Virus record (IMG/VR): IMGVR_UViG_3300037258_000931
Location: 1 to 64,000 of that record
Source of the DNA: a virus
Lineage: Duplodnaviria; Heunggongvirae; Uroviricota; Caudoviricetes
Strand: one strand, 5' to 3'
DNA length: 64,000 nt
The notes under the pieces are model-generated. The model saw nothing but the letters and a program-made list of their open reading frames with translations, had not been told where the DNA came from and made no database searches. The position numbers and the translations under genes are program-made. Each line of letters starts with the position of its first letter. The stretch's first letter is position 1. Shown piece after piece: positions 1-64,000 of this stretch.

Positions 1-108
1 CTTCGCTCAGGATGACAACCGATTTAGGTGCTCAGGATGACAGTTTTTTTCTGATCCCTGATCTCTGATCCCTGATCTCTGATCCCTGATCTCTGATAAC
101 TGATCCCT
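1..108. repeat. GGGATCAG-family element, right half (core end plus CTGATCCC arm), truncated by the window edge
   Basis: gctcaggatgaca x2, T-run, then (CTGATCCC/CTGATCTC) x6. Confidence 0.8.
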
Positions 109-195
109 GGAAACCGGGAGAAGACGATGCACAGGATGATTTTGGTCACGCCAGATTTGAAGGTGATTTTCAGGGTGGCGGTGGCCGCGAAGAAG

Positions 196-271
196 GCTGG
201 CGTAGCTCAGGTGGGAGAGCGGCTGAATCGTAATCAGCAGGTCGGGGCTTCGAGCGCCTCCGCCAGCTCCA
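196..271 (+). tRNA. tRNA-Thr (anticodon CGT)
   Basis: Cloverleaf read by eye: acceptor GCTGGCG/CGCCAGC, D-arm TAGCTCAGGTGGGAGAGC, anticodon stem GCTGA/TCAGC with loop ATCGTAA, T-loop TTCGAGC, encoded CCA. Confidence 0.7.
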
Positions 272-340
272 AATGTACGCAGCGCAACGAAGAGGATACG
301 AATCGCGCTGGCAGCGGCGAGGGATGCGCTGCGTAACCGG

Positions 341-414
341 GCCGGGATAGCTCAGTGAAAGAGCCCACCCTTGGTACGGGTGAGACCGGAGTTCAATTCT
401 CCGTCCCGGCCCCA
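341..414 (+). tRNA. tRNA-Thr (anticodon GGT)
   Basis: Acceptor GCCGGGA/TCCCGGC, D-arm GCTCAGTGAAAGAGC, anticodon stem CACCC/GGGTG loop TTGGTAC, T-arm CGGAG-TTCAATT-CTCCG, encoded CCA. Confidence 0.7.
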
Positions 415-420
415 AAGACA

Positions 421-558
421 GGTTTCAGGGATCTGGGGTCAGGGATCAGTTAGAAGCAAGAGCAAGAGCCAATGTAGGTGCTTCGGCTTCCTTTGGACGC
501 TCAGGATGACAGGTTTTTACTGATCCCTGATCCCTGATCTCCGATCTCTGATCTCTGG
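421..558. repeat. GGGATCAG-family element, full (left arm, core, right arm)
   Basis: GGGATCAG-type units, core ttagaagcaagagcaagagc...gctcaggatgacaggttttt, CTGATCCC-type units. Confidence 0.85.
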
Positions 559-571
559 TACCATTGCGGGC

Positions 572-1006
572 ATGATCGACTCGTTCACGCGGGCGCATGA
601 TTACCTCTCCAACTTTTACGGGTGTCCGGTGTTCTATAACGGCCTCTTGTTTCGCAGCGCTGAAGCCGCCTACCAGGCGCAGAAGACGGCGGACGAAAAG
701 CTGCGGGTGCGGTTTACCTACCTCCGGTCCGGCATCGCCAAGCGGGATGGGCGGCGGTTGATTCTGCGGGCCGACTGGGAAGACGTCAAGATTCAGATCA
801 TGTCGGAAGTGGTGCATGCCAAGTTTGCCCAGAACAAAGACATCTGTAATAAGCTGGTGGAGACCGGGGTGGAACACCTGGTGGAAAACAACACTTGGGG
901 AGACTGCTTTTGGGGCGTGTGCAGGGACGTGGGGCAGAACTGGCTGGGCCGGTTGCTGATGGCCGAGCGAGTGTACTGGCGGCTGCTGATTCATGCCGCG
1001 GCGTGA
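572..1006 (+). CDS. NADAR-domain protein (YbiA/DUF1768-like)
   Basis: 144 aa; motifs DYLSNFY, SAEAAYQAQK, ADWEDVK, KFAQN, LVETG..LVE, WG.G as in the NADAR/YbiA family. Confidence 0.7.
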   Translation: MIDSFTRAHDYLSNFYGCPVFYNGLLFRSAEAAYQAQKTADEKLRVRFTYLRSGIAKRDGRRLILRADWEDVKIQIMSEVVHAKFAQNKDICNKLVETGVEHLVENNTWGDCFWGVCRDVGQNWLGRLLMAERVYWRLLIHAAA

Positions 1007-1017
1007 GCGGAGACCGG

Positions 1018-1093
1018 GCCGGCGTAGCTCAACTGGCAGAGCTGCTGTTTTGTGAACAGCCCGTTGCAGGTTCGACTCCTGCCGCCGGCTCCA
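1018..1093 (+). tRNA. tRNA-Thr (anticodon TGT)
   Basis: Acceptor GCCGGCG/CGCCGGC, TAGCTCAACTGGCAGAGC D-arm, anticodon stem GCTGT/ACAGC loop TTTGTGA (G37 unusual), T-arm GCAGG-TTCGACT-CCTGC, CCA. Confidence 0.6.
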
Positions 1094-1122
1094 AAAGTTT
1101 GATGGTGCTCTTAGGTTTTTAT

Positions 1123-1198
1123 GGTGCCCGTAGCTCAATGGTAGAGCGCTCGGCTGTGGCCCGAGTCGTTGAGGGTTCAACTCCCTCCGGGCACCCCA
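1123..1198 (+). tRNA. tRNA-His (anticodon GTG) with encoded G-1
   Basis: Extra 5' G before acceptor GTGCCCG/CGGGCAC (His hallmark), anticodon stem CTCGG/CCGAG loop CTGTGGC, T-arm GAGGG-TTCAACT-CCCTC, CCA. Confidence 0.7.
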
Positions 1199-1261
1199 AT
1201 TGGAAGGAGGATCATGCCATGCCGATCAAGTAGCACGCCGCACGAAGGGGGCGGCATCGAC

Positions 1262-1513
1262 ATGAAGCATCCTACCAATCGCGCCGCGCGCCGGCATGAG
1301 CGCGACCGAATCATCGCCCGCAGGACGTTTGTGGATTCTCACATCTTTTTCCGCTCCGGGATTCAGCGCATGGCAATGAATCCGGTTTCAGGGAAGTACG
1401 CGAAGTGGAATCTCGGTTGCGGCTGCATCGGATGCCATTTTGAGAAGATCTTCGCAAAGCATAAACGGCGCGCGCGGCTGAAGCGCGCAGATTTTGAAGA
1501 AGTGGGCCTTTAG
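1262..1513 (+). CDS. small basic hypothetical protein
   Basis: ATG just after tRNA-His; 83 aa; CGCIGC motif; 3' end overlaps tRNA-Ala by about 10 nt. Confidence 0.25.
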   Translation: MKHPTNRAARRHERDRIIARRTFVDSHIFFRSGIQRMAMNPVSGKYAKWNLGCGCIGCHFEKIFAKHKRRARLKRADFEEVGL

Positions 1514-1579
1514 CTCAGATGGGAGAGCGCCGGTTTTGCACTCCGGAGGCGGCGAGTTCGATTCTCGCAGGGTCCACCA
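1504..1579 (+). tRNA. tRNA-Ala (anticodon TGC)
   Basis: Acceptor GGGCCTT/AGGGTCC with G3:U70 wobble (Ala identity element), anticodon stem CCGGT... loop TTTGCAC, T-arm GCGAG-TTCGATT-CTCGC, CCA. Confidence 0.7.
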
Positions 1580-1598
1580 AAGTTTAAGGCGGTAAACC

Positions 1599-1889
1599 AT
1601 GACGCAGCGATGCCGGCAGACCACCAAAGACGAGAGGGTAGACGCTTTTGTGGTGCGGTGGTGGGTGCCGTATGGAGATGCCACCGCTGCGATTTTCTGC
1701 AACGAGTGCGGAGAAACTTTCTATACCCATCCGGCCAACCTAGAACTGGTCCGAGAACGGGGAATGTTAATTCTCTGCACGGTCTGCTTGGAGCGCGTGG
1801 TGGAAGAACAGCACGGCGGCGAGATGCGCGTGGGCGGCCGGGTCCGCGCGGGCCAGATTTTACCGGCGGAGCCAGGGGCAAAGTGGTAA
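1599..1889 (+). CDS. hypothetical zinc-ribbon protein
   Basis: 96 aa between tRNA-Ala and tRNA-Phe; CNECG and CTVC Cys pairs. Confidence 0.35.
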   Translation: MTQRCRQTTKDERVDAFVVRWWVPYGDATAAIFCNECGETFYTHPANLELVRERGMLILCTVCLERVVEEQHGGEMRVGGRVRAGQILPAEPGAKW

Positions 1890-2114
1890 GGCGGGAAGTG
1901 GGGATGCCATGGCCTGGAGAGCATACTTTAGTGAAAAGCGTTGGCGCATCGCCAGGTGGACAGGCATGGCGGAGGTAGTGATCTGGTATCTGACGCATCC
2001 TGGTCCGGGACACGCGTTGCGGGCGCTGGTGTGCGGGGAAGGCTGGCTGTGCTTCATCGGGCTGCTGATGCTGATTGAATTTTTGTGGCGATCGCGCCAG
2101 AAGAGGAAAGACAG

Positions 2115-2190
2115 GGCCCTGTAGCTCAGAGGGTAGAGCGTCACGTTGAAGGCGTGAGCGTCGCGGTCTCGAAAGCCGCCAGGGCCACCA
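2115..2190 (+). tRNA. tRNA-Phe (anticodon GAA)
   Basis: Acceptor GGCCCTG/CAGGGCC, TAGCTCAGAGGGTAGAGC, anticodon stem TCACG/CGTGA loop TTGAAGG, T-arm GCGGT-CTCGAAA-GCCGC (C54 unusual), CCA. Confidence 0.6.
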
Positions 2191-2210
2191 AAGTGAACCG
2201 AGGAGGAAGT

Positions 2211-2717
2211 ATGGTTTGTCCGGATTGCGGAAAAGCGGAGCTGACCGACCGGGAACAGGAAGTCGAGTTCGTGTTAGGTCGCCGCAAGCCGGTCACCCTG
2301 AAAGCTAAGGCGCCGGTGGCTAGCTGCCCGGAGTGCGGCCTGAGGCTGACCGATTGGCGGATGGAGCGGGCCCAGTGCCTGGCGATATCGGCTTACCTGC
2401 ACCGCGAGGAAAAGCCGGACGAGGTCCCGGAGCCGTATCGATCGGCGCACGCGCTTAGTTTGCGCCACAGGAAACAGCTCGAACGCGCCGGCCGCGCGGG
2501 CTGTTTCTATTGCCTGGCGGTCTTCGATATTGCGGCGATCAAGGATTGGACTGACGATGAGCAGACGGCCCTGTGCCCGAAGTGCGGAATTGACGCGGTG
2601 CTTCCTGCCGGCCAGATGCCGGAAGGTGACATTGAATTCCTGCCGGATCTCCCTGGGGCTGCGTCGTTTCTAAGAGCGATGCGCCAGGAGTGGTTTGCGA
2701 TTGCGAAGACTTTATAA
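2211..2717 (+). CDS. hypothetical zinc-ribbon protein (CPDCG, CPECG, CPKCG motifs)
   Basis: SD GAGGAGG then ATG at 2211 directly after tRNA-Phe; 168 aa. Confidence 0.4.
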   Translation: MVCPDCGKAELTDREQEVEFVLGRRKPVTLKAKAPVASCPECGLRLTDWRMERAQCLAISAYLHREEKPDEVPEPYRSAHALSLRHRKQLERAGRAGCFYCLAVFDIAAIKDWTDDEQTALCPKCGIDAVLPAGQMPEGDIEFLPDLPGAASFLRAMRQEWFAIAKTL

Positions 2718-2718
2718 A

Positions 2719-2794
2719 CGGGGCGTAGCCTAGTGGCTCAGGCACTGGTTTCGGGAACCAGATGACGTGAGTTCGATTCTCACCGTCCCGACCA
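2719..2794 (+). tRNA. tRNA-Pro (anticodon CGG)
   Basis: Acceptor CGGGGCG/CGTCCCG, anticodon stem CTGGT/ACCAG loop TTCGGGA, T-arm GTGAG-TTCGATT-CTCAC, CCA. Confidence 0.7.
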
Positions 2795-2809
2795 AAATTC
2801 TGACAGGGT

Positions 2810-3349
2810 GTGGCCATGATTCGGGTGATCGTATGGATGGCGATGTACGACCTGCGCTGCGATCTGAACTTGTCGCGCCTTCTGCTCTGGTGCGAGGAGT
2901 TCCTATCGCTCAGCCAGGCGAACGTGGAGCGGGCGCTGTGTGTTCTTTACGCGATCGGAGTGGAGATTCCTACCCTGTCGGAGCGCCGCGCGGCCGGAAC
3001 CGTGGCTGCGGTCCTGTTCCTGCTGCCGATCTATCTGGTGTGGCGGATGCACCGCACTCCGGTGGCGCGCCGCGGCGGACTCCATAAACACCCGATTCGA
3101 CGGCTGGGCCGTGTCCTGGTGCAATTCTGTTTTTTAGGATTGACTGTTTTGATTGTGGCGGAGCCTCCGCACCGCTGGGAAGACGGGTTTTTTGCCGCGG
3201 CGCAGTTGGCGTACGTCGTCCATTTGTACGTTACCGATCTGAAGATCGATGGGGAGAGAGGCCGGCGCAGGAAACTGGCCTGGGACAAGTTGAAGGCGTT
3301 GTTTGGACCGCTGGAGTGGATTCCGCGGCCGGTCCAGGTAGAGCGCTAG
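2810..3349 (+). CDS. hypothetical membrane protein
   Basis: 179 aa, several hydrophobic segments; lies between tRNA-Pro(CGG) and tRNA-Pro(TGG). Confidence 0.35.
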   Translation: MAMIRVIVWMAMYDLRCDLNLSRLLLWCEEFLSLSQANVERALCVLYAIGVEIPTLSERRAAGTVAAVLFLLPIYLVWRMHRTPVARRGGLHKHPIRRLGRVLVQFCFLGLTVLIVAEPPHRWEDGFFAAAQLAYVVHLYVTDLKIDGERGRRRKLAWDKLKALFGPLEWIPRPVQVER

Positions 3350-3457
3350 AAGCGGCTGAAGAAGCCAATCCGGACGGCATGGCGCATAGGGCCGTTCGGG
3401 CTAGGGGACACGGGGCGAGTGCGACGCAATCCGACTCCACCAAAATTTGAGTGTTAT

Positions 3458-3535
3458 CCGGGTGTAGCGTAGTCTGCTTAACGCACTCGCTTTGGGAGCG
3501 AGGGATCGCAGGTTGAAATCCTGCCACCCGGACCA
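3458..3535 (+). tRNA. tRNA-Pro (anticodon TGG)
   Basis: Acceptor CCGGGTG/CACCCGG, anticodon stem CTCGC/GCGAG loop TTTGGGA, T-arm GCAGG-TTGAAAT-CCTGC, CCA. Confidence 0.7.
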
Positions 3536-3544
3536 GAAAAGCCG

Positions 3545-3706
3545 GAGATCAGTAGTCAGGGATCAGTTGTCAGGGGTCAGGGATCAGTTAGAAGCAAGAG
3601 CAAGAGCAAGAGCAACCGCGGGTCCTTCGGCTTCGGTCGCTTTGCTCCCTGCGCTCAGGATGACAGGTTTTTTCTGATCCCTGATCTCTGATCTCTGATC
3701 TCTGAT
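3545..3706. repeat. GGGATCAG-family element, full
   Basis: Left arm x5, canonical core, right arm x5. Confidence 0.85.
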
Positions 3707-3717
3707 ATTATGCGCGC

Positions 3718-4005
3718 ATGGGACTTTTCAACGACAGCGCGGAAGACGAGATCCGGCGGCTGCGCGCGATGATTGCCAGGCTGGAGCAGGAAAAAGGCGT
3801 TCGCCTGGTGACGGTGGAGATCCAGCGTAAGCCGGGATATGGGTACCTGTTTTACATCACCGCGCCGACTACGGCCAGCGAAGCGGAGTTCGGCATGGCG
3901 ATGGCGGAGACGATCGCCCGATCGTTCAAGGTGATTGGGGCGGATATGACGCCCGGGGACGTTTCGATGAATCAGGTGGCGCCGCCGAAAGGTGGGGTTC
4001 ATTGA
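3718..4005 (+). CDS. hypothetical protein
   Basis: 95 aa ORF starting right after a repeat element; coding-like composition. Confidence 0.35.
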   Translation: MGLFNDSAEDEIRRLRAMIARLEQEKGVRLVTVEIQRKPGYGYLFYITAPTTASEAEFGMAMAETIARSFKVIGADMTPGDVSMNQVAPPKGGVH

Positions 4006-4229
4006 CAGAAGACGAGGGGATGTCCATTGAGAGCGCCGAGCAGAAGCTGGTGGAAAAAGCCGTAGAGGCGGCCGACCGGATGATCTGTACTGAGGCGGCC
4101 AACGAAGACCGGCTGCTGTTGCTGACGCTGCGGGTAGGCGAAGCGTTTATGGCCAAGGTCCGGATGATGGTGGAGGCCAAGGTGCAGCGGGATATCTTTC
4201 TCCGTGAATTCAAGAAGACGGGGCTGTAG
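4002..4229 (+). CDS. hypothetical protein
   Basis: 75 aa; ATGA start/stop overlap with the preceding ORF (operon-like). Confidence 0.35.
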   Translation: MTEDEGMSIESAEQKLVEKAVEAADRMICTEAANEDRLLLLTLRVGEAFMAKVRMMVEAKVQRDIFLREFKKTGL

Positions 4230-4331
4230 CTCAGCCGGATAGAGCAGTTGGCAGAGCGGGGCCCACCGACAGGATTTTACCGGTGGGGCGGCAATCAGCA
4301 GGCCGGGGTTCGACTGCCTTCGGCCCCTCCA
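4220..4331 (+). tRNA. atypical tRNA-like gene (about 112 nt; tRNA ends with an about 35-nt internal insertion)
   Basis: Acceptor GGGGCTG/CGGCCCC plus T-CCA, canonical TAGCTCAGCCGGATAGAGC D-arm and GGTTCGACT T-loop-like segment, but the interior (4247-4300) contains an extra 7-bp hairpin CCCACCG...CGGTGGG; anticodon not assignable. Confidence 0.3.
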
Positions 4332-4349
4332 GATTTAGGGTGATCCGCC

Positions 4350-4544
4350 ATGGAAAAATCCGCGACAAAGAGACGACCAGGGCGGCCAGCGATGGCGAAG
4401 AAAAACCTGAAGTGGAGGTTCATCATTACCCGGGTTACCGCCGGGGAACGGCGTAGAATTCTTGAAGCCGCTCGGAGATCGCGCCGGAGCGTGTCGCAAT
4501 GGATACGCGAATCTCTGGAGAAGGCGATGGAGAGTGGTTTTTGA
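4350..4544 (+). CDS. ribbon-helix-helix (CopG/Arc-like) DNA-binding protein
   Basis: 64 aa; basic N-terminus then pattern T..E...I..AA...G.S.S..IRE typical of RHH domains. Confidence 0.45.
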   Translation: MEKSATKRRPGRPAMAKKNLKWRFIITRVTAGERRRILEAARRSRRSVSQWIRESLEKAMESGF

Positions 4545-4894
4545 CGCCTAGAATCTGTACGACCAGGACCTCTTTGCGGAATGGGTTCTATCCGTTGATG
4601 CAGGTATGCTGGACCGAGGACGCGGATGGGTTGGGCTGGACCGGCGACGCGGTATTTTGGACCGACGGGAATACCCGGGAGCCGCCCGATCACACCCTTT
4701 CTCTTCGCCAGGGAATGCCGTTGGGGTCAATCAGCCTGGCGGTGGATGAAATTTCGCACGGGGCCTGGGCCTATACTCATTTTGAGGGCGCGGGGCTGAC
4801 CGAGCGAGACCTGCAGTGGGCCGCGGCCTATGCTTCAGAGGCGTTGAAGCGGAAGCGGGAGCTCAGCCGAGCGGAAAGCGGCACTCTTGATTGA
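4499..4894 (+). CDS. hypothetical protein
   Basis: 131 aa ORF overlapping the end of the RHH gene; weak support. Confidence 0.25.
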   Translation: MDTRISGEGDGEWFLTPRICTTRTSLRNGFYPLMQVCWTEDADGLGWTGDAVFWTDGNTREPPDHTLSLRQGMPLGSISLAVDEISHGAWAYTHFEGAGLTERDLQWAAAYASEALKRKRELSRAESGTLD

Positions 4895-5255
4895 GTCGCT
4901 GCCCTGCGGGTCGTGCACGGCTCTGTGCTGCGGCCCGGTTTCTCTGTCTCGCGATCGGCTGGTAAAGATCGAGACCTATATTGCGCAGATGCCGGCGCCG
5001 GAGCGCAACCGGTTGAGGAGGCAGAAGCGCGGACCGCTGGATTGCGGTTTCCTGGACATGAGCAACCATCGCTGTGCCATCTATCCGGTGCGGCCATGGG
5101 TGTGCGAAGCCTTCGGACGTGTGGAGGGGATGCGGTGCCCGAAGGTTGCGAAGCTGGTGCAGATTATTCCCGCGTTTCTGGCCGACCAGGCGGTAAGGGA
5201 TGAGGGCGCGAGTGGGATCGTCGGCAACTCCGGCGAATATCTGTGGCGTAAATAA
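4887..5255 (+). CDS. YkgJ/UPF0153-like Cys-rich (CxxCxxCC) metal-chelating domain protein
   Basis: 122 aa; CGSCTALCC motif near the N-terminus plus additional Cys/His. Confidence 0.45.
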   Translation: MIESLPCGSCTALCCGPVSLSRDRLVKIETYIAQMPAPERNRLRRQKRGPLDCGFLDMSNHRCAIYPVRPWVCEAFGRVEGMRCPKVAKLVQIIPAFLADQAVRDEGASGIVGNSGEYLWRK

Positions 5256-5343
5256 TTCTGCGGGCGTGGACCGAAATGGGTGCAGGCTGCCTAAGTTGAG
5301 TTTGAGTTTCCGCGAGCTGGCCGAGTTGGAGGCAGTCTAACCG

Positions 5344-5371
5344 TTGACAAACCTTCCGCAACCGATATAAG
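5344..5371 (+). promoter_or_regulatory. sigma70-like promoter (TTGACA, 16 nt, TATAAG) in lower-GC spacer upstream of the tRNA-Trp/Met/Lys cluster
   Basis: Read directly: cgTTGACAaaccttccgcaaccgaTATAAGgtgg; followed by two GC-rich hairpins. Confidence 0.4.
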
Positions 5372-5568
5372 GTGGTTGCATTCGACGAGTGTGTTATGCA
5401 GATAAGATCCCTTAAACCCGTTCCCCCGATTGCCGGCGTCAGGATGAACCTGAAGCGGGTATGGGGAAGCGTGTCTTAGGGGTCTCGTCTGAGTTTTGGC
5501 TCGACCAGACCCCCGGCTCAGGCTGGGGGTTTCTGTTTCTAGATCTTTGACAATCGAAATTGCGTTAC

Positions 5569-5644
5569 AGGGGCGTAAGCTCAGCGGCTAAACTGTCGGT
5601 CTCCAAAACCGAACTCGGGGGTTCGAATCCCTCCGCCCCTGCCA
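5569..5644 (+). tRNA. tRNA-Trp (anticodon CCA)
   Basis: Acceptor AGGGGCG/CGCCCCT, anticodon stem TCGGT/ACCGA loop CTCCAAA, T-loop TTCGAAT, CCA. Confidence 0.65.
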
Positions 5645-5649
5645 TTTGT

Positions 5650-5725
5650 CGCGCCGTAGCTCAGTTGGCAGAGCAAGCGGCTCATAATCGCTAGGTCGGA
5701 CGTTCGATCCGTCCCGGCGCGACCA
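5650..5725 (+). tRNA. tRNA-Met (anticodon CAT; elongator vs initiator vs Ile2 not resolved)
   Basis: Acceptor CGCGCCG/CGGCGCG, TAGCTCAGTTGGCAGAGC, anticodon stem AGCGG/TCGCT loop CTCATAA, T-arm GGACG-TTCGATC-CGTCC, CCA. Confidence 0.7.
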
Positions 5726-5767
5726 GAATGCGCTGCGTAAGCGCAGCGGGTGCAGGTAGCAGAGTGT

Positions 5768-5843
5768 GCGGGCGTAGCTCAGTTGGCAGAGCAAGTGACT
5801 CTTAATCACGAGGTCGGGGGTTCGATGCCCTCCGCCCGCACCA
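5768..5843 (+). tRNA. tRNA-Lys (anticodon CTT)
   Basis: Acceptor GCGGGCG/CGCCCGC, anticodon stem AGTGA/TCACG loop CTCTTAA, T-arm GGGGG-TTCGATG-CCCTC, CCA. Confidence 0.7.
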
Positions 5844-5851
5844 GAAAAGCA

Positions 5852-6020
5852 GAGATCAGGTTTCAGGGATCAGTAGTCAGGGATCAGGGATCAGTTAGAA
5901 GCAACGGCAAAAGCAAAAGCAACCGCAGGTCCTTCGGCTCCCTCCGGTCGCTCAGGATGACAGTCGAGGCAAGGATGACAGGTTTTTTCTGATCCCTGAT
6001 CTCTGACCCCTGATCCCTGT
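5852..6020. repeat. GGGATCAG-family element, full
   Basis: Canonical arms; core with gcaaaagcaaaagcaa and duplicated aggatgaca box. Confidence 0.85.
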
Positions 6021-6032
6021 TATTATGCGGGC

Positions 6033-6416
6033 ATGAGCGAGGATGTACATCAGAGCGGGAGCGAACCGATTTCGGACCGGCTCTGTTTTGTCTTTCGCAA
6101 CCCCTTGGGGCGCTGGGTGATCGGCAATGTTCTCCGGCCGGGGCTGGCCTGGAGCGGATCGCGATGGGTGCCACACCACGACGGGCTGCCCGCGGGGGAC
6201 GCGCAGGTGTCGAACTGGGAGAGCAGAGAGGCCGCCTGGAAGGCGGCCGACGCGTTGCGGTTGGCGATTGCGCTGTTCGGCTGTCATGTGGACGACTTGA
6301 GCATCACCTGTTTTCAGTGCGGGCTGATCAGCTTCCATCCCGAGGATGTGCACAACCGGTATTGCGGGAACTGTCATGTATTTCACGGAGACGAGCCGAC
6401 TCAAGTGTACGGGTAG
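6033..6416 (+). CDS. hypothetical Cys/His-rich protein
   Basis: 127 aa; starts right after a repeat element; ITCFQCG...HNRYCGNCHVFH. Confidence 0.35.
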   Translation: MSEDVHQSGSEPISDRLCFVFRNPLGRWVIGNVLRPGLAWSGSRWVPHHDGLPAGDAQVSNWESREAAWKAADALRLAIALFGCHVDDLSITCFQCGLISFHPEDVHNRYCGNCHVFHGDEPTQVYG

Positions 6417-6454
6417 GGATATGGGTGAGTCTAGAAACTGGACTGGCAGACTTA

Positions 6455-6530
6455 GGGAGCGTCGCATAGCGGCAACTGCACTCGACTTTTAATCGAAAAG
6501 ACGTGGGTTCAAATCCCACCGCTCCCACCA
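6455..6530 (+). tRNA. tRNA-Lys (anticodon TTT)
   Basis: Acceptor GGGAGCG/CGCTCCC, anticodon loop CTTTTAA between TCGA stems, T-arm GTGGG-TTCAAAT-CCCAC, CCA. Confidence 0.65.
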
Positions 6531-6536
6531 GGAAGG

Positions 6537-6751
6537 CAGGGGTCAGGGATCAGGGATCAGTTAAGTGCAACGGCAAAAGCAAAGGCAACCGCGGGTCCTT
6601 CGGCTCCCTCCGGTCGCTCAGGATGACAGCTCTGGGGCAGGTCGCTCGGGATGACAGCTTTTTGCTGGTCCCTGACCCCTGACCCGTGATCCCTGATCCC
6701 CGACCCCTGATCTCTGATCGCTGATCCCTGATCTCTGATCGCTGATCCCTG
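6537..6751. repeat. GGGATCAG-family element, full, extended right arm
   Basis: Core variant with gctcaggatgacagctctggggcaggtcgctcgggatgacagc; right arm about 10 units. Confidence 0.85.
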
Positions 6752-6755
6752 TTTT

Positions 6756-6832
6756 GGCCCCGTAGCTCAGGCGGATAGAGCAGTCGTTTCCTAAACGATT
6801 TGTCGGGAGTTCGAATCTTCCCGGGGCCACCA
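6756..6832 (+). tRNA. tRNA-Arg (anticodon CCT)
   Basis: Acceptor GGCCCCG/CGGGGCC, TAGCTCAGGCGGATAGAGC, anticodon stem GTCGT/ACGAT loop TTCCTAA, T-loop TTCGAAT, CCA. Confidence 0.65.
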
Positions 6833-6871
6833 GTTCTGTCGCCCGCTCTAAGGGGGCAGGCACCGGTTTCG

Positions 6872-6947
6872 GCGCGCGTAGCTCAAGCGGATAGAGTGCT
6901 GGCCTCCGAAGCCAGGGATTGCAGTTCGAGTCTGCACGCGCGCACCA
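6872..6947 (+). tRNA. tRNA-Arg (anticodon CCG)
   Basis: Acceptor GCGCGCG/CGCGCGC, anticodon stem CTGGC/GCCAG loop CTCCGAA, T-arm TGCAG-TTCGAGT-CTGCA, CCA. Confidence 0.7.
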
Positions 6948-6970
6948 TAAATGCTCTAGGATGGAGAGCT

Positions 6971-7159
6971 ATGATTGAGATTGTGTATTTGCGAAAGAAC
7001 CGGAAGGGTGAGGTTGTCTCCATGCGCCAGGGCCACTGGGAAAGCTGGCAGCAGATGATGGGCGAAGTCCAGAGGGCCGTCGACGGCGAGATAAAAAAGA
7101 CCTCAAGCGCAGTTAGAAAAAGCACAGTTAAAAAGCGAAGCTCAAAAAAGCGGAGTTAA
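6971..7159 (+). CDS. small lysine-rich hypothetical protein
   Basis: 62 aa after tRNA-Arg(CCG); basic C-terminal tail KKRSSKKRS. Confidence 0.3.
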   Translation: MIEIVYLRKNRKGEVVSMRQGHWESWQQMMGEVQRAVDGEIKKTSSAVRKSTVKKRSSKKRS

Positions 7160-7225
7160 TTCAGCGGCTAGAATGCTTGTCCTACACACAAGACGTCGGG
7201 GGTTCGAGTCCCTCACTCCGCACCA
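7150..7225 (+). tRNA. tRNA-Val (anticodon TAC)
   Basis: Acceptor GCGGAGT/ACTCCGC, anticodon stem CTTGT/ACAAG loop CCTACAC (C at position 33), T-loop TTCGAGT, CCA. Confidence 0.6.
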
Positions 7226-7237
7226 ATTCTGTTGTCG

Positions 7238-7290
7238 AGTTTCAGGGGTCAGTTGTCAGGGGTCAGTGGAAGCGAGAGCAAGAGCGCTCA
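7238..7290. repeat. GGGATCAG-family partial (left arm plus core start)
   Basis: gtttcaggggtcagttgtcaggggtcag...agcgagagcaagagc; lies just upstream of the 7300 GTG start. Confidence 0.6.
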
Positions 7291-7299
7291 GAGGGAGAC

Positions 7300-7503
7300 G
7301 TGATCTTGAAAGACGTTTATCTAGGGGACGGCCTGTATGCTCACTTTGACGGCTACCAGATTGAGTTGTATGCGTTCAACGGGGTAGGCAAGACGGCCAG
7401 CGTGTTTCTGGAACCGGCAGTGCTGAAGAGTTTTCTGGCGTACGTCGAAGACTTGAAGCGCCGGATTGCGGCCGACCCGGCGGGAAGTTTTTTGCAGCAG
7501 TGA
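7300..7503 (+). CDS. small hypothetical protein
   Basis: GTG start preceded by GAGGGAG; 67 aa. Confidence 0.35.
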   Translation: MILKDVYLGDGLYAHFDGYQIELYAFNGVGKTASVFLEPAVLKSFLAYVEDLKRRIAADPAGSFLQQ

Positions 7504-7510
7504 TTCACGA

Positions 7511-7585
7511 GCCGGTATAGCTCAAGCGCAGAGCACTCGACCGATAATCGAGAGGTTGCAGCCTCAGAAGCTGCTACCGGCACCA
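7511..7585 (+). tRNA. tRNA-Ile (anticodon GAT)
   Basis: Acceptor GCCGGTA/TACCGGC, anticodon stem CTCGA/TCGAG loop CCGATAA (C33), T-arm GCAGC-CTCAGAA-GCTGC, CCA. Confidence 0.6.
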
Positions 7586-7601
7586 GGTTTATAATGCTTT
7601 C

Positions 7602-7937
7602 ATGCTCTGGGAAGTAAGCGTCGAAGGGTCGCTCGTAAGCTATGGAGAAGATGAGGATGGCCGGGCGATTCCGTGTTTGTCTGAAGACACGATTGCGTTC
7701 ATCGAAGAGGGTCGAGACCTGATCGAGATCATGATGCTGGTGCAGGCGAAACTGGATGTTTTGAACGGAAAGCTCAAGCAAAAATATCCAGACCTGTACA
7801 AGGACGACCTGGACTGGGAGTACAAGATCGTGGGGATCGGGAGAACCGATCTGGTTCGCTTCGATGACCGGTGGATAGAGGAATTTGTGGACAAGGAAGT
7901 GATGACCTGGAACAGCAATGAGGAAGAAAATTCCTAA
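7602..7937 (+). CDS. hypothetical acidic protein (lower-GC segment)
   Basis: 111 aa; region 7.6-8.45 kb is visibly more AT-rich than its surroundings. Confidence 0.4.
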   Translation: MLWEVSVEGSLVSYGEDEDGRAIPCLSEDTIAFIEEGRDLIEIMMLVQAKLDVLNGKLKQKYPDLYKDDLDWEYKIVGIGRTDLVRFDDRWIEEFVDKEVMTWNSNEEENS

Positions 7938-8012
7938 GCGAGCGTGGTATAGCGGCTGGTGCCCTGGGCCTCCAACCCAGAGACGCGGGTTCGACTCCCG
8001 CCGCTCGCTCCA
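7938..8012 (+). tRNA. tRNA-Gly (anticodon TCC)
   Basis: Acceptor GCGAGCG/CGCTCGC, anticodon stem CTGGG/CCCAG loop CCTCCAA (C33), T-arm GCGGG-TTCGACT-CCCGC, CCA. Confidence 0.6.
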
Positions 8013-8027
8013 TCATTCGAGGTAGGG

Positions 8028-8405
8028 ATGACAAACAAACGCGCTCCTTCTGTATCGAGTTGGCATGATATCCCGGACTCGGTTGTAGATGAGTTTAGTA
8101 AAAAGGTTCGGCAGCTTCAGCGAGAGATGATTCCGCTCGATGGCGATGGAGATATAGCTGTCGAGATAATCATTGTCGACCGGAGGAAGTTTGAGCCACT
8201 TCACTTCCAACCTATACCCTATAACCACCCGCCTTACGGAACGAAATGGACGCCAGAAGAAGAGGCTGCTGTCCATGAGGAGCGATTGCGCTGGCTATCC
8301 TGCAACGCGGATATGGCAAATCGTTCGCTTGAGACTTTTCTGTCTCTGGAACTATATCGCCTGGCTTCTGAGCGTGAAAAAGGTGCCAAAAACTTTCAAA
8401 AATAG
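8028..8405 (+). CDS. hypothetical protein (lower-GC segment)
   Basis: ATG right after tRNA-Gly; 125 aa. Confidence 0.4.
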   Translation: MTNKRAPSVSSWHDIPDSVVDEFSKKVRQLQREMIPLDGDGDIAVEIIIVDRRKFEPLHFQPIPYNHPPYGTKWTPEEEAAVHEERLRWLSCNADMANRSLETFLSLELYRLASEREKGAKNFQK

Positions 8406-8645
8406 CGCGCATGATTTTACATAGGACTATGATATAGTCGTTTTCACGTGCCAGTTCTCCGCTTGAAAACCCCGCGTACCATCCCCCGCCTGCAACTCTC
8501 TCCTTCTTTCCCCAATCTGCCTCGCAAGCTGGCCCCCGGGCCGGGAGGAATCCCGGCCGCGTGTTTCCAAAGCAACAATTTGCGCCCGTGGGCCGCAAAG
8601 GGGTAGACTCGGCTTCGATTCCAAGTTCTATTTTGAGGAGCAACG

Positions 8646-9407
8646 ATGACCAAGATGCATGAGCTGCTGGCCGTACAGACGAACCTGAACGGCCAGGCAA
8701 CCAAGACCCGCACCGGCTTGATGGACACCTTCAGAACCAAGCGGCACCTGTTTGAGAAGAAGGTGAAGGCGTTTCAGCCTCTCGGCGAAGGCGCCGACCT
8801 GACCATCGAAGAGCAGTCCGATATCCAGACCACGGTGCCTAAGGAGATCGAGTGGCTGAAGGGCCACCTGGTGAAACAAATCGATGTGGGTTTGCGCGTA
8901 GACGTGGGCAACCGGATCGCCGAGGCTGACGTGGTGGACGAAGAAGACACCAAGATCCTGGCCAAAATGCCGGCCACCACGCTGCTGTGGCTGGAAAAAC
9001 GGGTGCAGGAGGTAAAGGAGCTGATCGAGGCCATTCACACCCTGGACCCGGCCAAGGGATTTACCGAGGACCGGGATGCGGGCGTGGGGTACTGGAAGGC
9101 GCGCGAAGTGAAGAAGGAGCGCACCAAGAAAAAGAAAGTGGTGATCGTGAAGTACGACGCTGTGGATAAGCACCCGGCGCAGACCGAGCTGGTGGACGAG
9201 GACGTGGTGGTAGGCACGATTCGCGAGCAGGAGTGGAGCGCGCTGATCACGCCGGCGATGAAAGCGGAGCTGTTGAACCGGGCGGAGATGCTGATTCGGG
9301 CGGTGGCCAAGGCTCGCTCCAAGGCCAACGAGCAGGAAGTGGACATCAAGGACGCCAAGATCGGAGACGTGCTGCTTGACTACGTCTTCAAGCCTCTGCT
9401 AGGGTAA
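8646..9407 (+). CDS. hypothetical protein
   Basis: 253 aa; upstream promoter-like TTGCGC..17..TAGACT and RBS GGAGGAG; charged, coiled-coil-like composition. Confidence 0.45.
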   Translation: MTKMHELLAVQTNLNGQATKTRTGLMDTFRTKRHLFEKKVKAFQPLGEGADLTIEEQSDIQTTVPKEIEWLKGHLVKQIDVGLRVDVGNRIAEADVVDEEDTKILAKMPATTLLWLEKRVQEVKELIEAIHTLDPAKGFTEDRDAGVGYWKAREVKKERTKKKKVVIVKYDAVDKHPAQTELVDEDVVVGTIREQEWSALITPAMKAELLNRAEMLIRAVAKARSKANEQEVDIKDAKIGDVLLDYVFKPLLG

Positions 9408-9558
9408 TCGCGGGTGGGGTCGGCCTTGACCGGCCGGCCCGATTCCAGGTTAAGGCTGAGGCTGAGATTCAGCGGACGCGCGAGCGCGAGCGTGAGGCTC
9501 AGGTTGACACCCCAGGCTTATCGCGGAGAACGATAGCTCGACAGACGAGACTCTTTTT

Positions 9559-9595
9559 ACGGTGGTCGTCGGTTCGAATCCGGCGGGAGCCCCCA
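9559..9595 (+). tRNA. orphan tRNA 3' half (anticodon-stem 3' strand, variable loop, T-arm, acceptor 3' strand, CCA)
   Basis: ACGGT-GGTC-GTCGG-TTCGAAT-CCGGC-GGGAGCC-C-CCA; no matching 5' half upstream; perfectly complementary to the 5' half found 11 nt downstream. Confidence 0.3.
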
Positions 9596-9605
9596 AAATA
9601 TTCAT

Positions 9606-9642
9606 GGCTCCCTAGCTCAGCGGTAGAGCAGCCGTCTCAGGT
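9606..9642 (+). tRNA. orphan tRNA 5' half (acceptor 5' strand, D-arm, anticodon-stem 5' strand and loop)
   Basis: GGCTCCC-TA-GCTC-AGCGGT-AGAGC-A-GCCGT-CTCAGGT; no T-arm or acceptor 3' strand downstream; GGCTCCC pairs with GGGAGCC of the upstream 3' half; candidate anticodon CAG (Leu) if the loop is CTCAGGT. Confidence 0.3.
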
Positions 9643-9683
9643 TAAAAGTTTCGGGTTGAAGAGCGAGGCGTTGCCGCACCGTA

Positions 9684-9757
9684 CTTGAGATAGCTCAGAT
9701 TGGTAGAGCATTCGACTTGTAATCGAAGGGTCTCTGGTTCAAATCCAGATCTCAAAC
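9684..9757 (+). tRNA. tRNA-Thr-like (anticodon TGT), C1:A72 mismatch, no encoded CCA
   Basis: Acceptor CTTGAGA/TCTCAAA (terminal C-A mismatch), TAGCTCAGATTGGTAGAGC, anticodon stem TTCGA/TCGAA loop CTTGTAA, T-arm TCTGG-TTCAAAT-CCAGA. Confidence 0.45.
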
Positions 9758-9821
9758 ATTGGGGCCGTCCGCGTGGTAGCGGGCGGCCCTTCATATTTTG
9801 GCAAGCAACCGAGGAGGCGCG

Positions 9822-10535
9822 ATGCTGAAAACTGTGACCATGACCGGGGCGGACGACGATACCCGCGTCGAAGATCTGGTGGGTTTGTCGAAGCGGTTTC
9901 CTTTTGTGGAGTGGGGGATTCTGGCCAGTCGGATGCAGATGGGCGCCAAGCGCTTTCCTACCGCTGAATGGGCTAATCGCTTTGCCGGTTTTGCGTCTGA
10001 AAATGAACTGAGGGTGAGCATGCACCTGTGCGGGGGGTGGGTGCGGGAGCTGCTGTTGGGAGAGTTGAAATGGTCGGAGCTACCGCACGTTTTGCTGGGG
10101 GTTGCGCAGCGAGTGCAGATCAACACCCACGCCGAGGCTCATGTGTCGCGTACGGCGATGATGGCTAATCTGATCGGCTGGCCGCTGAAGACCTTCATCT
10201 TCCAGTGGGATGGGGTGAACGACCATCTGGCCTATGCCGCGCAAGCCTACGGGATACGGGTGAACGCTTTATTCGACACCAGCCATGGGGCTGGCGCTCT
10301 GGCTGGCAGTTGGCCCCGCTCTGTGCTTTCTCTGCCTTGCGGCTATGCGGGGGGTCTGAGCGCTGACAACGTGGCCGAGCAGCTTGGGGAGATCGAAAAG
10401 GCGAGCGGAGGCTTAGACTACTGGATCGACATGGAGGGCCGGATTCGCGACCGCAACGGCTGCTTCGATCTGGAAAAGGTTGAACAGGTGTTGACGATCT
10501 GCGAACCTCTGGTGGCGAGGGAACCTCCCTTATAA
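9822..10535 (+). CDS. hypothetical protein
   Basis: about 238 aa from ATG after SD AGGAGG (the ORF track uses an upstream TTG); motifs VEWGILAS, DTSHGAG, CGYAGGLSADN; no family assigned. Confidence 0.4.
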   Translation: MLKTVTMTGADDDTRVEDLVGLSKRFPFVEWGILASRMQMGAKRFPTAEWANRFAGFASENELRVSMHLCGGWVRELLLGELKWSELPHVLLGVAQRVQINTHAEAHVSRTAMMANLIGWPLKTFIFQWDGVNDHLAYAAQAYGIRVNALFDTSHGAGALAGSWPRSVLSLPCGYAGGLSADNVAEQLGEIEKASGGLDYWIDMEGRIRDRNGCFDLEKVEQVLTICEPLVAREPPL

Positions 10536-10577
10536 AATATCTTGCGCCGAAAAGGGGCAATAGGATAAATTGCGCGC

Positions 10578-11387
10578 ATGGCGACACAGTCAACCTGGAT
10601 GGCGGTGCAGGAGCTGCACGAGGTGGCGCGACCCCGCGAGGATCTGGCTGACGTGCGCAATCCGGATGACTCGCACGATCCAGCTCAAGGCGACTTCAAG
10701 TTTGATCCGCCGCGCGGGGTGCGGACCGAGCTGATCTGCTCCTACGAGATTCCGCGGATGATGTACAAGGTGATGCCTCATCGTTCCGCGGCCAAGAAGC
10801 TGGAAACGTTAGGCATGCTGATCTGGTACGGGAATCTGCGGTGCTCGATGAGCCGCAAGCGGAGGACGCCGATGGATGTGGATGCTCTGGTGAAGCGCTG
10901 GCACGAGGTGGTGGTGGGGCTGGCGATTGCCCATGACAAGGACGCAGCCGACCGCTACGAGGCGGCCATCGAGGAGTGCCTGACCCCGATTCTGGCGGCG
11001 CCGATCAAGCAGGTGCGAGAGTTCTACCCGAAGCTGCTGGAGGCGCTCAAGCAAGACCAGCGGGTGCCGTTTCTGGTGTGGCGCAGCTATGAGGTTTGGG
11101 TGAACCAGGTGATTGCCAAGGCTCCGGATGAGGATATTAAACAGTTGAAGACCGACCTGGCCCGGGAGATTACCGAGATGGTGGAGCGGGAGGTCAAGGA
11201 CCAGCTTCCCCAGGCCATGATCCGGGCGCTGCAGTGGCGGTCGCCTTCGCAGCTTGAAGAGGTGAAAAAGGTGGTGGCGCGGGAGCAGGCGGCAGGGCGG
11301 GGGGTGCGGCTGAAGGGCAGGGAGAGCTGCCTGTTTCTGGAGGCCGGCGGGGAAGAGGGCGAGCCGGAAGTGTGCGTGCAGATCTGA
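10578..11387 (+). CDS. hypothetical protein
   Basis: 269 aa, coding-like composition, ends at a solo repeat arm. Confidence 0.45.
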   Translation: MATQSTWMAVQELHEVARPREDLADVRNPDDSHDPAQGDFKFDPPRGVRTELICSYEIPRMMYKVMPHRSAAKKLETLGMLIWYGNLRCSMSRKRRTPMDVDALVKRWHEVVVGLAIAHDKDAADRYEAAIEECLTPILAAPIKQVREFYPKLLEALKQDQRVPFLVWRSYEVWVNQVIAKAPDEDIKQLKTDLAREITEMVEREVKDQLPQAMIRALQWRSPSQLEEVKKVVAREQAAGRGVRLKGRESCLFLEAGGEEGEPEVCVQI

Positions 11388-11388
11388 G

Positions 11389-11450
11389 GAACAGGGGTCA
11401 GAGAACAGGTTTCAGAGAACAGAGAACAGAGATCAGAGATCAGTAGTCAG
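11389..11450. repeat. GGGATCAG-family solo left arm (degenerate)
   Basis: aacaggggtcagagaacaggtttcagagaacagagaacagagatcagagatcag. Confidence 0.6.
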
Positions 11451-11469
11451 AAAAAAACGAGGAGGGACG

Positions 11470-11712
11470 ATGGCGACGATGGAGATGGAAGGGACGCTGG
11501 CGGTGCTGGACAAATCGGGCGACAGCCGCATGCAATGGAACCCCAACAGCCCGGAAGAGGTGGCCAAGGCGCGGGCTCGCTTTGACGAATTCAGAAACAA
11601 GGGCTACCTGGCCTATAAAGTGAGCCCCTCCGGTGGCCAGGGGGAAGTGATCTCGGCCTTCGATGAGGCTGCGGCGCGAATCATTCTGCATAGCCCGATG
11701 GTAGGAGGATAA
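11470..11712 (+). CDS. hypothetical protein
   Basis: 80 aa; SD GAGGAGGGACG upstream. Confidence 0.35.
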   Translation: MATMEMEGTLAVLDKSGDSRMQWNPNSPEEVAKARARFDEFRNKGYLAYKVSPSGGQGEVISAFDEAAARIILHSPMVGG

Positions 11713-11715
11713 GCG

Positions 11716-12195
11716 ATGTGTCTTTCTTCCGTCACTGAGTTGTACGACCGGCCGTCGTCGCTGATTGTCGATGGTTGGAAGTCGATCGGCGCGGCGAAAC
11801 CATCCTTCCAGCTCAGCGTGAACGGTAAAACAGCGATCCCCTTCGATGAGTGGATTACCGCAACTACCGAGCATGCTAAAGGCGGCAAGATCCGGGCCGA
11901 CGACGGCAAACACTATCCCTGCGGCTTTCACTGCTACAGCGACGAGAAGGAGTTGAAGGAACTGCAGCCAAAGAGCCGGGTGTTTGTACGCGGCATCCTT
12001 GCCCTGGGCAAGCAGAACGGAAAAGCTGTGGTGATTGCGAGCGAGATCTATCTGCCGTCGAAGCAGGATGGGTGGCCGCCGCTGGAGGCGGCCGGAGTTC
12101 CGCCGGCCGATCCCGCGCCAGGCGCCGCTGCGGGCGGCGGTCCAGCACAGGCGAAAAACAAGCTGACCCGGTTATTGGGTGGAAAGAAGCAGTGA
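11716..12195 (+). CDS. hypothetical protein
   Basis: 159 aa; tightly packed after the previous ORF; Pro/Ala/Gly-rich C-terminus. Confidence 0.4.
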   Translation: MCLSSVTELYDRPSSLIVDGWKSIGAAKPSFQLSVNGKTAIPFDEWITATTEHAKGGKIRADDGKHYPCGFHCYSDEKELKELQPKSRVFVRGILALGKQNGKAVVIASEIYLPSKQDGWPPLEAAGVPPADPAPGAAAGGGPAQAKNKLTRLLGGKKQ

Positions 12196-13052
12196 TGCCT
12201 GACAACAAGACTATGGTCTGGACGGCGCGGCTTGGGGGCGGTCTCCAGCCGGCCGCCCAGGGTGTGCAGGCGGCGGGGACGGCCCGGGTGCTTTACGCGG
12301 GCAATCAAGCTGGTTGCAATCTAGCTGGTTCTGGCCTGACTGGTTCTAGCCTGACTGGTACTGACGCAACTGTTTTTGCTGTAACCGGAGGATCGGCGAG
12401 TATGAATTACTCGGAGCCAGTGGTTTGGTATGACGGGTGTCGGGCGCCAAAAATCGCCAATAAATATGCCTATGCGCAATGGTGCACGAGTTTGGGCTAC
12501 CTGAATCAGACGCCCAGCAGCTTGTGGGCCAGCAAGCCGTGGCACTGGTATACGGGGACGACGCAGAGTGACTCGATGGCATGGTCTGTTCTGCCGTCCA
12601 CTTCAGTGCCTCCATTCTATGTGAACACGCTCATCGACGCGCCTCTGGAAACCGAGGCACAGAAGGCAGAGCGGCAGCAGCGGCTGGACAAGCTGCGCGA
12701 AGCGGAGCGGGCGGCTGAGCTGCGCGCGGAAGAGGTTTTGCTGATGTGCCTGAATCCGGTGCAGGAAATGGAGTACAGGCAGCACGGCTGTTTCCATTTG
12801 CAGGTGAATGAGCGGCGCTATCGGATCAATAAAGGACGTACGGGCAACGTGGAGCTGATTCACGAAGGGCTGCCGGTCTATCGTTACTGCGCGCATCCGG
12901 ATCTGTGGACGCCGGACCAGGACGTAATGCTGGCGCAGATGTTGATGCTGCAGACCGACGAGAAACGGTTTCTGGCAACCGCCAATCGGACGGTGCTGAC
13001 GCGAAACCTGCCGGCATCAGGGAACGATGAATTACTGGAGCTGGCCGCATGA
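12195..13052 (+). CDS. hypothetical protein
   Basis: ATG at 12195 overlapping the upstream stop (TGATG); 285 aa; contains short tandem nt repeat encoding LAGSGLTGSSLTG. Confidence 0.4.
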   Translation: MPDNKTMVWTARLGGGLQPAAQGVQAAGTARVLYAGNQAGCNLAGSGLTGSSLTGTDATVFAVTGGSASMNYSEPVVWYDGCRAPKIANKYAYAQWCTSLGYLNQTPSSLWASKPWHWYTGTTQSDSMAWSVLPSTSVPPFYVNTLIDAPLETEAQKAERQQRLDKLREAERAAELRAEEVLLMCLNPVQEMEYRQHGCFHLQVNERRYRINKGRTGNVELIHEGLPVYRYCAHPDLWTPDQDVMLAQMLMLQTDEKRFLATANRTVLTRNLPASGNDELLELAA

Positions 13053-13348
13053 GCGACGAGAGCGAAAAGACGGGCCATTTTTGGGTCAACGGGGTGGTCG
13101 CCCAGCGCGACGAAAAGCCCTATGTGCAGCTTTCCAATGAGAAGGGCATGGTGGCTCAGTTCTCGATCAGCGAGGCACGGCAGGTGGCCATGGATATCCT
13201 GCAGATGAGTGCCCGCACGGAAGCCGACGCGATGATTCTGAAGTTTTTCAAAAAGGCGGAACTCCCGATGGGGGCCGCGGCGGCGCTGATGGCCGAGTTT
13301 CGGGATTTTCGGGCCGAACTGGATGCCGAGGAGGCGGAGCGGACATGA
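13049..13348 (+). CDS. hypothetical protein
   Basis: 99 aa; ATGA overlap with the upstream ORF; immediately upstream of the cas12-like gene. Confidence 0.35.
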   Translation: MSDESEKTGHFWVNGVVAQRDEKPYVQLSNEKGMVAQFSISEARQVAMDILQMSARTEADAMILKFFKKAELPMGAAAALMAEFRDFRAELDAEEAERT

Positions 13349-13449
13349 GCTTCGACGATTGGCTACCAGACCCCGGACGAGATCGAGGCGGAGCTTAGAA
13401 AACACATCGAAGACAAAATACCGGGGACAAAAAGACCGAGGTAAAAACC

Positions 13450-15687
13450 ATGATTGAGCGGTTGACGGTGGGCAAAGATGGCGCGGTGGAAGTGCATCTG
13501 ACTGGCATCTCTTTGCAGGCGACCAAGGCGTTTACGCATGGCACGCTGGGGTTCGATCTTCAGGCGCGCACCGTGACTTTCGGCAAGCTGGCGCCGGTGG
13601 CGCTCCCCGCAGAACTGCAGCCGTCGGCGGGCGCCGCAGTGCATTTGCGGCTGCTGGGCCCGGATGGAGAGCTGCGCAAGCAGACGCGATCTGGAACGTG
13701 GACGGCGGTGGGCAAGCAGCCGCATCTTTTGCGCATCGGCGGCCACGCGCAGACGGCGCGCAAGTTCCCGGCCGAGGAGGGCTGGAGCAACCGGACGTAC
13801 AAGTATCGCGCGTACTTCAGCCATCCCGGGGCCGAGACCGATGGGGAACTGCCGGAGTGGCTGCGCGGGTCGATCGCGCGGCAGCGGGCGTACTGGAATC
13901 GCCTGGCATGGCTGTGCCGGGATGCGCGCCGCAAGTGCTCGACGGAGTCTCCAGAGCAAGTGGCGGAGTTTGTAGGTCAAGTGATTGTGCCGGCGATCGA
14001 TGCGTTTAACGAGGCGATCGGGCCGGATCGGCGTCGCGCCAAGGAGCGGCTCAAGCATCCGCAGAAGCTGAAGGACCGGCCCGGGATCGACGGGTTGTGG
14101 GCCTTTGCCGGGCTGCTGCGCGCCTGGGAGGGGAAGGGGCATCCGGTTCCCGAGGGGCTGATGGACCGGGTGCTCGCGTTTGCCAAACAGTTCCAGCCCG
14201 ATTACGCTCCGCTGAACGAGTTTATGCGAGATCTGAGCCAGATTGCGGCGGCGGAGGCCGAGCGGCTGGAGCTGAAATGGTTCGAGGTGCGGCCGGAGCT
14301 GAGCAGCTTCAAAGCCACCCTTGACCGTCGCAGGACTGTGCAGGCGTCCTGGTCGGACGGCTGGCCGATGCTACGTTTTGCGCAGCTCGGGAAGGATCTC
14401 GACTGGGGGCTGCATTACTACCTCAGGAAGGCTGGGGTGGGCACGGAGTTACTGGAGACCGGCAAAGGGGTGCCGGGGCTCAGTCTCGGGGCGCCGCTGA
14501 GCCACGCTGAAACCGGCCATCCTCACCTTTGTGGGGCGGCGGCCAAGCGGGCGCTGCGCGAGGCCCGGATTTCGATTCCTGGGGAAGGGAAAGACCGCTG
14601 GATCTTCCGGTTTGCGGTGCTGGAACATCGGCCGCTGCCGGCCCATGCGCATGTGAAGGAGTGGAAGCTGGTGTTCAAGGGAGGCGAGCTGTGGCTGTGC
14701 CTGGTGGTGGAGATGCAGCAGCCGCTGCCGGAGCCCAGCGCCCAGGCCGCGGGGCTGGATATCGGCTGGCGGCGGACGGCGGAGGGCATTCGCTTCGGGA
14801 CTCTCTACGAGCCGTTGGCGGGGACGGTGCGGCTGCTGGAGATGGATTTCGGGCGCTCGCCGCGCGATCCTGCCGACAGGGTACCGTTCCGGATCGATCT
14901 GGGACCGAGCCGGTGGCAGAAGCGCAACCAGAAACGGCTGTTTCCGGAGCCGGTGGCTGAGGGGGAGAGCGCGGCGGCGCGCCCGCATGACGGGGCGGAA
15001 GTGCCAGGGCTTTTAGAGACTGGGATTCAACTGCAGACGCGGCGCGACTACGAGAAGGATACGGTGAAGATTCTGCTGCGGCGGTATCTGGGAGAACGAA
15101 CTCCGCCGTGGCTGGACAGGGCCGGACTCTCGGGATTGCGCAGGCTGCGGGAAGAGTTGAAAGACGATGCCGGCGCGTGGGCTATTTTAGAGGCGTGGCG
15201 GTTGAAGGACGACGAGATTGGGGCATTGACCGCTTTTTATTTTGCGCGCTCGACGCGGCGCATCGAGTACGGGCATCTGCAGGTGGCGCACGATGTCTGC
15301 CGGCACCTGCGCGACCAGGGAGTATCCCGGTTGGCAGTGGAAACCAGTTTTCTAGCCAAGCTGGCGCAGAACCAGAGCAGTGAGGTCCCGGTAGCCCTGA
15401 AGCGTTCGCAGAAATACCGGCAGGTTGCGGCACTGGGAAAGTTTGTGGCCGTGCTCCGGAATACGGCGATCAAGTACGGCGTGGCCGTGGATGAGCATGA
15501 CGCGGCCAATACAACCCGGATCTGCCGGTACTGCAACCATCTGAATGAGGCGACAGAGCGGGAGAAGTACAACTGCGCGGCCTGCGGCCGGGAGCTGAAG
15601 CAGGATGAAAATGCGGCGGTGAACCTGTCGCGGTTCGCGGCCGATCCGGAGCTTGCGGAGATGGCGTTGCAGGCGGGGAGGAAGTGA
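13450..15687 (+). CDS. cas12: Cas12/TnpB-family RuvC nuclease (745 aa), putative type V CRISPR effector
   Basis: The C-terminal third carries RuvC-I (AAGLDIGWRR, about aa 436), RuvC-II (RLAVETSF, about aa 629), a CxxC...CxxC zinc finger (CRYCNH...CAACG) and RuvC-III (DENAAVNL, about aa 718), in the order typical of Cas12/TnpB; a CRISPR array starts 56 nt downstream. Confidence 0.75.
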   Translation: MIERLTVGKDGAVEVHLTGISLQATKAFTHGTLGFDLQARTVTFGKLAPVALPAELQPSAGAAVHLRLLGPDGELRKQTRSGTWTAVGKQPHLLRIGGHAQTARKFPAEEGWSNRTYKYRAYFSHPGAETDGELPEWLRGSIARQRAYWNRLAWLCRDARRKCSTESPEQVAEFVGQVIVPAIDAFNEAIGPDRRRAKERLKHPQKLKDRPGIDGLWAFAGLLRAWEGKGHPVPEGLMDRVLAFAKQFQPDYAPLNEFMRDLSQIAAAEAERLELKWFEVRPELSSFKATLDRRRTVQASWSDGWPMLRFAQLGKDLDWGLHYYLRKAGVGTELLETGKGVPGLSLGAPLSHAETGHPHLCGAAAKRALREARISIPGEGKDRWIFRFAVLEHRPLPAHAHVKEWKLVFKGGELWLCLVVEMQQPLPEPSAQAAGLDIGWRRTAEGIRFGTLYEPLAGTVRLLEMDFGRSPRDPADRVPFRIDLGPSRWQKRNQKRLFPEPVAEGESAAARPHDGAEVPGLLETGIQLQTRRDYEKDTVKILLRRYLGERTPPWLDRAGLSGLRRLREELKDDAGAWAILEAWRLKDDEIGALTAFYFARSTRRIEYGHLQVAHDVCRHLRDQGVSRLAVETSFLAKLAQNQSSEVPVALKRSQKYRQVAALGKFVAVLRNTAIKYGVAVDEHDAANTTRICRYCNHLNEATEREKYNCAACGRELKQDENAAVNLSRFAADPELAEMALQAGRK

Positions 15688-15743
15688 AGCGCATCGGACC
15701 AGTGCAACAGATTTAGTCTCTACCGATTTCGCGGGGCGCAGTC

Positions 15744-16933
15744 GTCGCAACCGAGTTTGAGTGCACTGGGTAAGTGCAACCGGCGCCTTCACTCAGTCTT
15801 GCCTGCGCGGCAGACGTCGCCACGGGGCCAAGTGCACTGGGTAAGTGCAACGTGATGTTGTTCGTCATTTGGGCCTCGCCTCTTCCGTCGCAACGGGGTC
15901 CAAGTGCACTGCGTAAGTGCAACAATTTGGCTCGTACGTTCCACCCGAGGCAATCCGGTCGCAACCAGGACAAAGTGCACTGCGCAAGTGCAACTGCGAT
16001 TGTCTTCGCTAATGACTGTCAACAGCGCGTCACAACGGGAACCAAGTGCACTGAGCAAGTGCAACAGCTATACCTAAACTTTAGTGTCAAGCAAATGGAG
16101 TCGCAACGGGGTCCAAGTGCACTGAGTAAGTGCAACCTTATTGGCTGTCATGGAAGCACGCCGGAGGTTTAAGTCGAAACCGGGACCAAGTGCGCTGCGT
16201 AAGTGCAACGTTCCCCTCCAGCGTGTGAACACAAATTCGTGCGTCGCAACAAGGACGTAGTGCACTGGGCAAGTGCAACCGCAACCCTGGTGTTTATTGA
16301 ACCGCCGTTTGCCGTCGTCGCAACGGGCAAGTAGTGCGCTGAGTAAGTGCAACTCTACAGGACAGACGCGCAAGCTGAAGTCTGGCGGGTCGCAACGGGC
16401 GCCAAGTGCACTGGGCAAGTGCAACCTTGCACCGCCGCGCTATATGCCGCTCCAATACGTCGCAACGGGGTCCATGTGCACTGGATAAGTGCAACTTTTG
16501 CTTGGCACCGCAGAAAGCCCAAATCTCGTCGTCGCAACGGGGACCAAGTGCACTGAGTAAGTGCAACCACCATGTTATCGCAGGTTCTCGCCATACCGAT
16601 CAGTCGCAACGGGCGCCAAGTGCACTGGGCAAGTGCAACTTTGCCCCTTCGACTCGTACACGGTTGAGGTCGTGCCGCAACGGGGTCTAAGTGCACTGGA
16701 TAAGTGCAACGACTCCCCCACTCGCCGCCAGACCAATGTAATCTATCGTCGCAACGGGCGCCAAGTGCACTGGGCAAGTGCAACTCAAGTGAAATGGAAC
16801 AGCGAGCTATATCACTAGGTCGCGACGGCCGCGAAGTGCACTGGGTAAGTGCAACACCTAACCGCTGCGCCTATGCGGAAATTTAGAGTCGTCGCAACCG
16901 GAACGTAGTGTGCCGCGGAGGCGCAACTTTGCG
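15744..16933 (+). CRISPR. CRISPR array, about 17-18 repeats of 36-37 nt (consensus GTCGCAACGGGGTCCAAGTGCACTGGGTAAGTGCAAC) with unique 31-37 nt spacers
   Basis: Repeats share a 5' GTCGCAAC and 3' AGTGCACTGGGTAAGTGCAAC (hairpin TGCAC/GTGCA) but differ in the central about 9 nt; terminal repeats degenerate; an extra truncated repeat fragment (CCAGTGCAAC, 15700-15709) overlaps the cas12 stop region. Confidence 0.8.
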
Positions 16934-17344
16934 AGTTCGAAGTCGCCGCCGTTATGCCGGGCGGCCGTCTGCATGCAACGGCCGATTCAGGAGAACGCAT
17001 TGATCCGATTGATCCGATCGATCGATTGCTCGACCCGTCTGGCCAGATCGAGCCGCCCCATTTTTATGCAGAATCTATGCGCCTTTTGGGGAATGTCGAA
17101 AGATCCTTGCGACCGGTTGGCGGTATTTGTGGCGTTCGGCGCGCGCGGCGCCAACGCATGGCTGGATAAAGTAAAAATCTCCAACTCCGATGTGCACCTG
17201 CGATGGGCGCTGGTGCTTTACCGGATGCTGAACCATATTGCGAGGTTCGATGTGCTGCAGGAACCGCTGGGCGGCCTTAAAGAGACCCATCAGCTTTACA
17301 GGCGGCTGAAAGGCATTCTCGATCCCAACGGAAAACTTCGCTGA
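16910..17344 (+). CDS. hypothetical protein (true start probably downstream, near 17066)
   Basis: 144-aa ORF beginning inside the degenerate array end; the C-terminal half has normal composition. Confidence 0.25.
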   Translation: MPRRRNFASSKSPPLCRAAVCMQRPIQENALIRLIRSIDCSTRLARSSRPIFMQNLCAFWGMSKDPCDRLAVFVAFGARGANAWLDKVKISNSDVHLRWALVLYRMLNHIARFDVLQEPLGGLKETHQLYRRLKGILDPNGKLR

Positions 17345-17361
17345 GGCGCACGCGCCAGGTT

Positions 17362-17646
17362 TCACGGTTGCTTCTTCGGCCTTCCTCCATGGTACTCGGC
17401 GCGAGGATGGGACTTTTTGGCCAGCTTGGAAAAGTAGTCGGTGCCCTTTTTACGGGCCAGCTTCTGGCCGGCCAGTTTGGCGATCTTGGAATAAAATTCC
17501 GGATCGGCTTTGGTCAACTTTTCCGGTTCCCGTTTCTTGGGCTTATTGAGTTGAGTCACGCGCGCAGTATGGAGAATATCCGGCTGCGTGTCTAGTGCAA
17601 TTTTAGAGTTGACGCCGGACCAAAAGGGGGCTATCAGTGGAACCAC
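17362..17646 (-). CDS. possible KGG-repeat stress-protein-like small protein
   Basis: C-terminal DPEFYSKIAKLAGQKLARKKGTDYFSKLAKK resembles KGG-repeat stress-protein motifs; lone leftward gene; start uncertain (GTG near 17563 possible). Confidence 0.3.
   Translation of the reverse strand: MVPLIAPFWSGVNSKIALDTQPDILHTARVTQLNKPKKREPEKLTKADPEFYSKIAKLAGQKLARKKGTDYFSKLAKKSHPRAEYHGGRPKKQP
17609..17637 (+). promoter_or_regulatory. candidate promoter for the erf operon (TTGACG, 17 nt, TATCAG)
   Basis: Read directly 40 nt upstream of the ERF start codon. Confidence 0.3.
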
Positions 17647-17652
17647 TGACCT

Positions 17653-18864
17653 ATGTCCGACAGCCTGCGCTCACCCGACATTCCCGAAACACTTCCTGAC
17701 CGGCAGCCGAAGTTTCATCACTCGGCGGAGTTCGACCAGATATACGCCGCTTTCATCGACGCCCAGGCTGAATTTACGCCCGTGGCGAAGAACAAGACCG
17801 CTACCGTCTACAGCGCCAAAACCGGCAAGAGCTACACCTACAAGTTTGCCGACCTGGCCGACGTGCTCGGCATGGCGCTGCCGGTGCTGACCCGGCACAA
17901 GATCGGTCTGATGCAGCCGCACCTGATGGTGAGTGGCCGGCTGCGAGTGGTGACTCGGCTGATCCACGCCTCAGGCCAATGGATGATGAACGACGGTTTG
18001 GATATGGTGGAAGCTCAGGCGCGGCAGGATTTCGGCGGCGACTCCAGTTACAACCGGCGCTACGACGTGTGCAGTTTTCTGGGCATCGTGGCCGACGAGG
18101 ATACCGACGTTCAGCATCAGGGGATGGATTCCGACAAAGCTTCGGTACGGCAGCCAAAGCCGGTAACGCCGGCCCAGGCTCTGGCGCAGACCTCCGCGCA
18201 GACCTCCGCGCAGAATGGATCGGACAGCGCGGCCGGGAATTCGCGGGGCAATGCCTCTGCGAGCGATCGGAAGGGTTCGCCGGCAGCAGAGGAGCTGCTG
18301 GGGGCGCGCGCGGCGCTGGTGAACAAGCTGAAAGAGCTGGCGCCGGGGCCCGAACTTGGCAAGCGGGCCGGCGCCATGTTTCCGCAGCATAAGAGTACCC
18401 GGACGCTGACCGTGGCAGATCTGGAACAACTGCATGCGGTGCTGCTGCGCGAAAAACTGGACAACCAGAAACGGGAGCAGGAAAAGCTGGATCGGGAGAA
18501 GCGAGATCAGGAGAAGCTGGAAAGCGCGAAGCCGGAGCCGGCGGCTGCGAAGCCTGAGCAGCCAAAGCCGGGGCAAGCCGACGTGGTGCGCGATGCCGGC
18601 GACGAGGTGGCAGAGATGTTTGACGACGCAATGAAGAAACCGCAGACGCCGACCGCCGGAGAGACCATCGGCAAGGGTCTGGGACATCGGCTGCATAAGC
18701 TGATCGGGATTCACAAGATCCACACCGAGCAGGAACTCAAGGACGACTATCTGACGCCGTACGGTGTGGAACACGTATCGGATTTGCCGCGCGATCTCTA
18801 CGAGCGGTTATGCGCGTGGGCAGAGGGAACGCTGGAAGAAGGGAAGTCGATTGGCGATGCGTAG
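17653..18864 (+). CDS. erf: ERF-family single-strand annealing protein (recombinase)
   Basis: N-terminal AAFIDAQAEF..V.KNKTA...YKFADLADVL....PVLTRHKIGL matches the ERF signature; acidic and Lys/Glu-rich C-terminal extension. Confidence 0.7.
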   Translation: MSDSLRSPDIPETLPDRQPKFHHSAEFDQIYAAFIDAQAEFTPVAKNKTATVYSAKTGKSYTYKFADLADVLGMALPVLTRHKIGLMQPHLMVSGRLRVVTRLIHASGQWMMNDGLDMVEAQARQDFGGDSSYNRRYDVCSFLGIVADEDTDVQHQGMDSDKASVRQPKPVTPAQALAQTSAQTSAQNGSDSAAGNSRGNASASDRKGSPAAEELLGARAALVNKLKELAPGPELGKRAGAMFPQHKSTRTLTVADLEQLHAVLLREKLDNQKREQEKLDREKRDQEKLESAKPEPAAAKPEQPKPGQADVVRDAGDEVAEMFDDAMKKPQTPTAGETIGKGLGHRLHKLIGIHKIHTEQELKDDYLTPYGVEHVSDLPRDLYERLCAWAEGTLEEGKSIGDA

Positions 18865-19063
18865 AAAGCTGGTAGGCAATGTGGCGATGTCGAAGACTCC
18901 TTTAGATCGCTCCGCCGGGTCGAAACCGACGCCCGATGCGGAGACGGAGCCGGATTGGGAAGGCGAATGTGAAGTGTGCGGCGCCAGCCCGATAGTTCCG
19001 GCGACCGGTATGTGCGGCCCCTGCACCTTTGGCGAGGCGGACACCGCCGACGGGAACTGGTAG
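18857..19063 (+). CDS. small zinc-ribbon protein
   Basis: 68 aa; CEVCG...CGPC Cys pairs. Confidence 0.35.
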   Translation: MRRKLVGNVAMSKTPLDRSAGSKPTPDAETEPDWEGECEVCGASPIVPATGMCGPCTFGEADTADGNW

Positions 19064-19155
19064 CGGCCGGGAACCGGTAGAAATGTTCTTTCTTTCACAA
19101 GCGCGCGCAGGTTATCATCTCTTCCGTAGCAGAAATCCTACCGAGGAGATGATGT

Positions 19156-19530
19156 ATGAAGATGATGGACTGGTCCGAAGCGTTCCCGCGCAAGGTAAAC
19201 ATGGACCAATATCTGCCGCTGATCGAGAGCGCGCTGAAGGCGGCCACCGGCAAGGACAGTCGGCCTCGCGTGGTGTTTGAGGACTATCCCGATAAGAAGT
19301 CCGCGACCCGGGCCGCCAACGCGATGCGTAATCACGTCCGGCATAAGAAGCTGGAGCTGGTAGTAGCGCAACCCAACGAATCGACCCGGGTGTTTGTGTA
19401 CAAGGGCACGCCGGACGTACGGCCACGGAAGAAGAATGCACAGCAGCCTCTCAGCTCCGAAGCTCCTGAAGCCTCAGCCGGAGATGGCGCGGCCGGGGGA
19501 GACAGCGGAGAAACTGAGCCCACGGCTTGA
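19156..19530 (+). CDS. hypothetical protein
   Basis: 124 aa; SD GAGGAGATGATGT then ATG. Confidence 0.4.
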   Translation: MKMMDWSEAFPRKVNMDQYLPLIESALKAATGKDSRPRVVFEDYPDKKSATRAANAMRNHVRHKKLELVVAQPNESTRVFVYKGTPDVRPRKKNAQQPLSSEAPEASAGDGAAGGDSGETEPTA

Positions 19531-20167
19531 GATAGCCGGCGGATGGTTTGAGCCGGACGGCCATATTTATCGTGACGCTCTGGGCAATCGGGTCCTGAGC
19601 GTCACGCAGGTCTTGCAATCGATGGGGCTGGTGGATTATCGCGGCGTCCGCCCGGACGTGCTGCAGCATAAATCCGAGATCGGCATCGCAGTCCACAGGT
19701 CTGTGGAACTGCTTCTTCAAAAAAATCTGGACTGGGATACGGTGGACGAAGCCGCCATGAACTATGTGGTGGGCACCGAGCTATGGTTGCGCGATATGCG
19801 CTTTGAGTTGGAAAGCTGCGAGCAGCAGGGTGTTCTGGACGTGTATGGGATGAAGATCGGCTACCAATACGACCTGCTGGGCCGGATCTGGTATCAGGGA
19901 AATCTGCGACCGGTGATTGTGGACCTGAAGACGGCTGTGCAGACCAGCGTGTCCTGGGCGTTGCAGACCGCGGCCTATGCGCTGGCGGCGAGGCGCCGGG
20001 GTAGGATAAAGACCGGCGAAGCTTGTCTGCGGGTGGTGCTGCATCTGCAGAAAGACGGCCGTGTCAAGCCGCTTTACTACGACGACCCAGACGATGAACG
20101 GACATTTTTATATATGGCATATTGTGCGACCTGGAAGCAGAATCACGGGTATGAGGCGGCGGCATGA
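19484..20167 (+). CDS. RecB-family PD-(D/E)xK nuclease, likely recombination exonuclease partner of ERF
   Basis: Motifs EIGIAVHRSVE, GYQYDLLGRI, VIVDLKT ((D/E)xK) and QTAAYALA (QxxxY); no C-terminal 4-Cys cluster, so not Cas4-like. Confidence 0.55.
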   Translation: MARPGETAEKLSPRLEIAGGWFEPDGHIYRDALGNRVLSVTQVLQSMGLVDYRGVRPDVLQHKSEIGIAVHRSVELLLQKNLDWDTVDEAAMNYVVGTELWLRDMRFELESCEQQGVLDVYGMKIGYQYDLLGRIWYQGNLRPVIVDLKTAVQTSVSWALQTAAYALAARRRGRIKTGEACLRVVLHLQKDGRVKPLYYDDPDDERTFLYMAYCATWKQNHGYEAAA

Positions 20168-20334
20168 GTGAGAAACAGATCAAGGGACCATGCGGTCGCG
20201 GTGGAAAGGCAGCGCAGGTGGCTCGCACTGCTTACTCCTTTGGCCAGCAGTCGAAGAATTGCGGCTAGAAGCGGTATAGCGCCGCAGGCGCAGTTGCCCG
20301 TGCGGCCAGCACCCGAGGGGAAAGTGACGGGAGT

Positions 20335-21048
20335 GTGGAGGAGATTGATTTTGAACCGGCGCCGGCAAGTGAGTTATCGGAGCTGACGCAGTTGGAGATT
20401 ATCGAACCGGATCTGGTAATGCCTTCCAGCTTTGACCGGCGGGCGGCCAGCTTGCGCGCCGGCGTCGCCATGGTGCTGCGCCACGCGGAAATGGTGCTGG
20501 CGTCCGAGATGATTACGGCCGAAGATCAGCAGCGGGCGATCGAGGCTGGACAGCTCCTGCAGGCTACGACCAAGGCAGTCGCTGAGTTCTACAAGCCGGT
20601 CAAACAGCGGATCGATCAGATCAAGCAGCCGATCCTGGACGCAGAACGAAGCGAGACCGAGTCGCTGAAGAGCGCCAAAGACCGGTTGGGGGCGGCAATC
20701 CTGGAGTTCGACCGGCGCCAGCAGGAGGCGCAGCAACTGGCCCAGGAGTTGGCCCGGGATCGCGCGCAGGACGACGGGATGACGATCGAAGGCGAGCTGC
20801 CGCTGCCGGTGATCGTGCCAATCCAGGCGCCGGGAAAGACGCGAGGGAAGGTCCCGCGGGCGACCTGGCGTGCGGAGGTAACCGATTTCATGAAGCTGGT
20901 ACAGGCGGTGGCCGCCGGCCACGTCCTGCCTAAGGCGCTGCTGCCGAACGGAAGCTGGCTCGACAAGCGTGCCGACACGGATCGGGAGGGGATGAGTATT
21001 CCCGGTGTGGAGGCCCGCGAAACCAAGAAGGTCCATTTTCGCACTTGA
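20335..21048 (+). CDS. hypothetical protein
   Basis: 237 aa, charged and helical composition; the 232-aa opposite-strand ORF is Arg/Leu-rich and rejected. Confidence 0.4.
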   Translation: MEEIDFEPAPASELSELTQLEIIEPDLVMPSSFDRRAASLRAGVAMVLRHAEMVLASEMITAEDQQRAIEAGQLLQATTKAVAEFYKPVKQRIDQIKQPILDAERSETESLKSAKDRLGAAILEFDRRQQEAQQLAQELARDRAQDDGMTIEGELPLPVIVPIQAPGKTRGKVPRATWRAEVTDFMKLVQAVAAGHVLPKALLPNGSWLDKRADTDREGMSIPGVEARETKKVHFRT

Positions 21049-21057
21049 GGAGAAGCT

Positions 21058-21396
21058 ATGAAGCTGAAACATACGCTGTTGCTGATTTGTCTGTTGGCCG
21101 GCTGCGAAGCAGCGGCGTCCCGGGCGCGGGGCCAGTCGGCGGCCGCCCCGCAGCTAGTGCCTGTGGCCGTAGCCCCGGAGCAGCAGAGTCAGATCGACCT
21201 GGCCTGGAAGGATGTCCAGATCGCGCAGCTTGAGCTGCAGATGGCGGTTCAGCAAGCATTGGCGGGGCTGGGCAAGGATGCCGAGTACGACGCCAGTCGC
21301 CGCCAGTTCTTTCGTAAGGTAACCCCTGCGGCGCCGCCTAAAACAGCGGCCGGAGGAGCGGCTCCGAAAACAGAACCGGGAGCGAAACGGAACTAA
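21058..21396 (+). CDS. putative lipoprotein
   Basis: Signal peptide with lipobox LLAGC; 112 aa. Confidence 0.45.
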   Translation: MKLKHTLLLICLLAGCEAAASRARGQSAAAPQLVPVAVAPEQQSQIDLAWKDVQIAQLELQMAVQQALAGLGKDAEYDASRRQFFRKVTPAAPPKTAAGGAAPKTEPGAKRN

Positions 21397-21551
21397 CCTG
21401 CTTGCTGGGTTAGTCCAGAATCTGGATCGCGGGCAGCAGGCCCCGGGGGCGCCCGAGGCGCTGATCCAAAAAGGGGCTTGACAGGGAGAGCCGGCCGCCG
21501 TAGGAATGCGAGTGGCGCCCGTAGGCAGGAGTTCGCCGCGGGAGCCGCTCT

Positions 21552-21595
21552 GCGGCGGCTCGTTTCCTCCTCGGTTTCCGAGCCGCCGTTTTATT
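21552..21595 (+). terminator. rho-independent terminator candidate
   Basis: 9-bp perfect stem GGCGGCTCG...CGAGCCGCC followed by GTTTTATT. Confidence 0.45.
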
Positions 21596-21697
21596 CCGGC
21601 GAAACCGGGCGGTCTGGGACTTTTCCACATTTTGCACCGCCAACTTTCTGGCAATTCTAAAAAACGGTCATTGCGCTCTGGTCCAAAAAGGGGTACA

Positions 21698-21727
21698 TTG
21701 CGGAAATTGATTCACCACGCATATTTA
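21698..21727 (+). promoter_or_regulatory. candidate promoter for xis-int (TTGCGG, 17-18 nt, TATTTA)
   Basis: Located about 30 nt upstream of the xis ATG; duplicated CCAAAAAGGGG motif at 21467 and 21683. Confidence 0.35.
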
Positions 21728-21755
21728 AGTTTTGATGTCTCCACAAAGGGTGTGT

Positions 21756-22022
21756 ATGAAGACTGTTTACATTGATCGACCGATGGAGCCTTTGATTGGG
21801 GCCGACGAGGCCGCAGATTACCTTGGATTCTCCGCAAGCACAGTGCGCAAGATGGCGCGGAAGGGGAGCCTTCCGTCCTACGCTTATCCTCGCGGGAAGG
21901 GTAAATTTCTCCACCGCTACAAGGTCTCCGAGCTGAAGCAATATCTGACCTCGATTCAACGCAAGCCGGTTGGCGGCGAAGATGCCGATCCGCAGGAACC
22001 TCTTGCCATGCGGGCGGGTTAG
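21756..22022 (+). CDS. xis: excisionase / AlpA-like helix-turn-helix protein
   Basis: 88 aa; LIGADEAADYLGFSASTVRKMARKG helix-turn-helix; immediately upstream of the integrase. Confidence 0.5.
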   Translation: MKTVYIDRPMEPLIGADEAADYLGFSASTVRKMARKGSLPSYAYPRGKGKFLHRYKVSELKQYLTSIQRKPVGGEDADPQEPLAMRAG

Positions 22023-22075
22023 CCCTAGAGTTAGATTATGGCGCATTGCGCCAATTTAACTGTGAGGGGGAGTCC

Positions 22076-23263
22076 GTGAAGAGACCGAGGAAGCGGGTAG
22101 AGCAGTTTGGGTACGTGGAAGGACCTAAAAACGGGTCGTATTTTCTGCGTTATTGGGGCTCGCCGGATGGTGAGGGAAAGAGAAGCCGGTGCGCGATTGA
22201 AATTGGCTTGAAGGGGCAGTTCAACAGCAAAGAGGAAGCTTCTTATTCGATCGAAGCAGCGAAACTGCGGCGTCGCATCAACGCCGGAGCGATTGGCCGC
22301 ACCGTGGGCCAGATTGCGGCGGAGTTTGAGCGCGACGCGATGCCAAAACGGGCTAATACTCGCGCTACCGATCTGACCTGCCTGCGGCATATCGTGAAGA
22401 AGTGGGATACAGAGCCCATTGCCGGGCTGACCGAGACCACGGAATCGAAGCGGCTGGAGGGCTGGCTGGACCGCATGCGCAGGTTCGATGGCTCGCAGGA
22501 GCTGAGCTATTCGGCCAAGAAGAATGTGCGCCAGCAGATGGCGACTCTGTTTGATTTTGCGATGAAGCAGGGTTACATTCCTACCAACGTAAACCCCATG
22601 GAACGGGTTCACCTGGTGCAGCGGGAAGAGCCCCGGCGCCGGCAAAAGTTATCGCCTAAGCTGCTGGATCTGTTTTTTGCCAGCCCGGATATCCCGGAGT
22701 ACGTAAAGGTCATCGCGCACGTCGCCAAACGCACCGGGTTCCGCATCAGCGAAATTCTAGGACTGAAAAAAGAGGATTTTGATCTGGACAGCAATTTGGT
22801 AACGGTGCGGCGTCGGATCTATCGGGAGGAGATCGCGGGACCTAAAAGCAAGAAGTCCGGAGACCCGGTGCCCTTCGACGAGGAGCTGTTTCGGATTCTA
22901 AGCGCGTGGCTGAAGTCGCCGGGCAACTACCCCAACTTCGAAGGCTGGCTGTTTTGTTCACCCATGACGCGCCGCCCCTACTCCGCCGATGGGATGCAGT
23001 TGAGCCACCTCCGCCCCTTCGGGCTACGGCACGGGATCGAGAAGTTCGGCTGGCACAGTTTCCGGCACGGCTTTAAGGACTACCTGAAAGAAGCGGAGAC
23101 GCCGCTCGATGAGATCAAGCGCCTGATGCGGCACTCCAAGATCCAGACCACTGACGGGTATGGCTCTGAAAGCAGTATGGAGACGTTGCGCCGGCGCCAG
23201 GCCGCTGCGATTGCGCTGATGGAACGGCCAGCGGTTGAACCGAAGAAGCGGAAGTGGGCGTGA
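22076..23263 (+). CDS. int: tyrosine integrase (site-specific recombinase)
   Basis: GTG start after GAGGGGGAG; C-terminal catalytic region with RISEILGL, HSFRHGF, RLMRHS...TDGYG (R..H..R..Y). Confidence 0.8.
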   Translation: MKRPRKRVEQFGYVEGPKNGSYFLRYWGSPDGEGKRSRCAIEIGLKGQFNSKEEASYSIEAAKLRRRINAGAIGRTVGQIAAEFERDAMPKRANTRATDLTCLRHIVKKWDTEPIAGLTETTESKRLEGWLDRMRRFDGSQELSYSAKKNVRQQMATLFDFAMKQGYIPTNVNPMERVHLVQREEPRRRQKLSPKLLDLFFASPDIPEYVKVIAHVAKRTGFRISEILGLKKEDFDLDSNLVTVRRRIYREEIAGPKSKKSGDPVPFDEELFRILSAWLKSPGNYPNFEGWLFCSPMTRRPYSADGMQLSHLRPFGLRHGIEKFGWHSFRHGFKDYLKEAETPLDEIKRLMRHSKIQTTDGYGSESSMETLRRRQAAAIALMERPAVEPKKRKWA

Positions 23264-23800
23264 AGCGGTTCAGCATGATTTTATTTTTTGGACACCAACG
23301 TGGACTACATGGATTGGTAAGTTGTAGAAAAATTAGGAGTTGTTTGATGTCTTGTTAGAGCGCCTGAATAACCATGTTTTGATAACACTGGATTTAATTG
23401 CTCAGTAACGACTTTTTTGGTCGTTTGTTATCAGTGGTTTAGAGGGTGGCCGCTGGGCGGTGGACTATAACTGGACTCTGGGATTTATAGGCTGGAGTCT
23501 GGTTGCAGGTCCACCGAACACCTGGCGGCGCGGATGGGGAATGGCTCGATTTGCTTCCCCTGCCGGGCTCTGACCGGACCTCTCTCCTTCCTGTTTTCTC
23601 CCCTTCCTTTCCACTCCGAATTCATACCGGCCGGCGCGCGGTTGCGCCGGTCTCAAGGGAAGATCTTTGCGCTGTTTTTATGCCGTTTTTCATTCGCTGG
23701 GCGATTACCGGGTGAGCCCGGAGCTGGCCCGGGGCTGTATGGGGCCTGCATAAAACCGGAACAAAATTTGAACGAAATTTGAACGAGGCTCGGACGAGGC
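23264..23800. other. AT-rich non-coding region downstream of int, candidate attP and regulatory region
   Basis: Lowest GC in the window; direct repeats GTGGACTA (x2) and AAATTTGAACG (x2), GAGGCTC (x2); no ORF. Confidence 0.3.
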
Positions 23801-23809
23801 TCATGAGAC

Positions 23810-24841
23810 TTGATGGAACCCAAGGTCGATATCTGGATGCCGCTCGCGATTGGAGATTACCTGGCGGACACCTCGCATTTAGACACCACCCAGCACGGAG
23901 CCTACCTGCTCATGCTGATGCACTACTGGCGGAAAGGTCCGTTGCCTAACGACATGAAGCAGCTCGCCTCCATCTCGAAATTGCCCCCCGATGCCTGGAG
24001 CATCAACCAGGCAGTGCTTATGCAGTTCTTCGGCGTAGGAGACGACGGGATGCTGCACCAGAAGCGCTGCGACCTGGAACGCGAAAGATGGATGCAGAAA
24101 AGAACCAATGCCCAGGGCAAAGCCCTGCGCGCCGCGGAGACCCGGTGGGCTAAAACGCGAAGCATTCTCCCGATCCATGCTCCAAGCATTCCTTTAAGCA
24201 AAGCTTCAAGTCTTACTCCTGGCATTGCTTCAGGGATTGCTTCAGGTTTTGCCGCGAGCACTGCCGCGGGCATCGATCAAGCAATGCCTGGCTCATGCCC
24301 GTCACCATCACCGTTACCAATACCTGCACCACTACCTGCATCGGCACCGATGCCGATAGCCGCGGCGGCAACCGGAGCCAAGGCGCCGGAATCAGCACAG
24401 AACGCTGATTCCTCGTCCAGCTTGCCGCTGGACGGTCTGAGACTCGACGGCCTGAGACTGGACGGTCTGGAGCCGGCCGAGGAAGCCAACGGGCGGCCGG
24501 AGCGGCTGCGCACGGTGCGCGGGATCTTTGCCTACTACTGCGAGCAGATGGGGCGCAACGCAAAGATCTACACCCTGACTCCGCTGCGTACCAAAAAAGC
24601 CATGGCGCGGCTGGAAGAGACGCTGCGCATCACCGACGGCGATCTGGGGCGGGCCGCGGTGCTGGTGAAGGCAGTGATCGACCAGGTGGCGGCCTCGGAC
24701 TTTCACATGGGTCTCGATCCCAAAACCGGGGGCAAGAGCTATTGCGACTGGGAAGACCACATCTTTCGCAGCCCCGAACAGTTCCAGAAATGGCTGCAGC
24801 GGGTGCAGGAAGCGATTGCCCGGGAGGAACAGAATGCCTGA
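23810..24841 (+). CDS. DUF1376-domain protein (phage replication-associated) with low-complexity C-terminal half
   Basis: N-terminal IGDYLADTSHLDTTQHGAYLLMLMHYWRKGPLPND matches the DUF1376 signature; internal tandem repeat encoding LDGLRLDGLRLDGLE. Confidence 0.5.
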   Translation: MMEPKVDIWMPLAIGDYLADTSHLDTTQHGAYLLMLMHYWRKGPLPNDMKQLASISKLPPDAWSINQAVLMQFFGVGDDGMLHQKRCDLERERWMQKRTNAQGKALRAAETRWAKTRSILPIHAPSIPLSKASSLTPGIASGIASGFAASTAAGIDQAMPGSCPSPSPLPIPAPLPASAPMPIAAAATGAKAPESAQNADSSSSLPLDGLRLDGLRLDGLEPAEEANGRPERLRTVRGIFAYYCEQMGRNAKIYTLTPLRTKKAMARLEETLRITDGDLGRAAVLVKAVIDQVAASDFHMGLDPKTGGKSYCDWEDHIFRSPEQFQKWLQRVQEAIAREEQNA

Positions 24842-24844
24842 ACG

Positions 24845-24896
24845 CAGGGATCAGGAAACAGGGGTCAGAGATCAGAGATCAGGGGTCAGGGATCAG
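24845..24896. repeat. GGGATCAG-family solo left arm
   Basis: gggatcaggaaacaggggtcagagatcagagatcaggggtcagggatcag. Confidence 0.7.
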
Positions 24897-25030
24897 TCTT
24901 TGAGAGTTGTAGTCATCCACCGCCGATTTATCCCGGCGATGAACCGCACGCTGATCACCGAGACCGATCTAGATCCAGCACAGGTGCTGCCCGCGCTTGG
25001 CTTGCGCGGGCAGCCAGAGGGAGAAGTCGA

Positions 25031-25243
25031 ATGGCAGAAGTGAATGTGACGGTGACTCTCAATCCGCTGGAGCTGAAGCTGCTGCGCCGGGCGCTGGCTA
25101 AGGCTGTCGATGACGGCGATCTGGAAGTGCGGACCGCGGCTGCCCGGATCTGCGAGCTGGATATGCTGCGCTGGGCCGAGCAAGACAGGCAACAAGACCA
25201 GCTCAGCCAGGGCGGCCGGCTGCCGGTAGGGGAGGCCGCGTGA
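25031..25243 (+). CDS. small hypothetical protein
   Basis: 70 aa after a solo repeat arm. Confidence 0.3.
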   Translation: MAEVNVTVTLNPLELKLLRRALAKAVDDGDLEVRTAAARICELDMLRWAEQDRQQDQLSQGGRLPVGEAA

Positions 25244-25539
25244 GCCTGCCCGCCACCCTCTTCGGGTACGTGCATCGGAGGCCGTCAGGGGCGATGGACC
25301 CCGGCACGGAGCTGGCGGCCGTGCAGCCCGATCCGCGGCTGACGTTTCGCCTGGAGCGGCGCACGGTGGTGGGCTACATCTGCATGGACTGCCTGATGCG
25401 GGGGGCACACAAGGACGACTGCCGCAGTCCGGAGTGGGAATACGACGGCGGCGTGGAATACCGCCAGAGCGTGCCGGACGAAGTGATGGACTGGGTGAAC
25501 CGGCATGGGCGGCAGCATGCATTTTGGGGGGGGCGATGA
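25240..25539 (+). CDS. small hypothetical protein
   Basis: 99 aa; ATGA-type overlap with the upstream ORF. Confidence 0.35.
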   Translation: MSLPATLFGYVHRRPSGAMDPGTELAAVQPDPRLTFRLERRTVVGYICMDCLMRGAHKDDCRSPEWEYDGGVEYRQSVPDEVMDWVNRHGRQHAFWGGR

Positions 25540-25542
25540 AGG

Positions 25543-25738
25543 ACAGAGATCAGGGATCAGTTGTCAGGGGTCAGTTAAGGGCAAGGGCAAAAGCAAGAGC
25601 AACCGCTGGTTCTTTGGCTTCGGTCGCTCTGCTCCCTTCGCTCAGGATGACAACCGATTCAGACGCTCAGGATGACGGGTTTTTGCTGCTGCGCTCAAGG
25701 CTGGTTTTTTCTGACCCCTGTTCTCTGACCCCTGACCG
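25543..25738. repeat. GGGATCAG-family element, full
   Basis: Canonical arms; core with two gctcaggatgac boxes and a T-run. Confidence 0.85.
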
Positions 25739-25758
25739 CTGCGGCCGGAGGGAGCGTC

Positions 25759-27567
25759 ATGTCTGAATCGAGTTTCAATCCCGGCTTCGATGCTTGCTAC
25801 CGGTACTTTGCCTACCGTCTGCCGCTGGAACGGCTGACCAAGCAGGACGCACAGAATGTGCACTGTCCGTTCCACGGCGACAAACATGCATCGATGAGCC
25901 TGAACCTGGCCAAGGGGGTGTGGCACTGCCATGTGTGCGAACTGGCCGGGGGGATGCTGGACTTTGAAAAGCGGATGATGGCCTGCGATCAGGAGGCGGC
26001 CTGGGAGCAGATCTACCGCATTACGGGCCTCGAAAAGCCGAAACAGACGCGCCGGGTGATCGCCAGCTACGACTACACCGATGTGTCGGGCAAGGTGCTG
26101 TTCCAGAAGTTGAGATACGAGCCCAAGGAGTTCGCCAACCGCCAGCCGGACGGCAAGGGCGGCTGGTTTTACAACCTGCACGGGGTGAAGAAGGTTCTCT
26201 ACCGGCTGCCGGAACTGGTAACCGCCAAGCTGGTGTTTGTGGTGGAGGGCGAGAAGGACGCCGACAATCTCCGCGAGGCGCTTTTGGCTGCCGACGTAAA
26301 GCACTGCGCGACGACCTGCAACTTTGACGGCGCCGGGCACTGGAAGGCGGAGTATGCGCCCTACTTCACCGGCAAGCTGGTGGTGGTGCTGGCTGACAAC
26401 GACGCCAAGGGGCGCAGCCACCAGCAGACGGTTTGTGCCAACGTGAAGCCCTATGCGGAGAAGGTGAAGGCGGCGGAGCTGCCCGGGCTTAAAGAGAAGG
26501 ATGACGTCTCGGACTGGCTGGCGATCGCGGCCAACACGGTGAAAGCACTGCTGGCGCTGGTGAAGGCTACGCCGATCTGGGAGCCGGAGCAGACCGAGCA
26601 TGTGTTGCTGGAAGAGATGCGCGACTTTCTGGACCGGGCGCCGGTGGAGATCGAGTGGCTGGTGGAGGGACTGATACCGGCCCGGACGCGGGGCCTGATG
26701 GTGGCCGATCCCAAGGTGGGCAAGAGTCCCCTGTCGCTGGACCTGGCGCTGGCGCTGGCCTCGGGATCTTCGTTTCTGGGCCATGTGGTGCCGCTGCGCA
26801 GAAGAGTGGCGATCATCTCCCGCGAAGACTCGCCGCAGGAGACCGCCCGTAGACTGCGACTCTTCTCCGAGGGGAGCGCCGCACGCAGTGCCTACAACTG
26901 GGGGCAGATCTGGGTGAACACCATGACCCAGAGCGCGGTGCTGCATCTGGACAATCCGGAGCACCTGGAGGGGCTGATCCAGGAGCTGAAGATGGAGCAG
27001 TTCGATCTGGTGATCTTTGATGTGCTGCGCGAGATGCACACCCAGGACGAGAACGACAACACGGCGATTGCCAACACCGTGCTGGCGGCGACCAAACGGA
27101 TTCAGGTGGAGTGCCAGTGCGGGGTGCTGGTGCTGCACCACATCTCGAAGGCGCAGAGCACCAACATTTTTAGGGACGCGCGCGGGGCCGGTGCCATTCA
27201 CGGCTGGACGGAGTGGGGACTGGGCTTGACGGTGGTGGACGAGACCGCGCCGCGGCGGGAATGGGTGCGCAAGGTGACGGCGGAGTGCAAGTACGCCTGC
27301 CCGGCGGAGGATGTGTTTTTCCGCATCGTTTCAGACGACGCGGAAGGGGTCAGGGATCAGGGATCAGGGATCAGCCCGAGTGGCGGCGGCGTGCCCTGGC
27401 TGCGCATTGAGTTGACGGATGCTCCGGAGACGCCGCGCAAACGGAATTTGAGTGAGGCCAAGCAGGCGCTCTCACCCCGGGAACGAGGACCTGTTCCCGG
27501 GGACTCCGTCGCCGGCAAGGTGACTTCGATGCCGGCGCGGCACTGGTATGAGCGGGATGAGGGATAA
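25759..27567 (+). CDS. bifunctional DNA primase / helicase-like protein (zinc finger, toprim, RepA/DnaB-like P-loop)
   Basis: CPFHGDKHASM...HCHVCE zinc finger; toprim VVEGEKDADN and LADNDAKGR; P-loop MVADPKVGKS; a GGGATCAG-repeat tract is translated in frame near aa 533. Confidence 0.75.
   Translation: MSESSFNPGFDACYRYFAYRLPLERLTKQDAQNVHCPFHGDKHASMSLNLAKGVWHCHVCELAGGMLDFEKRMMACDQEAAWEQIYRITGLEKPKQTRRVIASYDYTDVSGKVLFQKLRYEPKEFANRQPDGKGGWFYNLHGVKKVLYRLPELVTAKLVFVVEGEKDADNLREALLAADVKHCATTCNFDGAGHWKAEYAPYFTGKLVVVLADNDAKGRSHQQTVCANVKPYAEKVKAAELPGLKEKDDVSDWLAIAANTVKALLALVKATPIWEPEQTEHVLLEEMRDFLDRAPVEIEWLVEGLIPARTRGLMVADPKVGKSPLSLDLALALASGSSFLGHVVPLRRRVAIISREDSPQETARRLRLFSEGSAARSAYNWGQIWVNTMTQSAVLHLDNPEHLEGLIQELKMEQFDLVIFDVLREMHTQDENDNTAIANTVLAATKRIQVECQCGVLVLHHISKAQSTNIFRDARGAGAIHGWTEWGLGLTVVDETAPRREWVRKVTAECKYACPAEDVFFRIVSDDAEGVRDQGSGISPSGGGVPWLRIELTDAPETPRKRNLSEAKQALSPRERGPVPGDSVAGKVTSMPARHWYERDEG
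27346..27374. repeat. GGGATCAG tract translated in frame inside the primase-helicase gene
   Basis: ggggtcagggatcagggatcagggatcag encodes GVRDQGSGIS. Confidence 0.8.
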
Positions 27568-27569
27568 AG

Positions 27570-27609
27570 GCAGGGATCAGGGGTCAGGGATCAGTAAAAA
27601 GCAGGGATG
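27570..27609. repeat. GGGATCAG-family solo left arm
   Basis: cagggatcaggggtcagggatcag then aaaaagcagggatgag. Confidence 0.65.
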
Positions 27610-27614
27610 AGTTT

Positions 27615-27905
27615 TTGGAGGCGAGGGTGAATAAGCCGATCTATATTGCGCGGGAGCTTGAGAGCAGCCTGGCGGAGGAGATCGATGACGAGCTTGTTCG
27701 AGCGCGCCGGCATGGCGCCGTTTTCGCCAGTCTGCATGAAGCCTACGCGGTGATCTTGGAAGAGCTGGACGAGATCTGGGAGATCGTGCGCGAGAAGCGG
27801 CGCGACCGGGATGGAGACAAGCTGCGCCGGGAGCTGGTGCAACTGGCGGCAATGGCGATCAAGGCGATTCATTCGATGGAGAACTTTACCGGCGGACAGG
27901 TCTAG
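27615..27905 (+). CDS. small helical protein, possibly MazG-like NTP pyrophosphohydrolase fold
   Basis: 96 aa; LHEAYAVILEELDEIWE resembles the EExxE motif of all-alpha NTP-PPases; weak. Confidence 0.3.
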   Translation: MEARVNKPIYIARELESSLAEEIDDELVRARRHGAVFASLHEAYAVILEELDEIWEIVREKRRDRDGDKLRRELVQLAAMAIKAIHSMENFTGGQV

Positions 27906-27935
27906 TGAGCTACCGATGCTGAATGAGGAACAGTC

Positions 27936-28415
27936 ATGCCGATCTTGAACTATTCAACCGAAGTGCCACCGGAGCGGACGATTGGGGAGATCACGTCTCT
28001 GCTGATTCGCAAGCAGGCGCGGTCTATCACCAGCGAGTTCGACGAGGGTGGCGAACTGACGGCGGTTTCGTTTGTGCTGCATGTGGGCGGCTTGCCGGTG
28101 CGGTTTCAGTTGCCGGCCAATGTGGAGGGCGTGGCGGGAGTGCTGCTGCGCGATGAGCCCTGGAACTCGCGCCGGGCGCCGCCCGGCCCGGAGGCTTACA
28201 AAGCCAAGCTGAAGGCGCGCGCCAAGTGGGTGGCGTGGCGAATTCTAAAAGATTGGGTAAGCGCCCAGATGGCGCTGATCGAGAGCGGGCAGGCCAATGT
28301 GGCGCAGGTGTTCATGCCCTACGCGCAGCACGGCAACGGGACCACGACCATGTACGAGTTATGGGTAGAGAACAACCAGCGGCAGTTGACGGCGGGGAGT
28401 TCCGATGCTGCATGA
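27936..28415 (+). CDS. hypothetical protein
   Basis: 159 aa; SD-like AGGAACAG upstream. Confidence 0.4.
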   Translation: MPILNYSTEVPPERTIGEITSLLIRKQARSITSEFDEGGELTAVSFVLHVGGLPVRFQLPANVEGVAGVLLRDEPWNSRRAPPGPEAYKAKLKARAKWVAWRILKDWVSAQMALIESGQANVAQVFMPYAQHGNGTTTMYELWVENNQRQLTAGSSDAA

Positions 28416-28641
28416 CGAGACGCACGAGAGTTTAAGCAACGAGGATGCGTGCAGCCAGATTGCGTTTCGGATTGTGGAGACCGCCGAGCAGATCGACCAA
28501 CTGCTGGTGTTGACCCTGCGCAAGGACGGAAGCGGCCGGTCGATGGACAACGGATTGACGGCGGACGAAGCGAAAAATCTGGTGATGAGTTTTCACTCCT
28601 GGGTGGACCAGAGCCTGGGCCGGGATATGGAGCGGAGCTAG
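28405..28641 (+). CDS. small hypothetical protein
   Basis: 78 aa overlapping the preceding stop. Confidence 0.35.
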   Translation: MLHDETHESLSNEDACSQIAFRIVETAEQIDQLLVLTLRKDGSGRSMDNGLTADEAKNLVMSFHSWVDQSLGRDMERS

Positions 28642-28648
28642 AAGCTGA

Positions 28649-28688
28649 GACAGAGAACAGGTTTCAGGGGTCAGTTGTCAGGGATCAG
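28649..28688. repeat. GGGATCAG-family solo left arm
   Basis: acagagaacaggtttcaggggtcagttgtcagggatcag. Confidence 0.65.
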
Positions 28689-28741
28689 AACGGATGGACA
28701 GGTAAAGGGGTCAAAGGAGAAATCGTGACGGGGGAGAAATC

Positions 28742-29593
28742 ATGACGGGACTGGTGTTGGTGGGGACGCGGCCGGAGCCTTTGGTTCCGGTGGACTTCGC
28801 AACGGCTGAAGAAGCCTTTAACCGAGCCGAGGCTGGGCAGGCAGAGGCTCAAGAAGAAACCGCTTCGCAGCCTGAGCCGGCGAATCTGGATGAGCGGCTG
28901 CGGGAGTGCGAGCAGGGCATCGACGAGGCGTGGACCGGGGTGAACCGGCTTTCCATGCAGATGGGCTGGGACGGGAACTTTATCAAGCGGCATGAGGGCT
29001 GGGCGCGGCTGGGGTACGAAGACGAGAAGGACTTTCGGGCCAAGAAACATATTGCCCGCTCGACCTGGTACAAGATGGTCGGCCTGGCGGAGCGGTTCCC
29101 GGATCTGACCCGGGCGCAGTTCTGTTCCATGCTGATCGAGAATGCGGTGAAGTTGGCGGAGGCGCCGCGCGAGGTGCGCCACGATCTGAAGCTGGTGGCG
29201 GCGGCGGCGGCCAGCAGCGAGCGCGAGTTTGAAGGCGAGCTGGTGCTGGAGCAGTCGGCCCGGGAGCAGAAGCCGGTGGGCGAGGTGTACGTGACCATGA
29301 AGTGGCGCATCAAGCAGGCCCAGCGCGAGGTGATTCAGCGCGGTCTTGAAGACTGGCAGCGGGAGCACGGCATCGACGACGAAGGCTATGCGCTGGAGCT
29401 GTTGATCGCCGAGTACCGGGAGCGGCCGACGCTGGTGGGATTCATGACCGAATCGATCAGCCGGCTTTCGCGGGAACTGACTCGGGCGCAGACCGCGGAG
29501 GATCTGGAGGAGCTGCGCAAGGGGATGGCGCAACACATTTTGGATATGGCCGAGATTTTGAAGATCTGCTGCGGGGAGGAACGAGCGGCGTAG
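28742..29593 (+). CDS. hypothetical protein
   Basis: 283 aa, Glu/Ala-rich helical; the opposite-strand 283-aa ORF is Arg/Leu/His-rich and rejected. Confidence 0.4.
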   Translation: MTGLVLVGTRPEPLVPVDFATAEEAFNRAEAGQAEAQEETASQPEPANLDERLRECEQGIDEAWTGVNRLSMQMGWDGNFIKRHEGWARLGYEDEKDFRAKKHIARSTWYKMVGLAERFPDLTRAQFCSMLIENAVKLAEAPREVRHDLKLVAAAAASSEREFEGELVLEQSAREQKPVGEVYVTMKWRIKQAQREVIQRGLEDWQREHGIDDEGYALELLIAEYRERPTLVGFMTESISRLSRELTRAQTAEDLEELRKGMAQHILDMAEILKICCGEERAA

Positions 29594-29599
29594 CGGCTT

Positions 29600-29700
29600 G
29601 TTTCAGGGGTCAGGTGTCAGTTGTCAGGGATCAGGGGTCAGTTAAAAGCAAGAACGAAGGCAGGCCCCTTCGGCTTCGTTCAGGATGACAGGTTGCTCGG
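29600..29700. repeat. GGGATCAG-family element, left arm plus short core, no right arm
   Basis: Left arm x5, core ttaaaagcaagaacgaaggcaggccccttcggcttcgttcaggatgacagg. Confidence 0.7.
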
Positions 29701-29701
29701 G

Positions 29702-29911
29702 ATGGCAAAGCAGAGGAGAAAGACGATGCGGGAGTTCAAGATTACCCCGGAGCGGGGCGAGTTGCAGACGGTGAAGGGCCACGAGCTGGTGGTGGATGAG
29801 GCCGGTTCTCAGGTCTACGTGGAGATTCAGGATGAAGACGAAGAGACCTTGTTCCTGATCCCGCTGGCCAATTTGAAATACGTGACGGCGCGGGAAGTTC
29901 AGGATCACTGA
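29702..29911 (+). CDS. small hypothetical protein
   Basis: 69 aa, ATG at 29702 right after a core-only repeat element. Confidence 0.35.
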   Translation: MAKQRRKTMREFKITPERGELQTVKGHELVVDEAGSQVYVEIQDEDEETLFLIPLANLKYVTAREVQDH

Positions 29912-30112
29912 GAAAGTGCTGTCTGGGCGGGTTGAGATCTGTGGTCTCCCGCACCCGGGTGCGTGTAGAAAGCTGATTTTTCTTTTCCTGCTCTGCATTT
30001 CTTTTCGCTGGAAGAGAACGGTACTGGGCGCTGCCGGCGGCCGGGTATCGCAGGAGCGGGGAAGCTCTGGGAGTTCTCGACTGAGTGGGAAAGAGCTCCC
30101 GGATTTTTTTAA

Positions 30113-30293
30113 CAGGGAACAGAGATCAGGGGTCAGGGGTCAGGGGTCAGGGGTCAGTTAGAAGCAAGAGCAAGAGCAACGGCAACCGCGGGTCCTTCGA
30201 CTTCGGTCGCTCTGCTCCCTTCGCTCAGGATGACAGTCGAGGTAAGGATGACAGGTTTTTTCTGATCCCTGATCCCTGACAACTGTTCTCTGA
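30113..30293. repeat. GGGATCAG-family element, full
   Basis: Canonical; immediately upstream of the flotillin-like gene. Confidence 0.85.
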
Positions 30294-30321
30294 AACCGGT
30301 CCCAACTGAAAGGAGCGAACC

Positions 30322-32352
30322 ATGACAACCGAGGTTTTATTGCATTACGCGTGGGTGATTCCGGTGGCGCTGGTGGTGGTGTTTCACAAGCTGGCGCTGC
30401 GGCTGTGCCTGGGCATGGTGATCATCAACCAGGACCAGGTGGGGATTGTGAACAAGAAGTGGGTGTTGCTGGGCAAGAACCGCACTCTGCCCGACGGCGC
30501 GATTGTGGCCATGAACGGCGAGGCCGGAATACAGGCCGACACGCTGGCGCCGGGCAGCCATTTTGGATTGTGGCCGTGGCAGTATGCGGTCAGCCGAGTT
30601 CCGTTTGTGACCATCGAGCGGAACAAGATCGGGCTGGTGCAGTCGCTCGACGGCCGTCCGCTGAAGAACGGCCGGGTGCTGGCCAAGACGGTGGACTCGA
30701 ACTCCTACCAGAACGCGCGCCAGTTTTTAACCAACGGCGGCGAGCGCGGGCCGCAGATCGGAATTATTCCGCCGGGAACCTATCGCATCAATACGCAGCT
30801 CTTTCAGGTGACGGCCGCCGACGTGCTGGACGTGGCGGACAACTCGGTAGGCATTGTGACCACCCGGGAAGGGGCGGCGCTGCCGGCCGGAGAGATCGCA
30901 GGCAAGAAGGTGGCGGGGCATAACGGCTTTCAGGACGGCGAAGCCTTTCTGGCTGCGGGGGGACAGAAGGGGCTGCAGGAGCAGGTGATTCTGGCCGGCC
31001 GGTACTTCATCAATCCCAGATTCGCATCGGTGGAAGTGAAGCCGATGACCGAGGTGCCGATCGCCAGCGTGGGGGTGGTGATTGCCTACGTGGGCGAGGA
31101 GGGCGTGGACCAGAGCGGAGACGGCTTCCAGCACGGCAACCTGGTGATGAAGGGCCAGAAAGGGGTATGGGTGAATCCTCTGGACCCGGGGCGGTATCCG
31201 ATCAACACCTATACCCACAAGGTGGAAGTGGTGCCGACCGCCAACATTGTGCTGAATTGGGCCAGCGGCAAGAGCGAGGCGCACCATCTGGACGAGCGGC
31301 TATCGACCATCACGGTGCGCTCCTCGGACGGGTTCACCTTCAACCTGGACGTGAGCCAGATTATTCACGTGCCCAGCAACGACGCGCCCAAAGTGATTGC
31401 CCGTTTTGGGACCATGGCCAACCTGGTAACTCAGGTGCTGGAGCCGACCATCGGCAACTACTTCCGCAACGCCGCCCAGGACTCCGACGTAATCGAGTTT
31501 TTGAAGGGCCGCACGGAGCGCCAGAAGCAGGCCAAGGAGGCCATTCAGGCGGAACTGGTGAAGTGCAATGTGAACGCGGTGGACACGCTGATCGGAGACA
31601 TTGTTCCGCCGGCGGATCTGATGAAGACCCTGACCGACCGCAAGATTGCCGAGCAGGAGCAGGTGACGTACAAGACTCAGGAGCTGGCCGAGAACACCCG
31701 CAAGGAGCTGCAGCAGGCCAAGGCCATGGCCGACACCCAGGCGACGGTGGTGGCCAGCGAGCGGCAGGTATCGATTGCCGAGTTCCAGGCCCAGGCGGCG
31801 GTGAAGAAGGCTGAAGGCGAGGCCCGGGCCAGCGTACAGAATGCCGATGGCGCCGCGCAGTCCAATGTGCTGAAGGCGGACGGTGAGGCCAAGGCGTCGA
31901 TTCGCAAGGCGGAGGGCGAGCGGCAGGCGCAGATCAACCTGGCCGAGGGGCAGAGACAGGCGCGCATCAACCTGGCCGAAGGCGAGGCGCGGGCCAACGT
32001 GGTGATGGCCGAAGCCGATGCCGAAGCCGCGGTGAAGAGCGCCACCGGGCAGGCCGAGGCCAAGAAGCTGAACGGCGAGGCCGACGCCAACGTGGTCATC
32101 ACGGTGGGCAAGGCGGAGGCCGACAAGACACTGGCCGTAGGCGAGGCGGAGGCGGCGGTGATCAAGAAGAAGATCGAGTCAATGGAAGCGGGCAACTATG
32201 CGGCCATCCAGGTGGCGCGGGAGCTGGCCACCAATCACACCAAGATGGTTCCGGACATCATGGTGGGCTCCGGCGCCGACTCCAACAACGGGCTGATGAA
32301 TGTGCTGCTGGCGCGGCTGGTGCAGTCGCCCAACGGAGTGGCGAAACCTTAA
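30322..32352 (+). CDS. flotillin/SPFH (band-7)-like membrane protein
   Basis: 676 aa; N-terminal transmembrane segment, central domain, and a long C-terminal coiled coil of AEGEA/KAEGE repeats as in bacterial flotillins (YqiK-like). Confidence 0.55.
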   Translation: MTTEVLLHYAWVIPVALVVVFHKLALRLCLGMVIINQDQVGIVNKKWVLLGKNRTLPDGAIVAMNGEAGIQADTLAPGSHFGLWPWQYAVSRVPFVTIERNKIGLVQSLDGRPLKNGRVLAKTVDSNSYQNARQFLTNGGERGPQIGIIPPGTYRINTQLFQVTAADVLDVADNSVGIVTTREGAALPAGEIAGKKVAGHNGFQDGEAFLAAGGQKGLQEQVILAGRYFINPRFASVEVKPMTEVPIASVGVVIAYVGEEGVDQSGDGFQHGNLVMKGQKGVWVNPLDPGRYPINTYTHKVEVVPTANIVLNWASGKSEAHHLDERLSTITVRSSDGFTFNLDVSQIIHVPSNDAPKVIARFGTMANLVTQVLEPTIGNYFRNAAQDSDVIEFLKGRTERQKQAKEAIQAELVKCNVNAVDTLIGDIVPPADLMKTLTDRKIAEQEQVTYKTQELAENTRKELQQAKAMADTQATVVASERQVSIAEFQAQAAVKKAEGEARASVQNADGAAQSNVLKADGEAKASIRKAEGERQAQINLAEGQRQARINLAEGEARANVVMAEADAEAAVKSATGQAEAKKLNGEADANVVITVGKAEADKTLAVGEAEAAVIKKKIESMEAGNYAAIQVARELATNHTKMVPDIMVGSGADSNNGLMNVLLARLVQSPNGVAKP

Positions 32353-32386
32353 CTTGCGATTCAACCAAATCTGAAACGAGGAATTC

Positions 32387-32809
32387 ATGGCAGATGAAAC
32401 GAAAAAAGGCTCGGTGGAGTTCTGGGCGTCGGTCCGCTCCCAGGTGGATGCGAAAAAAAACGGGGTAGCGGGCACGGTGATCGAGCACTATGTGGAGCGG
32501 GAGATCAACAGCCGGGTGGAGAAGACCATCCAGGCCATCGACATGCTCGACGATCTGGAGAAGCAGTTGCGGAAGCTCAAACCGGACCAGGAGCAGTGGG
32601 ATGCGGACGGCAAGCTGGTGAGCGCGTTCTACAGCAAGGCGAAGCTGGAAGAGCGCAAAAAGATTACCGACAAGTCGGACCGGATCGAAGCCGCGTTGCT
32701 GGACGTATTCGAGAAAGCGGACTTTGAAAAGTTCAAGAAGCTGGATCTGGGCAAGGGATCGGCCAGGGAGATGTCGAGCCGGGAAGAGGGGGAAGCGGGT
32801 GCTGCTTGA
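32387..32809 (+). CDS. hypothetical protein (flotillin-operon partner)
   Basis: 140 aa, 35 nt downstream of the flotillin-like gene. Confidence 0.4.
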   Translation: MADETKKGSVEFWASVRSQVDAKKNGVAGTVIEHYVEREINSRVEKTIQAIDMLDDLEKQLRKLKPDQEQWDADGKLVSAFYSKAKLEERKKITDKSDRIEAALLDVFEKADFEKFKKLDLGKGSAREMSSREEGEAGAA

Positions 32810-33227
32810 GCAGCTAGCGGCGCAGGTGGAAAGGGGAGTGGAGGCGGACTTCGACCGGTTCGTCCTCCGCTTTCTGCAGCGCGGCCAGGCGCATTGCAGC
32901 GGCAATGCCCGGCTGGTGGTGGAGTTCATGCGCGGGCACCTGGTGAGCACGATGCCGCGGTTGCGCAAGCTAGCGGCAGAAGTTCGAGACCCTCTGCTTA
33001 TGGCGGCGGTGGACCAATATGCGCAATGGATGCGGCGCGTGGGCTTTGACGAACAGGGCGGGGGCGGTCCTTGCCGGATGGCGAAGATGAGCCAGTGGGA
33101 GCTGGGGAGCCTGCTGGGGGAACTAGAGGAGCTGGCGCCGCGGCTGCAGGAGTTGGTAAACGCGGCGCGGCGCGCTCAACCGCGGTACGTGTACGCGATT
33201 TGGCGCCCTGGGGAAAAGCCATGGTAA
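32799..33227 (+). CDS. hypothetical protein
   Basis: GTG start overlapping the upstream stop; 142 aa. Confidence 0.3.
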   Translation: MLLEQLAAQVERGVEADFDRFVLRFLQRGQAHCSGNARLVVEFMRGHLVSTMPRLRKLAAEVRDPLLMAAVDQYAQWMRRVGFDEQGGGGPCRMAKMSQWELGSLLGELEELAPRLQELVNAARRAQPRYVYAIWRPGEKPW

Positions 33228-33286
33228 CTCGCTGATCAGAGCGCGGCGCAGGCGGCAGCATCGCGAACGGAATCTCAGGAGCGCAA

Positions 33287-33643
33287 TTGACCAGGAGCAC
33301 AATACCGGCGGTGAAGGTGCTTCGCGATGGGCGCGAGATCTGCAACCTGCTGATCAAGGCGGGACGCGATGAGTACGAGCGGCGCAAGCGGGCGATGTGG
33401 GAGAGACAGAAGCGGCGTTGCTGCCTGGAGGGAAAGATCAAAGAGTGTCCGGGGGCTTTGAAGATTGCCGAAGCGGTGTTTGAGCACCAGGACAGCCGGG
33501 GCATGAACGGCGGCCACCGGGATGACCGGATCGAGCGGCCGGACAAAGCGACCGGCGAGATGAAGCCGTACAACGGGGCGGCCCACCCGCGGTGCAATTT
33601 CTTAAAGGGCAGCAGGCGGATGGATTACCACGCGGTGCCGTGA
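33287..33643 (+). CDS. HNH endonuclease-like protein
   Basis: 118 aa; CCLEGKIKECPG...EHQDSRGMNGGHRDD...HPRCNFLKGS resembles HNH zinc-finger nuclease spacing. Confidence 0.4.
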   Translation: MTRSTIPAVKVLRDGREICNLLIKAGRDEYERRKRAMWERQKRRCCLEGKIKECPGALKIAEAVFEHQDSRGMNGGHRDDRIERPDKATGEMKPYNGAAHPRCNFLKGSRRMDYHAVP

Positions 33644-33646
33644 GGG

Positions 33647-33770
33647 CAGAGAGCAGGGATCAGGGGTCAGGGGTCAGTTAGAAGCAAGTGCAAGTGCAGG
33701 TGCTTCGGCTCCGCTGCGGCGGCCGGGTTTTTACTGATCCCTGACCCCTGATCTCTGATCCCTGATCTCT
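33647..33770. repeat. GGGATCAG-family element, full (short core variant)
   Basis: Core ttagaagcaagtgcaagtgcaggtgcttcggctccgctgcggcggccgggttttta; separates HNH and GIY-YIG genes. Confidence 0.8.
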
Positions 33771-33782
33771 GAATACTGGCAA

Positions 33783-34199
33783 ATGGAGCGAAGCAACATG
33801 ATTGTGTACCTGCTGCGGAACCGGATCAACGGGATGGGCTATGTGGGCAAGACGCGGCAGCCGTTGAAGGCGCGCTGGCGGCAGCACAAGACCGAGGCCC
33901 GGATCGGAAGGTTGACCGGGCTGCTGTATCGAGAGATGCGCAAGTACGGGGCTGAAGTTTTTGAAGTGACGGTGCTGGGGGAACGCAAGTGCGAGCGGGA
34001 TCTGAATCGGCTGGAGCGGCAGATGATCCGACACCACAACACCGTGGACCACGGATACAACCAGGCGGTAGCCGCGTTTGGGGGACGGCGTCGGCCCAAG
34101 CAGGCGTATCACCGGATGCACTCGGAGCAACACAAACAGAAGATTGCGGCCAGCGTGTGCGCGAGCTGGATAGCGAGAAGGGCAGCGAGCAGCGGTTAG
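33783..34199 (+). CDS. GIY-YIG endonuclease
   Basis: N-terminal MIVYLL.N..NGMGYVGKT.....R..QH matches the GIY-YIG motif. Confidence 0.6.
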   Translation: MERSNMIVYLLRNRINGMGYVGKTRQPLKARWRQHKTEARIGRLTGLLYREMRKYGAEVFEVTVLGERKCERDLNRLERQMIRHHNTVDHGYNQAVAAFGGRRRPKQAYHRMHSEQHKQKIAASVCASWIARRAASSG

Positions 34200-34225
34200 T
34201 GAACAGGGAGTAGTTTTCGTGCTGG

Positions 34226-34325
34226 GTTGCGGTTTGTGCTTTCCCACCCATCGCAGAAGACGCGATGGATGGGGCACCCAGAGGCTTGTTTTTGACTGAC
34301 CCCTGACCCCTGTTCCCTGATCTCC
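34226..34325. repeat. variant core (CCCACCCATC...GGATGGATGGGGCACCCAGAGG...TGTTTTTGAC) plus right arm
   Basis: Shares about 60 nt with the extended core at 40128-40190. Confidence 0.7.
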
Positions 34326-34336
34326 TAAGGAGATGT

Positions 34337-34609
34337 ATGGCGGTAAAGACGGCGTATACCTGCGATGTGTGCGGGGCGGAGCGGAAGGAAGCCAACCACT
34401 GGTTTGTGGCGTGCCAGACCCACGCGGGGCTGGACTTTCACACCTGGGGCTGGGCGTTGCGCGAGGAAATGTTGAACGAAGAGCGGTTGATGCACCTGTG
34501 CGGGCGATTGTGCGCGCACAAGAAGCTGGACCAGTTTTTGGCCAGCGTGAGTTTTACGACGACAGAGACAGAGACAGAGATCAGGGGTCAGGGGTCAGGG
34601 GTCAGTTAG
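34337..34609 (+). CDS. small zinc-ribbon protein; C-terminal residues encoded by a repeat arm
   Basis: CDVCG...CGRLC; ORF runs into the GGGATCAG tract. Confidence 0.35.
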   Translation: MAVKTAYTCDVCGAERKEANHWFVACQTHAGLDFHTWGWALREEMLNEERLMHLCGRLCAHKKLDQFLASVSFTTTETETEIRGQGSGVS

Positions 34610-34750
34610 AAGCAAGAGCAAAAGCAAGAGCAAGAGCAACCGCAGGTCCTTCGGCTCCGGTCGCTTTGCTCGCTTCGCTCAGGATGACAGGTTTTTGCTG
34701 ATCGCTGATCCCTGACCCCTGACCACTGTCTCTGAGTTCTGACCACTGTT
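34563..34750. repeat. GGGATCAG-family element, full
   Basis: Left arm is the coding tail of ORF 34337-34609; canonical core; right arm. Confidence 0.85.
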
Positions 34751-34765
34751 TTGAAGGAGAGAGAG

Positions 34766-34987
34766 ATGCCTAAGGGAAAGCTGTTTGAGTATGCGGTGAT
34801 TCACCATCCCAAACCGACCAAGGACGCGGCGGGCAACGAGACCGCGGGGAAGTCGAAGCTGGTGACGGACCTGAAGCGGGAGCTGGCTACGGAGCCTGGC
34901 GAGGTGTCGATTCTGGCGGCGCGCTCGATTCCGGAGGAGTATCTGGACAAGCTGGAAGAGATCGAGATCGTGGTGCGGTCTTTTTAG
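34766..34987 (+). CDS. small hypothetical protein
   Basis: SD GAAGGAGAGAGAG then ATG; 73 aa. Confidence 0.4.
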   Translation: MPKGKLFEYAVIHHPKPTKDAAGNETAGKSKLVTDLKRELATEPGEVSILAARSIPEEYLDKLEEIEIVVRSF

Positions 34988-35293
34988 GGTCCCACGAGCG
35001 AGGGCCTGCTCGTGGGGTTGAGACGAAGGCGACTCCGGCCGCACGAAGGTTGGACATTCCGGCCAAGGCGCTGCCCGGGGAGTTGAATCAAGCTGCGCTT
35101 ATCTACGGACGCCCGCAGGCTGGTTTGTCGATGCCCGGCTTTGAGGTTCAATCGTTGGCGAGCTGGGGATTGGGCAACGCGGTCACGGGAGTGAATACGA
35201 CGACCTCGCCTTACAACGTGACCTATACGACTTGCGCTTCTCCGGAGTCGGTGAGTTACAACGCGGCGCAGATTGGGAAGTGAGAAGGGCGGA

Positions 35294-35450
35294 GAACAGG
35301 GATCAGGGATCAGGGGTCAGGGATCAGTTAGAAGCAAAAGCAAGAGCAAGAGCAGCCGCGGGTCCTTCGACTCCCTGCGGTCGCTCAGGATGACAGGTTT
35401 TTTTCTGATCCCTGATCCCTGATCCCTGACAACTGATCTCCGACCCCTGC
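35294..35450. repeat. GGGATCAG-family element, full
   Basis: Canonical. Confidence 0.85.
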
Positions 35451-35507
35451 TTTTATAACCCCGGGCCGGCAGCCCGCAACCTTTTTTTGAGATTGAGGAG
35501 AACGAAT

Positions 35508-36059
35508 ATGTGTGAAAACGCAACCAAGACGGCGGCGGAGTTGATGGCGGCGATCGAGCCGACCCTGCAGTCGCTTTTGACCTTTACCGGATTGGCCAGC
35601 ACCCCGCAGGGCGAGGCGGCGGTGGCGGCCTACAATGCGGCGCTTACAGCTTTGCAGAACTGGCAGAGCGGCACAGCGGCTGAAAACGTGATTGCCCTGA
35701 TCGGAGACTTCCAGACCGTGTTTGCCACCCTGCCGGTGCCGGAGGAGGTAAGCACGCTGGTGGACCTGATTTCGGCCGGGGTGATTGTAGTCATCCGGGT
35801 GGTAACCGGCAACTCGCCTGCGCCCGCGGCCAGCGTGATGGAGGCGGTGGCGGCGGGGGCAACTCCGGAAGCGGCTCAGAAGGCTCATGAGGCGCACCAG
35901 ATTGCCGAGGCCACGGCCGAGGTGCAGAAGCTGGTTCCGGAGTTTAAGCCGAGTGTGTGGAAGAGCATTCTGCCCGGTCATTCCCCGGCCGACCAGTACC
36001 GCAAGGCATGGAAGCAGGCAGTGGAGAAGGGCGGCTTCCCGGAGACGATGGCGGCGTAA
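35508..36059 (+). CDS. hypothetical Ala-rich protein
   Basis: 183 aa; SD GAGGAGAACGAAT then ATG. Confidence 0.4.
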   Translation: MCENATKTAAELMAAIEPTLQSLLTFTGLASTPQGEAAVAAYNAALTALQNWQSGTAAENVIALIGDFQTVFATLPVPEEVSTLVDLISAGVIVVIRVVTGNSPAPAASVMEAVAAGATPEAAQKAHEAHQIAEATAEVQKLVPEFKPSVWKSILPGHSPADQYRKAWKQAVEKGGFPETMAA

Positions 36060-36063
36060 AGGC

Positions 36064-36285
36064 AGGGAACAGGGATCAGTTGTCAGGGGTCAGGGATCAG
36101 TTAAGGGCAAAAGCAAAAGCAAGTGCAACCGCGGGTTCTTCGACTTCGGTCGCTTTGCTCCCTTCGCTCAGAATGACAACCGATTTAGGTGCTCAGGATG
36201 ACAGGGGTTTTGTTTTTTCTGATCCCTGATCTCTGAAACCTGACCCCTGACCCCTGATCCCTGTTGCCCTGATCTCTGAAACGAA
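36064..36285. repeat. GGGATCAG-family element, full
   Basis: Core with duplicated gctcag(g/a)atgaca boxes; upstream of the AAA ATPase gene. Confidence 0.85.
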
Positions 36286-36299
36286 CGAAAGGGAACACG

Positions 36300-37271
36300 A
36301 TGGACGAAAACGAAGAGTTGAACCGGATTCTGGAGACCGAGCCGCCGCGGGCGCCGGCGACGTCCGCGCAGAGCGACCAGTCCATGCAGGCGCCGGTGCA
36401 GGTGGCCTCGCAGATGCCGGGCGGAGATTTCACGCAGTGGCGGATCGAGCCCAACGACTGTTTCCGGGCGAGCGGCCACACCACGCCGGAGCTGCCGGTG
36501 GGAGTGTACCGGTTCGCCGATGACCAGTACGGAACCATCCTGCAGCGGGTGAAGGTGGTGACCGATAAGCTGATGGAGTTGCCGGATATGGCCGGCGAGC
36601 GGCTGCTGGCGGGAATGCGGAAGTTCTGGAACAGCGAGCAGAGATATAAGGATCATGGGCTGCTGTACAAGCGTGGAGTGCTGATGTGGGGACCGCCGGG
36701 GGGCGGCAAGACGGCGACGCTGGGGCTGCTGATGAACGAGTTGATGGCCGCGGGCGGCATCGTGGTGCTGGTGGAGCATCCCAGGCTGGCAACCTGTGGG
36801 CTGGAGCAGTTGCGGCGCATCGAGCCCAAACGGCGGCTGATCTGCGTGCTCGAAGATATCGACGAGCTGATCGACCGGTACGGGGAGCATCTGATTCTGG
36901 CGTTGCTGGATGGCGAAAACCAGGTAGGCAATATTGTGAACATCGCAACCACGAACTATCCCTCGCGGCTGGGCGCGCGCATTGTGAATCGGCCTTCCCG
37001 GTTTGACGAACGCATTCTGGTGGGGATGCCTGCGGAACGGGCGCGGCGGGCGTATCTGGAACGGGCCCTGCCGGGCGATATGGCGTGGGACCTGGATGGA
37101 TGGGTGAAGGACACCGAGGGCCTGAGCATTGCGCACCTGCGCGAGCTGATTGCCGGAGTGTTCTGCCTGGAACAGGAGTACGGCGCGGTGCTGGCCAGGT
37201 TGAAGAGCATGCGGGTGGCTCCGCGAGAGCGGGACGGGGAAGGGCTGTTGGCGAGCGGCTTTGGGGCGTAA
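36300..37271 (+). CDS. AAA+ ATPase
   Basis: Walker A GPPGGGKT, Walker B LICVLEDID, sensor TTNYP, arginine finger region RPSRFDE. Confidence 0.8.
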   Translation: MDENEELNRILETEPPRAPATSAQSDQSMQAPVQVASQMPGGDFTQWRIEPNDCFRASGHTTPELPVGVYRFADDQYGTILQRVKVVTDKLMELPDMAGERLLAGMRKFWNSEQRYKDHGLLYKRGVLMWGPPGGGKTATLGLLMNELMAAGGIVVLVEHPRLATCGLEQLRRIEPKRRLICVLEDIDELIDRYGEHLILALLDGENQVGNIVNIATTNYPSRLGARIVNRPSRFDERILVGMPAERARRAYLERALPGDMAWDLDGWVKDTEGLSIAHLRELIAGVFCLEQEYGAVLARLKSMRVAPRERDGEGLLASGFGA

Positions 37272-37274
37272 AGG

Positions 37275-37490
37275 CAGAGATCAGGGGTCAGTTGTCAGGG
37301 GTCAGGGATCAGTTAGAAGCAAGTGCAAAAGCAAAAGCAAGAGCAACCGCAGGTGCTTCGACTTCGGTCGCTTTGCTCCCTTCGCTCAGGATGACAGCTC
37401 TGGGGCGGGTCGCTCAGGATGACAGGCTTTTGCTTTTCCCTGACCCCTGATCCCTGATCTCTGACCCCTGATCCCTGATCCGGTTCGTAC
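37275..37490. repeat. GGGATCAG-family element, full
   Basis: Core variant with gctctggggcgggtcgctcaggatgacagg. Confidence 0.85.
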
Positions 37491-37607
37491 GTGTAAAATT
37501 TACTAGACAATCCGGGATAGTGCTTTTAGAGTGTTCGCAGTCACCCTTTTTGAGCCGGAAAAGCCTGCGTGCTCATGGAACATGCGGGGTCCGGTTGCAG
37601 AAAGGAA

Positions 37608-37650
37608 AATCTTGAAGGAAATCTTCAACCCGAATCTTCAATCCAAATCG
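37608..37650. repeat. three direct AATCTT(C/G)AA iteron-like repeats in an AT-rich leader
   Basis: aaaatcttgaagg / aaatcttcaaccc / gaatcttcaatcc immediately upstream of the 37659 start codon. Confidence 0.3.
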
Positions 37651-37658
37651 AGGGACCT

Positions 37659-38942
37659 ATGAGAATTGCATCCGCAAAAAATTCGTTGCCGTCCAGCAAA
37701 AACCCGGTAATGAAAGATCAGTTAACCAAGTTGTTCGAAGCTCATCCGATGCCCGCGGAACTGGCTTTGGACAAGGCAATCCAGAGCGGCGCCCGATTGG
37801 GTGCTTATAACGCCGAGGCGTCGACTCGAACGCAGGGAAAGACTATCCGCAAGATAAAAGAATCGTTACTGACAAGAAACTCCTCTTCCATTTCCCCTTC
37901 CAATTCTCCTTCCGGTTCCGCTTCGGGCGCAAAGGCCAAGTTATCAGAGGCCGCCAACATCGCCGATTACGGGCCCCGTTATGTTCCTCCCCAGCGCCAG
38001 TCCAATCCCTTCTCGATTCGAGGCCATCACTTTGGCCCGGGAGTGATAGAGGACGAGACTGAGGCTCTGCCCCGGGAAGAAGAAACATCCGCGGCGGCGG
38101 CGGAGGCCCAAAAACAAATTGAGAACCAGATTGACAGCCAGATTGAGAACCAGATTGGTAACGGCGCGGTGCTTGAGTCCGGTGAATCAGTCTCCGCTGC
38201 GCCGGCGGTAGCAGCCGGGATTTCCTCGCCGTCTAGAGAGGTTTTAGAAGCGGTTGCGCCGGCCGCTGTTCCGGTGGCGTTGGCGACGTCGGACGCGGGG
38301 CCGATCGGGCTGGGCGCTGCGGGGGCTTCGCTTTCGCCGGCCCAGTTTCAGCAGCCGGGTTTGCCGCCCAGCCTGGCGTGGCTGGAGAAGCCGTCTCCCT
38401 TTTCTGTGAACCTGAACGCGATCGTGGAGAGCCTGAGGGATGCGCGAACGCGCGCCAATTTCACCTTAGGAGAGCATCTGGCGCGGGCTAAAGAGTATCG
38501 TGGCAGGCTGGAGGCGGAGGAGTTCGGAATCGAGACGCAACGGGAAAACCTGAAGGTTCTGGATGACACGATCTCAGCGTGCGCGCTGGTGGCCGAGCAG
38601 AGCCTGGGGATCGAGCCGGCGCTGCTTTCGACCGGACACGCGAAAGTGGCGTCGGCGCCGCGTGAGCATCGCTATCACCGGCCGGCTACCAACGATCCGA
38701 GCATTCTGCGCATCAAGGACGTGAGCAAATTTTTTGAGAACAACCGGGAGACCAACTGGACCGTGGCGGAGATTTTGCCGCTGCTGCCGGCAGCCAAGCG
38801 CCAGCATGCCAAGTCTTATCTGCCCAACGTGCTGAGCACCTTGTGCGACGCGAAGGAAATCCTCAGGGTGTCGCGAGGCATTTACCGGGCCAGCTCCGAG
38901 GCCCATGGGGCCGGAACCAATGGCGATGGCGTGAAGATTTGA
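37659..38942 (+). CDS. hypothetical low-complexity protein
   Basis: 427 aa; Ser/Ala/Pro-rich; internal tandem repeat encoding QIENQIDSQIENQIGN. Confidence 0.45.
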   Translation: MRIASAKNSLPSSKNPVMKDQLTKLFEAHPMPAELALDKAIQSGARLGAYNAEASTRTQGKTIRKIKESLLTRNSSSISPSNSPSGSASGAKAKLSEAANIADYGPRYVPPQRQSNPFSIRGHHFGPGVIEDETEALPREEETSAAAAEAQKQIENQIDSQIENQIGNGAVLESGESVSAAPAVAAGISSPSREVLEAVAPAAVPVALATSDAGPIGLGAAGASLSPAQFQQPGLPPSLAWLEKPSPFSVNLNAIVESLRDARTRANFTLGEHLARAKEYRGRLEAEEFGIETQRENLKVLDDTISACALVAEQSLGIEPALLSTGHAKVASAPREHRYHRPATNDPSILRIKDVSKFFENNRETNWTVAEILPLLPAAKRQHAKSYLPNVLSTLCDAKEILRVSRGIYRASSEAHGAGTNGDGVKI

Positions 38943-38943
38943 G

Positions 38944-39588
38944 ATGCGGGCGCATTTTTCCTGGTACGAAGACGAGATGCTGCGCCGCTTTTACCCCGAC
39001 CATCGGACCGACTGGCTGGCGGTCTGGCTGGGCTGGCCGGTGAACAGCTTGTATCGCCGGGCGAACTGGCTGGGGTTAAAGAAGTCGGTGGCATTTATGG
39101 CCAGCGATGAGGCATGCTATCTGCGCCGCCATCCCGAAGCGGGCCTGGCCGGGCGATTCCGGAAGGGCCAGCCGCCCTGGAACAAGGGCCTCAAGCATCC
39201 GCCGGGATGGGGGCCGGGGCGAATGCGGCGGACACAGTACAAGAAGGGCAACCATCCGCAGACCTGGCGCCCGCTGGGCACGACCCGTTTCAGCAAGGAT
39301 GGCTACCTGCAGCGCAAGGTGCGAGAGACCGGGCGTCCGGCGCGGGACTGGGTGGGGGAGCATGTACTGGCGTGGGAGAAGCGCAATGGCCCGGTGCCCG
39401 CCGGTCACGCGGTGGCATTCAGAGACGGAGACAAGAGCCACATCCGTATCGGCAACCTGGAACTGGTGAGCAGGAGCGAACTGATGCGGCGCAACTCGGT
39501 GCACAACCTGCCCAAGGATCTGCAGCTCGTGATTCAACTGGCGGGGGCGCTCAATCGGCAGATCCGAAAGCGCCGGAGGTTGATTTGA
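38944..39588 (+). CDS. HNH endonuclease (phage HNH_3-like)
   Basis: GHAVAFRDGDKSHIRIGNLELVSRSE core; Trp/Arg-rich N-terminal region. Confidence 0.6.
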   Translation: MRAHFSWYEDEMLRRFYPDHRTDWLAVWLGWPVNSLYRRANWLGLKKSVAFMASDEACYLRRHPEAGLAGRFRKGQPPWNKGLKHPPGWGPGRMRRTQYKKGNHPQTWRPLGTTRFSKDGYLQRKVRETGRPARDWVGEHVLAWEKRNGPVPAGHAVAFRDGDKSHIRIGNLELVSRSELMRRNSVHNLPKDLQLVIQLAGALNRQIRKRRRLI

Positions 39589-39592
39589 GAAT

Positions 39593-39690
39593 CCCTCAGG
39601 GGCTGAAGCCCCGCGTTTATTGCTGGCTGAATGTACGGGCTAAAGCCCGTACCCTTCACCTGAAGCCCGTGCCCTTCATCTGAAGCTGGA
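39593..39690. repeat. CCTCAGGGGCT(A/G)A(A/T)GCCC hairpin-cluster element, copy 1
   Basis: CCCTCAGGGGCTGAAGCCCC...ACGGGCTAAAGCCCGTACCCTTCACCTGAAGCCCGTGCCCTTCA. Confidence 0.5.
39599..39622 (+). terminator. rho-independent terminator candidate
   Basis: GGGGCTGAAGCCCC hairpin followed by GCGTTTATTG, 10 nt after the HNH stop. Confidence 0.4.
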
Positions 39691-39730
39691 TGTTTTAAGC
39701 TGAGCACTATTAGGAAACTGAGGGAGATGC

Positions 39731-40075
39731 ATGAAGCGTAATCTGGTGGATCTTTACGATGTGCTGTTCGACCAGTTGGAGAGTTTGAAGACGGTGAGCT
39801 ACACCGGGCTGGAGGCGACGATCAAGCGGTCCGAGTCGATTCGCAGGACCGCGCAGACGATTATCGATGCCGGCAAGTTGGAGGTAGCGATCCACAAGGC
39901 TCGGGGCAAAAACGGAGCGGTGGATGGGCTGCTGACGGAAAAGCAGTTGGCGGAAACCAGTGATCAGGGGTCGGGGAACAGGGATCAGGGTTCAGCGATC
40001 AGGGATCAGTCAAGTGCAAGTGCAAAAGCAAAGGCAACCGCGGGTCCTTCGGCTCCCTCCGGTCGCTCAGGATGA
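39731..40075 (+). CDS. hypothetical protein, C-terminal tail encoded by a repeat arm
   Basis: about 75 aa of ordinary sequence then SDQGSGNRDQGSAIRDQ translated from the GGGATCAG tract. Confidence 0.4.
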   Translation: MKRNLVDLYDVLFDQLESLKTVSYTGLEATIKRSESIRRTAQTIIDAGKLEVAIHKARGKNGAVDGLLTEKQLAETSDQGSGNRDQGSAIRDQSSASAKAKATAGPSAPSGRSG

Positions 40076-40207
40076 CAGCTCTGGGGTGGGTCGCTCAGGA
40101 TGACGGCGGGTTGAGATTTGTGGTCTCCCACCCATCCACGATGGAGCTGTGGATGGATGGGGCACCCAGAGGTTTGTTTTTGACTGATCCCTGATCCCTG
40201 ATCCCTG
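39960..40207. repeat. GGGATCAG-family element, full, with extended core
   Basis: Core includes GGCGGGTTGAGATTTGTGGTCTCCCACCCATCC...GGATGGATGGGGCACCCAGAGGTTTGTTTTTGAC; flanks the serine recombinase gene. Confidence 0.85.
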
Positions 40208-40210
40208 CCT

Positions 40211-40843
40211 TCACGACGCCATGGCCTTGCGGGGGATCTCTCTCTGGACCGTCCTTTTTTCTTTTGCCTTAAAGAAACGTACTATGACCGATTTAGAGGC
40301 GCTACAGGCGACGGCGATCTGGGCATACGACTTTCCCTCAGTGCGCAGGCGCAGAGCTTTGTTTTCGTTCCATTGCGCGCGCGGCCGGCCGGGGGGCGGC
40401 CCTCCTTCCATGCGTTGCAGGTTCATGGCGGCTTTGGTTCGCTGCGAGATGTGGTTATGCTGGCGGCGCGCCATGCGGGTGAGGGCCAGGTGCAGAGACT
40501 CGGTGAGCAGCTTGTAGGAGTCAACCCAGGGTTCCTCATAAGAGCGGAAGCCAATGCCTTGACAAGCAAGATCGCACAGCAGGGGATAGACTGCCTGGGG
40601 ACCTTCGACCGAAAGCCTTTTCACCTCCCAGAACAGCAACAGATCGAAACGGCGCGCCATAGCATCGGAGCGCACGCGCTCCAGCGCCGGGCGGCGATCG
40701 TTTTTGGCCGAGGCGCGGTCGCGGTAGATCTGGGTAATCTGCCAGCCTTCAGCCGGCGCGGCCTGCTGGATGGCGGCAAGCTGATCTTCCATGACCCGAT
40801 CGCCGGCGCGCTTGGAGACGTTGAGATAGACGGCGACCCGCAT
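40211..40843 (-). CDS. serine recombinase (resolvase/invertase family)
   Basis: N-terminal MRVAVYLNVSKRAGD...GWQI..IYRD...RP.L with catalytic Ser, C-terminal helix-turn-helix; lone leftward gene in a rightward block. Confidence 0.7.
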   Translation of the reverse strand: MRVAVYLNVSKRAGDRVMEDQLAAIQQAAPAEGWQITQIYRDRASAKNDRRPALERVRSDAMARRFDLLLFWEVKRLSVEGPQAVYPLLCDLACQGIGFRSYEEPWVDSYKLLTESLHLALTRMARRQHNHISQRTKAAMNLQRMEGGPPPGRPRAQWNENKALRLRTEGKSYAQIAVACSASKSVIVRFFKAKEKRTVQREIPRKAMAS

Positions 40844-40964
40844 GCGGCTTCTCCCTTATGGAGCTCCTGGCGGAGCTTCAACCATGTGGCACACTGTACC
40901 ATGTTTGCCACATTGCGCCAAGTTATTTTTGCAGGAAAGAAAGGCCGTAGGTTAGATTGGGGGG

Positions 40965-41195
40965 GTGATCATTCTGGGAAAGATCTGCATTTGCGATGTT
41001 TGCGGGAAGGACGACGCGCATGGGCGGTGGATTTATGACCCGTCCGCGCCGAAACCCAGACGGTGCAAAAACCGCAAATGCCGCAGCACCCGCTGGGATA
41101 CGGGGGGCATGGATAAGCGTACCTGGGAGCGGCTGCAGAAGGTTGCCGGCGCGGCGCCGCGCTCTCAAAAAAAGAGACCGGAGCCAGTCGGTTAG
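40965..41195 (+). CDS. small Cys-rich protein
   Basis: 76 aa; CICDVCG...CKNRKC. Confidence 0.3.
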   Translation: MIILGKICICDVCGKDDAHGRWIYDPSAPKPRRCKNRKCRSTRWDTGGMDKRTWERLQKVAGAAPRSQKKRPEPVG

Positions 41196-41299
41196 CGGGC
41201 CGGGACGGGCGCAATTATTTCCCTAGATTTTCCGTTTCTAAAAGGGTAAGGTGCGGGCAGGCGTTGCCTTGCCGGCGCCCGGTCTGAAAGGGAGATTTT

Positions 41300-41791
41300 A
41301 TGCCTGCAACCGTATTTACTCCCGAAGAAGTTTATTCCCTCAACGGATACCAGAACGCCGGAGTGATGCACCCGTTTACCTGTGGGGGCGGCCACCGCAC
41401 CGAGCATCCGGATGGAGAAGGATTACTGGTGGCGACCGTTTACGGCTGGGTGTGCCCTTACTGCGACTACCGGCAGGATTGGGCGCACCCGTTTATGACA
41501 AATGGCGGCTGGCGAAACAGCCCTCTGCTCAGAATTGAAAAAGACTTGCACAAGTTGGTGGTGTTGAAGGATGAGTTTTTCGAGCCTTTGGCGCTGGGCC
41601 TGGAGGCGGCTCTGGAGAGGATCGAGCTGCTGTATCAGGCGCTCGATCTCTATGCCCCCGGTCACCAGGTGCCCCCTTCGAAAGCCGTGTCTCATCTGAA
41701 AGCCACACTGGCGAATCTGCGGGGGCTGGGCATCATGCCGGCGCGAACGAGCATTGAAAAGGAGGGCGGGGATGCAGCCACGGAATCCTGA
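41300..41791 (+). CDS. hypothetical protein
   Basis: 163 aa; FTCGGGH...CPYCDY metal-binding-like motifs. Confidence 0.4.
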   Translation: MPATVFTPEEVYSLNGYQNAGVMHPFTCGGGHRTEHPDGEGLLVATVYGWVCPYCDYRQDWAHPFMTNGGWRNSPLLRIEKDLHKLVVLKDEFFEPLALGLEAALERIELLYQALDLYAPGHQVPPSKAVSHLKATLANLRGLGIMPARTSIEKEGGDAATES

Positions 41792-42128
41792 GATCACGGA
41801 CGGAGAGTGGATCGTCGAGCTGCGCCAGGAGCTGAGCGACAGCGAGGAGCTGGTGATCAAGCTGGGCGATCTGTTATCGAAGACTGCGATTGCGCTCCAT
41901 GGCGGCCGGCTCAAAAACGGCTTGTGGTCTACGCACGACCTGGCTGAGATTGCGGCCCGGCATCGCAGGCTGCTGGTAGCCGCGCTGCACGCGCTGCGCA
42001 GCTACCAGTATGAAAACGCTTCTACTGAGCTGGCCGAGGAGATGGCCGAAGAGCTGGAGCGAGTGTTGAACGGGCGACGGAGCGAGACGGAGCCGGTGGC
42101 GGAGTTGAAAGCGGATGGCAAGGGCTGA
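41754..42128 (+). CDS. hypothetical protein
   Basis: 124 aa overlapping the upstream gene end. Confidence 0.35.
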   Translation: MKRRAGMQPRNPEITDGEWIVELRQELSDSEELVIKLGDLLSKTAIALHGGRLKNGLWSTHDLAEIAARHRRLLVAALHALRSYQYENASTELAEEMAEELERVLNGRRSETEPVAELKADGKG

Positions 42129-42131
42129 GCG

Positions 42132-43241
42132 ATGAAGACGATTGTGGCGGGCAGCCGGACGGTGAAGGATCGAGCGATTGTGGACCGGGCGATTGAAGAG
42201 TCCGGTTTTGCGATTACCGAAGTGGTATCCGGCGGCGCGGTGGGTGTGGACCAGATGGGAGAGCAGTGGGCCGACGATCACCGGGTGGCCAAGAAGCGGT
42301 TTCTTCCCGACCGCCAGAAATATGGCTGGCCACGGGCGGCGTTTGTGCGCAACGAAGCCATGGGCGATTACGCCGGGGCGCTGATTGCGGTATGGGACGG
42401 GGCCAGTAACGGCACCCGGCACATGATCGAGTACGCGCGCCGCAGGGGATTGCGGGTGCACGTGCATCTGTGTGCTCCGGAGCAAGGGGCTCAGCAGAAT
42501 CTGTTTCAGAGCGGCGATGCGGTGAGCTGCCGCCCGCTGAGCTTTATCGGCGAAAATTGCGCCAGCATAGCCCGCGGCCTGAAGACTGAAACCCGCCGGG
42601 TAGCCTATCCGCAGCCGTTGAACGACGGCGTGTATGCGCGCGTGGCTGCGGGGAGTTCCTCTGGAAGCTGGGGCAACGGGCTGTTGTACGCTCTCGACGG
42701 GCAAGGGCCGCCCCACTGGCGCTGCCCCTATGGCAGACCGGGTGAGCAGATCTATGTGCGCGAGGTCTGGGCGCGGGTGGAACCGTTCCCGAGCGCGCAG
42801 GAGGATTACCGGATGCCGCTGGCACATCGGGTAGCGAAGAATCCGGTGCTGTTGAAATACTGGCTGCGGCGAGTGATTTTTCTGGCTGATTTTCCCGGCA
42901 AGCAACCCGAGCAGTGCGGCCGCGGGGCGACCGACAACCAGTGGCGCAGTCCGGTGACGATGCCGCGGTGGGCCTCGCGGCAGTTGCTGACGGTGCTCGA
43001 TGTAAGCCTGGAGCGACTGCAGGCGATCACCGAGGAAGGGGCGCATGCTGAAGGCGTGCTTGAACCTGCGCCGGTTCATGGACGCTGGTGCGATCTGAAG
43101 CTGGGGCGCGAGGGGCACTGGAGCTATCGCAAGCCGTTCAGCGAGCACTGGGACAAGTTGAATGGGGAGAAGCATCCATGGAGTTCCAACCCTTTTGTAT
43201 GGGTGGTGAAGTTTCGGAGGCTGGACACGGATGGACGATGA
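42132..43241 (+). CDS. SLOG/DUF2493-like (DprA/LOG-like Rossmann) N-domain protein with C-terminal extension
   Basis: IVAGSRT..DR..V...VVSGGAVGVDQ.GE.WA ... IAVWDGAS.GT pattern typical of SLOG/YspA-type domains; 369 aa. Confidence 0.4.
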   Translation: MKTIVAGSRTVKDRAIVDRAIEESGFAITEVVSGGAVGVDQMGEQWADDHRVAKKRFLPDRQKYGWPRAAFVRNEAMGDYAGALIAVWDGASNGTRHMIEYARRRGLRVHVHLCAPEQGAQQNLFQSGDAVSCRPLSFIGENCASIARGLKTETRRVAYPQPLNDGVYARVAAGSSSGSWGNGLLYALDGQGPPHWRCPYGRPGEQIYVREVWARVEPFPSAQEDYRMPLAHRVAKNPVLLKYWLRRVIFLADFPGKQPEQCGRGATDNQWRSPVTMPRWASRQLLTVLDVSLERLQAITEEGAHAEGVLEPAPVHGRWCDLKLGREGHWSYRKPFSEHWDKLNGEKHPWSSNPFVWVVKFRRLDTDGR

Positions 43242-43605
43242 GATCTTTTGTTTTGGCAGCAATCTGCGTGGAATTCACGGGAAAGGCTCGGCGCTCTATG
43301 CGCGCATGCATTACGGGGCCAAGATGGGCGTAGGCGAAGGCCGCTGCGGGCAAGCTTACGCGATCCCCACCAAGACCACTCCCTGGGAGCGGCGCGAGAT
43401 TGGCGCGATCGCCGCCAGCGTAAACCGGTTTTTGAGTTATGCGCGCCGCCATCCGGAGCTGCGCTTCAAGGTAGTGCGGATCGGCTGCATGAACGCCGGC
43501 TTCAGCGATGACCAGATGGCGCCCTTGTTTGAGGGAGCGCCGGAGAACTGTTTTTTCGATCCTTTATGGGAGCGCTTTGGATTGAAGTGCTGGGAGAATG
43601 GGTGA
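43231..43605 (+). CDS. hypothetical protein
   Basis: 124 aa; FGSNLRGIHGKGSALYA motif; no family assigned. Confidence 0.4.
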   Translation: MDDEIFCFGSNLRGIHGKGSALYARMHYGAKMGVGEGRCGQAYAIPTKTTPWERREIGAIAASVNRFLSYARRHPELRFKVVRIGCMNAGFSDDQMAPLFEGAPENCFFDPLWERFGLKCWENG

Positions 43606-43639
43606 TGGCCGGCAACGCGGCCGGAAACGGGGCTGAGGC

Positions 43640-44284
43640 ATGAAGATCGTGGCGCTGTCTGACACCCACGGCCAGCATCGCATGGTTTCGGTCCCGGACG
43701 GCGACATCCTTATTTTCTCCGGGGATATGACCATGGGCGGGGAACCATGGGCACTCAACGATTTCAGCGAATGGCTGGCGGCCCTGCCGCACGAACACAA
43801 GCTATGGACCTACGGCAATCACGAGTGGACCTGCGATCCGCGTAACGCGCACTACGTGCCTGGCTTCGATTGCATTGTGCAAAGCGGCCGCCGGCTGGGC
43901 GATCACCAGAGCGGAACCCTGGTGAAGGTGAACGGATTGCGCATCTGGGGTTCTCCCGTGCATCCGCGCTTCCATGGTTGGGCTTTCGGCCGCGAGAAAG
44001 GCTCCGACATTCGCCGCTATTGGGAACAGATTCCCCTTGACGCCGACGTGGTGGTAACCCATGGGCCGCCCCAGGGGATTCTGGACGCCAATGGCGCCGG
44101 GGAGCAATGTGGCTGTCCGGCGCTGCGGGACAGGCTGAGTGCGGTTCGGCCGGCCGTGCACATTTTCGGTCATATCCATACCCGCTACGGTGTGGAACAG
44201 AGAGGTGCGACGCGCTTTGTAAACGCGGCGCTGCTGGATGACAAGTACGAGCTGGTTCGAGAGCCGATTGTGCTGGAGGTCTGA
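43640..44284 (+). CDS. metallophosphoesterase (calcineurin-like)
   Basis: Motifs LSDTHG, GDMTMGG, GNHE, VVTHGPP, GHIH in canonical order. Confidence 0.8.
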   Translation: MKIVALSDTHGQHRMVSVPDGDILIFSGDMTMGGEPWALNDFSEWLAALPHEHKLWTYGNHEWTCDPRNAHYVPGFDCIVQSGRRLGDHQSGTLVKVNGLRIWGSPVHPRFHGWAFGREKGSDIRRYWEQIPLDADVVVTHGPPQGILDANGAGEQCGCPALRDRLSAVRPAVHIFGHIHTRYGVEQRGATRFVNAALLDDKYELVREPIVLEV

Positions 44285-44289
44285 GATCC

Positions 44290-44745
44290 ATGATCATCAA
44301 GATTGGCGAAGTGGAGTGGCACGATCTGCAGCGGCAGTTCACTTTTGCGCGGCCGGGCAGATGCGCACACGCACGGCTGCAATATATCGACCACGGGGAG
44401 CTGCTGAAGTGCCTGGACTGCAACGACCAGGTATCGGCGGTGTGGGCGCTCAAACATTTCTTTACTCAATACCAGCGTGAACAGGAGCGGTTGGATGGGG
44501 TCCGGGCCGGAATCAAAAAAGACGAGACTCGCTTAGTGATCCACCGGGCCGCGCTGGCGGTGCAGGACGCATGGCGAAAGCGGACGCTGGTGCCGACCTG
44601 TCCCCATTGCCACCAGGGGATTTTGCCGATGGACGGTTTTGGCAGGACGGGCGGAGTGAGCCGGGAGTATTACAAGACCGCGCCGCTGCGGCTCAAGCGG
44701 GTGATCGAACTGACGATACCGTTGAAGGACGAGAGCGGGGAATGA
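44290..44745 (+). CDS. hypothetical Cys/His-containing protein
   Basis: 151 aa; LKCLDCN...CPHCHQG. Confidence 0.4.
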   Translation: MIIKIGEVEWHDLQRQFTFARPGRCAHARLQYIDHGELLKCLDCNDQVSAVWALKHFFTQYQREQERLDGVRAGIKKDETRLVIHRAALAVQDAWRKRTLVPTCPHCHQGILPMDGFGRTGGVSREYYKTAPLRLKRVIELTIPLKDESGE

Positions 44746-44813
44746 GGCGGTCCGAATTCTGGCTCGCTGGGCGGTTCCGAAGCGCGGGTGATGGCTCGGT
44801 TGGAAGGGAGTAT

Positions 44814-44895
44814 TCCCTCAGGGGCTAATGCCCAACTTGTTTCCGGCTCTTTACGGCACGGCTGAAGCCGTGCCCTTTCAAAGCACGGGCAAATT
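44814..44895. repeat. CCTCAGGGGCTAA-type hairpin-cluster element, copy 2
   Basis: CCCTCAGGGGCTAATGCCC...CACGGCTGAAGCCGTGCCCTTTCAAAGCACGGGC. Confidence 0.5.
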
Positions 44896-45006
44896 AGGAC
44901 ACTGCTGACGCGCGCAATTTTTGACTTGGAGGCACCCGCAGCCTGTATGCTGCTGGTGACGTCTCGAAGCCGGATAGAAAGGCGCGGGCGCGGAGGAGAA
45001 AGCACG

Positions 45007-45498
45007 ATGCCAAGAAAAGCGACGACTAAAGGGAATCCGAAGACTGAGGGGAAATCAAAGAAAACTGCGAACGTTACCGAAGCGGAGAAAAAACTGATTT
45101 GTCCGGAGTGCGGCGCCGGGCCGTATCAAGACAAGCGTGGCTGGGCTACGCATCGCTTCAACGTGCATAAGATCCACGGAACATCGGCCTCGACAATCGC
45201 TTACCACAGAAAGCAGGACCGGGCCCGGCTGGCGGGGCTGGCAGGGAAGGATGTTGCGCCTGCGGCGCCTGAGCGTAAACCGCGAGCATCCGCTCCGGCC
45301 CGTGCCGCGGCTTCAGACGGGACGGCGGCCTACGATGTTCCAGCGAGCCTGGTGGGGTACACCGCGGCCAAGTTCGAGCTGGCCCTGCATGCAATAGCGA
45401 TCGAGCACTCGCTGCCGAAGCAGCAGTTTGTCCAGGCGGTGGCGTTCTACCTCTCCGCGATATCAAGGGAACAGAAGAGCTCTGAAGAGCAGAACTAG
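45007..45498 (+). CDS. hypothetical zinc-ribbon protein
   Basis: ATG at 45007; 163 aa; CPECG...HRFNVH. Confidence 0.4.
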   Translation: MPRKATTKGNPKTEGKSKKTANVTEAEKKLICPECGAGPYQDKRGWATHRFNVHKIHGTSASTIAYHRKQDRARLAGLAGKDVAPAAPERKPRASAPARAAASDGTAAYDVPASLVGYTAAKFELALHAIAIEHSLPKQQFVQAVAFYLSAISREQKSSEEQN

Positions 45499-45507
45499 GG
45501 CGTTGCG

Positions 45508-45753
45508 ATGGTTGATTCTTTTCATCCTCCTTCTGAGGTGCTCTCATTGTGGGTGGTCTACGCGCATCCGCTGGACTACCCACAGAACTTTGTGCTGCGG
45601 CGCTGGGAGTTGCGCGATAGGGTGTTACTGCCCACCAACGAGGTGTCGCTGGGAATGACTTTCGAAGAGATTCGCGCCGCGCTGCCGCCGGGGCTGTATT
45701 GGCTGCCCCGTTTCGCAGGCGACGATCCGTGTATTGTGGAGGTGTGGCTGTGA
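45508..45753 (+). CDS. small hypothetical protein
   Basis: 81 aa. Confidence 0.3.
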   Translation: MVDSFHPPSEVLSLWVVYAHPLDYPQNFVLRRWELRDRVLLPTNEVSLGMTFEEIRAALPPGLYWLPRFAGDDPCIVEVWL

Positions 45754-46001
45754 GCGACGATCGGCTGCAGGACCTTGAACTCTACGCCTGGGTGGGCGAA
45801 GATGAGTTCGGCAGCGGCGCGGTTGGGTTGAAGCAAGGCGTGGTGCCCGCTGGGACCATTCCCATGGTGGCCATCGAGCGGGAGAAGCTGGACCGGTACT
45901 GGGCAAACGCGGAGCGGCAAGCCGCGGCCTTTGGCAAGCGAATCTCGCTGGTGCGATTCAGGGCGGTAGAAGTGGTGAGGCGGACGGCTGCGGGGGACTA
46001 A
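45750..46001 (+). CDS. small hypothetical protein whose stop codon abuts the mini CRISPR array
   Basis: GTG overlapping the upstream stop (GTGA); 83 aa; TAA at 45999-46001. Confidence 0.3.
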   Translation: MSDDRLQDLELYAWVGEDEFGSGAVGLKQGVVPAGTIPMVAIEREKLDRYWANAERQAAAFGKRISLVRFRAVEVVRRTAAGD

Positions 46002-46163
46002 GTGCACTGGGCAAGTGCAACTCAACGGAGGCAGGTTTGCCCTCTTCGGCAAGCGTTGCAACGAAGACAAAGTGCGCTGGAGAAGTGCAACAGTTCATGG
46101 TGATATGAATTGCGGGCGAAGGCGGGGTTGCAACCAGCTCCGAGCGCACTACGCGCGTGCAAT
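46000..46163 (+). CRISPR. mini CRISPR array (3 repeats / 2 spacers) of the same repeat family, first and last repeats degenerate
   Basis: AAGTGCACTGGGCAAGTGCAAC (46000-46021), GTTGCAACGAAGACAAAGTGCGCTGGAGAAGTGCAAC (46055-46091), GTTGCAACCAGCTCCGAGCGCACTACGCGCGTGCAAT (46127-46163); spacers 31 and 34 nt. Confidence 0.55.
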
Positions 46164-46188
46164 GCAATTGATTGGAGAGCGGGGCGAT

Positions 46189-46665
46189 ATGCCGAACCGA
46201 TGGACCAAAACCGCTTCGAGGCTGATGACCGGCCGGGTAGCGCTGAGCCATGAAATTATGATTACGGTGTGGCCGTTTTTTCTGGGCGCGCTGTGCGCCT
46301 GGGACGTGGAGAGACATCTCTGGGTGATGGTGGCACTGAATGGCGCGCTGAGCGTGGTGCTGGCGGCGGCGGCGGTTTATTTGCACCGCGCGCGCCGGCT
46401 GGCGCTGGAGGTTGTGATGCACGTGCGGGAGGCGACGGAACAGCGGGCGCTGGCCGCGGAGGCGGAGCGGGGAAGATTGCGCCAGGTGGCGCTCTCGGCC
46501 CTGGCTTTGAAGCTGACGATCGAGCACGGATTTCCCCCCAATCTCGATGCGCTGACCCGGGACCTGGCCGCAGTGGTTGAAGTGCAGAGCGTGACAGTGA
46601 CTCGGGCCCCTGCCGGGCAGCCTGAAACCGGCTGGACCAAAACGGACCGGTCCAAAATAAACTAG
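46189..46665 (+). CDS. hypothetical membrane protein
   Basis: 158 aa from ATG 46189 (the ORF track N-terminal extension runs through the mini-array); two hydrophobic helices. Confidence 0.4.
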   Translation: MPNRWTKTASRLMTGRVALSHEIMITVWPFFLGALCAWDVERHLWVMVALNGALSVVLAAAAVYLHRARRLALEVVMHVREATEQRALAAEAERGRLRQVALSALALKLTIEHGFPPNLDALTRDLAAVVEVQSVTVTRAPAGQPETGWTKTDRSKIN

Positions 46666-46677
46666 AATGGCTGGACG

Positions 46678-46870
46678 GAGAACAGGGATCAGAGGTCAGA
46701 GATCAGGGGTCAGGGGTCAGTTAAGAGCAAAAGCAAAAGCAAAGGCAACCGCAGGTCCTTCGACTTCGGTCGCTTTGCTCCCTGCGCTCAGGATGACAGT
46801 CGAGGTAAAGGTGACAGGTTTTTTCTGACCCCTGATCTCTGATCCCTGAAAACTGACCCCTGACCCCTGT
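46678..46870. repeat. GGGATCAG-family element, full
   Basis: Canonical; immediately upstream of ssb. Confidence 0.85.
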
Positions 46871-46886
46871 TGTCTGAAGGAGAACC

Positions 46887-47390
46887 ATGGCCAAGAGCAT
46901 GAACAAAGCGATTCTGCTGGGCAACGTGGGCAAGGACCCCGAGATCCGCACCCTGAGCAACGGTACCAAGATAGCCACCCTGGCGCTGGCCACCAGCGAG
47001 CGCATCAAGGACAAGCAGGGCAACTGGGAGGACCGGACCGAATGGCACACGTTGGTGGCTTTTGCGCGGCTGGCCGAGGTGATCGAACAGTACGTGCGCA
47101 AGGGCAGCAAGCTGTGTATCGAGGGCCGGATCGCGACCCGGAGCTGGGACGACAAACAGTCGGGCGAGAAAAAATATGCGACCGAGATCAAGATCGACGA
47201 TCTGGTGCTTTGCGATGCCAGGGGTCAGAGATCAGAGGTCAGGGTTCAGGGATCAGGGATCAGAGATCAGGGATCAGTTGTCGGGGATCAGGGCCGCTCG
47301 GGTCAGCCCGCAGGTCAACTCGCGGGGGGGCGCGGGGGCAGCGTGGTGGATGAGCGCGACCCGACCGACGACTGGGCCGATTTCCGGTAA
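46887..47390 (+). CDS. ssb: single-stranded DNA-binding protein
   Basis: N-terminal OB fold MNKAILLGNVGKDPEIRTLSNG...WHTLVAFARLAE...ATRSW...KYATEIKIDD; linker contains an in-frame GGGATCAG tract; acidic tip DDWADF. Confidence 0.8.
   Translation: MAKSMNKAILLGNVGKDPEIRTLSNGTKIATLALATSERIKDKQGNWEDRTEWHTLVAFARLAEVIEQYVRKGSKLCIEGRIATRSWDDKQSGEKKYATEIKIDDLVLCDARGQRSEVRVQGSGIRDQGSVVGDQGRSGQPAGQLAGGRGGSVVDERDPTDDWADFR
47220..47292. repeat. GGGATCAG tract translated in frame inside ssb (linker region)
   Basis: About nine tandem units encoding RGQRSEVRVQGSGIRDQGSVVGDQG. Confidence 0.8.
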
Positions 47391-47402
47391 GGAGAGCGAA
47401 AG

Positions 47403-47627
47403 ATGCAAACGGGCGTCGATTATCCGACCGAAGAAGAACTGGCTGCGTGGCCAAACTGCGCAACGCCGGACTGCCCGCACAAATGCTGTCGCATCATGGA
47501 TTCGATCTACTGCTCGCCGTGCAATATGCACATGCGCCGTCTGACCCGAGACCAATGGAGCGCGCTGATCGCCCAACGGCGGAAGGAACTTTTTGGTGAG
47601 GAGCCATGCCGGCCGGCAGAGTCGTAG
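47403..47627 (+). CDS. small Cys-rich protein
   Basis: 74 aa; CATPDCPHKCC...CSPCNMH. Confidence 0.35.
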   Translation: MQTGVDYPTEEELAAWPNCATPDCPHKCCRIMDSIYCSPCNMHMRRLTRDQWSALIAQRRKELFGEEPCRPAES

Positions 47628-47737
47628 ACGGACATCTGACAACTGAAAATTAAAAAGAAACTGGACCGGCAGTCCAGCTTCTGGACCATCTTTGCGCGGC
47701 TGCGCCCACCGGGGCGGCCGGGACCTGGTGCGGAGCT

Positions 47738-48436
47738 ATGACTGACCGGATGGTGGCGGGACGTATTTCGAAGCGGGCTGAGGCGAAAGACATCCGCCCC
47801 TTTTTGGACAGGATCGCGCTGTACCGGCGGGAGCTGGCCGGCAAGCCCTGCCGGCGGGTGGCGCGGGGCGAGGATCTGAGCGGGCTGCTGGCGGAGCTGG
47901 AGCGGGTGGGCCGGGGGCTCGACGGAGTGGGCATTGCCGCGCCGCAGATCGGGGTGTTTCTGCAGGTGGCGCTGCTGTTTCCAGAGATCAGGGACCAGTT
48001 GTCAGGGATCAGGGGTCAGCGATCAGGGGTCAGGAAGGGCAGGAAGGGAGCGGTCCAGCCGTCATCCGTGGTGCTGGTGAATCCGGAGATTGAGAACCTG
48101 CGCGGGAAAGACATTCTGGAGTACGAGGGATGCTTGAGCCTGCCGCCTTTCCCGGGATGCGAGTCGCACCTGCAAGCATCCAGGCGCATGGCGGAGGCGC
48201 GGGTGTGGCGCAGCGAGGTGATCGAGATCCGCAGCGGCACGGTGGACGATCCCGCGGCCGGACTGAAGCACACCTTCCGCGGCTACCTGGCGCGGATTGT
48301 GCAGCACGAGATGGATCACCTCAAGGGAGTGTTCTTTATCGACCACTGCGGGCCGATCGGCCGGGAGCAGGTGTTAAAGCGGTTTGGGGAGTATTTGAAA
48401 GCCAGGGATCAGTTGTCAGGGGTCAGGGGTCAGTGA
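47738..48436 (+). CDS. def: peptide deformylase with an in-frame repeat insertion
   Basis: Motifs GIAAPQIGV (GxGxAAxQ), EGCLSLP, HEMDHL in order; about 16 aa translated from a GGGATCAG tract between motif 1 and the beta region; C-terminus also runs into a repeat arm. Confidence 0.65.
   Translation: MTDRMVAGRISKRAEAKDIRPFLDRIALYRRELAGKPCRRVARGEDLSGLLAELERVGRGLDGVGIAAPQIGVFLQVALLFPEIRDQLSGIRGQRSGVRKGRKGAVQPSSVVLVNPEIENLRGKDILEYEGCLSLPPFPGCESHLQASRRMAEARVWRSEVIEIRSGTVDDPAAGLKHTFRGYLARIVQHEMDHLKGVFFIDHCGPIGREQVLKRFGEYLKARDQLSGVRGQ
47983..48035. repeat. GGGATCAG tract translated in frame inside def
   Basis: gagatcagggaccagttgtcagggatcaggggtcagcgatcaggggtcagg encodes EIRDQLSGIRGQRSGVR. Confidence 0.8.
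48403..48434. repeat. GGGATCAG tract forming the C-terminal codons of def
   Basis: cagggatcagttgtcaggggtcaggggtcagtga. Confidence 0.75.
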
Positions 48437-48813
48437 AAGCCGCGTACTACAATGAGCCTGACCCGCAGAAGGCTGCGTGGCTTACTGAGCTGATGCGGCG
48501 TGACGTGGTGGCCGCGGGCGAGATGATCTGGCGAGTATTGGAACAGGGAGAAGCGGCGATGAGGCATGAGACGCAGATACGGAACCGGGAGCTGGGCAAT
48601 GAGATCCTGTTGCCCGTGACCATCGAGGTGGAACTGGAACGGCAGGAAGAGGAGAGCGCGATCCGCCTGGAACGCGTGCGCTGTCACCACTACCACTTTA
48701 CGGAGGAGTTCGGAGTAGATATTTTTCTGGTGGAGGCCGGCCGGCTGGTGCGGAAAGCAGCCTACAACGGAGTCTTAGGAGTGCGCGAGCTGGAACCCGA
48801 CGAGGGGGGGTAG
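48433..48813 (+). CDS. hypothetical protein
   Basis: GTG overlapping the def stop (GTGA); 126 aa. Confidence 0.35.
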   Translation: MKAAYYNEPDPQKAAWLTELMRRDVVAAGEMIWRVLEQGEAAMRHETQIRNRELGNEILLPVTIEVELERQEEESAIRLERVRCHHYHFTEEFGVDIFLVEAGRLVRKAAYNGVLGVRELEPDEGG

Positions 48814-48818
48814 CAAGC

Positions 48819-49058
48819 ATGTGGAGCAAACGGCCTAAGCTCGGCGCGAAGGGCTTGCGCTGCAAGATTCTGATTTTGGATGCAGGCAAGCGGGCTTATT
48901 TTTGCGAGCGACCGGCGCGCAGATATGCTTGCTCCAAAAAGGGGCTGGACGGTTCGGTGTATGATTTGGGCACCATCGATTGCTGCGTGAATCATGCCCG
49001 CAAGGTGGAGCGGCAAGGAGTGACTCTGATGCTCATGGACCGGCGCAGGAAGACGTAG
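48819..49058 (+). CDS. small hypothetical protein
   Basis: 79 aa; CERPARRYAC...CCVNH. Confidence 0.3.
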   Translation: MWSKRPKLGAKGLRCKILILDAGKRAYFCERPARRYACSKKGLDGSVYDLGTIDCCVNHARKVERQGVTLMLMDRRRKT

Positions 49059-49098
49059 GGCTGCGCGGGATGGGCGTGCGGCGATGAGGGGGGTCCGG

Positions 49099-49362
49099 AT
49101 GCAACACACGATTGAGTTCAAGCCTTCGGGGCGGGGCCAGGCGCGGGGGCGGCCCAACCCGGAGTACCCCCATGGAATGCGGATGCCGGCGCCGCCAGGA
49201 GTGGAGAAAACCTGCCGGATCGAGCTGCCCTATCCGGCGCCGGCGTGCGGAATGTTTCTGGTCCGCTGCGACATCTGTGGACGGAAGACAGCGGTCACCA
49301 CACTGGGCAGAGCGGACGACCTGGTGAGCTTTGAAATGCCCTGCGGCGAGGAACAGCCGTGA
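49099..49362 (+). CDS. small hypothetical protein
   Basis: 87 aa; CDICGRK...CGEE. Confidence 0.35.
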   Translation: MQHTIEFKPSGRGQARGRPNPEYPHGMRMPAPPGVEKTCRIELPYPAPACGMFLVRCDICGRKTAVTTLGRADDLVSFEMPCGEEQP

Positions 49363-49383
49363 GCTGCTTTCAGCCATGAGAAG

Positions 49384-49602
49384 GTGTCAGGCATGAACTG
49401 GTTTACGGAGCAGCGCCAGCACTGGATCGCGGAGACGGTGTGGATCTTCGGCTCGATCAACCGCGGGCATATCCAGCGCAAGTTCGGGGTGTCGCGGATG
49501 GTGGCCTCGACCGATCTGCGGCGGTTTATGGAGAGCCATCCCGGAGTGCTGGTGTACGACATGAGTGGGAAGCGGTATGTGGTCGACGAGGGAAAAAGCT
49601 AG
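49384..49602 (+). CDS. small winged-helix/helix-turn-helix-like DNA-binding protein
   Basis: 72 aa; GHIQRKFGVSRMVASTDLRRFME helix-turn-helix-like. Confidence 0.35.
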   Translation: MSGMNWFTEQRQHWIAETVWIFGSINRGHIQRKFGVSRMVASTDLRRFMESHPGVLVYDMSGKRYVVDEGKS

Positions 49603-49627
49603 GGCGCAGTGGAAACGGAGAGCAGAT

Positions 49628-49810
49628 ATGGACCTGAACGGTCTGAAATTTCTGGCGGCGGCCAGCCTTTTAAGCGGCTCGGTACGGGCCAAGCTGGCCG
49701 GTAAAAGCGATCGATGGACGGCATCGGAACCGTTGGATGTGGAGATTCAAGCGGCGGTGAAGGTGGCCGGACGCATCTGGGACGAGGTGGTGGAGCAAGA
49801 TCCGGACTGA
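49628..49810 (+). CDS. small hypothetical protein
   Basis: 60 aa. Confidence 0.3.
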   Translation: MDLNGLKFLAAASLLSGSVRAKLAGKSDRWTASEPLDVEIQAAVKVAGRIWDEVVEQDPD

Positions 49811-49838
49811 ACTGGGCCCGAGCGGGAGCGGGAATCTT

Positions 49839-50207
49839 ATGGCGATGGCATGCAAAACCGGAAGTCCGTACAAGCTGTTTGTGTGGCGTTGCCAGCCGCT
49901 CTACGTGGTGATGGCTCACGCCCGGACGGTGGCCGAGGCTCGCAAGCTGGCGCTGGAAGAGTGTCGCGGAACCGGAGACGAAAGCACCCCGGTGCGCCGG
50001 CGGGCGTATATCGCTGTCGAGACTACCACCCCGGAGATTCACTACCGGGAGAATGCCGAGTTTGTGCTGACCGACTCGGCGGAGCTGGAAGAGATGGAAG
50101 CCTATGCCCGGGTGCTGGCGGAGCGAATTAGAGAACTGACCGGGATAGCCGGCATCTCGATGGAGCAGTACCGGGAAACCGCTAAGGCAGTTTTCAGGGA
50201 ACGGTAG
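49839..50207 (+). CDS. hypothetical protein
   Basis: 122 aa; ends at a full repeat element. Confidence 0.4.
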   Translation: MAMACKTGSPYKLFVWRCQPLYVVMAHARTVAEARKLALEECRGTGDESTPVRRRAYIAVETTTPEIHYRENAEFVLTDSAELEEMEAYARVLAERIRELTGIAGISMEQYRETAKAVFRER

Positions 50208-50209
50208 CC

Positions 50210-50417
50210 AGAGATCAGGGGTCAGTTATCAGGGGTCAGGGATCAGTTAGAAGCAAGAGCAAAAGCAACGGCAACCGCGGGTCCTTCGACTTCGGTCGCT
50301 CTGCTCCCTGCGCTCAGGATGACAGCCGATTTAGGTGCTCAGGATGACAGGTTTTTACTGATCCCTGATCTCTGACCCCTGATCTCTGAAACCTGATCTC
50401 TGAAATCTGATCCCTGG
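50210..50417. repeat. GGGATCAG-family element, full
   Basis: Core with gctcaggatgacagccgatttaggtgctcaggatgacagg; long right arm. Confidence 0.85.
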
Positions 50418-50433
50418 TCCCCGTGGAGACTTT

Positions 50434-51123
50434 ATGCTGATTCAGTCGCGGTTCAAGGACTATTACGACTTTGTGGCGGCCCAATACGGGGGCGGCGACC
50501 CCAAGGTGCGCTACCTGCGCGGGGGGTTGCGGCGGACCGAAATCTTTGTGGACCGGTTCCCGCTGGCCGACCCGCTGAGCTGGCCGCACTTGGACGCGGA
50601 TTATGAGCTGGCTTATCTGATCGTCGCCGGGAAGGCGTATCTGCTGCGGCGGGATAAGAAGCCGGGGCGGAAGTTCTCCGATTTCCGGGTGGCGGATGCG
50701 GAAGCGGTAAGCGAGGCAGACCGAAAGACCCGGACCGCGGGCCGCCGGTATCTTGCCCAGCGCCGGGTCTTTGGCGGCCGCGACTTCGATTTCACATTCG
50801 GCAGGCAGTATGACTTTCTGGTGAGCTTGCACCGCGCCGCCGGAGCGCCCGCGCTGGTGATTGACCAGGTGTGGCGGCCGGCCAGCCGGGACCGGATGCA
50901 GGATCGCATTCAGATCGATCTGTGGGAGCGGTGTCCGGTGCTCAAGCATCTGGGCATGGCGGCGGTGGTTTCGCCCGAGCAGATGTACCAGGAGCTGGCC
51001 TATTTCGTGGGCAATCTGATGAAGGTTTCTCCGGATATCGCTCCGCCGGTGGAAGTGGACAACCAGCACAAGATTCTGGCCGCGGGGTTCGATCTGAAGA
51101 CTTCGTTCCGGCACCGGAAGTGA
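50434..51123 (+). CDS. hypothetical protein
   Basis: 229 aa, ordinary composition (Tyr/Phe/Asp/Arg-rich). Confidence 0.45.
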   Translation: MLIQSRFKDYYDFVAAQYGGGDPKVRYLRGGLRRTEIFVDRFPLADPLSWPHLDADYELAYLIVAGKAYLLRRDKKPGRKFSDFRVADAEAVSEADRKTRTAGRRYLAQRRVFGGRDFDFTFGRQYDFLVSLHRAAGAPALVIDQVWRPASRDRMQDRIQIDLWERCPVLKHLGMAAVVSPEQMYQELAYFVGNLMKVSPDIAPPVEVDNQHKILAAGFDLKTSFRHRK

Positions 51124-51181
51124 GGAACAGGGGTCAGAGAACAGTTATCAGGGATCAGTTGTCAGGGGTCAGTTGTCAGGG
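51124..51181. repeat. GGGATCAG-family solo left arm
   Basis: aacaggggtcagagaacagttatcagggatcagttgtcaggggtcagttgtcaggg. Confidence 0.7.
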
Positions 51182-51189
51182 AGGGCGTT

Positions 51190-51627
51190 GTGGCGGAGAA
51201 TCCGGCAACCTGGAATGAAGATGTGAGGGCCATCTTTGCGGTGATGAGCGAGGCGTCCCGGATGGTCCAGCCGGGCGGTGATTTAGTCTTCGGGCATTCG
51301 GTCTACGTGGAGATTGAGCAGGCGGTGGTGGCGCCGCTGCGGGCCCAGCTTGCAGCGGACGCAACTGAGATCGCCCAGTTGAAGGCGGAGATTACGGATC
51401 TGAAGCGGTTCGGACAGCAGTTGGTCGATTCGCCGATTGTTGCCGAGGCCGGGCGGCTGGTGGCTGGATGGAACGGAAAAGAGGGGCAGAAATATCCGCC
51501 GCACCCATTTGAACTGGGTTGCCGGATCGACACTGTGTGCGGCGAAGTCTATGCGCTCGATCTGTACGCAAGCAACTTCCAGCTAGTGCTGGTCAGGTTA
51601 CCGGGAAAAGTGAAGGAGGCCGAATGA
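51190..51627 (+). CDS. hypothetical protein
   Basis: 145 aa. Confidence 0.4.
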   Translation: MAENPATWNEDVRAIFAVMSEASRMVQPGGDLVFGHSVYVEIEQAVVAPLRAQLAADATEIAQLKAEITDLKRFGQQLVDSPIVAEAGRLVAGWNGKEGQKYPPHPFELGCRIDTVCGEVYALDLYASNFQLVLVRLPGKVKEAE

Positions 51628-51800
51628 GAGCCAAGGCACAGCGGACGCTGGAAGAGCGGGAACGGTTACGGAAGATCAAGCGAGACGAAAAACGCACCAC
51701 GGGCGATTGGGGCGGAAGTGCTCGGGACCGGCGTAAACAGCGGCGCGCCCGGGGTCCGGGACAGGCTGGGGTACAAGCTGAGACAGGGATGGTGGCATGA
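51624..51800 (+). CDS. small basic hypothetical protein
   Basis: ATGA overlap with the upstream gene; 58 aa. Confidence 0.3.
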   Translation: MRAKAQRTLEERERLRKIKRDEKRTTGDWGGSARDRRKQRRARGPGQAGVQAETGMVA

Positions 51801-51970
51801 CTCCCGAGGAGATTCGCGCGATCTATGTGGCGGTAGGTCCGGAGAGTACGCGCGTGGCGCAGAACGCGATCCTGCGGGAGTTTACCGCCCAGTTTGCGAC
51901 TCTTGTGGATTGCGTGCAGCGGCTGACCGGGCTGGTGGAAGCGGCGGCCGCGGAAGAGCGAAAAGCGTAA
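51797..51970 (+). CDS. small hypothetical protein
   Basis: ATGA overlap; 57 aa; last rightward gene before the strand switch. Confidence 0.35.
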   Translation: MTPEEIRAIYVAVGPESTRVAQNAILREFTAQFATLVDCVQRLTGLVEAAAAEERKA

Positions 51971-52016
51971 TCTAAGCGCATCTTGAGCGCAGGATATTTG
52001 CCGGGTGGTGGGGACC

Positions 52017-52240
52017 AGAGATCAGGGGTCAGGGGTCAGGGATCAGTTAAGAGCAAAAGCAAGTGCAAGTGCAAGAGCAAAAGCAACCGCGGGTCCTTCG
52101 GCTTCGGTCGCTTTGCTCCCTGCGCTCAGGATGACATCTCTGGGGTAGCTCGCTCAGGATGACATCTGATTTACGCGCTCAGGATGACAGGTTTTTGCTT
52201 TTCCCTGATCTCTGATCCCTGATCCCTGATCTCTGGTCCC
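52017..52240. repeat. GGGATCAG-family element, full, at the convergent strand-switch point
   Basis: Core with three gctcaggatgaca boxes; the right arm doubles as the C-terminal coding tail of the leftward serine recombinase gene. Confidence 0.85.
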
Positions 52241-52890
52241 AGCTTCCGGCTGAGAATTTTGGCGACTGTGGCATGGTGCCAGGGTTTGCCGCCGCGGCTG
52301 GGAATCCGGTCCTGGTTGAGCCAGTCGGCGATCTGGCGGGGGTTGAGACCGCCCTCGTAGACCCGGCGCATGCGGTTGAGTATCTCCAGCTCGCCAGGCT
52401 TTTCTCCATAGGCGTGGCGGCCCTCGGCGCGCTCGCCGCGGGCCTTTTTGCGCTGCCGGGCGCCGCGCAGCTTGAGCACGATCATGGCCTTGTCGTACTG
52501 GGCGATGGCGCCGAAGATCTGACGCATGAGCACTCGGGTGGGATCGGTGGAACAGAGATCCGGCTCGCAGGTGGAGATGAGCGCGTATCCGGATTTCTGA
52601 AAGTCGGCGATCATGGTTTCCTGCACCATGAGGTCGCGGGCCAGGCGATCGAGCCGCTCTATCAAAATGGTTTTTGTGCCGTTTTCTTCCAGAGCATTAA
52701 AAAGTTCGGCCAGCTTGGGACGATCTTCCAGCTCGGTACCGCCGGAGATCCCGCGCTCTTTGAAGATGCGTACGATGCGCAGATTGTGAGCGGCGCAGTA
52801 TTTGCGGATGGCGATGAACTGGCGGCGGAAGCCGTCGCCGTGGACCTGGGATTTTCCGGAGACGCGCAGGTAGGCGAAGACGGTGGTCAT
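52171..52890 (-). CDS. serine recombinase (resolvase family); C-terminal tail encoded by a repeat element
   Basis: N-terminal MTTVFAYLRVSGKSQ...with catalytic Ser, RLDRLARD, C-terminal helix-turn-helix; last about 20 aa EIRDQGSEIRE translated from a CTGATCCC tract. Confidence 0.7.
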   Translation of the reverse strand: MTTVFAYLRVSGKSQVHGDGFRRQFIAIRKYCAAHNLRIVRIFKERGISGGTELEDRPKLAELFNALEENGTKTILIERLDRLARDLMVQETMIADFQKSGYALISTCEPDLCSTDPTRVLMRQIFGAIAQYDKAMIVLKLRGARQRKKARGERAEGRHAYGEKPGELEILNRMRRVYEGGLNPRQIADWLNQDRIPSRGGKPWHHATVAKILSRKLGPEIRDQGSEIREKQKPVILSA

Positions 52891-52977
52891 GAGGTTTCTT
52901 TCTGGGCGATGCCCGGTTGGAGGGTTGATCGGTTGAGGTCTCCGATTTCCCGGTCGTAGTTGAGTCTTGAAGGGGCA

Positions 52978-53035
52978 TTGCCTCAGGGGCTAAAGCCCGT
53001 ACCCTTCACCTGAATCCCGTACCCTTCAAGCTGTA
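52978..53035. repeat. CCTCAGGGGCTAA-type hairpin-cluster element, copy 3
   Basis: GCCTCAGGGGCTAAAGCCCGTACCCTTCACCTGAATCCCGTACCCTTCAAG. Confidence 0.5.
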
Positions 53036-53065
53036 GCCGCTTTCGGTTCCCCATCTATTTTGGTG

Positions 53066-53281
53066 CTACTGCCCGGTGTCTGGCGGCTGGTCTATGTCTT
53101 CCGGGATTGCGTAGGGAATGAAGTTGGGGCTGCTGCGGCCGACGGCGTTGGCGATGCGTAGAAAGCTGCAGGCCAGCTTGCTGCCACCTTCTTTCATGGC
53201 GGCTCCGGTGGCGTAGCCCAGCAGCAGCAGCAGCCCCTCGTATTCTTCGCTGGTCAAGTTGACCTGAATGGTTTTAGTCAC
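53066..53281 (-). CDS. small hypothetical protein
   Basis: 71 aa, first of a run of short leftward ORFs. Confidence 0.3.
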   Translation of the reverse strand: MTKTIQVNLTSEEYEGLLLLLGYATGAAMKEGGSKLACSFLRIANAVGRSSPNFIPYAIPEDIDQPPDTGQ

Positions 53282-53531
53282 GGGGAAACCTCTTTTCGTT
53301 GTGCAGCCATCGGGTCCAGCTCTGGGGCTCGGTTACGCCGTCGTCTTCGGGGTCCCCGGCGACGGCTCCATGTTGCTGGGGTGGTGGGCCCGGCAGGTCA
53401 ATGTGCAGCTCGAAGCCGGGATCGTGGCGGGCCACGCTAAGGCCGAAATACTCGCTGCGGGTGCGGCAGGCTTTGAGCATCTTGTCGAAGTCGGCCAGGG
53501 GGAGCTGGCGAATGATGGGGGTGAGGTTCAT
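53274..53531 (-). CDS. small hypothetical protein
   Basis: 85 aa, overlapping neighbours. Confidence 0.3.
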   Translation of the reverse strand: MNLTPIIRQLPLADFDKMLKACRTRSEYFGLSVARHDPGFELHIDLPGPPPQQHGAVAGDPEDDGVTEPQSWTRWLHNEKRFPRD

Positions 53532-53533
53532 AG

Positions 53534-53773
53534 CTAAGCTCTCCGTTTCGATTTCGGTTGTTTGGCGCGGGCGGCGTGCACGGCTGCTTCGACTGCTTTT
53601 TTAGCCAAGCTCTCGGTCACGTAGTCGCCGATGTGAGGAACTTTGGCGCCGCGCAGAAAGGCTCCCCACTCGGCTCCGGGATCGTAGGTGGAACCATCGC
53701 AAACTACCTCCCCGACGATTTTGCCGGATGGATGCTCGACATAGCGATGCTCGGTGCGGAGGACTCGGCGCAT
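53534..53773 (-). CDS. small hypothetical protein
   Basis: 79 aa. Confidence 0.3.
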   Translation of the reverse strand: MRRVLRTEHRYVEHPSGKIVGEVVCDGSTYDPGAEWGAFLRGAKVPHIGDYVTESLAKKAVEAAVHAARAKQPKSKRRA

Positions 53774-53814
53774 CTGCTCCCATGTATGACTGCTGGTCGA
53801 AGTCTGGGTGCCGG

Positions 53815-54066
53815 TTATGATTCGAGGCTCCGTACCTGGTGAGGTTTGGGCAAGGTGAGTTTGCCGCCGGTGCCGGGCCGGTTGGCGGTATAGCGCTGGT
53901 CTTCATGGTTCCAGGTATAGCGCTTGCACCAGTTGCAGCGGGTGGGGAGGGTGGCGTCTTTAGACTCCCACGGGCGCGGCTTGCCGGTCTTGGGATCGCG
54001 GCCGGGGCAGCCGGGGAGCAGGCAGGTGCAGACCCATACGGTTTTCTTTTTCTTGAACGCAGGCAT
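53815..54066 (-). CDS. small Cys-rich zinc-ribbon protein
   Basis: 83 aa; CTCLLPGCPG...CNWCKRY. Confidence 0.35.
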   Translation of the reverse strand: MPAFKKKKTVWVCTCLLPGCPGRDPKTGKPRPWESKDATLPTRCNWCKRYTWNHEDQRYTANRPGTGGKLTLPKPHQVRSLES

Positions 54067-54094
54067 GATTTGGGGCTCCTATCAAAGCAGTTTT

Positions 54095-54152
54095 CAGAGA
54101 ACAGAGAACAGGGATCAGGTTTCAGGGAACAGGGGTCAGGGGTTAGAGATCG
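54095..54152. repeat. GGGATCAG-family solo left arm (degenerate)
   Basis: cagagaacagagaacagggatcaggtttcagggaacaggggtcaggggttagagatcgg. Confidence 0.6.
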
Positions 54153-54358
54153 GTTTTAGCATGCGCCGGGGGCAGGTATTGGCCGGAAGATTCGAGCAGT
54201 ACGGTAGCCTGCAAGGCGGTGGCGAGGTCGGGACGGAAACACATGACTTCGCCGCGCAGCCGGTCGCGCACCACGTAGCTTGCCCCCAGTGGTTCTACGG
54301 TGAAGTGAAGGGTGCCGGTTATGGGCGCGGATTCTGGGGAAGATCTGGGATTACTCAT
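54143..54358 (-). CDS. small hypothetical protein
   Basis: 72 aa from the internal ATG of the 113-aa track ORF. Confidence 0.3.
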   Translation of the reverse strand: MSNPRSSPESAPITGTLHFTVEPLGASYVVRDRLRGEVMCFRPDLATALQATVLLESSGQYLPPAHAKTDL

Positions 54359-54591
54359 TGGCTTTGATCCTTTCCGCTCCGGGCAGCGGCGGCGCCCTTG
54401 AAGCAGCCTTCGTGGGCGCGGGCTCCGTAGCCACGGTCGCGGAACTGCTGGCCAAGGGTGATGGGTTGGGCGCACAAGACGCACTCGTGCAGGGTGCGGC
54501 AGGTGCGCAGGGGAGCGAGCGCCAGGCGGTTGATCATCTTCTGGCGTTGGCGGCCGGCTTCACGGCTGGCGGACTGGGCGGCGTAGGGCAT
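54355..54591 (-). CDS. small hypothetical protein
   Basis: 79 aa from the second ATG; ATGA overlap with the downstream gene; lies just downstream of promoter motif P1. Confidence 0.3.
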   Translation of the reverse strand: MPYAAQSASREAGRQRQKMINRLALAPLRTCRTLHECVLCAQPITLGQQFRDRGYGARAHEGCFKGAAAARSGKDQSQ

Positions 54592-54601
54592 GGTGTCTCC
54601 T

Positions 54602-54630
54602 ATTGTCTCGTTTTGCCACTGCGGTGTCAA
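54602..54630 (-). promoter_or_regulatory. conserved leftward promoter/operator motif P1 (TTGACA-CCGCAGTGGCAAAACGA-GACAAT)
   Basis: The plus strand reads TTTTGCCACTGCGGTGTCAAT; one of three near-identical copies. Confidence 0.4.
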
Positions 54631-54694
54631 TGTGTCCAGTGCACAGCCGGCAGTGAACAGCGACCGGTTTCCGGTGTTGGTCCGGCTATCAAGC

Positions 54695-54741
54695 CAGGGG
54701 TCAGGGATCAGGTTTCAGGTTTCAGGGATCAGGGATCAGGC
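54695..54741. repeat. GGGATCAG-family solo left arm preceded by the GGTCCGGCTATCAAG motif
   Basis: ccaggggtcagggatcaggtttcaggtttcagggatcagggatcagg. Confidence 0.7.
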
Positions 54742-55506
54742 GTAGATGCCGCGCCAGCCGCGCGGGGATTGGATGCTGAGCATGCGGCTGCCGAGCGCCG
54801 GACACTCGCGGCGAATCTCCTGGGTATAGATTTCGTCACCGACCTGCCAGCGGGCGACCTGAACCGGCTGCTCGATGAGCGCGCTTCCCCACTTGGAGCG
54901 GAGAAACCGGCGTATCTCGACAAGACGTTTACCGGTGTGCCGAGTGGCCCAGAGGTGGCCGCATTTGTAGCCCAGCCGGCGCGCGCCTCCACTGCTTTCA
55001 AAGTGCCAGGCGCCGTGCAGGAGCCGGTCGAGTTCCGGCGCGCGATCGATCCAGCGGTAATCGCCGTCGCCCCAGGCGGCCATCCAGAAGACGGTCCACT
55101 GGGCCGGGATTACGGCGGGGATGTTCATGTCGGAATAGTTGCCACGAATGCGGCCGCTGAAGTCGAGCGCCAGGCCGTAACGGATCAAGGCCAGGTCATC
55201 GGCGTCGAACCGTTCGAGATCGCGGCGGCGGCGCAGGATGTGAGAGCTGTTGAACTGCTCGGGGCGCAGACCGGAGACGTGGATGTGAGGATTGTGGCGA
55301 CGGCGATAAAGGCCGTCTCCGATGACTCCGAGGCGGTCTACGGCGACGACGGCCCGGCGATTGTAGCCGTTGGCCTGGGCGTCGATGACCAGGGCGCAGG
55401 GAGCCGGGTAGTATTTGCTCTTGGAGCGCAGCTCGAAGACGCGGCCTTCTGCGATTTGAGAGCGCCAGGATGGACGATGCGGGATGGGGCTGATTGTGGA
55501 CGGCAT
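54736..55506 (-). CDS. hypothetical protein
   Basis: 256 aa, ordinary composition; the 439-aa opposite-strand ORF is Gly/Ala-rich and rejected. Confidence 0.4.
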   Translation of the reverse strand: MPSTISPIPHRPSWRSQIAEGRVFELRSKSKYYPAPCALVIDAQANGYNRRAVVAVDRLGVIGDGLYRRRHNPHIHVSGLRPEQFNSSHILRRRRDLERFDADDLALIRYGLALDFSGRIRGNYSDMNIPAVIPAQWTVFWMAAWGDGDYRWIDRAPELDRLLHGAWHFESSGGARRLGYKCGHLWATRHTGKRLVEIRRFLRSKWGSALIEQPVQVARWQVGDEIYTQEIRRECPALGSRMLSIQSPRGWRGIYA

Positions 55507-55540
55507 GATGGGCCTTTCTGGTTTTTGGTCCGGCTATCAA

Positions 55541-55690
55541 GACAGAGAACAGGGGTCAGGGGTCAGGGATCAGTTAAGGGCAAGTGCAAGAGCAAAAGCA
55601 ACCTCAGGTTCTTCGACTCCGGTCGCTTTGCTCCCTGCGCTCAGGATGACAGGCTTTTGCTTTTCTCTGACCCCTGACCCCTGATCCCTG
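55541..55690. repeat. GGGATCAG-family element, full (same orientation as all others although in the leftward gene block)
   Basis: Canonical arms and core; preceded by TTTTTGGTCCGGCTATCAAG. Confidence 0.85.
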
Positions 55691-55701
55691 CAAACTGCTT
55701 T

Positions 55702-56997
55702 TCAGATGCGCATGGGCATGAGCACGTAGCTGTAGCCGGGGATGGCCTCGGTTTCAAACAGGATGGCATTCTGGGCGTCTTTCATGCGCAGGGTGACCGG
55801 GTTTTTGCCGGCGGTTTTGAGAAAGTCGAGCACGTACTCGGAAGACAGGCCGGTGACGATCTCCGGGGCTGTCTGCGAATCGCTCTGCGGAGAAGTGGTT
55901 TTAGTGTCATGGGTGATGCTGGCCGGGACTTTGGCGGTGGCTTTGCCGGTCTCAGTGGATTGGGCGGAGAGAATGCAGGAGCCGTTGACCCGCCAGGTCA
56001 CAGCTCCGCTGCGCTCGTCGGCCATGCGCGCGACTTTGGCCAGGGATTTAGCCAGCTCATCGGCGGCGGGGAAGAGGGCGACGGTGTGCAGCGCATCGCG
56101 GCGGGGCATGACGGCTTCAAAGTTGGGGAACTGGCCAGCCAGCTTGCGGTTGATGAGGGTGGTACGGAGTTCGGGAACCTCCCAGAAAGCGGAGTCCTGC
56201 GTGAAGGCGATGGCCACGGGCTGCTTGCCTACGGATTTGGCCAGCCAGGCTAGGGCACAGGTGGGAATAAGGGTCTGGCAGTCGGGAGCGGCGATCTCGT
56301 GGCGGGCGAGGGCCAGGCGATTGCCGTCGGTGCCGACCAGGCTGAGTTCAGAGTTGGCCACGCGGAGCAGCGCGCCGTTGAGGGTGTAACGGGATTCCTC
56401 GTGGGAGATGGCGAAGCGGATACGGGCCAGCATCTCTTTGAGGGTGGTGCCGGAGACGGCGAAGGTTGGTTCGGGGATCTCGGGATGCTGGGGGAAGCTG
56501 TCCGGCTTCACGATGGGCAGGTCATAGAGGCAACCGCCGCCGCCTTCTTCAGGGCCGACCTGCATAGACAGAGTGGTTGTGACGCGCTGCTTTTCGATCT
56601 CGGGGCCGGGGACGTACTTGTCGTCGACGTACTGGCCGCGCTCCAACTCGGTATAAGTCTCGGTAGTTTCGACCAGCGAGAGCGTGACCAGGCCGGTTTC
56701 GCCCTTGAGCAGCATGAGCACGGTCTGGTGGGGAAGCAGGATGGGCTGGTCGGTTTCGAGGGCCGCCTCGACTTCGGTAATGGCCCACAGGTCAAGATCG
56801 GTGGAGAGCACGCGCAGGCCGGCGGGGCTGGGTTCGAGCTGGACGTGAGTCAAAACGGGGATGGTGGTTTTCTTTTCGGTGACGGCGATGTCGAGGGCGG
56901 CGCGCAGCGCGGCGGCCGGTACCAGGATGCGCTGCAGGATCGCGGTTTGGGAATTGGAGGTTTGGTTCGAGGCGGTGGTTTGGGTGCTGGAGGTCAT
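55702..56997 (-). CDS. dnaN: DNA polymerase III beta sliding clamp
   Basis: N-terminal ILQRILVPAAALRAALDIAV....IPVLTHVQLE...LRVLSTDLDL aligns with the DnaN N-terminal domain; about 370-aa core plus a Thr/Ser/Gln-rich N-terminal extension. Confidence 0.7.
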   Translation of the reverse strand: MTSSTQTTASNQTSNSQTAILQRILVPAAALRAALDIAVTEKKTTIPVLTHVQLEPSPAGLRVLSTDLDLWAITEVEAALETDQPILLPHQTVLMLLKGETGLVTLSLVETTETYTELERGQYVDDKYVPGPEIEKQRVTTTLSMQVGPEEGGGGCLYDLPIVKPDSFPQHPEIPEPTFAVSGTTLKEMLARIRFAISHEESRYTLNGALLRVANSELSLVGTDGNRLALARHEIAAPDCQTLIPTCALAWLAKSVGKQPVAIAFTQDSAFWEVPELRTTLINRKLAGQFPNFEAVMPRRDALHTVALFPAADELAKSLAKVARMADERSGAVTWRVNGSCILSAQSTETGKATAKVPASITHDTKTTSPQSDSQTAPEIVTGLSSEYVLDFLKTAGKNPVTLRMKDAQNAILFETEAIPGYSYVLMPMRI

Positions 56998-57043
56998 GGC
57001 GGGTCTCTTCTCTGCGGCGGGGCCGCGGTTGATGGGTTAGTAG

Positions 57044-57110
57044 TCAGAAATCAGGGTTCAGGGATCAGGGATCAGAGATCAGGGATCAGAGATCAGGGAT
57101 CAGAGATCAG
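57044..57110. repeat. GGGATCAG-family solo left arm (about 8 units)
   Basis: gggttcagggatcagggatcagagatcagggatcagagatcagggatcagagatcag; followed by GCGCGCTATCAAG. Confidence 0.75.
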
Positions 57111-57149
57111 AACCCCGAATTGGGCGCGCTATCAAGTAGTGAAGACCAG

Positions 57150-57497
57150 TTATCGCAAGACTAGGCAGTCGGTATATTGGCGCTGGGTTGCCGGATAGGG
57201 AGTGCCGAAGGCCCAGGCAAAGTCGTGAATGACCGACGCGTTGACAGCCGTGCCGGCGGCGAGGTCGGGGCCCATGAACACGTGGAGAGTGGTACTGCTG
57301 TGATTGGCCACGCACAGGGCCGACGCGGCCTGATCGGGAGCGGGCAGCGCGACGGTGGTGGAGGGTTGGGCCGGCGACTGCGAGCCGCGATGCGGCAACG
57401 CGATTCTAGGCAGCGACGGGAGAATGCAGATGGCCAGGAATATGGCCACGGTGAGGGCCGCCGCGCGGGGCGTTATGCGATTCAGGACGGGAGGCAT
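57150..57497 (-). CDS. small secreted protein (signal peptide)
   Basis: Hydrophobic N-terminal leader AAALTVAIFLAICILPSLP; 115 aa. Confidence 0.35.
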   Translation of the reverse strand: MPPVLNRITPRAAALTVAIFLAICILPSLPRIALPHRGSQSPAQPSTTVALPAPDQAASALCVANHSSTTLHVFMGPDLAAGTAVNASVIHDFAWAFGTPYPATQRQYTDCLVLR

Positions 57498-57764
57498 GGG
57501 TTTTTCTTTCTAGGCGCGGGGCGCCGGTTGATGGTGAGCGGTTGGGACTAGGCGAAGAATGCGGCCAGGTCAACGGGAGCGGGTGGGGGAGTTGGTCCTT
57601 ATGGGTTGATGGTTACAGCCTATTTGCGGGTCTGCCAGCAGACGCAGAAGCGACCGGACTCAGTTGGGGTTAAACGCGCCCACGGGACATCGGCTCCGAG
57701 CGTCCAGAAAAATTGCTCGGCATCCGCTCGGTTATCGAAGAATCGGGTTTGGCGAAGATGGCGA

Positions 57765-58007
57765 TTACTCATTCAGATTTTCCTGATGCGGCGTGGAACG
57801 GACGATTGCGAAGTCGCGGCGCACGATCACAGACGTAGTGCCGTCGCCGGGACCGTACAGATAGGTGTTGGGGAACGGGGAAGCGTAGCGAGAGTTTCCC
57901 GCATACTCTGCAGCGGCCTGCATGGCGGCCTCTTTAGACGGGAACTCCTTTTCAGTATCGCTATTCAGAAAATGGCAGCTCCAAGTATCTGCGTAGACGA
58001 CTGTCAA
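57765..58007 (-). CDS. small hypothetical protein
   Basis: 80 aa. Confidence 0.3.
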   Translation of the reverse strand: MTVVYADTWSCHFLNSDTEKEFPSKEAAMQAAAEYAGNSRYASPFPNTYLYGPGDGTTSVIVRRDFAIVRSTPHQENLNE

Positions 58008-58016
58008 GAGTCACCT

Positions 58017-58529
58017 CTACTTTCTGACCTGCAGAGCGCAGGCGGCGGATACGGCGTTGATGAAGACCAGCACGGCCAGTGCGGCCAGGGAGAGCGCGCG
58101 GGTGTGGCCAAAGGTAAGAATACCTTCCAGCAGGACGCAGAAGCCCGATGCTTTGAAGGCGTTGCCGAAGGCCGCTTGTCCCCACTGGAAGACGGTTAAA
58201 GCGCTGTACAGGAGACCGCCGCCGACCAGCAGCCACAGAGCGGGCATGGCCGCCACTTCAAGATGGACGATAGTCCAGGTGGCGACCGGGACAAAGCCGC
58301 CGATGACCAGGCCGATGAATCCGGCCAGCCGCGCTCCGGGAAGGAATGCGCGTTTGACCTGATGGATGACGGTCAGCCTATCAAACTGGGCAGTGCTGAT
58401 GGTGATCTGGGCGGGGCCGGGGCGGCGCGGGGAGTTGGCTGGCCGGGCCGAACCGGAGCGGCGTTTGGATCGGGGCCGCAGCGGGGCCGGGGCGGTGAGT
58501 TCGCGGGGAGCGGTGACAAGGGTTGCCAT
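58017..58529 (-). CDS. hypothetical membrane protein
   Basis: 170 aa; four predicted hydrophobic helices; preceded by the conserved leader CCAACCGGGCATCGCCCAGAAAGAA. Confidence 0.4.
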   Translation of the reverse strand: MATLVTAPRELTAPAPLRPRSKRRSGSARPANSPRRPGPAQITISTAQFDRLTVIHQVKRAFLPGARLAGFIGLVIGGFVPVATWTIVHLEVAAMPALWLLVGGGLLYSALTVFQWGQAAFGNAFKASGFCVLLEGILTFGHTRALSLAALAVLVFINAVSAACALQVRK

Positions 58530-58561
58530 AGAGCCGGTTCTTTCTGGGCGATGCCCGGTTG

Positions 58562-58622
58562 GGAGATCAGGGATCAGTTATCAGAGATCAGAGATCAGAG
58601 ATCAGGGGTCAGGGGTCAGGGA
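58562..58622. repeat. GGGATCAG-family solo left arm in the leader between P2 and the 58529 start codon
   Basis: gggagatcagggatcagttatcagagatcagagatcagagatcaggggtcaggggtcaggg. Confidence 0.75.
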
Positions 58623-58640
58623 AAAGCTACGACTGGAATC

Positions 58641-58669
58641 AGCGTAACGCATTGTCACTGCGGTGTCAA
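58641..58669 (-). promoter_or_regulatory. conserved leftward promoter/operator motif P2 (TTGACA-CCGCAGTGACAATGCGT-TACGCT)
   Basis: The plus strand reads CATTGTCACTGCGGTGTCAAT; good -35/-10 spacing of 17 nt. Confidence 0.45.
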
Positions 58670-58715
58670 TAGAATTCTGGTGATCTGGTTACCCTTTTTG
58701 GTCCGGCTATCAAGC

Positions 58716-58752
58716 CAGGGGTCACGGAACAGAGATCGGAGATCAGTTGTCG
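58716..58752. repeat. GGGATCAG-family solo left arm (degenerate) preceded by the GGTCCGGCTATCAAG motif
   Basis: ccaggggtcacggaacagagatcggagatcagttgtcgggg. Confidence 0.55.
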
Positions 58753-59105
58753 GGGCTGGGCTCCGGCGCTTGCTCGTCGGCAAAAAATCCGGGTGCGATC
58801 TGGTCCAGCTTGGCTTGCAGCTCGTCGGCAAAGGCGCTGGCGTCGTCTCCGGCCCAGTCCGCCGGGTTTTCGCCTGCCGCGCAAGCGTCACAATTGCAGG
58901 TACAGGAGCCGGTGCCGGTGCGATAGAGACTGGCCAGGCTGCCGTCGTCCCGTTGCAGCCAGGTATTGGAGTCGGGTTGAGCGTCCCAGAAGACATCGCC
59001 ATCGGAGTCGACGTACAGAGTCTCGATCATGCGCTCATGCTGCTTGATGGCGGCGGCGGCGGATTCCTCGGCGAGTTTTTCGCTGACTTGCTCACGGATG
59101 GTCAT
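58743..59105 (-). CDS. hypothetical acidic protein
   Basis: 120 aa; CTCNCDAC motif. Confidence 0.35.
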   Translation of the reverse strand: MTIREQVSEKLAEESAAAAIKQHERMIETLYVDSDGDVFWDAQPDSNTWLQRDDGSLASLYRTGTGSCTCNCDACAAGENPADWAGDDASAFADELQAKLDQIAPGFFADEQAPEPSPDN

Positions 59106-59157
59106 ACTGCTTTTCCTTTCCGGTGCGGTTGCGGGTTTTTGGTCCGGCTATCAAGAC

Positions 59158-59203
59158 GGGGATCAGAGAACAGGTTTCAGGGATCAGGGATCAGGGATCA
59201 GAG
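59158..59203. repeat. GGGATCAG-family solo left arm preceded by the GGTCCGGCTATCAAG motif
   Basis: gggatcagagaacaggtttcagggatcagggatcagggatcagagg. Confidence 0.7.
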
Positions 59204-59491
59204 GGCGGGGCGGGGCGCGTGGCGGATGGCCCAGCCATAGCCGCAGGTGAGGCTACAGAAACGGTTGTCGCCGTAACCGCCATAGGTGCCCTTGAACTGC
59301 TTCGGGTTGGCCTTGCTCCAGGCGCGTTTAGCCTGCGGGTTGCCGTAGACCGCGAAGGGCATTTCGGGGTTGCGGTAGTTGGGGCGGAGTTCTTTGCGGC
59401 AGAACAGGCAGAGCGGGCGCTGGCCGGTGGGCGCGGGGCCAGGCGCGGGGGAAGCCGTTTCGGGCATGTTTTCGGGCCGGTTTTCGGGCAT
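59198..59491 (-). CDS. small zinc-ribbon protein
   Basis: 97 aa; CLFC...CSLTC. Confidence 0.35.
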   Translation of the reverse strand: MPENRPENMPETASPAPGPAPTGQRPLCLFCRKELRPNYRNPEMPFAVYGNPQAKRAWSKANPKQFKGTYGGYGDNRFCSLTCGYGWAIRHAPRPAL

Positions 59492-59584
59492 GGGCGGGAT
59501 CTCCTGAAAAGCGTTTGCAGGGTGATAGGTTTGGCGCTCCGGAGTCTAGGTTCTGGACTCCGGAAGGGTTTGCAGTTTCGGGGT

Positions 59585-60106
59585 TCACTTACGCGAGCCA
59601 GCGGCTTCTTTTTCAGCGCAGGCCAGGCAGAGGCCGTCCCAGTCTTCGCTGCTTATAACCGGGGTGCGGCAATCGCGGCACAGGCCCGCGCGCTCGTTGC
59701 CGATGTAGACCCATGCGGCGACAAATACCCCTTCGTCTCCAACGCTTAGCAAGGGTGCGTCGTCAATCTCCAGCTCATTGTTGGAAGGGGCGGCGAAATC
59801 CTCGCGGGCGGCGGTGATGAAACGTTCGGCAACTTCCGGCGGCAGCCCGTGGGGGTTGGGTACTTCGATAGTGTGGGATTCGATGGAATAGGTGTCGATG
59901 GGATCATGGTCGACGCCTTCGATGTCGTCGAGATACAGCGGAAATTGTCCGGCGTCGATCTTAGTTTGGGTGGCGGCGCGCGCGGCGTCGAATCCGGAGC
60001 AGGCGTTGTCGGCCCAGGCTTCCCAGGCGGCTTTCTCGGTGGTAAAGACTTCGGTGCGGGTGCCGCAATTGTCGTCGGTAGAGAGTGTCCAGATGGTCAT
60101 TTGCAT
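59585..60106 (-). CDS. hypothetical acidic protein
   Basis: 173 aa; C-terminal CRDC...CLAC. Confidence 0.4.
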   Translation of the reverse strand: MQMTIWTLSTDDNCGTRTEVFTTEKAAWEAWADNACSGFDAARAATQTKIDAGQFPLYLDDIEGVDHDPIDTYSIESHTIEVPNPHGLPPEVAERFITAAREDFAAPSNNELEIDDAPLLSVGDEGVFVAAWVYIGNERAGLCRDCRTPVISSEDWDGLCLACAEKEAAGSRK

Positions 60107-60187
60107 GGGTGATCCTTTCGTGACCGGGAATGGGTGTGTGTGGCGCTGGGGTGGTGGAGAATGCTTGTGAACGGGGCGGGGCTGGGG

Positions 60188-61558
60188 CTAGGGCTGGGGC
60201 TGGGGCTTGGCTCTAGCAATGCAGTCTGAGCATACGTCGTTCTCGTCCAGGCTCTCGGAACACTTGCCGCACTCGGCACAGTTCATGCAGTCTTCTCCGG
60301 GCGCGTGCTGGCAGGTTGACCAGCCGGGGAGGTCCGCGGGCTCGCTCATGCCTTCCGGCCAGCCGGGGTTGTCGCCATCGGCGGTCAACAGGTCGTCGCC
60401 CAGGCCGGGATCGAAGTCCGGGCCTGCGTGGAGAGTGGTTTCTCCGTGTTGATCTTGGCTGGCGTAGGGTTCGATTTCGGCGTTGCAGACCGGGCAGCGG
60501 TCATTGTGCATGCTGTCTCCGTCCACTTCCCAGGTCTGGCGGCAGTGAACGTAATAGTTAGTGAAGCGGGTTTCGGATTCTTCGGCGGCGTCCTGCGCTT
60601 GCTCGATCTGCGCTTGCTCGATCTGTGCGCTTACCCAGTCGCGATAGCCGCGTTGGGTGTCGCCTGCGTTTACTTCGGCCTGCCAGTCGGCGCGGGTGTA
60701 CTTGGCGTGTTCGGCCCAGGCGTCGGCTGGCTCTTGGCTGGAGGCGGTTGGATTGCACGGATAAGCGGCGGCGAGTTGATCGATGAGATGGTCTACGTCT
60801 TCGGAGCCCAGCGGGGGGGCTTGCTGGCCGTTGACGGGGGGGAACAGATGCGGGAAGGCTTCGTATATGTCGCGGGCCTCGCAGTCTTCGAAGCGCTCTT
60901 TGAAACAGAGCAGCGCGGCCACAATGGTTTCGCGGTTGCTTTCGTCGGCCAGGATGGGATCGGAGATGGGCATCTTGGCAGCAGTGGTTTCCTGATGATT
61001 GGCAAGCGCAGCTTCCAGGCTGGCCAGGTCGCGCAGCATTTCGCAGTCGGGCTGAAAGGGATTGGAGCCGTCGCGGTCGGGGAACTTGGCGGCGTGCCGG
61101 ATGGAATCGCCATACGTGGCCAGGAATTGGACGGCCAGCGGGACGGCAGTGGGGATCGGGGGCGCGGCCTGCGCAGGTATGGACACGCCTTCGCAGTTGA
61201 GGCGCTCGCACAGCTCGTCGATCTCCTCATTGGCCATCTCGTCGACTTCGGCGAAGTGGTCACAGTCGCCGGCGGCGCAGCCTTCGATGCGGCCTTGGCA
61301 TTGGATCATACGCAGGCCGTGGAGCAGGATAGCGGTCTCGCGGTCATTGAGCGGCGCGCCGGTGTGGCTGAGGCTGGGGCGAGTCGGTATCTCGATACGC
61401 CGGTCTGCGCTGCGCAGAGCGTTGCCGTTTTTGCCACGCCGGTAAACCAGTAGGGGAACGGTGCGGCTAGCGTGAAGGATGGCCGCGACGCGCTGTGCGG
61501 CCTCGTCGGCGGTGGTGGCATTGTAGACGCTCTGTTCCCAGCAGATGTAATAATCCAT
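60188..61558 (-). CDS. hypothetical protein with Cys-rich C-terminus
   Basis: 456 aa from ATG 61558 (MDYYICW); the C-terminus CQHAPGEDCMNCAECGKCSE...CSDC; overlaps several rejected alternative-frame ORFs. Confidence 0.45.
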   Translation of the reverse strand: MDYYICWEQSVYNATTADEAAQRVAAILHASRTVPLLVYRRGKNGNALRSADRRIEIPTRPSLSHTGAPLNDRETAILLHGLRMIQCQGRIEGCAAGDCDHFAEVDEMANEEIDELCERLNCEGVSIPAQAAPPIPTAVPLAVQFLATYGDSIRHAAKFPDRDGSNPFQPDCEMLRDLASLEAALANHQETTAAKMPISDPILADESNRETIVAALLCFKERFEDCEARDIYEAFPHLFPPVNGQQAPPLGSEDVDHLIDQLAAAYPCNPTASSQEPADAWAEHAKYTRADWQAEVNAGDTQRGYRDWVSAQIEQAQIEQAQDAAEESETRFTNYYVHCRQTWEVDGDSMHNDRCPVCNAEIEPYASQDQHGETTLHAGPDFDPGLGDDLLTADGDNPGWPEGMSEPADLPGWSTCQHAPGEDCMNCAECGKCSESLDENDVCSDCIARAKPQPQP

Positions 61559-61616
61559 GGCGATTCTCGATTCTGTGGCGGGGCCACGGTTGTGGAGTTG
61601 ATCTTTGGGCGCGCTA

Positions 61617-62030
61617 TCAAATGCCTTCAATGACGGTAGGCGCGGCAGCGGCCAGGTCGGCAACGATTTGCAGCCACGCGCCGCATTGCGGGCAGCGACC
61701 CTCTTGGGTGATGTTAGCCAGGCCGTTGCTCCCATACTCGATACTGGCCGGTTCCCAGGTTATGGCCAGCTCGCCATCATGCGTGCATTGCTTTGGACGT
61801 GTTTCCGGATCGGGAAGCTCTTCGTCCAGGTCCAGCAGGTCTAGCAGGTCAATGCGTGCTGAAGGCTTGATGACGGCGGCGCGCGCGGAAACAATCTCGG
61901 TTACGTCAAAGACGGTTGCGGTGGTGCCGGGGCGGGTTTGATGTTCGCGGGCTTGCCGCGCGGCGGCTTGCGGCGAATCGGCATCCAGGTCGATCTCCCA
62001 GATGATGTGATATTGCGGCATGGCTTGTGT
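61617..62030 (-). CDS. small hypothetical protein
   Basis: 137 aa from ATG 62030 (SD GAGGAGA); CTHDG...CPQCG; the 298-aa track ORF N-terminus is Pro/Arg/Thr-rich and rejected. Confidence 0.35.
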   Translation of the reverse strand, partial: TQAMPQYHIIWEIDLDADSPQAAARQAREHQTRPGTTATVFDVTEIVSARAAVIKPSARIDLLDLLDLDEELPDPETRPKQCTHDGELAITWEPASIEYGSNGLANITQEGRCPQCGAWLQIVADLAAAAPTVIEGI

Positions 62031-62088
62031 CTCCTCGGTTGGGTTGCGGGTTTGGGTTCTTGTGGCGCGTGGTTTACGTGTGTTGGCG

Positions 62089-62598
62089 CTAGAATTCGGC
62101 GGATTGGGTGCCCTTGTGACTGGTCTCCTCGCGGTAGTGGGCGCGCGCGCGGATGAGCATGGCGGGGAAGCTGGTTTGATTGCGGTCGGCCCAGTGCATG
62201 AGGTCGCACAACAGGTCTCCCAGGGCGTCTTCCAGGTCGGTGCCGGTTTCGCGTTTGAATGCTGCCAGAGCGGCCCAGGCCCAGGCGGCGCGGGCGTCGT
62301 TCTGACTCTCGGGATCGGGCGGAAGGGCTTTCTGGTTGCGCTTGGCGGTTTGCTCTTGTAGCGGGTGGGCGGGGCGTGTTGCCGGGTGAGTGCCAGAGGT
62401 GCGGCGGATTTCGAGCAGGGCTTCATAGGCGAGTCGCGCGGTCTTGCGGAATTGGACTTTTGGTACCCAATCCAAGGTGGAGTGAAGAATATCGTGGCGC
62501 ATGATCTCTTCAATCTGGTAGAGGTCCGCGTCGGCGGCTTGGGGTACGGCTGCTTTAATGCTGGCGGCGTAGCCGGTTAATCCTCTGACTTCAGGCAT
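62089..62598 (-). CDS. hypothetical protein
   Basis: 169 aa, SD AGGAGAAACC then ATG. Confidence 0.45.
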   Translation of the reverse strand: MPEVRGLTGYAASIKAAVPQAADADLYQIEEIMRHDILHSTLDWVPKVQFRKTARLAYEALLEIRRTSGTHPATRPAHPLQEQTAKRNQKALPPDPESQNDARAAWAWAALAAFKRETGTDLEDALGDLLCDLMHWADRNQTSFPAMLIRARAHYREETSHKGTQSAEF

Positions 62599-62750
62599 GG
62601 TGGTTTCTCCTCAGTTGCTTATGGTCGGTCGGTTGAGTGCACGGGACTTCCAAAAAGTCATAGGGCCGCAAGTGTGGATGATGGCGCAGAACTCTCCACC
62701 GGCCACGTGGCAGCGGAAGGCGTGAGCTTCGGTTAAAGACATCGGGATCA

Positions 62751-63407
62751 TTAGGCGCTTTCGCCGTCTTCGTCGAATTCATATTCGTTGGTGCGGATGG
62801 ATTCGTCGACATTCTCATCGCTCATGCGGTAGTCGTATTCGGCCTCTAGGCCGTCGTATATCCATTGGGCGAAATCGCGCATGAGTTCGAGCAGGTTGTT
62901 AGAGATTTGAACGTCTTCAATCTCTTGACCGGTGGTTTCATCGGTGACTTCCACGCTCATGGTGAACTTGTGGACGTAATGACCGTCTTGGGTGACTTTG
63001 ACATCGAACCAATGGCCGGTGAGCAGCCGGTACTGTACGCGCAGCGCGTGTAAAGCATCGGCCAGGTCATGAAGGGTTTGATCTTGCGGGAATTCGGCGC
63101 GCAGGACTGCGGGCAATGGCTGCGTCTTGCTGGAATAGGTGCCCACAAACGATGCACCGTCGCCTTGCGAGCAGAATCCGGAGTAACGTATATCGGGTTC
63201 GGTGCGGGTTTTGCCGCCGTGGAGCGGGATTCGATTGTAGTCAAACGCTATGCCCAGGAGCGCGGCGGCGGTTTCGGCAGGCTCAAAGATTTCACCGAAT
63301 GCGCCAAACTCCTGTGACTCGGATTCCCTCCACCATTCGCGGGCGGTTTCTTTGGCGCGGTCGGATAGTTCATCGAACGTGAATACGGATGTTTCTACGG
63401 TTCGCAT
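62751..63407 (-). CDS. hypothetical acidic protein
   Basis: 218 aa from ATG 63407 (SD GAGGAGATGCC), directly downstream of promoter motif P3; very acidic C-terminus. Confidence 0.4.
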   Translation of the reverse strand: MRTVETSVFTFDELSDRAKETAREWWRESESQEFGAFGEIFEPAETAAALLGIAFDYNRIPLHGGKTRTEPDIRYSGFCSQGDGASFVGTYSSKTQPLPAVLRAEFPQDQTLHDLADALHALRVQYRLLTGHWFDVKVTQDGHYVHKFTMSVEVTDETTGQEIEDVQISNNLLELMRDFAQWIYDGLEAEYDYRMSDENVDESIRTNEYEFDEDGESA

Positions 63408-63443
63408 GGCATCTCCTCGGTTCGTTCCTATGGCTTGCTTGCC

Positions 63444-63472
63444 AGTATGCATCATTGTCACTGCGGTGTCAA
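63444..63472 (-). promoter_or_regulatory. conserved leftward promoter/operator motif P3 (TTGACA-CCGCAGTGACAATGATG-CATACT)
   Basis: The plus strand reads CATTGTCACTGCGGTGTCAAT; third copy. Confidence 0.45.
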
Positions 63473-63526
63473 TAGGACAATGCAGGAAACAGAAAGCGCG
63501 GCCCGGCGGGAAGCCGGGCGCGGGCT

Positions 63527-63877
63527 TTAGGCGCTGCGGCGCTTCTGGAATCCCAGCACTTCGCCGCTGGCGATGCGGGCTTGCATGCTGGTGCGGCTGG
63601 CTATGGACCGGCGGCGTTTGGTGAGCGCTTCTCTTTGGGACGCGATGAGGTTGGCGACTTTGGGCGGCAAAGCCAGGCGGGTAACGCCGGTTTCGTCCAT
63701 GACTTCGACAAAGACGTAATCGCCGTACTCCTCGTGGCGGCAAGTCTGAATGACAAATGTGTCAGTCTTGCCGGTGACCGGTTGCACGGTCTTGACGGTT
63801 GACGGTTTGGTGACCAGGCTCACGTCGAGAATGGAGCCATAGAGGCGGTCATATTTGCTGAGGGTTTCTTCAGGCAT
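63527..63877 (-). CDS. hypothetical protein
   Basis: 116 aa. Confidence 0.35.
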   Translation of the reverse strand: MPEETLSKYDRLYGSILDVSLVTKPSTVKTVQPVTGKTDTFVIQTCRHEEYGDYVFVEVMDETGVTRLALPPKVANLIASQREALTKRRRSIASRTSMQARIASGEVLGFQKRRSA

Positions 63878-64000
63878 GGTTGTTTCCTCCTGTCTCTATT
63901 GTTTCATCCGGGTTGGGCGAAAGCCGCTATTCATGCGGGTTTGGCGGGTTTCCAGTGCGGCAAGTGGCGCGCTGTCAATCGAAAATAAATTGCTTGACAC

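Follow-up and report, generated by a model that had tools for sequence, protein, structure and literature searches.

A two-spacer satellite CRISPR array beginning at a stop codon in a phage that encodes its own Cas12m-like effector

The phage effector considered here is nearest, in both fold and sequence models, to type V-M systems (Cas12m, formerly V-U1). The crRNA of Cas12m2 has a 36-nt repeat-derived scaffold whose first seven nucleotides are disordered; it contains a G(-23)·A(-2) pair and a 6-bp helix between positions -22 to -17 and -8 to -3, and AC precedes the guide, the sequence reading ...AG-CUUGGC-GGGCGAAG-GCCAAG-AC and then the guide. A D-E-D RuvC triad is carried by Cas12m clades 3 and 4, and the D-E-D members that have been tested still did not cut. 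Mini-CRISPR arrays borne by archaeal and bacterial viruses, for which both a game-theory treatment (PMC7099407) and a review (PMC11656645) are available, have one or two spacers and lie away from any adaptation module; their presumed use is in conflicts between elements, and they usually depend on the Cas proteins of the host, with repeats copied from it and spacers that have matches in related viruses. Small repeat-derived loci outside a main array also include cas-adjacent mini-arrays with regulatory spacers (10.1101/2023.03.03.530964, 10.1101/2024.10.29.618823) and RNA anti-CRISPRs, in which solitary repeat units carried by phages mimic host repeats (PMC10651486).

The locus described here lies in a 64-kb window (the whole stretch of phage DNA that was analysed, 64,000 nt), the phage context of which comprises a cluster of 17–18 tRNAs, an ERF recombinase, an integrase, an SSB and PHROG matches; an Rfam search over the window returned tRNAs only. 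The window encodes a single effector with an adjoining array:

13450–15687, + strand: cas12, encoding a 745-aa protein predicted to be Cas12m-like (RuvC triad D437/E631/D719; Pfam TNB)
15689–16927, + strand: main CRISPR array, a degenerate 3'-only core followed by 17 repeats and 17 spacers

This copy of cas12 is located on a 132,674-bp JGI contig. Some 30 kb from the main array, three in-register copies of its repeat (22 nt of the 3' part, one complete 37-mer and one degenerate 37-mer) occupy window positions 46000–46163, with two unique spacers between them:

46000–46021, + strand: repeat 1, the 3'-only fragment AAGTGCACTGGGCAAGTGCAAC, an exact core match
46022–46054, + strand: spacer m1, TCAACGGAGGCAGGTTTGCCCTCTTCGGCAAGC, 33 nt, unique in the window
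46055–46091, + strand: repeat 2, the full 37-mer GTTGCAACGAAGACAAAGTGCGCTGGAGAAGTGCAAC, 29/37 against the consensus, in repeat family D11
46092–46126, + strand: spacer m2, AGTTCATGGTGATATGAATTGCGGGCGAAGGCGGG, 35 nt, unique in the window
46127–46163, + strand: repeat 3, the degenerate terminal copy GTTGCAACCAGCTCCGAGCGCACTACGCGCGTGCAAT, 25/37 against the consensus, in register at 72 nt

The mini-array thus resembles the virus-borne mini-arrays in its two spacers and in its place within a viral genome; in contrast to those, it accompanies an effector and a main array encoded by the phage itself, and the searches found no viral target for its spacers.

A sequence-only reading of the window had proposed a second mini-array of the main-array family at this distance, and two scans bear the proposal out. 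The repeat core AGTGCRC-N5-RAGTGCAAC, with up to two mismatches tolerated, was observed at 18 sites in the 64-kb window, as against 0.10 expected from shuffles; 16 of these lie within the main array and two at the mini-array (46001–46021 and 46071–46091). A scan with the full 37-mer (at least 23/37 identity to the repeat consensus, a cut-off at which shuffled windows yield 0–1 sites) returned only four sites outside the main array, at 45985 (26/37), 46055 (29/37), 46127 (25/37) and 5711, the last being an unrelated hairpin. No third array was found in the window by a structure-aware scan, nor any further array in the 8.6 kb past its right end (sequence reached via ORF 62089–62598). The mini-array repeats are spaced by 70 and 72 nt (main-array period 70–74 nt), and with 37-nt repeat boundaries the spacers measure 33 and 35 nt (33–37 nt in the main array) rather than the 31 and 34 nt given earlier. 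By the generic definition of repeats, unique spacers and a constant period, this is a genuine CRISPR array; its repeats belong to the same family as those of the array adjoining cas12, and their core is identical to that of main-array repeats. A search for the repeat sequence in the literature gave nothing relevant.

The first unit, as had been noticed, consists of a 3' fragment alone and adjoins a stop codon: the last two A's of the TAA at 45999–46001 are also the first two bases of AAGTGCACTGGGCAAGTGCAAC. Four main-array repeats have exactly these 22 nt as their 3' part. The fragment contains A, G, the 6-bp stem TGCACT/AGTGCA, a 5-nt loop and AC; it folds into a 6-bp hairpin and keeps 13/13 of the family-conserved positions in its span (17–37). 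Repeat 2 keeps 17/17 conserved positions and retains the hairpin, its changes falling either in the loop or in a single G-U pair, which also occurs in two main-array repeats. Repeat 3 has an intact 5' motif, GTTGCAAC, and a scaffold half in which 4/6 stem pairs remain and the final C is replaced by T; it keeps 13/17 conserved positions, and no spacer follows it. The earlier description of the array as degenerate is misleading: what is absent or decayed is the 5' half of repeat 1 and the scaffold half of repeat 3, neither of which a guide would need on a Cas12m-type layout, and the two guide-bearing scaffolds are both intact. The parallel drawn with the start of the main array also holds. There, the cas12 stop TGA occupies 15685–15687, and a degenerate 21-nt core, AGCGCATCGGACCAGTGCAAC, lies one base on at 15689–15709; its end precedes that of the first full main-array repeat by 71 nt, which places it in register. 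The last main-array repeat (16891–16927) is the most diverged of that array, like the terminal repeat of the mini-array. The main array too holds long chance ORFs.

The phage repeat, ...AG-UGCACU-GGGUA-AGUGCA-AC followed by the spacer, has the features of the Cas12m scaffold, namely the G, a 6-bp helix with its 3' arm at -8 to -3, and A(-2) C(-1) at the end; both systems have a repeat of about 36–37 nt with a dispensable 5' end, whereas the loop is 5 nt in the phage and 8 nt in Cas12m. In a comparison of 38 distinct repeats, taken from this phage and its relatives, G18, G20, G33, C34, A35 and A36 never change. The 6-bp stem, which joins positions 19–24 to 30–35 (-19 to -14 and -8 to -3), shows pairing in 99% of cells, and three of its pairs have changed on both sides in a compensatory manner (UGCACU/AGUGCA, UGCAUC/GAUGCA, UGUGCC/GGCGCA); the loop and the 5' half of the repeat are free to vary. 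A Cas12m-like pseudoknot is possible between positions 12–15 and loop positions 25–28, which are paired in 72%, with one-sided changes only. Because the repeat has the Cas12m crRNA layout, the 22-nt fragment at 46000–46021 would carry the entire conserved scaffold, provided that the rules of a remote homologue can be transferred to the phage system.

The relationship of the effector to Cas12m is indeed remote. Pfam recognises only a Cas12f1-like TNB domain. The protein matches the PADLOC model for Cas12u1 (V-U1, the earlier name of V-M) at 1.5e-29 over residues 364–730, and a profile of its family finds Cas12m in the PDB at 1.7e-19, in the C-terminal WED, RuvC and TNB region only; the N-terminal half matches no Cas12m model. 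An AlphaFold model (pLDDT 83.5) has Cas12m2 (8hhl) as its top Foldseek match (E 5e-21, TM 0.48/0.59, 16% identity), with Cas-lambda and Cas-phi far lower, at ranks 26–49. Judged by this predicted fold, the protein appears to be Cas12m-like, at a remote level of similarity, and neither a Cas-lambda nor a Cas-phi. It is ~150 aa longer than Cas12m, and its RuvC triad is the canonical D-E-D, the non-canonical triad of the characterised Cas12m clades being absent. The family comprises 92 protein clusters at 40–62% identity, with ~730–770 aa in full-length members; one homologue is annotated in a Terracidiphilus metagenome-assembled genome (MAG).

The phage system shares with Cas-phi (Cas12j) and Cas-lambda a single phage effector of 700–800 aa, an adjacent array, no expected tracrRNA and no Cas1/Cas2 nearby (no adaptation genes were found among the eight ORFs flanking cas12); unlike for Cas12m, however, sequence searches with the phage effector do not find either of them. 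A Cas-lambda identity was considered on account of the protein size, the 36–37-nt repeat and an end-to-end stem GTYGC/GCAAC, and was rejected: PDB sequence and fold searches put Cas12m first and Cas-lambda far below, and the Cas-lambda scaffold, in which one end of the repeat pairs with the other, cannot coexist with the covarying hairpin of the phage, which such a stem would destroy; moreover, position 3 is usually mismatched. By analogy, the mini-array would work most like a type V-M array, with the reservation that the effector similarity is remote, extends over half the protein and comes with a canonical triad. It also differs from type V-M systems in being phage-borne, in having heterogeneous repeats within one array and in being one of several dispersed arrays per genome.

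The mini-array is embedded in a run of co-directional, tightly packed + strand genes that extends from ~41300 to 46665 and is followed by a large inverted-repeat element:

45750–46001, + strand: upstream gene, 83 aa, function unassigned, with a translation and a codon-position GC of 0.71/0.45/0.79
46189–46665, + strand: downstream gene, a hydrophobic ORFan of 158 aa, with a likely ATG at 46189 after GGAGAG
46680–46890, + strand: composite heptamer inverted-repeat element with an internal T-run (-104.5 kcal/mol, z = -6.1)

The GTG start of the upstream gene overlaps the stop of the gene preceding it (GTGA), and neither a sigma-70-like promoter nor a terminator was found between the upstream genes and the mini-array. 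The inverted-repeat element belongs to a heptamer family with copies in most intergenic regions, and is probably the 3' end of the transcription unit that holds the mini-array. Since no recognisable promoter lies near, and since the array lies inside a co-directional run that ends at this hairpin, read-through transcription with the upstream operon is, from gene context, the most likely source of pre-crRNA. An identical copy of 44857–46793 is present in the Logan assembly of SRR11832711.

Comparison with related phages suggests how the array came to begin where it does. Homologues of the upstream gene in three IMG/VR phages (L013, L014 and L015) have 53–62% identity, end in ...GD* or ...GEP*, and are followed immediately by the next gene, no repeat intervening. 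The occurrence of the same C-terminus without an array shows that the mini-array has been inserted here, from the stop codon onwards. Repeat 1 never had a 5' half at this site, because those bases are native coding sequence. The alternative of a full first repeat hidden in the coding sequence was rejected: 45985–45999 resembles the 5' half of the repeat at only ~8/15 positions, and the C-terminus of the upstream gene (...AGD*) is conserved in array-less homologues.

In IMG/VR, searches with the two core variants that occur most often gave 12 and 63 loci. Related phages have 2–7 dispersed arrays of this repeat family; the parts of contigs that were fetched contain up to seven, with 1–24 repeats each. 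In the 26.9-kb contig L002, homologues of the genes at 42132, 43231, 43640, 45007, 45547 and 47738 are found in the same order, and a six-repeat array separates the homologues of 45007 and 45547, about one to two genes off the position of the mini-array. In L007 and L012 (contigs 3300022849_000036 and 3300050034_000403), an array of 17–20 repeats lies beside the homologue of the deformylase gene 47738–48436, ~27 kb from the cas12-adjacent array as against 30 kb in the window. The first repeat is 5'-truncated (its 5' 15 nt matching the consensus of its own array at no more than eight positions) in 20/32 non-redundant arrays, including the large cas12-adjacent array of L006; the mean match is 8.2 for first repeats versus 12.0 for internal repeats. 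Small arrays that start 8–12 nt after an upstream stop codon are present in L050 and L045, and arrays with a TATAAT-type leader in L007, L046 and L042. A 5'-only terminal repeat was also considered as a general rule and was rejected, being clear in 6/51 arrays versus one in the control. These similar scattered arrays in related phages show the mini-array to be real but not exceptional.

In our judgement, the mini-array is probably a functional satellite array of the phage's own type V Cas12m-like system that supplies two guides. It would be transcribed by read-through as part of the upstream operon mRNA. Cas12, the presumed user of the guides, would act from 30 kb away, binding each 3' scaffold (G, 6-bp stem-loop, AC) and, if the Cas12m crRNA layout applies, maturing two crRNAs, scaffold-m1 and scaffold-m2; the 5' part of the next repeat (GTTGCAAC...) would form the downstream boundary of each guide. 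The guides would then lead the effector to matching protospacer DNA in competing mobile elements or host genes, and the outcome at the target could be either cleavage or Cas12m-style binding and silencing. Because a guide needs a scaffold before it and at most a 5' part after it, repeat 1 would need no 5' half and repeat 3 no intact scaffold, and the three 'repeats' would be the minimum for two guides. That only the dispensable halves have decayed speaks for a function that has been maintained and against a relic.

A relic, in the sense of a piece of array moved by recombination or illegitimate insertion, now decaying and yielding no useful guide even if transcribed, was among the options of the sequence-only reading (as a relic of acquisition), and we regard it as unlikely. 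It would account for the presence of two spacers only, for a first repeat without a 5' half and a last one at 25/37, and for the absence of the array from the same site in L013–L015; with no adaptation genes among the eight ORFs flanking cas12, moreover, arrays cannot be refreshed in the usual way. However, the decay is uneven: the scaffolds before the spacers keep all of their conserved positions (13/13 and 17/17), and what has been lost lies only in parts that a Cas12m-type guide can do without. Nor are a truncated first repeat and a satellite location peculiar to this locus, given that 20/32 arrays of the clade have the former and that relatives, too, carry satellite arrays in this gene module.

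The lack of spacer targets in the searched collections could also be taken to favour a relic. A search for spacer matches in host and phage sequences had been suggested, and it found no target in the phage itself, in reference genomes, in other phages or in metagenomes. Spacers m1 and m2 have no match in the 64-kb window, either in full or as seeds (12 nt with one mismatch, 16 nt with three), no protospacer in the 8.6 kb beyond it, and no match in 71 related loci or in the INPHARED phages and PLSDB plasmids (best E 0.8). Exact 21–22-mers from either half of each spacer are absent from IMG/VR, GTDB species genomes and JGI metagenome contigs, a type of search that misses diverged targets. A 17-nt match of an L012 spacer to L013 was considered as a cross-phage target and rejected as chance, the flanks being unrelated. 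Because the 17 main-array spacers also have no match in INPHARED, the silence of m1 and m2 is uninformative on function rather than negative, and reflects poor sampling of the environment together with the exact-match limit. The broader role in regulation, host targeting or anti-defence that the sequence-only reading had offered is mechanistically plausible, since the closest relatives of the effector bind and silence DNA.

It is distinctly improbable, in our view, that the mini-array instead produces a regulatory crRNA-like RNA whose partial complementarity tunes the phage cas12 or another phage or host promoter. Such a role would suit an effector of the Cas12m type, since these silence by binding, even with a D-E-D triad, and it has precedents in the documented mini-arrays with regulatory spacers; embedding in an operon would, in addition, make the dose of the array track operon timing. 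Yet those precedents are cas-adjacent, whereas this locus lies 30 kb from cas12, with spacers that are full length (33 and 35 nt), as in the main array, and without a partial seed match in the window and the 8.6 kb beyond it (~72 kb of the 132.7-kb contig).

An RNA anti-CRISPR decoy, with repeat units that sequester a Cas12 of the same family made by the host, has a very low probability: phages are known to carry solitary repeat units that mimic host repeats, and the homologue annotated in the Terracidiphilus MAG could be such a host-encoded target, but this phage itself encodes the matching effector and a 17-spacer array, the units here carry spacers of normal length and are not solitary, and the repeats are exact matches to variants in the main array of the phage.

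Finally, there is next to no chance that the repeat-like segments are simply the N-terminal coding part of ORF 46015–46665, for although a 216-codon open frame does run from GTG 46015 through the array, no part of this ORF has a homologue, the GGAGAG ribosome-binding motif precedes ATG 46189, and long chance ORFs are found in the main array as well. The sequence-only reading had asked whether this frame is really translated through the array and whether the repeats could belong to a conserved coding gene. Codon-position GC is 0.61/0.53/0.59 for 46015–46161 versus 0.67/0.48/0.77 from 46189 onwards, and seven other genes are similar to the latter. Because the coding signature is absent from 46015–46161 and present in the flanking genes (GC at the third codon position 0.77–0.79), the mini-array stretch is non-coding, and the frame need not be translated there. 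The public gene call, indeed, begins at ATG 46162, that is, after the array. The downstream ORF matched nothing but itself among 5.8 billion proteins and had no homologue in IMG/VR; the refuting condition set by the sequence-only reading, repeats within a conserved coding gene, is thus not borne out.

The mini-array is real and had been placed correctly, and it represents biology of a known kind; the wider pattern of many dispersed, gene-abutting arrays with drifting repeats is of more interest. It was the mini-array that led to this pattern, in which some arrays have one to three repeats and are often fused to gene ends, and in which the repeats drift while keeping one hairpin, an organisation that merits study. 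We raise tentatively, and as a rather doubtful proposition, that the dispersed arrays of this phage clade are hard-wired guide-RNA genes and not records of adaptive immunity, because each repeat-spacer unit seems to evolve independently, with heterogeneous repeats and compensatory stem changes, and because no Cas1/Cas2 was found among the ORFs that flank cas12. If this were true, arrays inserted into different operons would provide a DNA-binding, Cas12m-like effector with different guides at different stages of infection; the phage would in effect encode an RNA-programmed timetable by which genes of the host or of rivals are silenced, and the two-guide mini-array would belong to the operon that immediately precedes the SSB and deformylase genes.

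The mini-array would show how small a working guide unit can be in a widespread, uncharacterised lineage of Cas12m-like phage effectors: a 22-nt handle and a spacer appear to be enough, which is directly useful for tests of the effector. If the effector, like its nearest relatives, silences rather than cuts, guides embedded in operons would be a plausible means of timed repression of host or competitor genes.

Separate arrays of the window's repeat family, each of 1–24 repeats, number up to seven per contig among the related IMG/VR phage loci L001–L071 (for example, 3300050034_000403, 3300035696_000038 and 3300017941_000010). Repeats in these loci differ within one and the same array, and the differences include compensatory changes in the stem, which occurs as TGCACT/AGTGCA, TGCATC/GATGCA, TGCGCC/GGCGCA and TGCACC/GGTGCA. 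Such heterogeneity is unusual for CRISPR arrays; it suggests that the units in these relatives persist and mutate individually, rather than being turned over by acquisition. Some of the relatives' units also have shortened periods, of 45–66 nt as opposed to 70–74 nt, leaving spacers of only ~8–29 nt. These units, listed here from three loci, look like deletion products:

L002, 10913–10963: short-period unit
L006, 836–881 and 347–407: short-period units
L007, 2497–2552: short-period unit

A spacer (1953–1986) in the second array of the related locus L012 shares a perfect 17-nt core with positions 1047–1063 of L013, a locus that carries a homologue of the gene directly upstream of the window's mini-array (45750–46001). 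The flanks of this match are unlike, and as a candidate for a real target it was judged to be due to chance. In related phages, the neighborhood of the second array is marked by a homologue of the phage-encoded peptide deformylase. The window's own copy of this gene lies at 47738–48436 (Pfam, 4.8e-22), with an SSB gene just upstream (46887–47390).

Between tRNA-Met and tRNA-Lys, a hairpin at 5711–5747 has 24/37 identity to the CRISPR repeat and has 13 nt of stem and loop, TGCGCTGCGTAAG, in common with the main-array repeat at 16173–16209. The family-invariant residues G18 and A36 are altered in this hairpin, which is either a chance likeness or a decayed solitary repeat. The surrounding cluster (196–9757) comprises 17–18 tRNA genes for 12 amino acids. 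Among them are three isoacceptors of tRNA-Thr and a duplicate; such clusters are typical of large phages.

Most intergenic regions contain a composite inverted-repeat element, striking in its number and regularity, with more than 40 sites across 413–59200 (for example, 3547–3755, 25534–25742, 36060–36268, 46680–46890 and 50206–50414). Its parts are, in order, tandem heptamers (CAGGGAT/CAGGGGT/CAGAGAT), hexamers of the CAGTTAGAAGCAAGAGCAAGAGCAAC type, a core rich in GC, AGGATGACAGGTTTTTT and the heptamers in reverse complement. Folding of the copy at 46660–46890 predicted a single long hairpin (−104.5 kcal/mol, z = −6.1), and the element probably acts as a terminator or in RNA stability.

Three genes lie directly downstream of the main array, within 17653–23263:

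17653–18864: ERF-family recombinase
19394–20167: PD-(D/E)XK nuclease
22046–23263: tyrosine integrase

No Cas1, Cas2 or Cas4 was found among eight ORFs flanking cas12 (13450–15687). In an alignment of 27 Cas12 homologues (A1), E631 does not vary and D719 hardly varies; the position of D437, the first RuvC acidic residue, is occupied by Glu in six of the 27 and by Arg in one. Catalytic status may vary among members of the Cas12 family.
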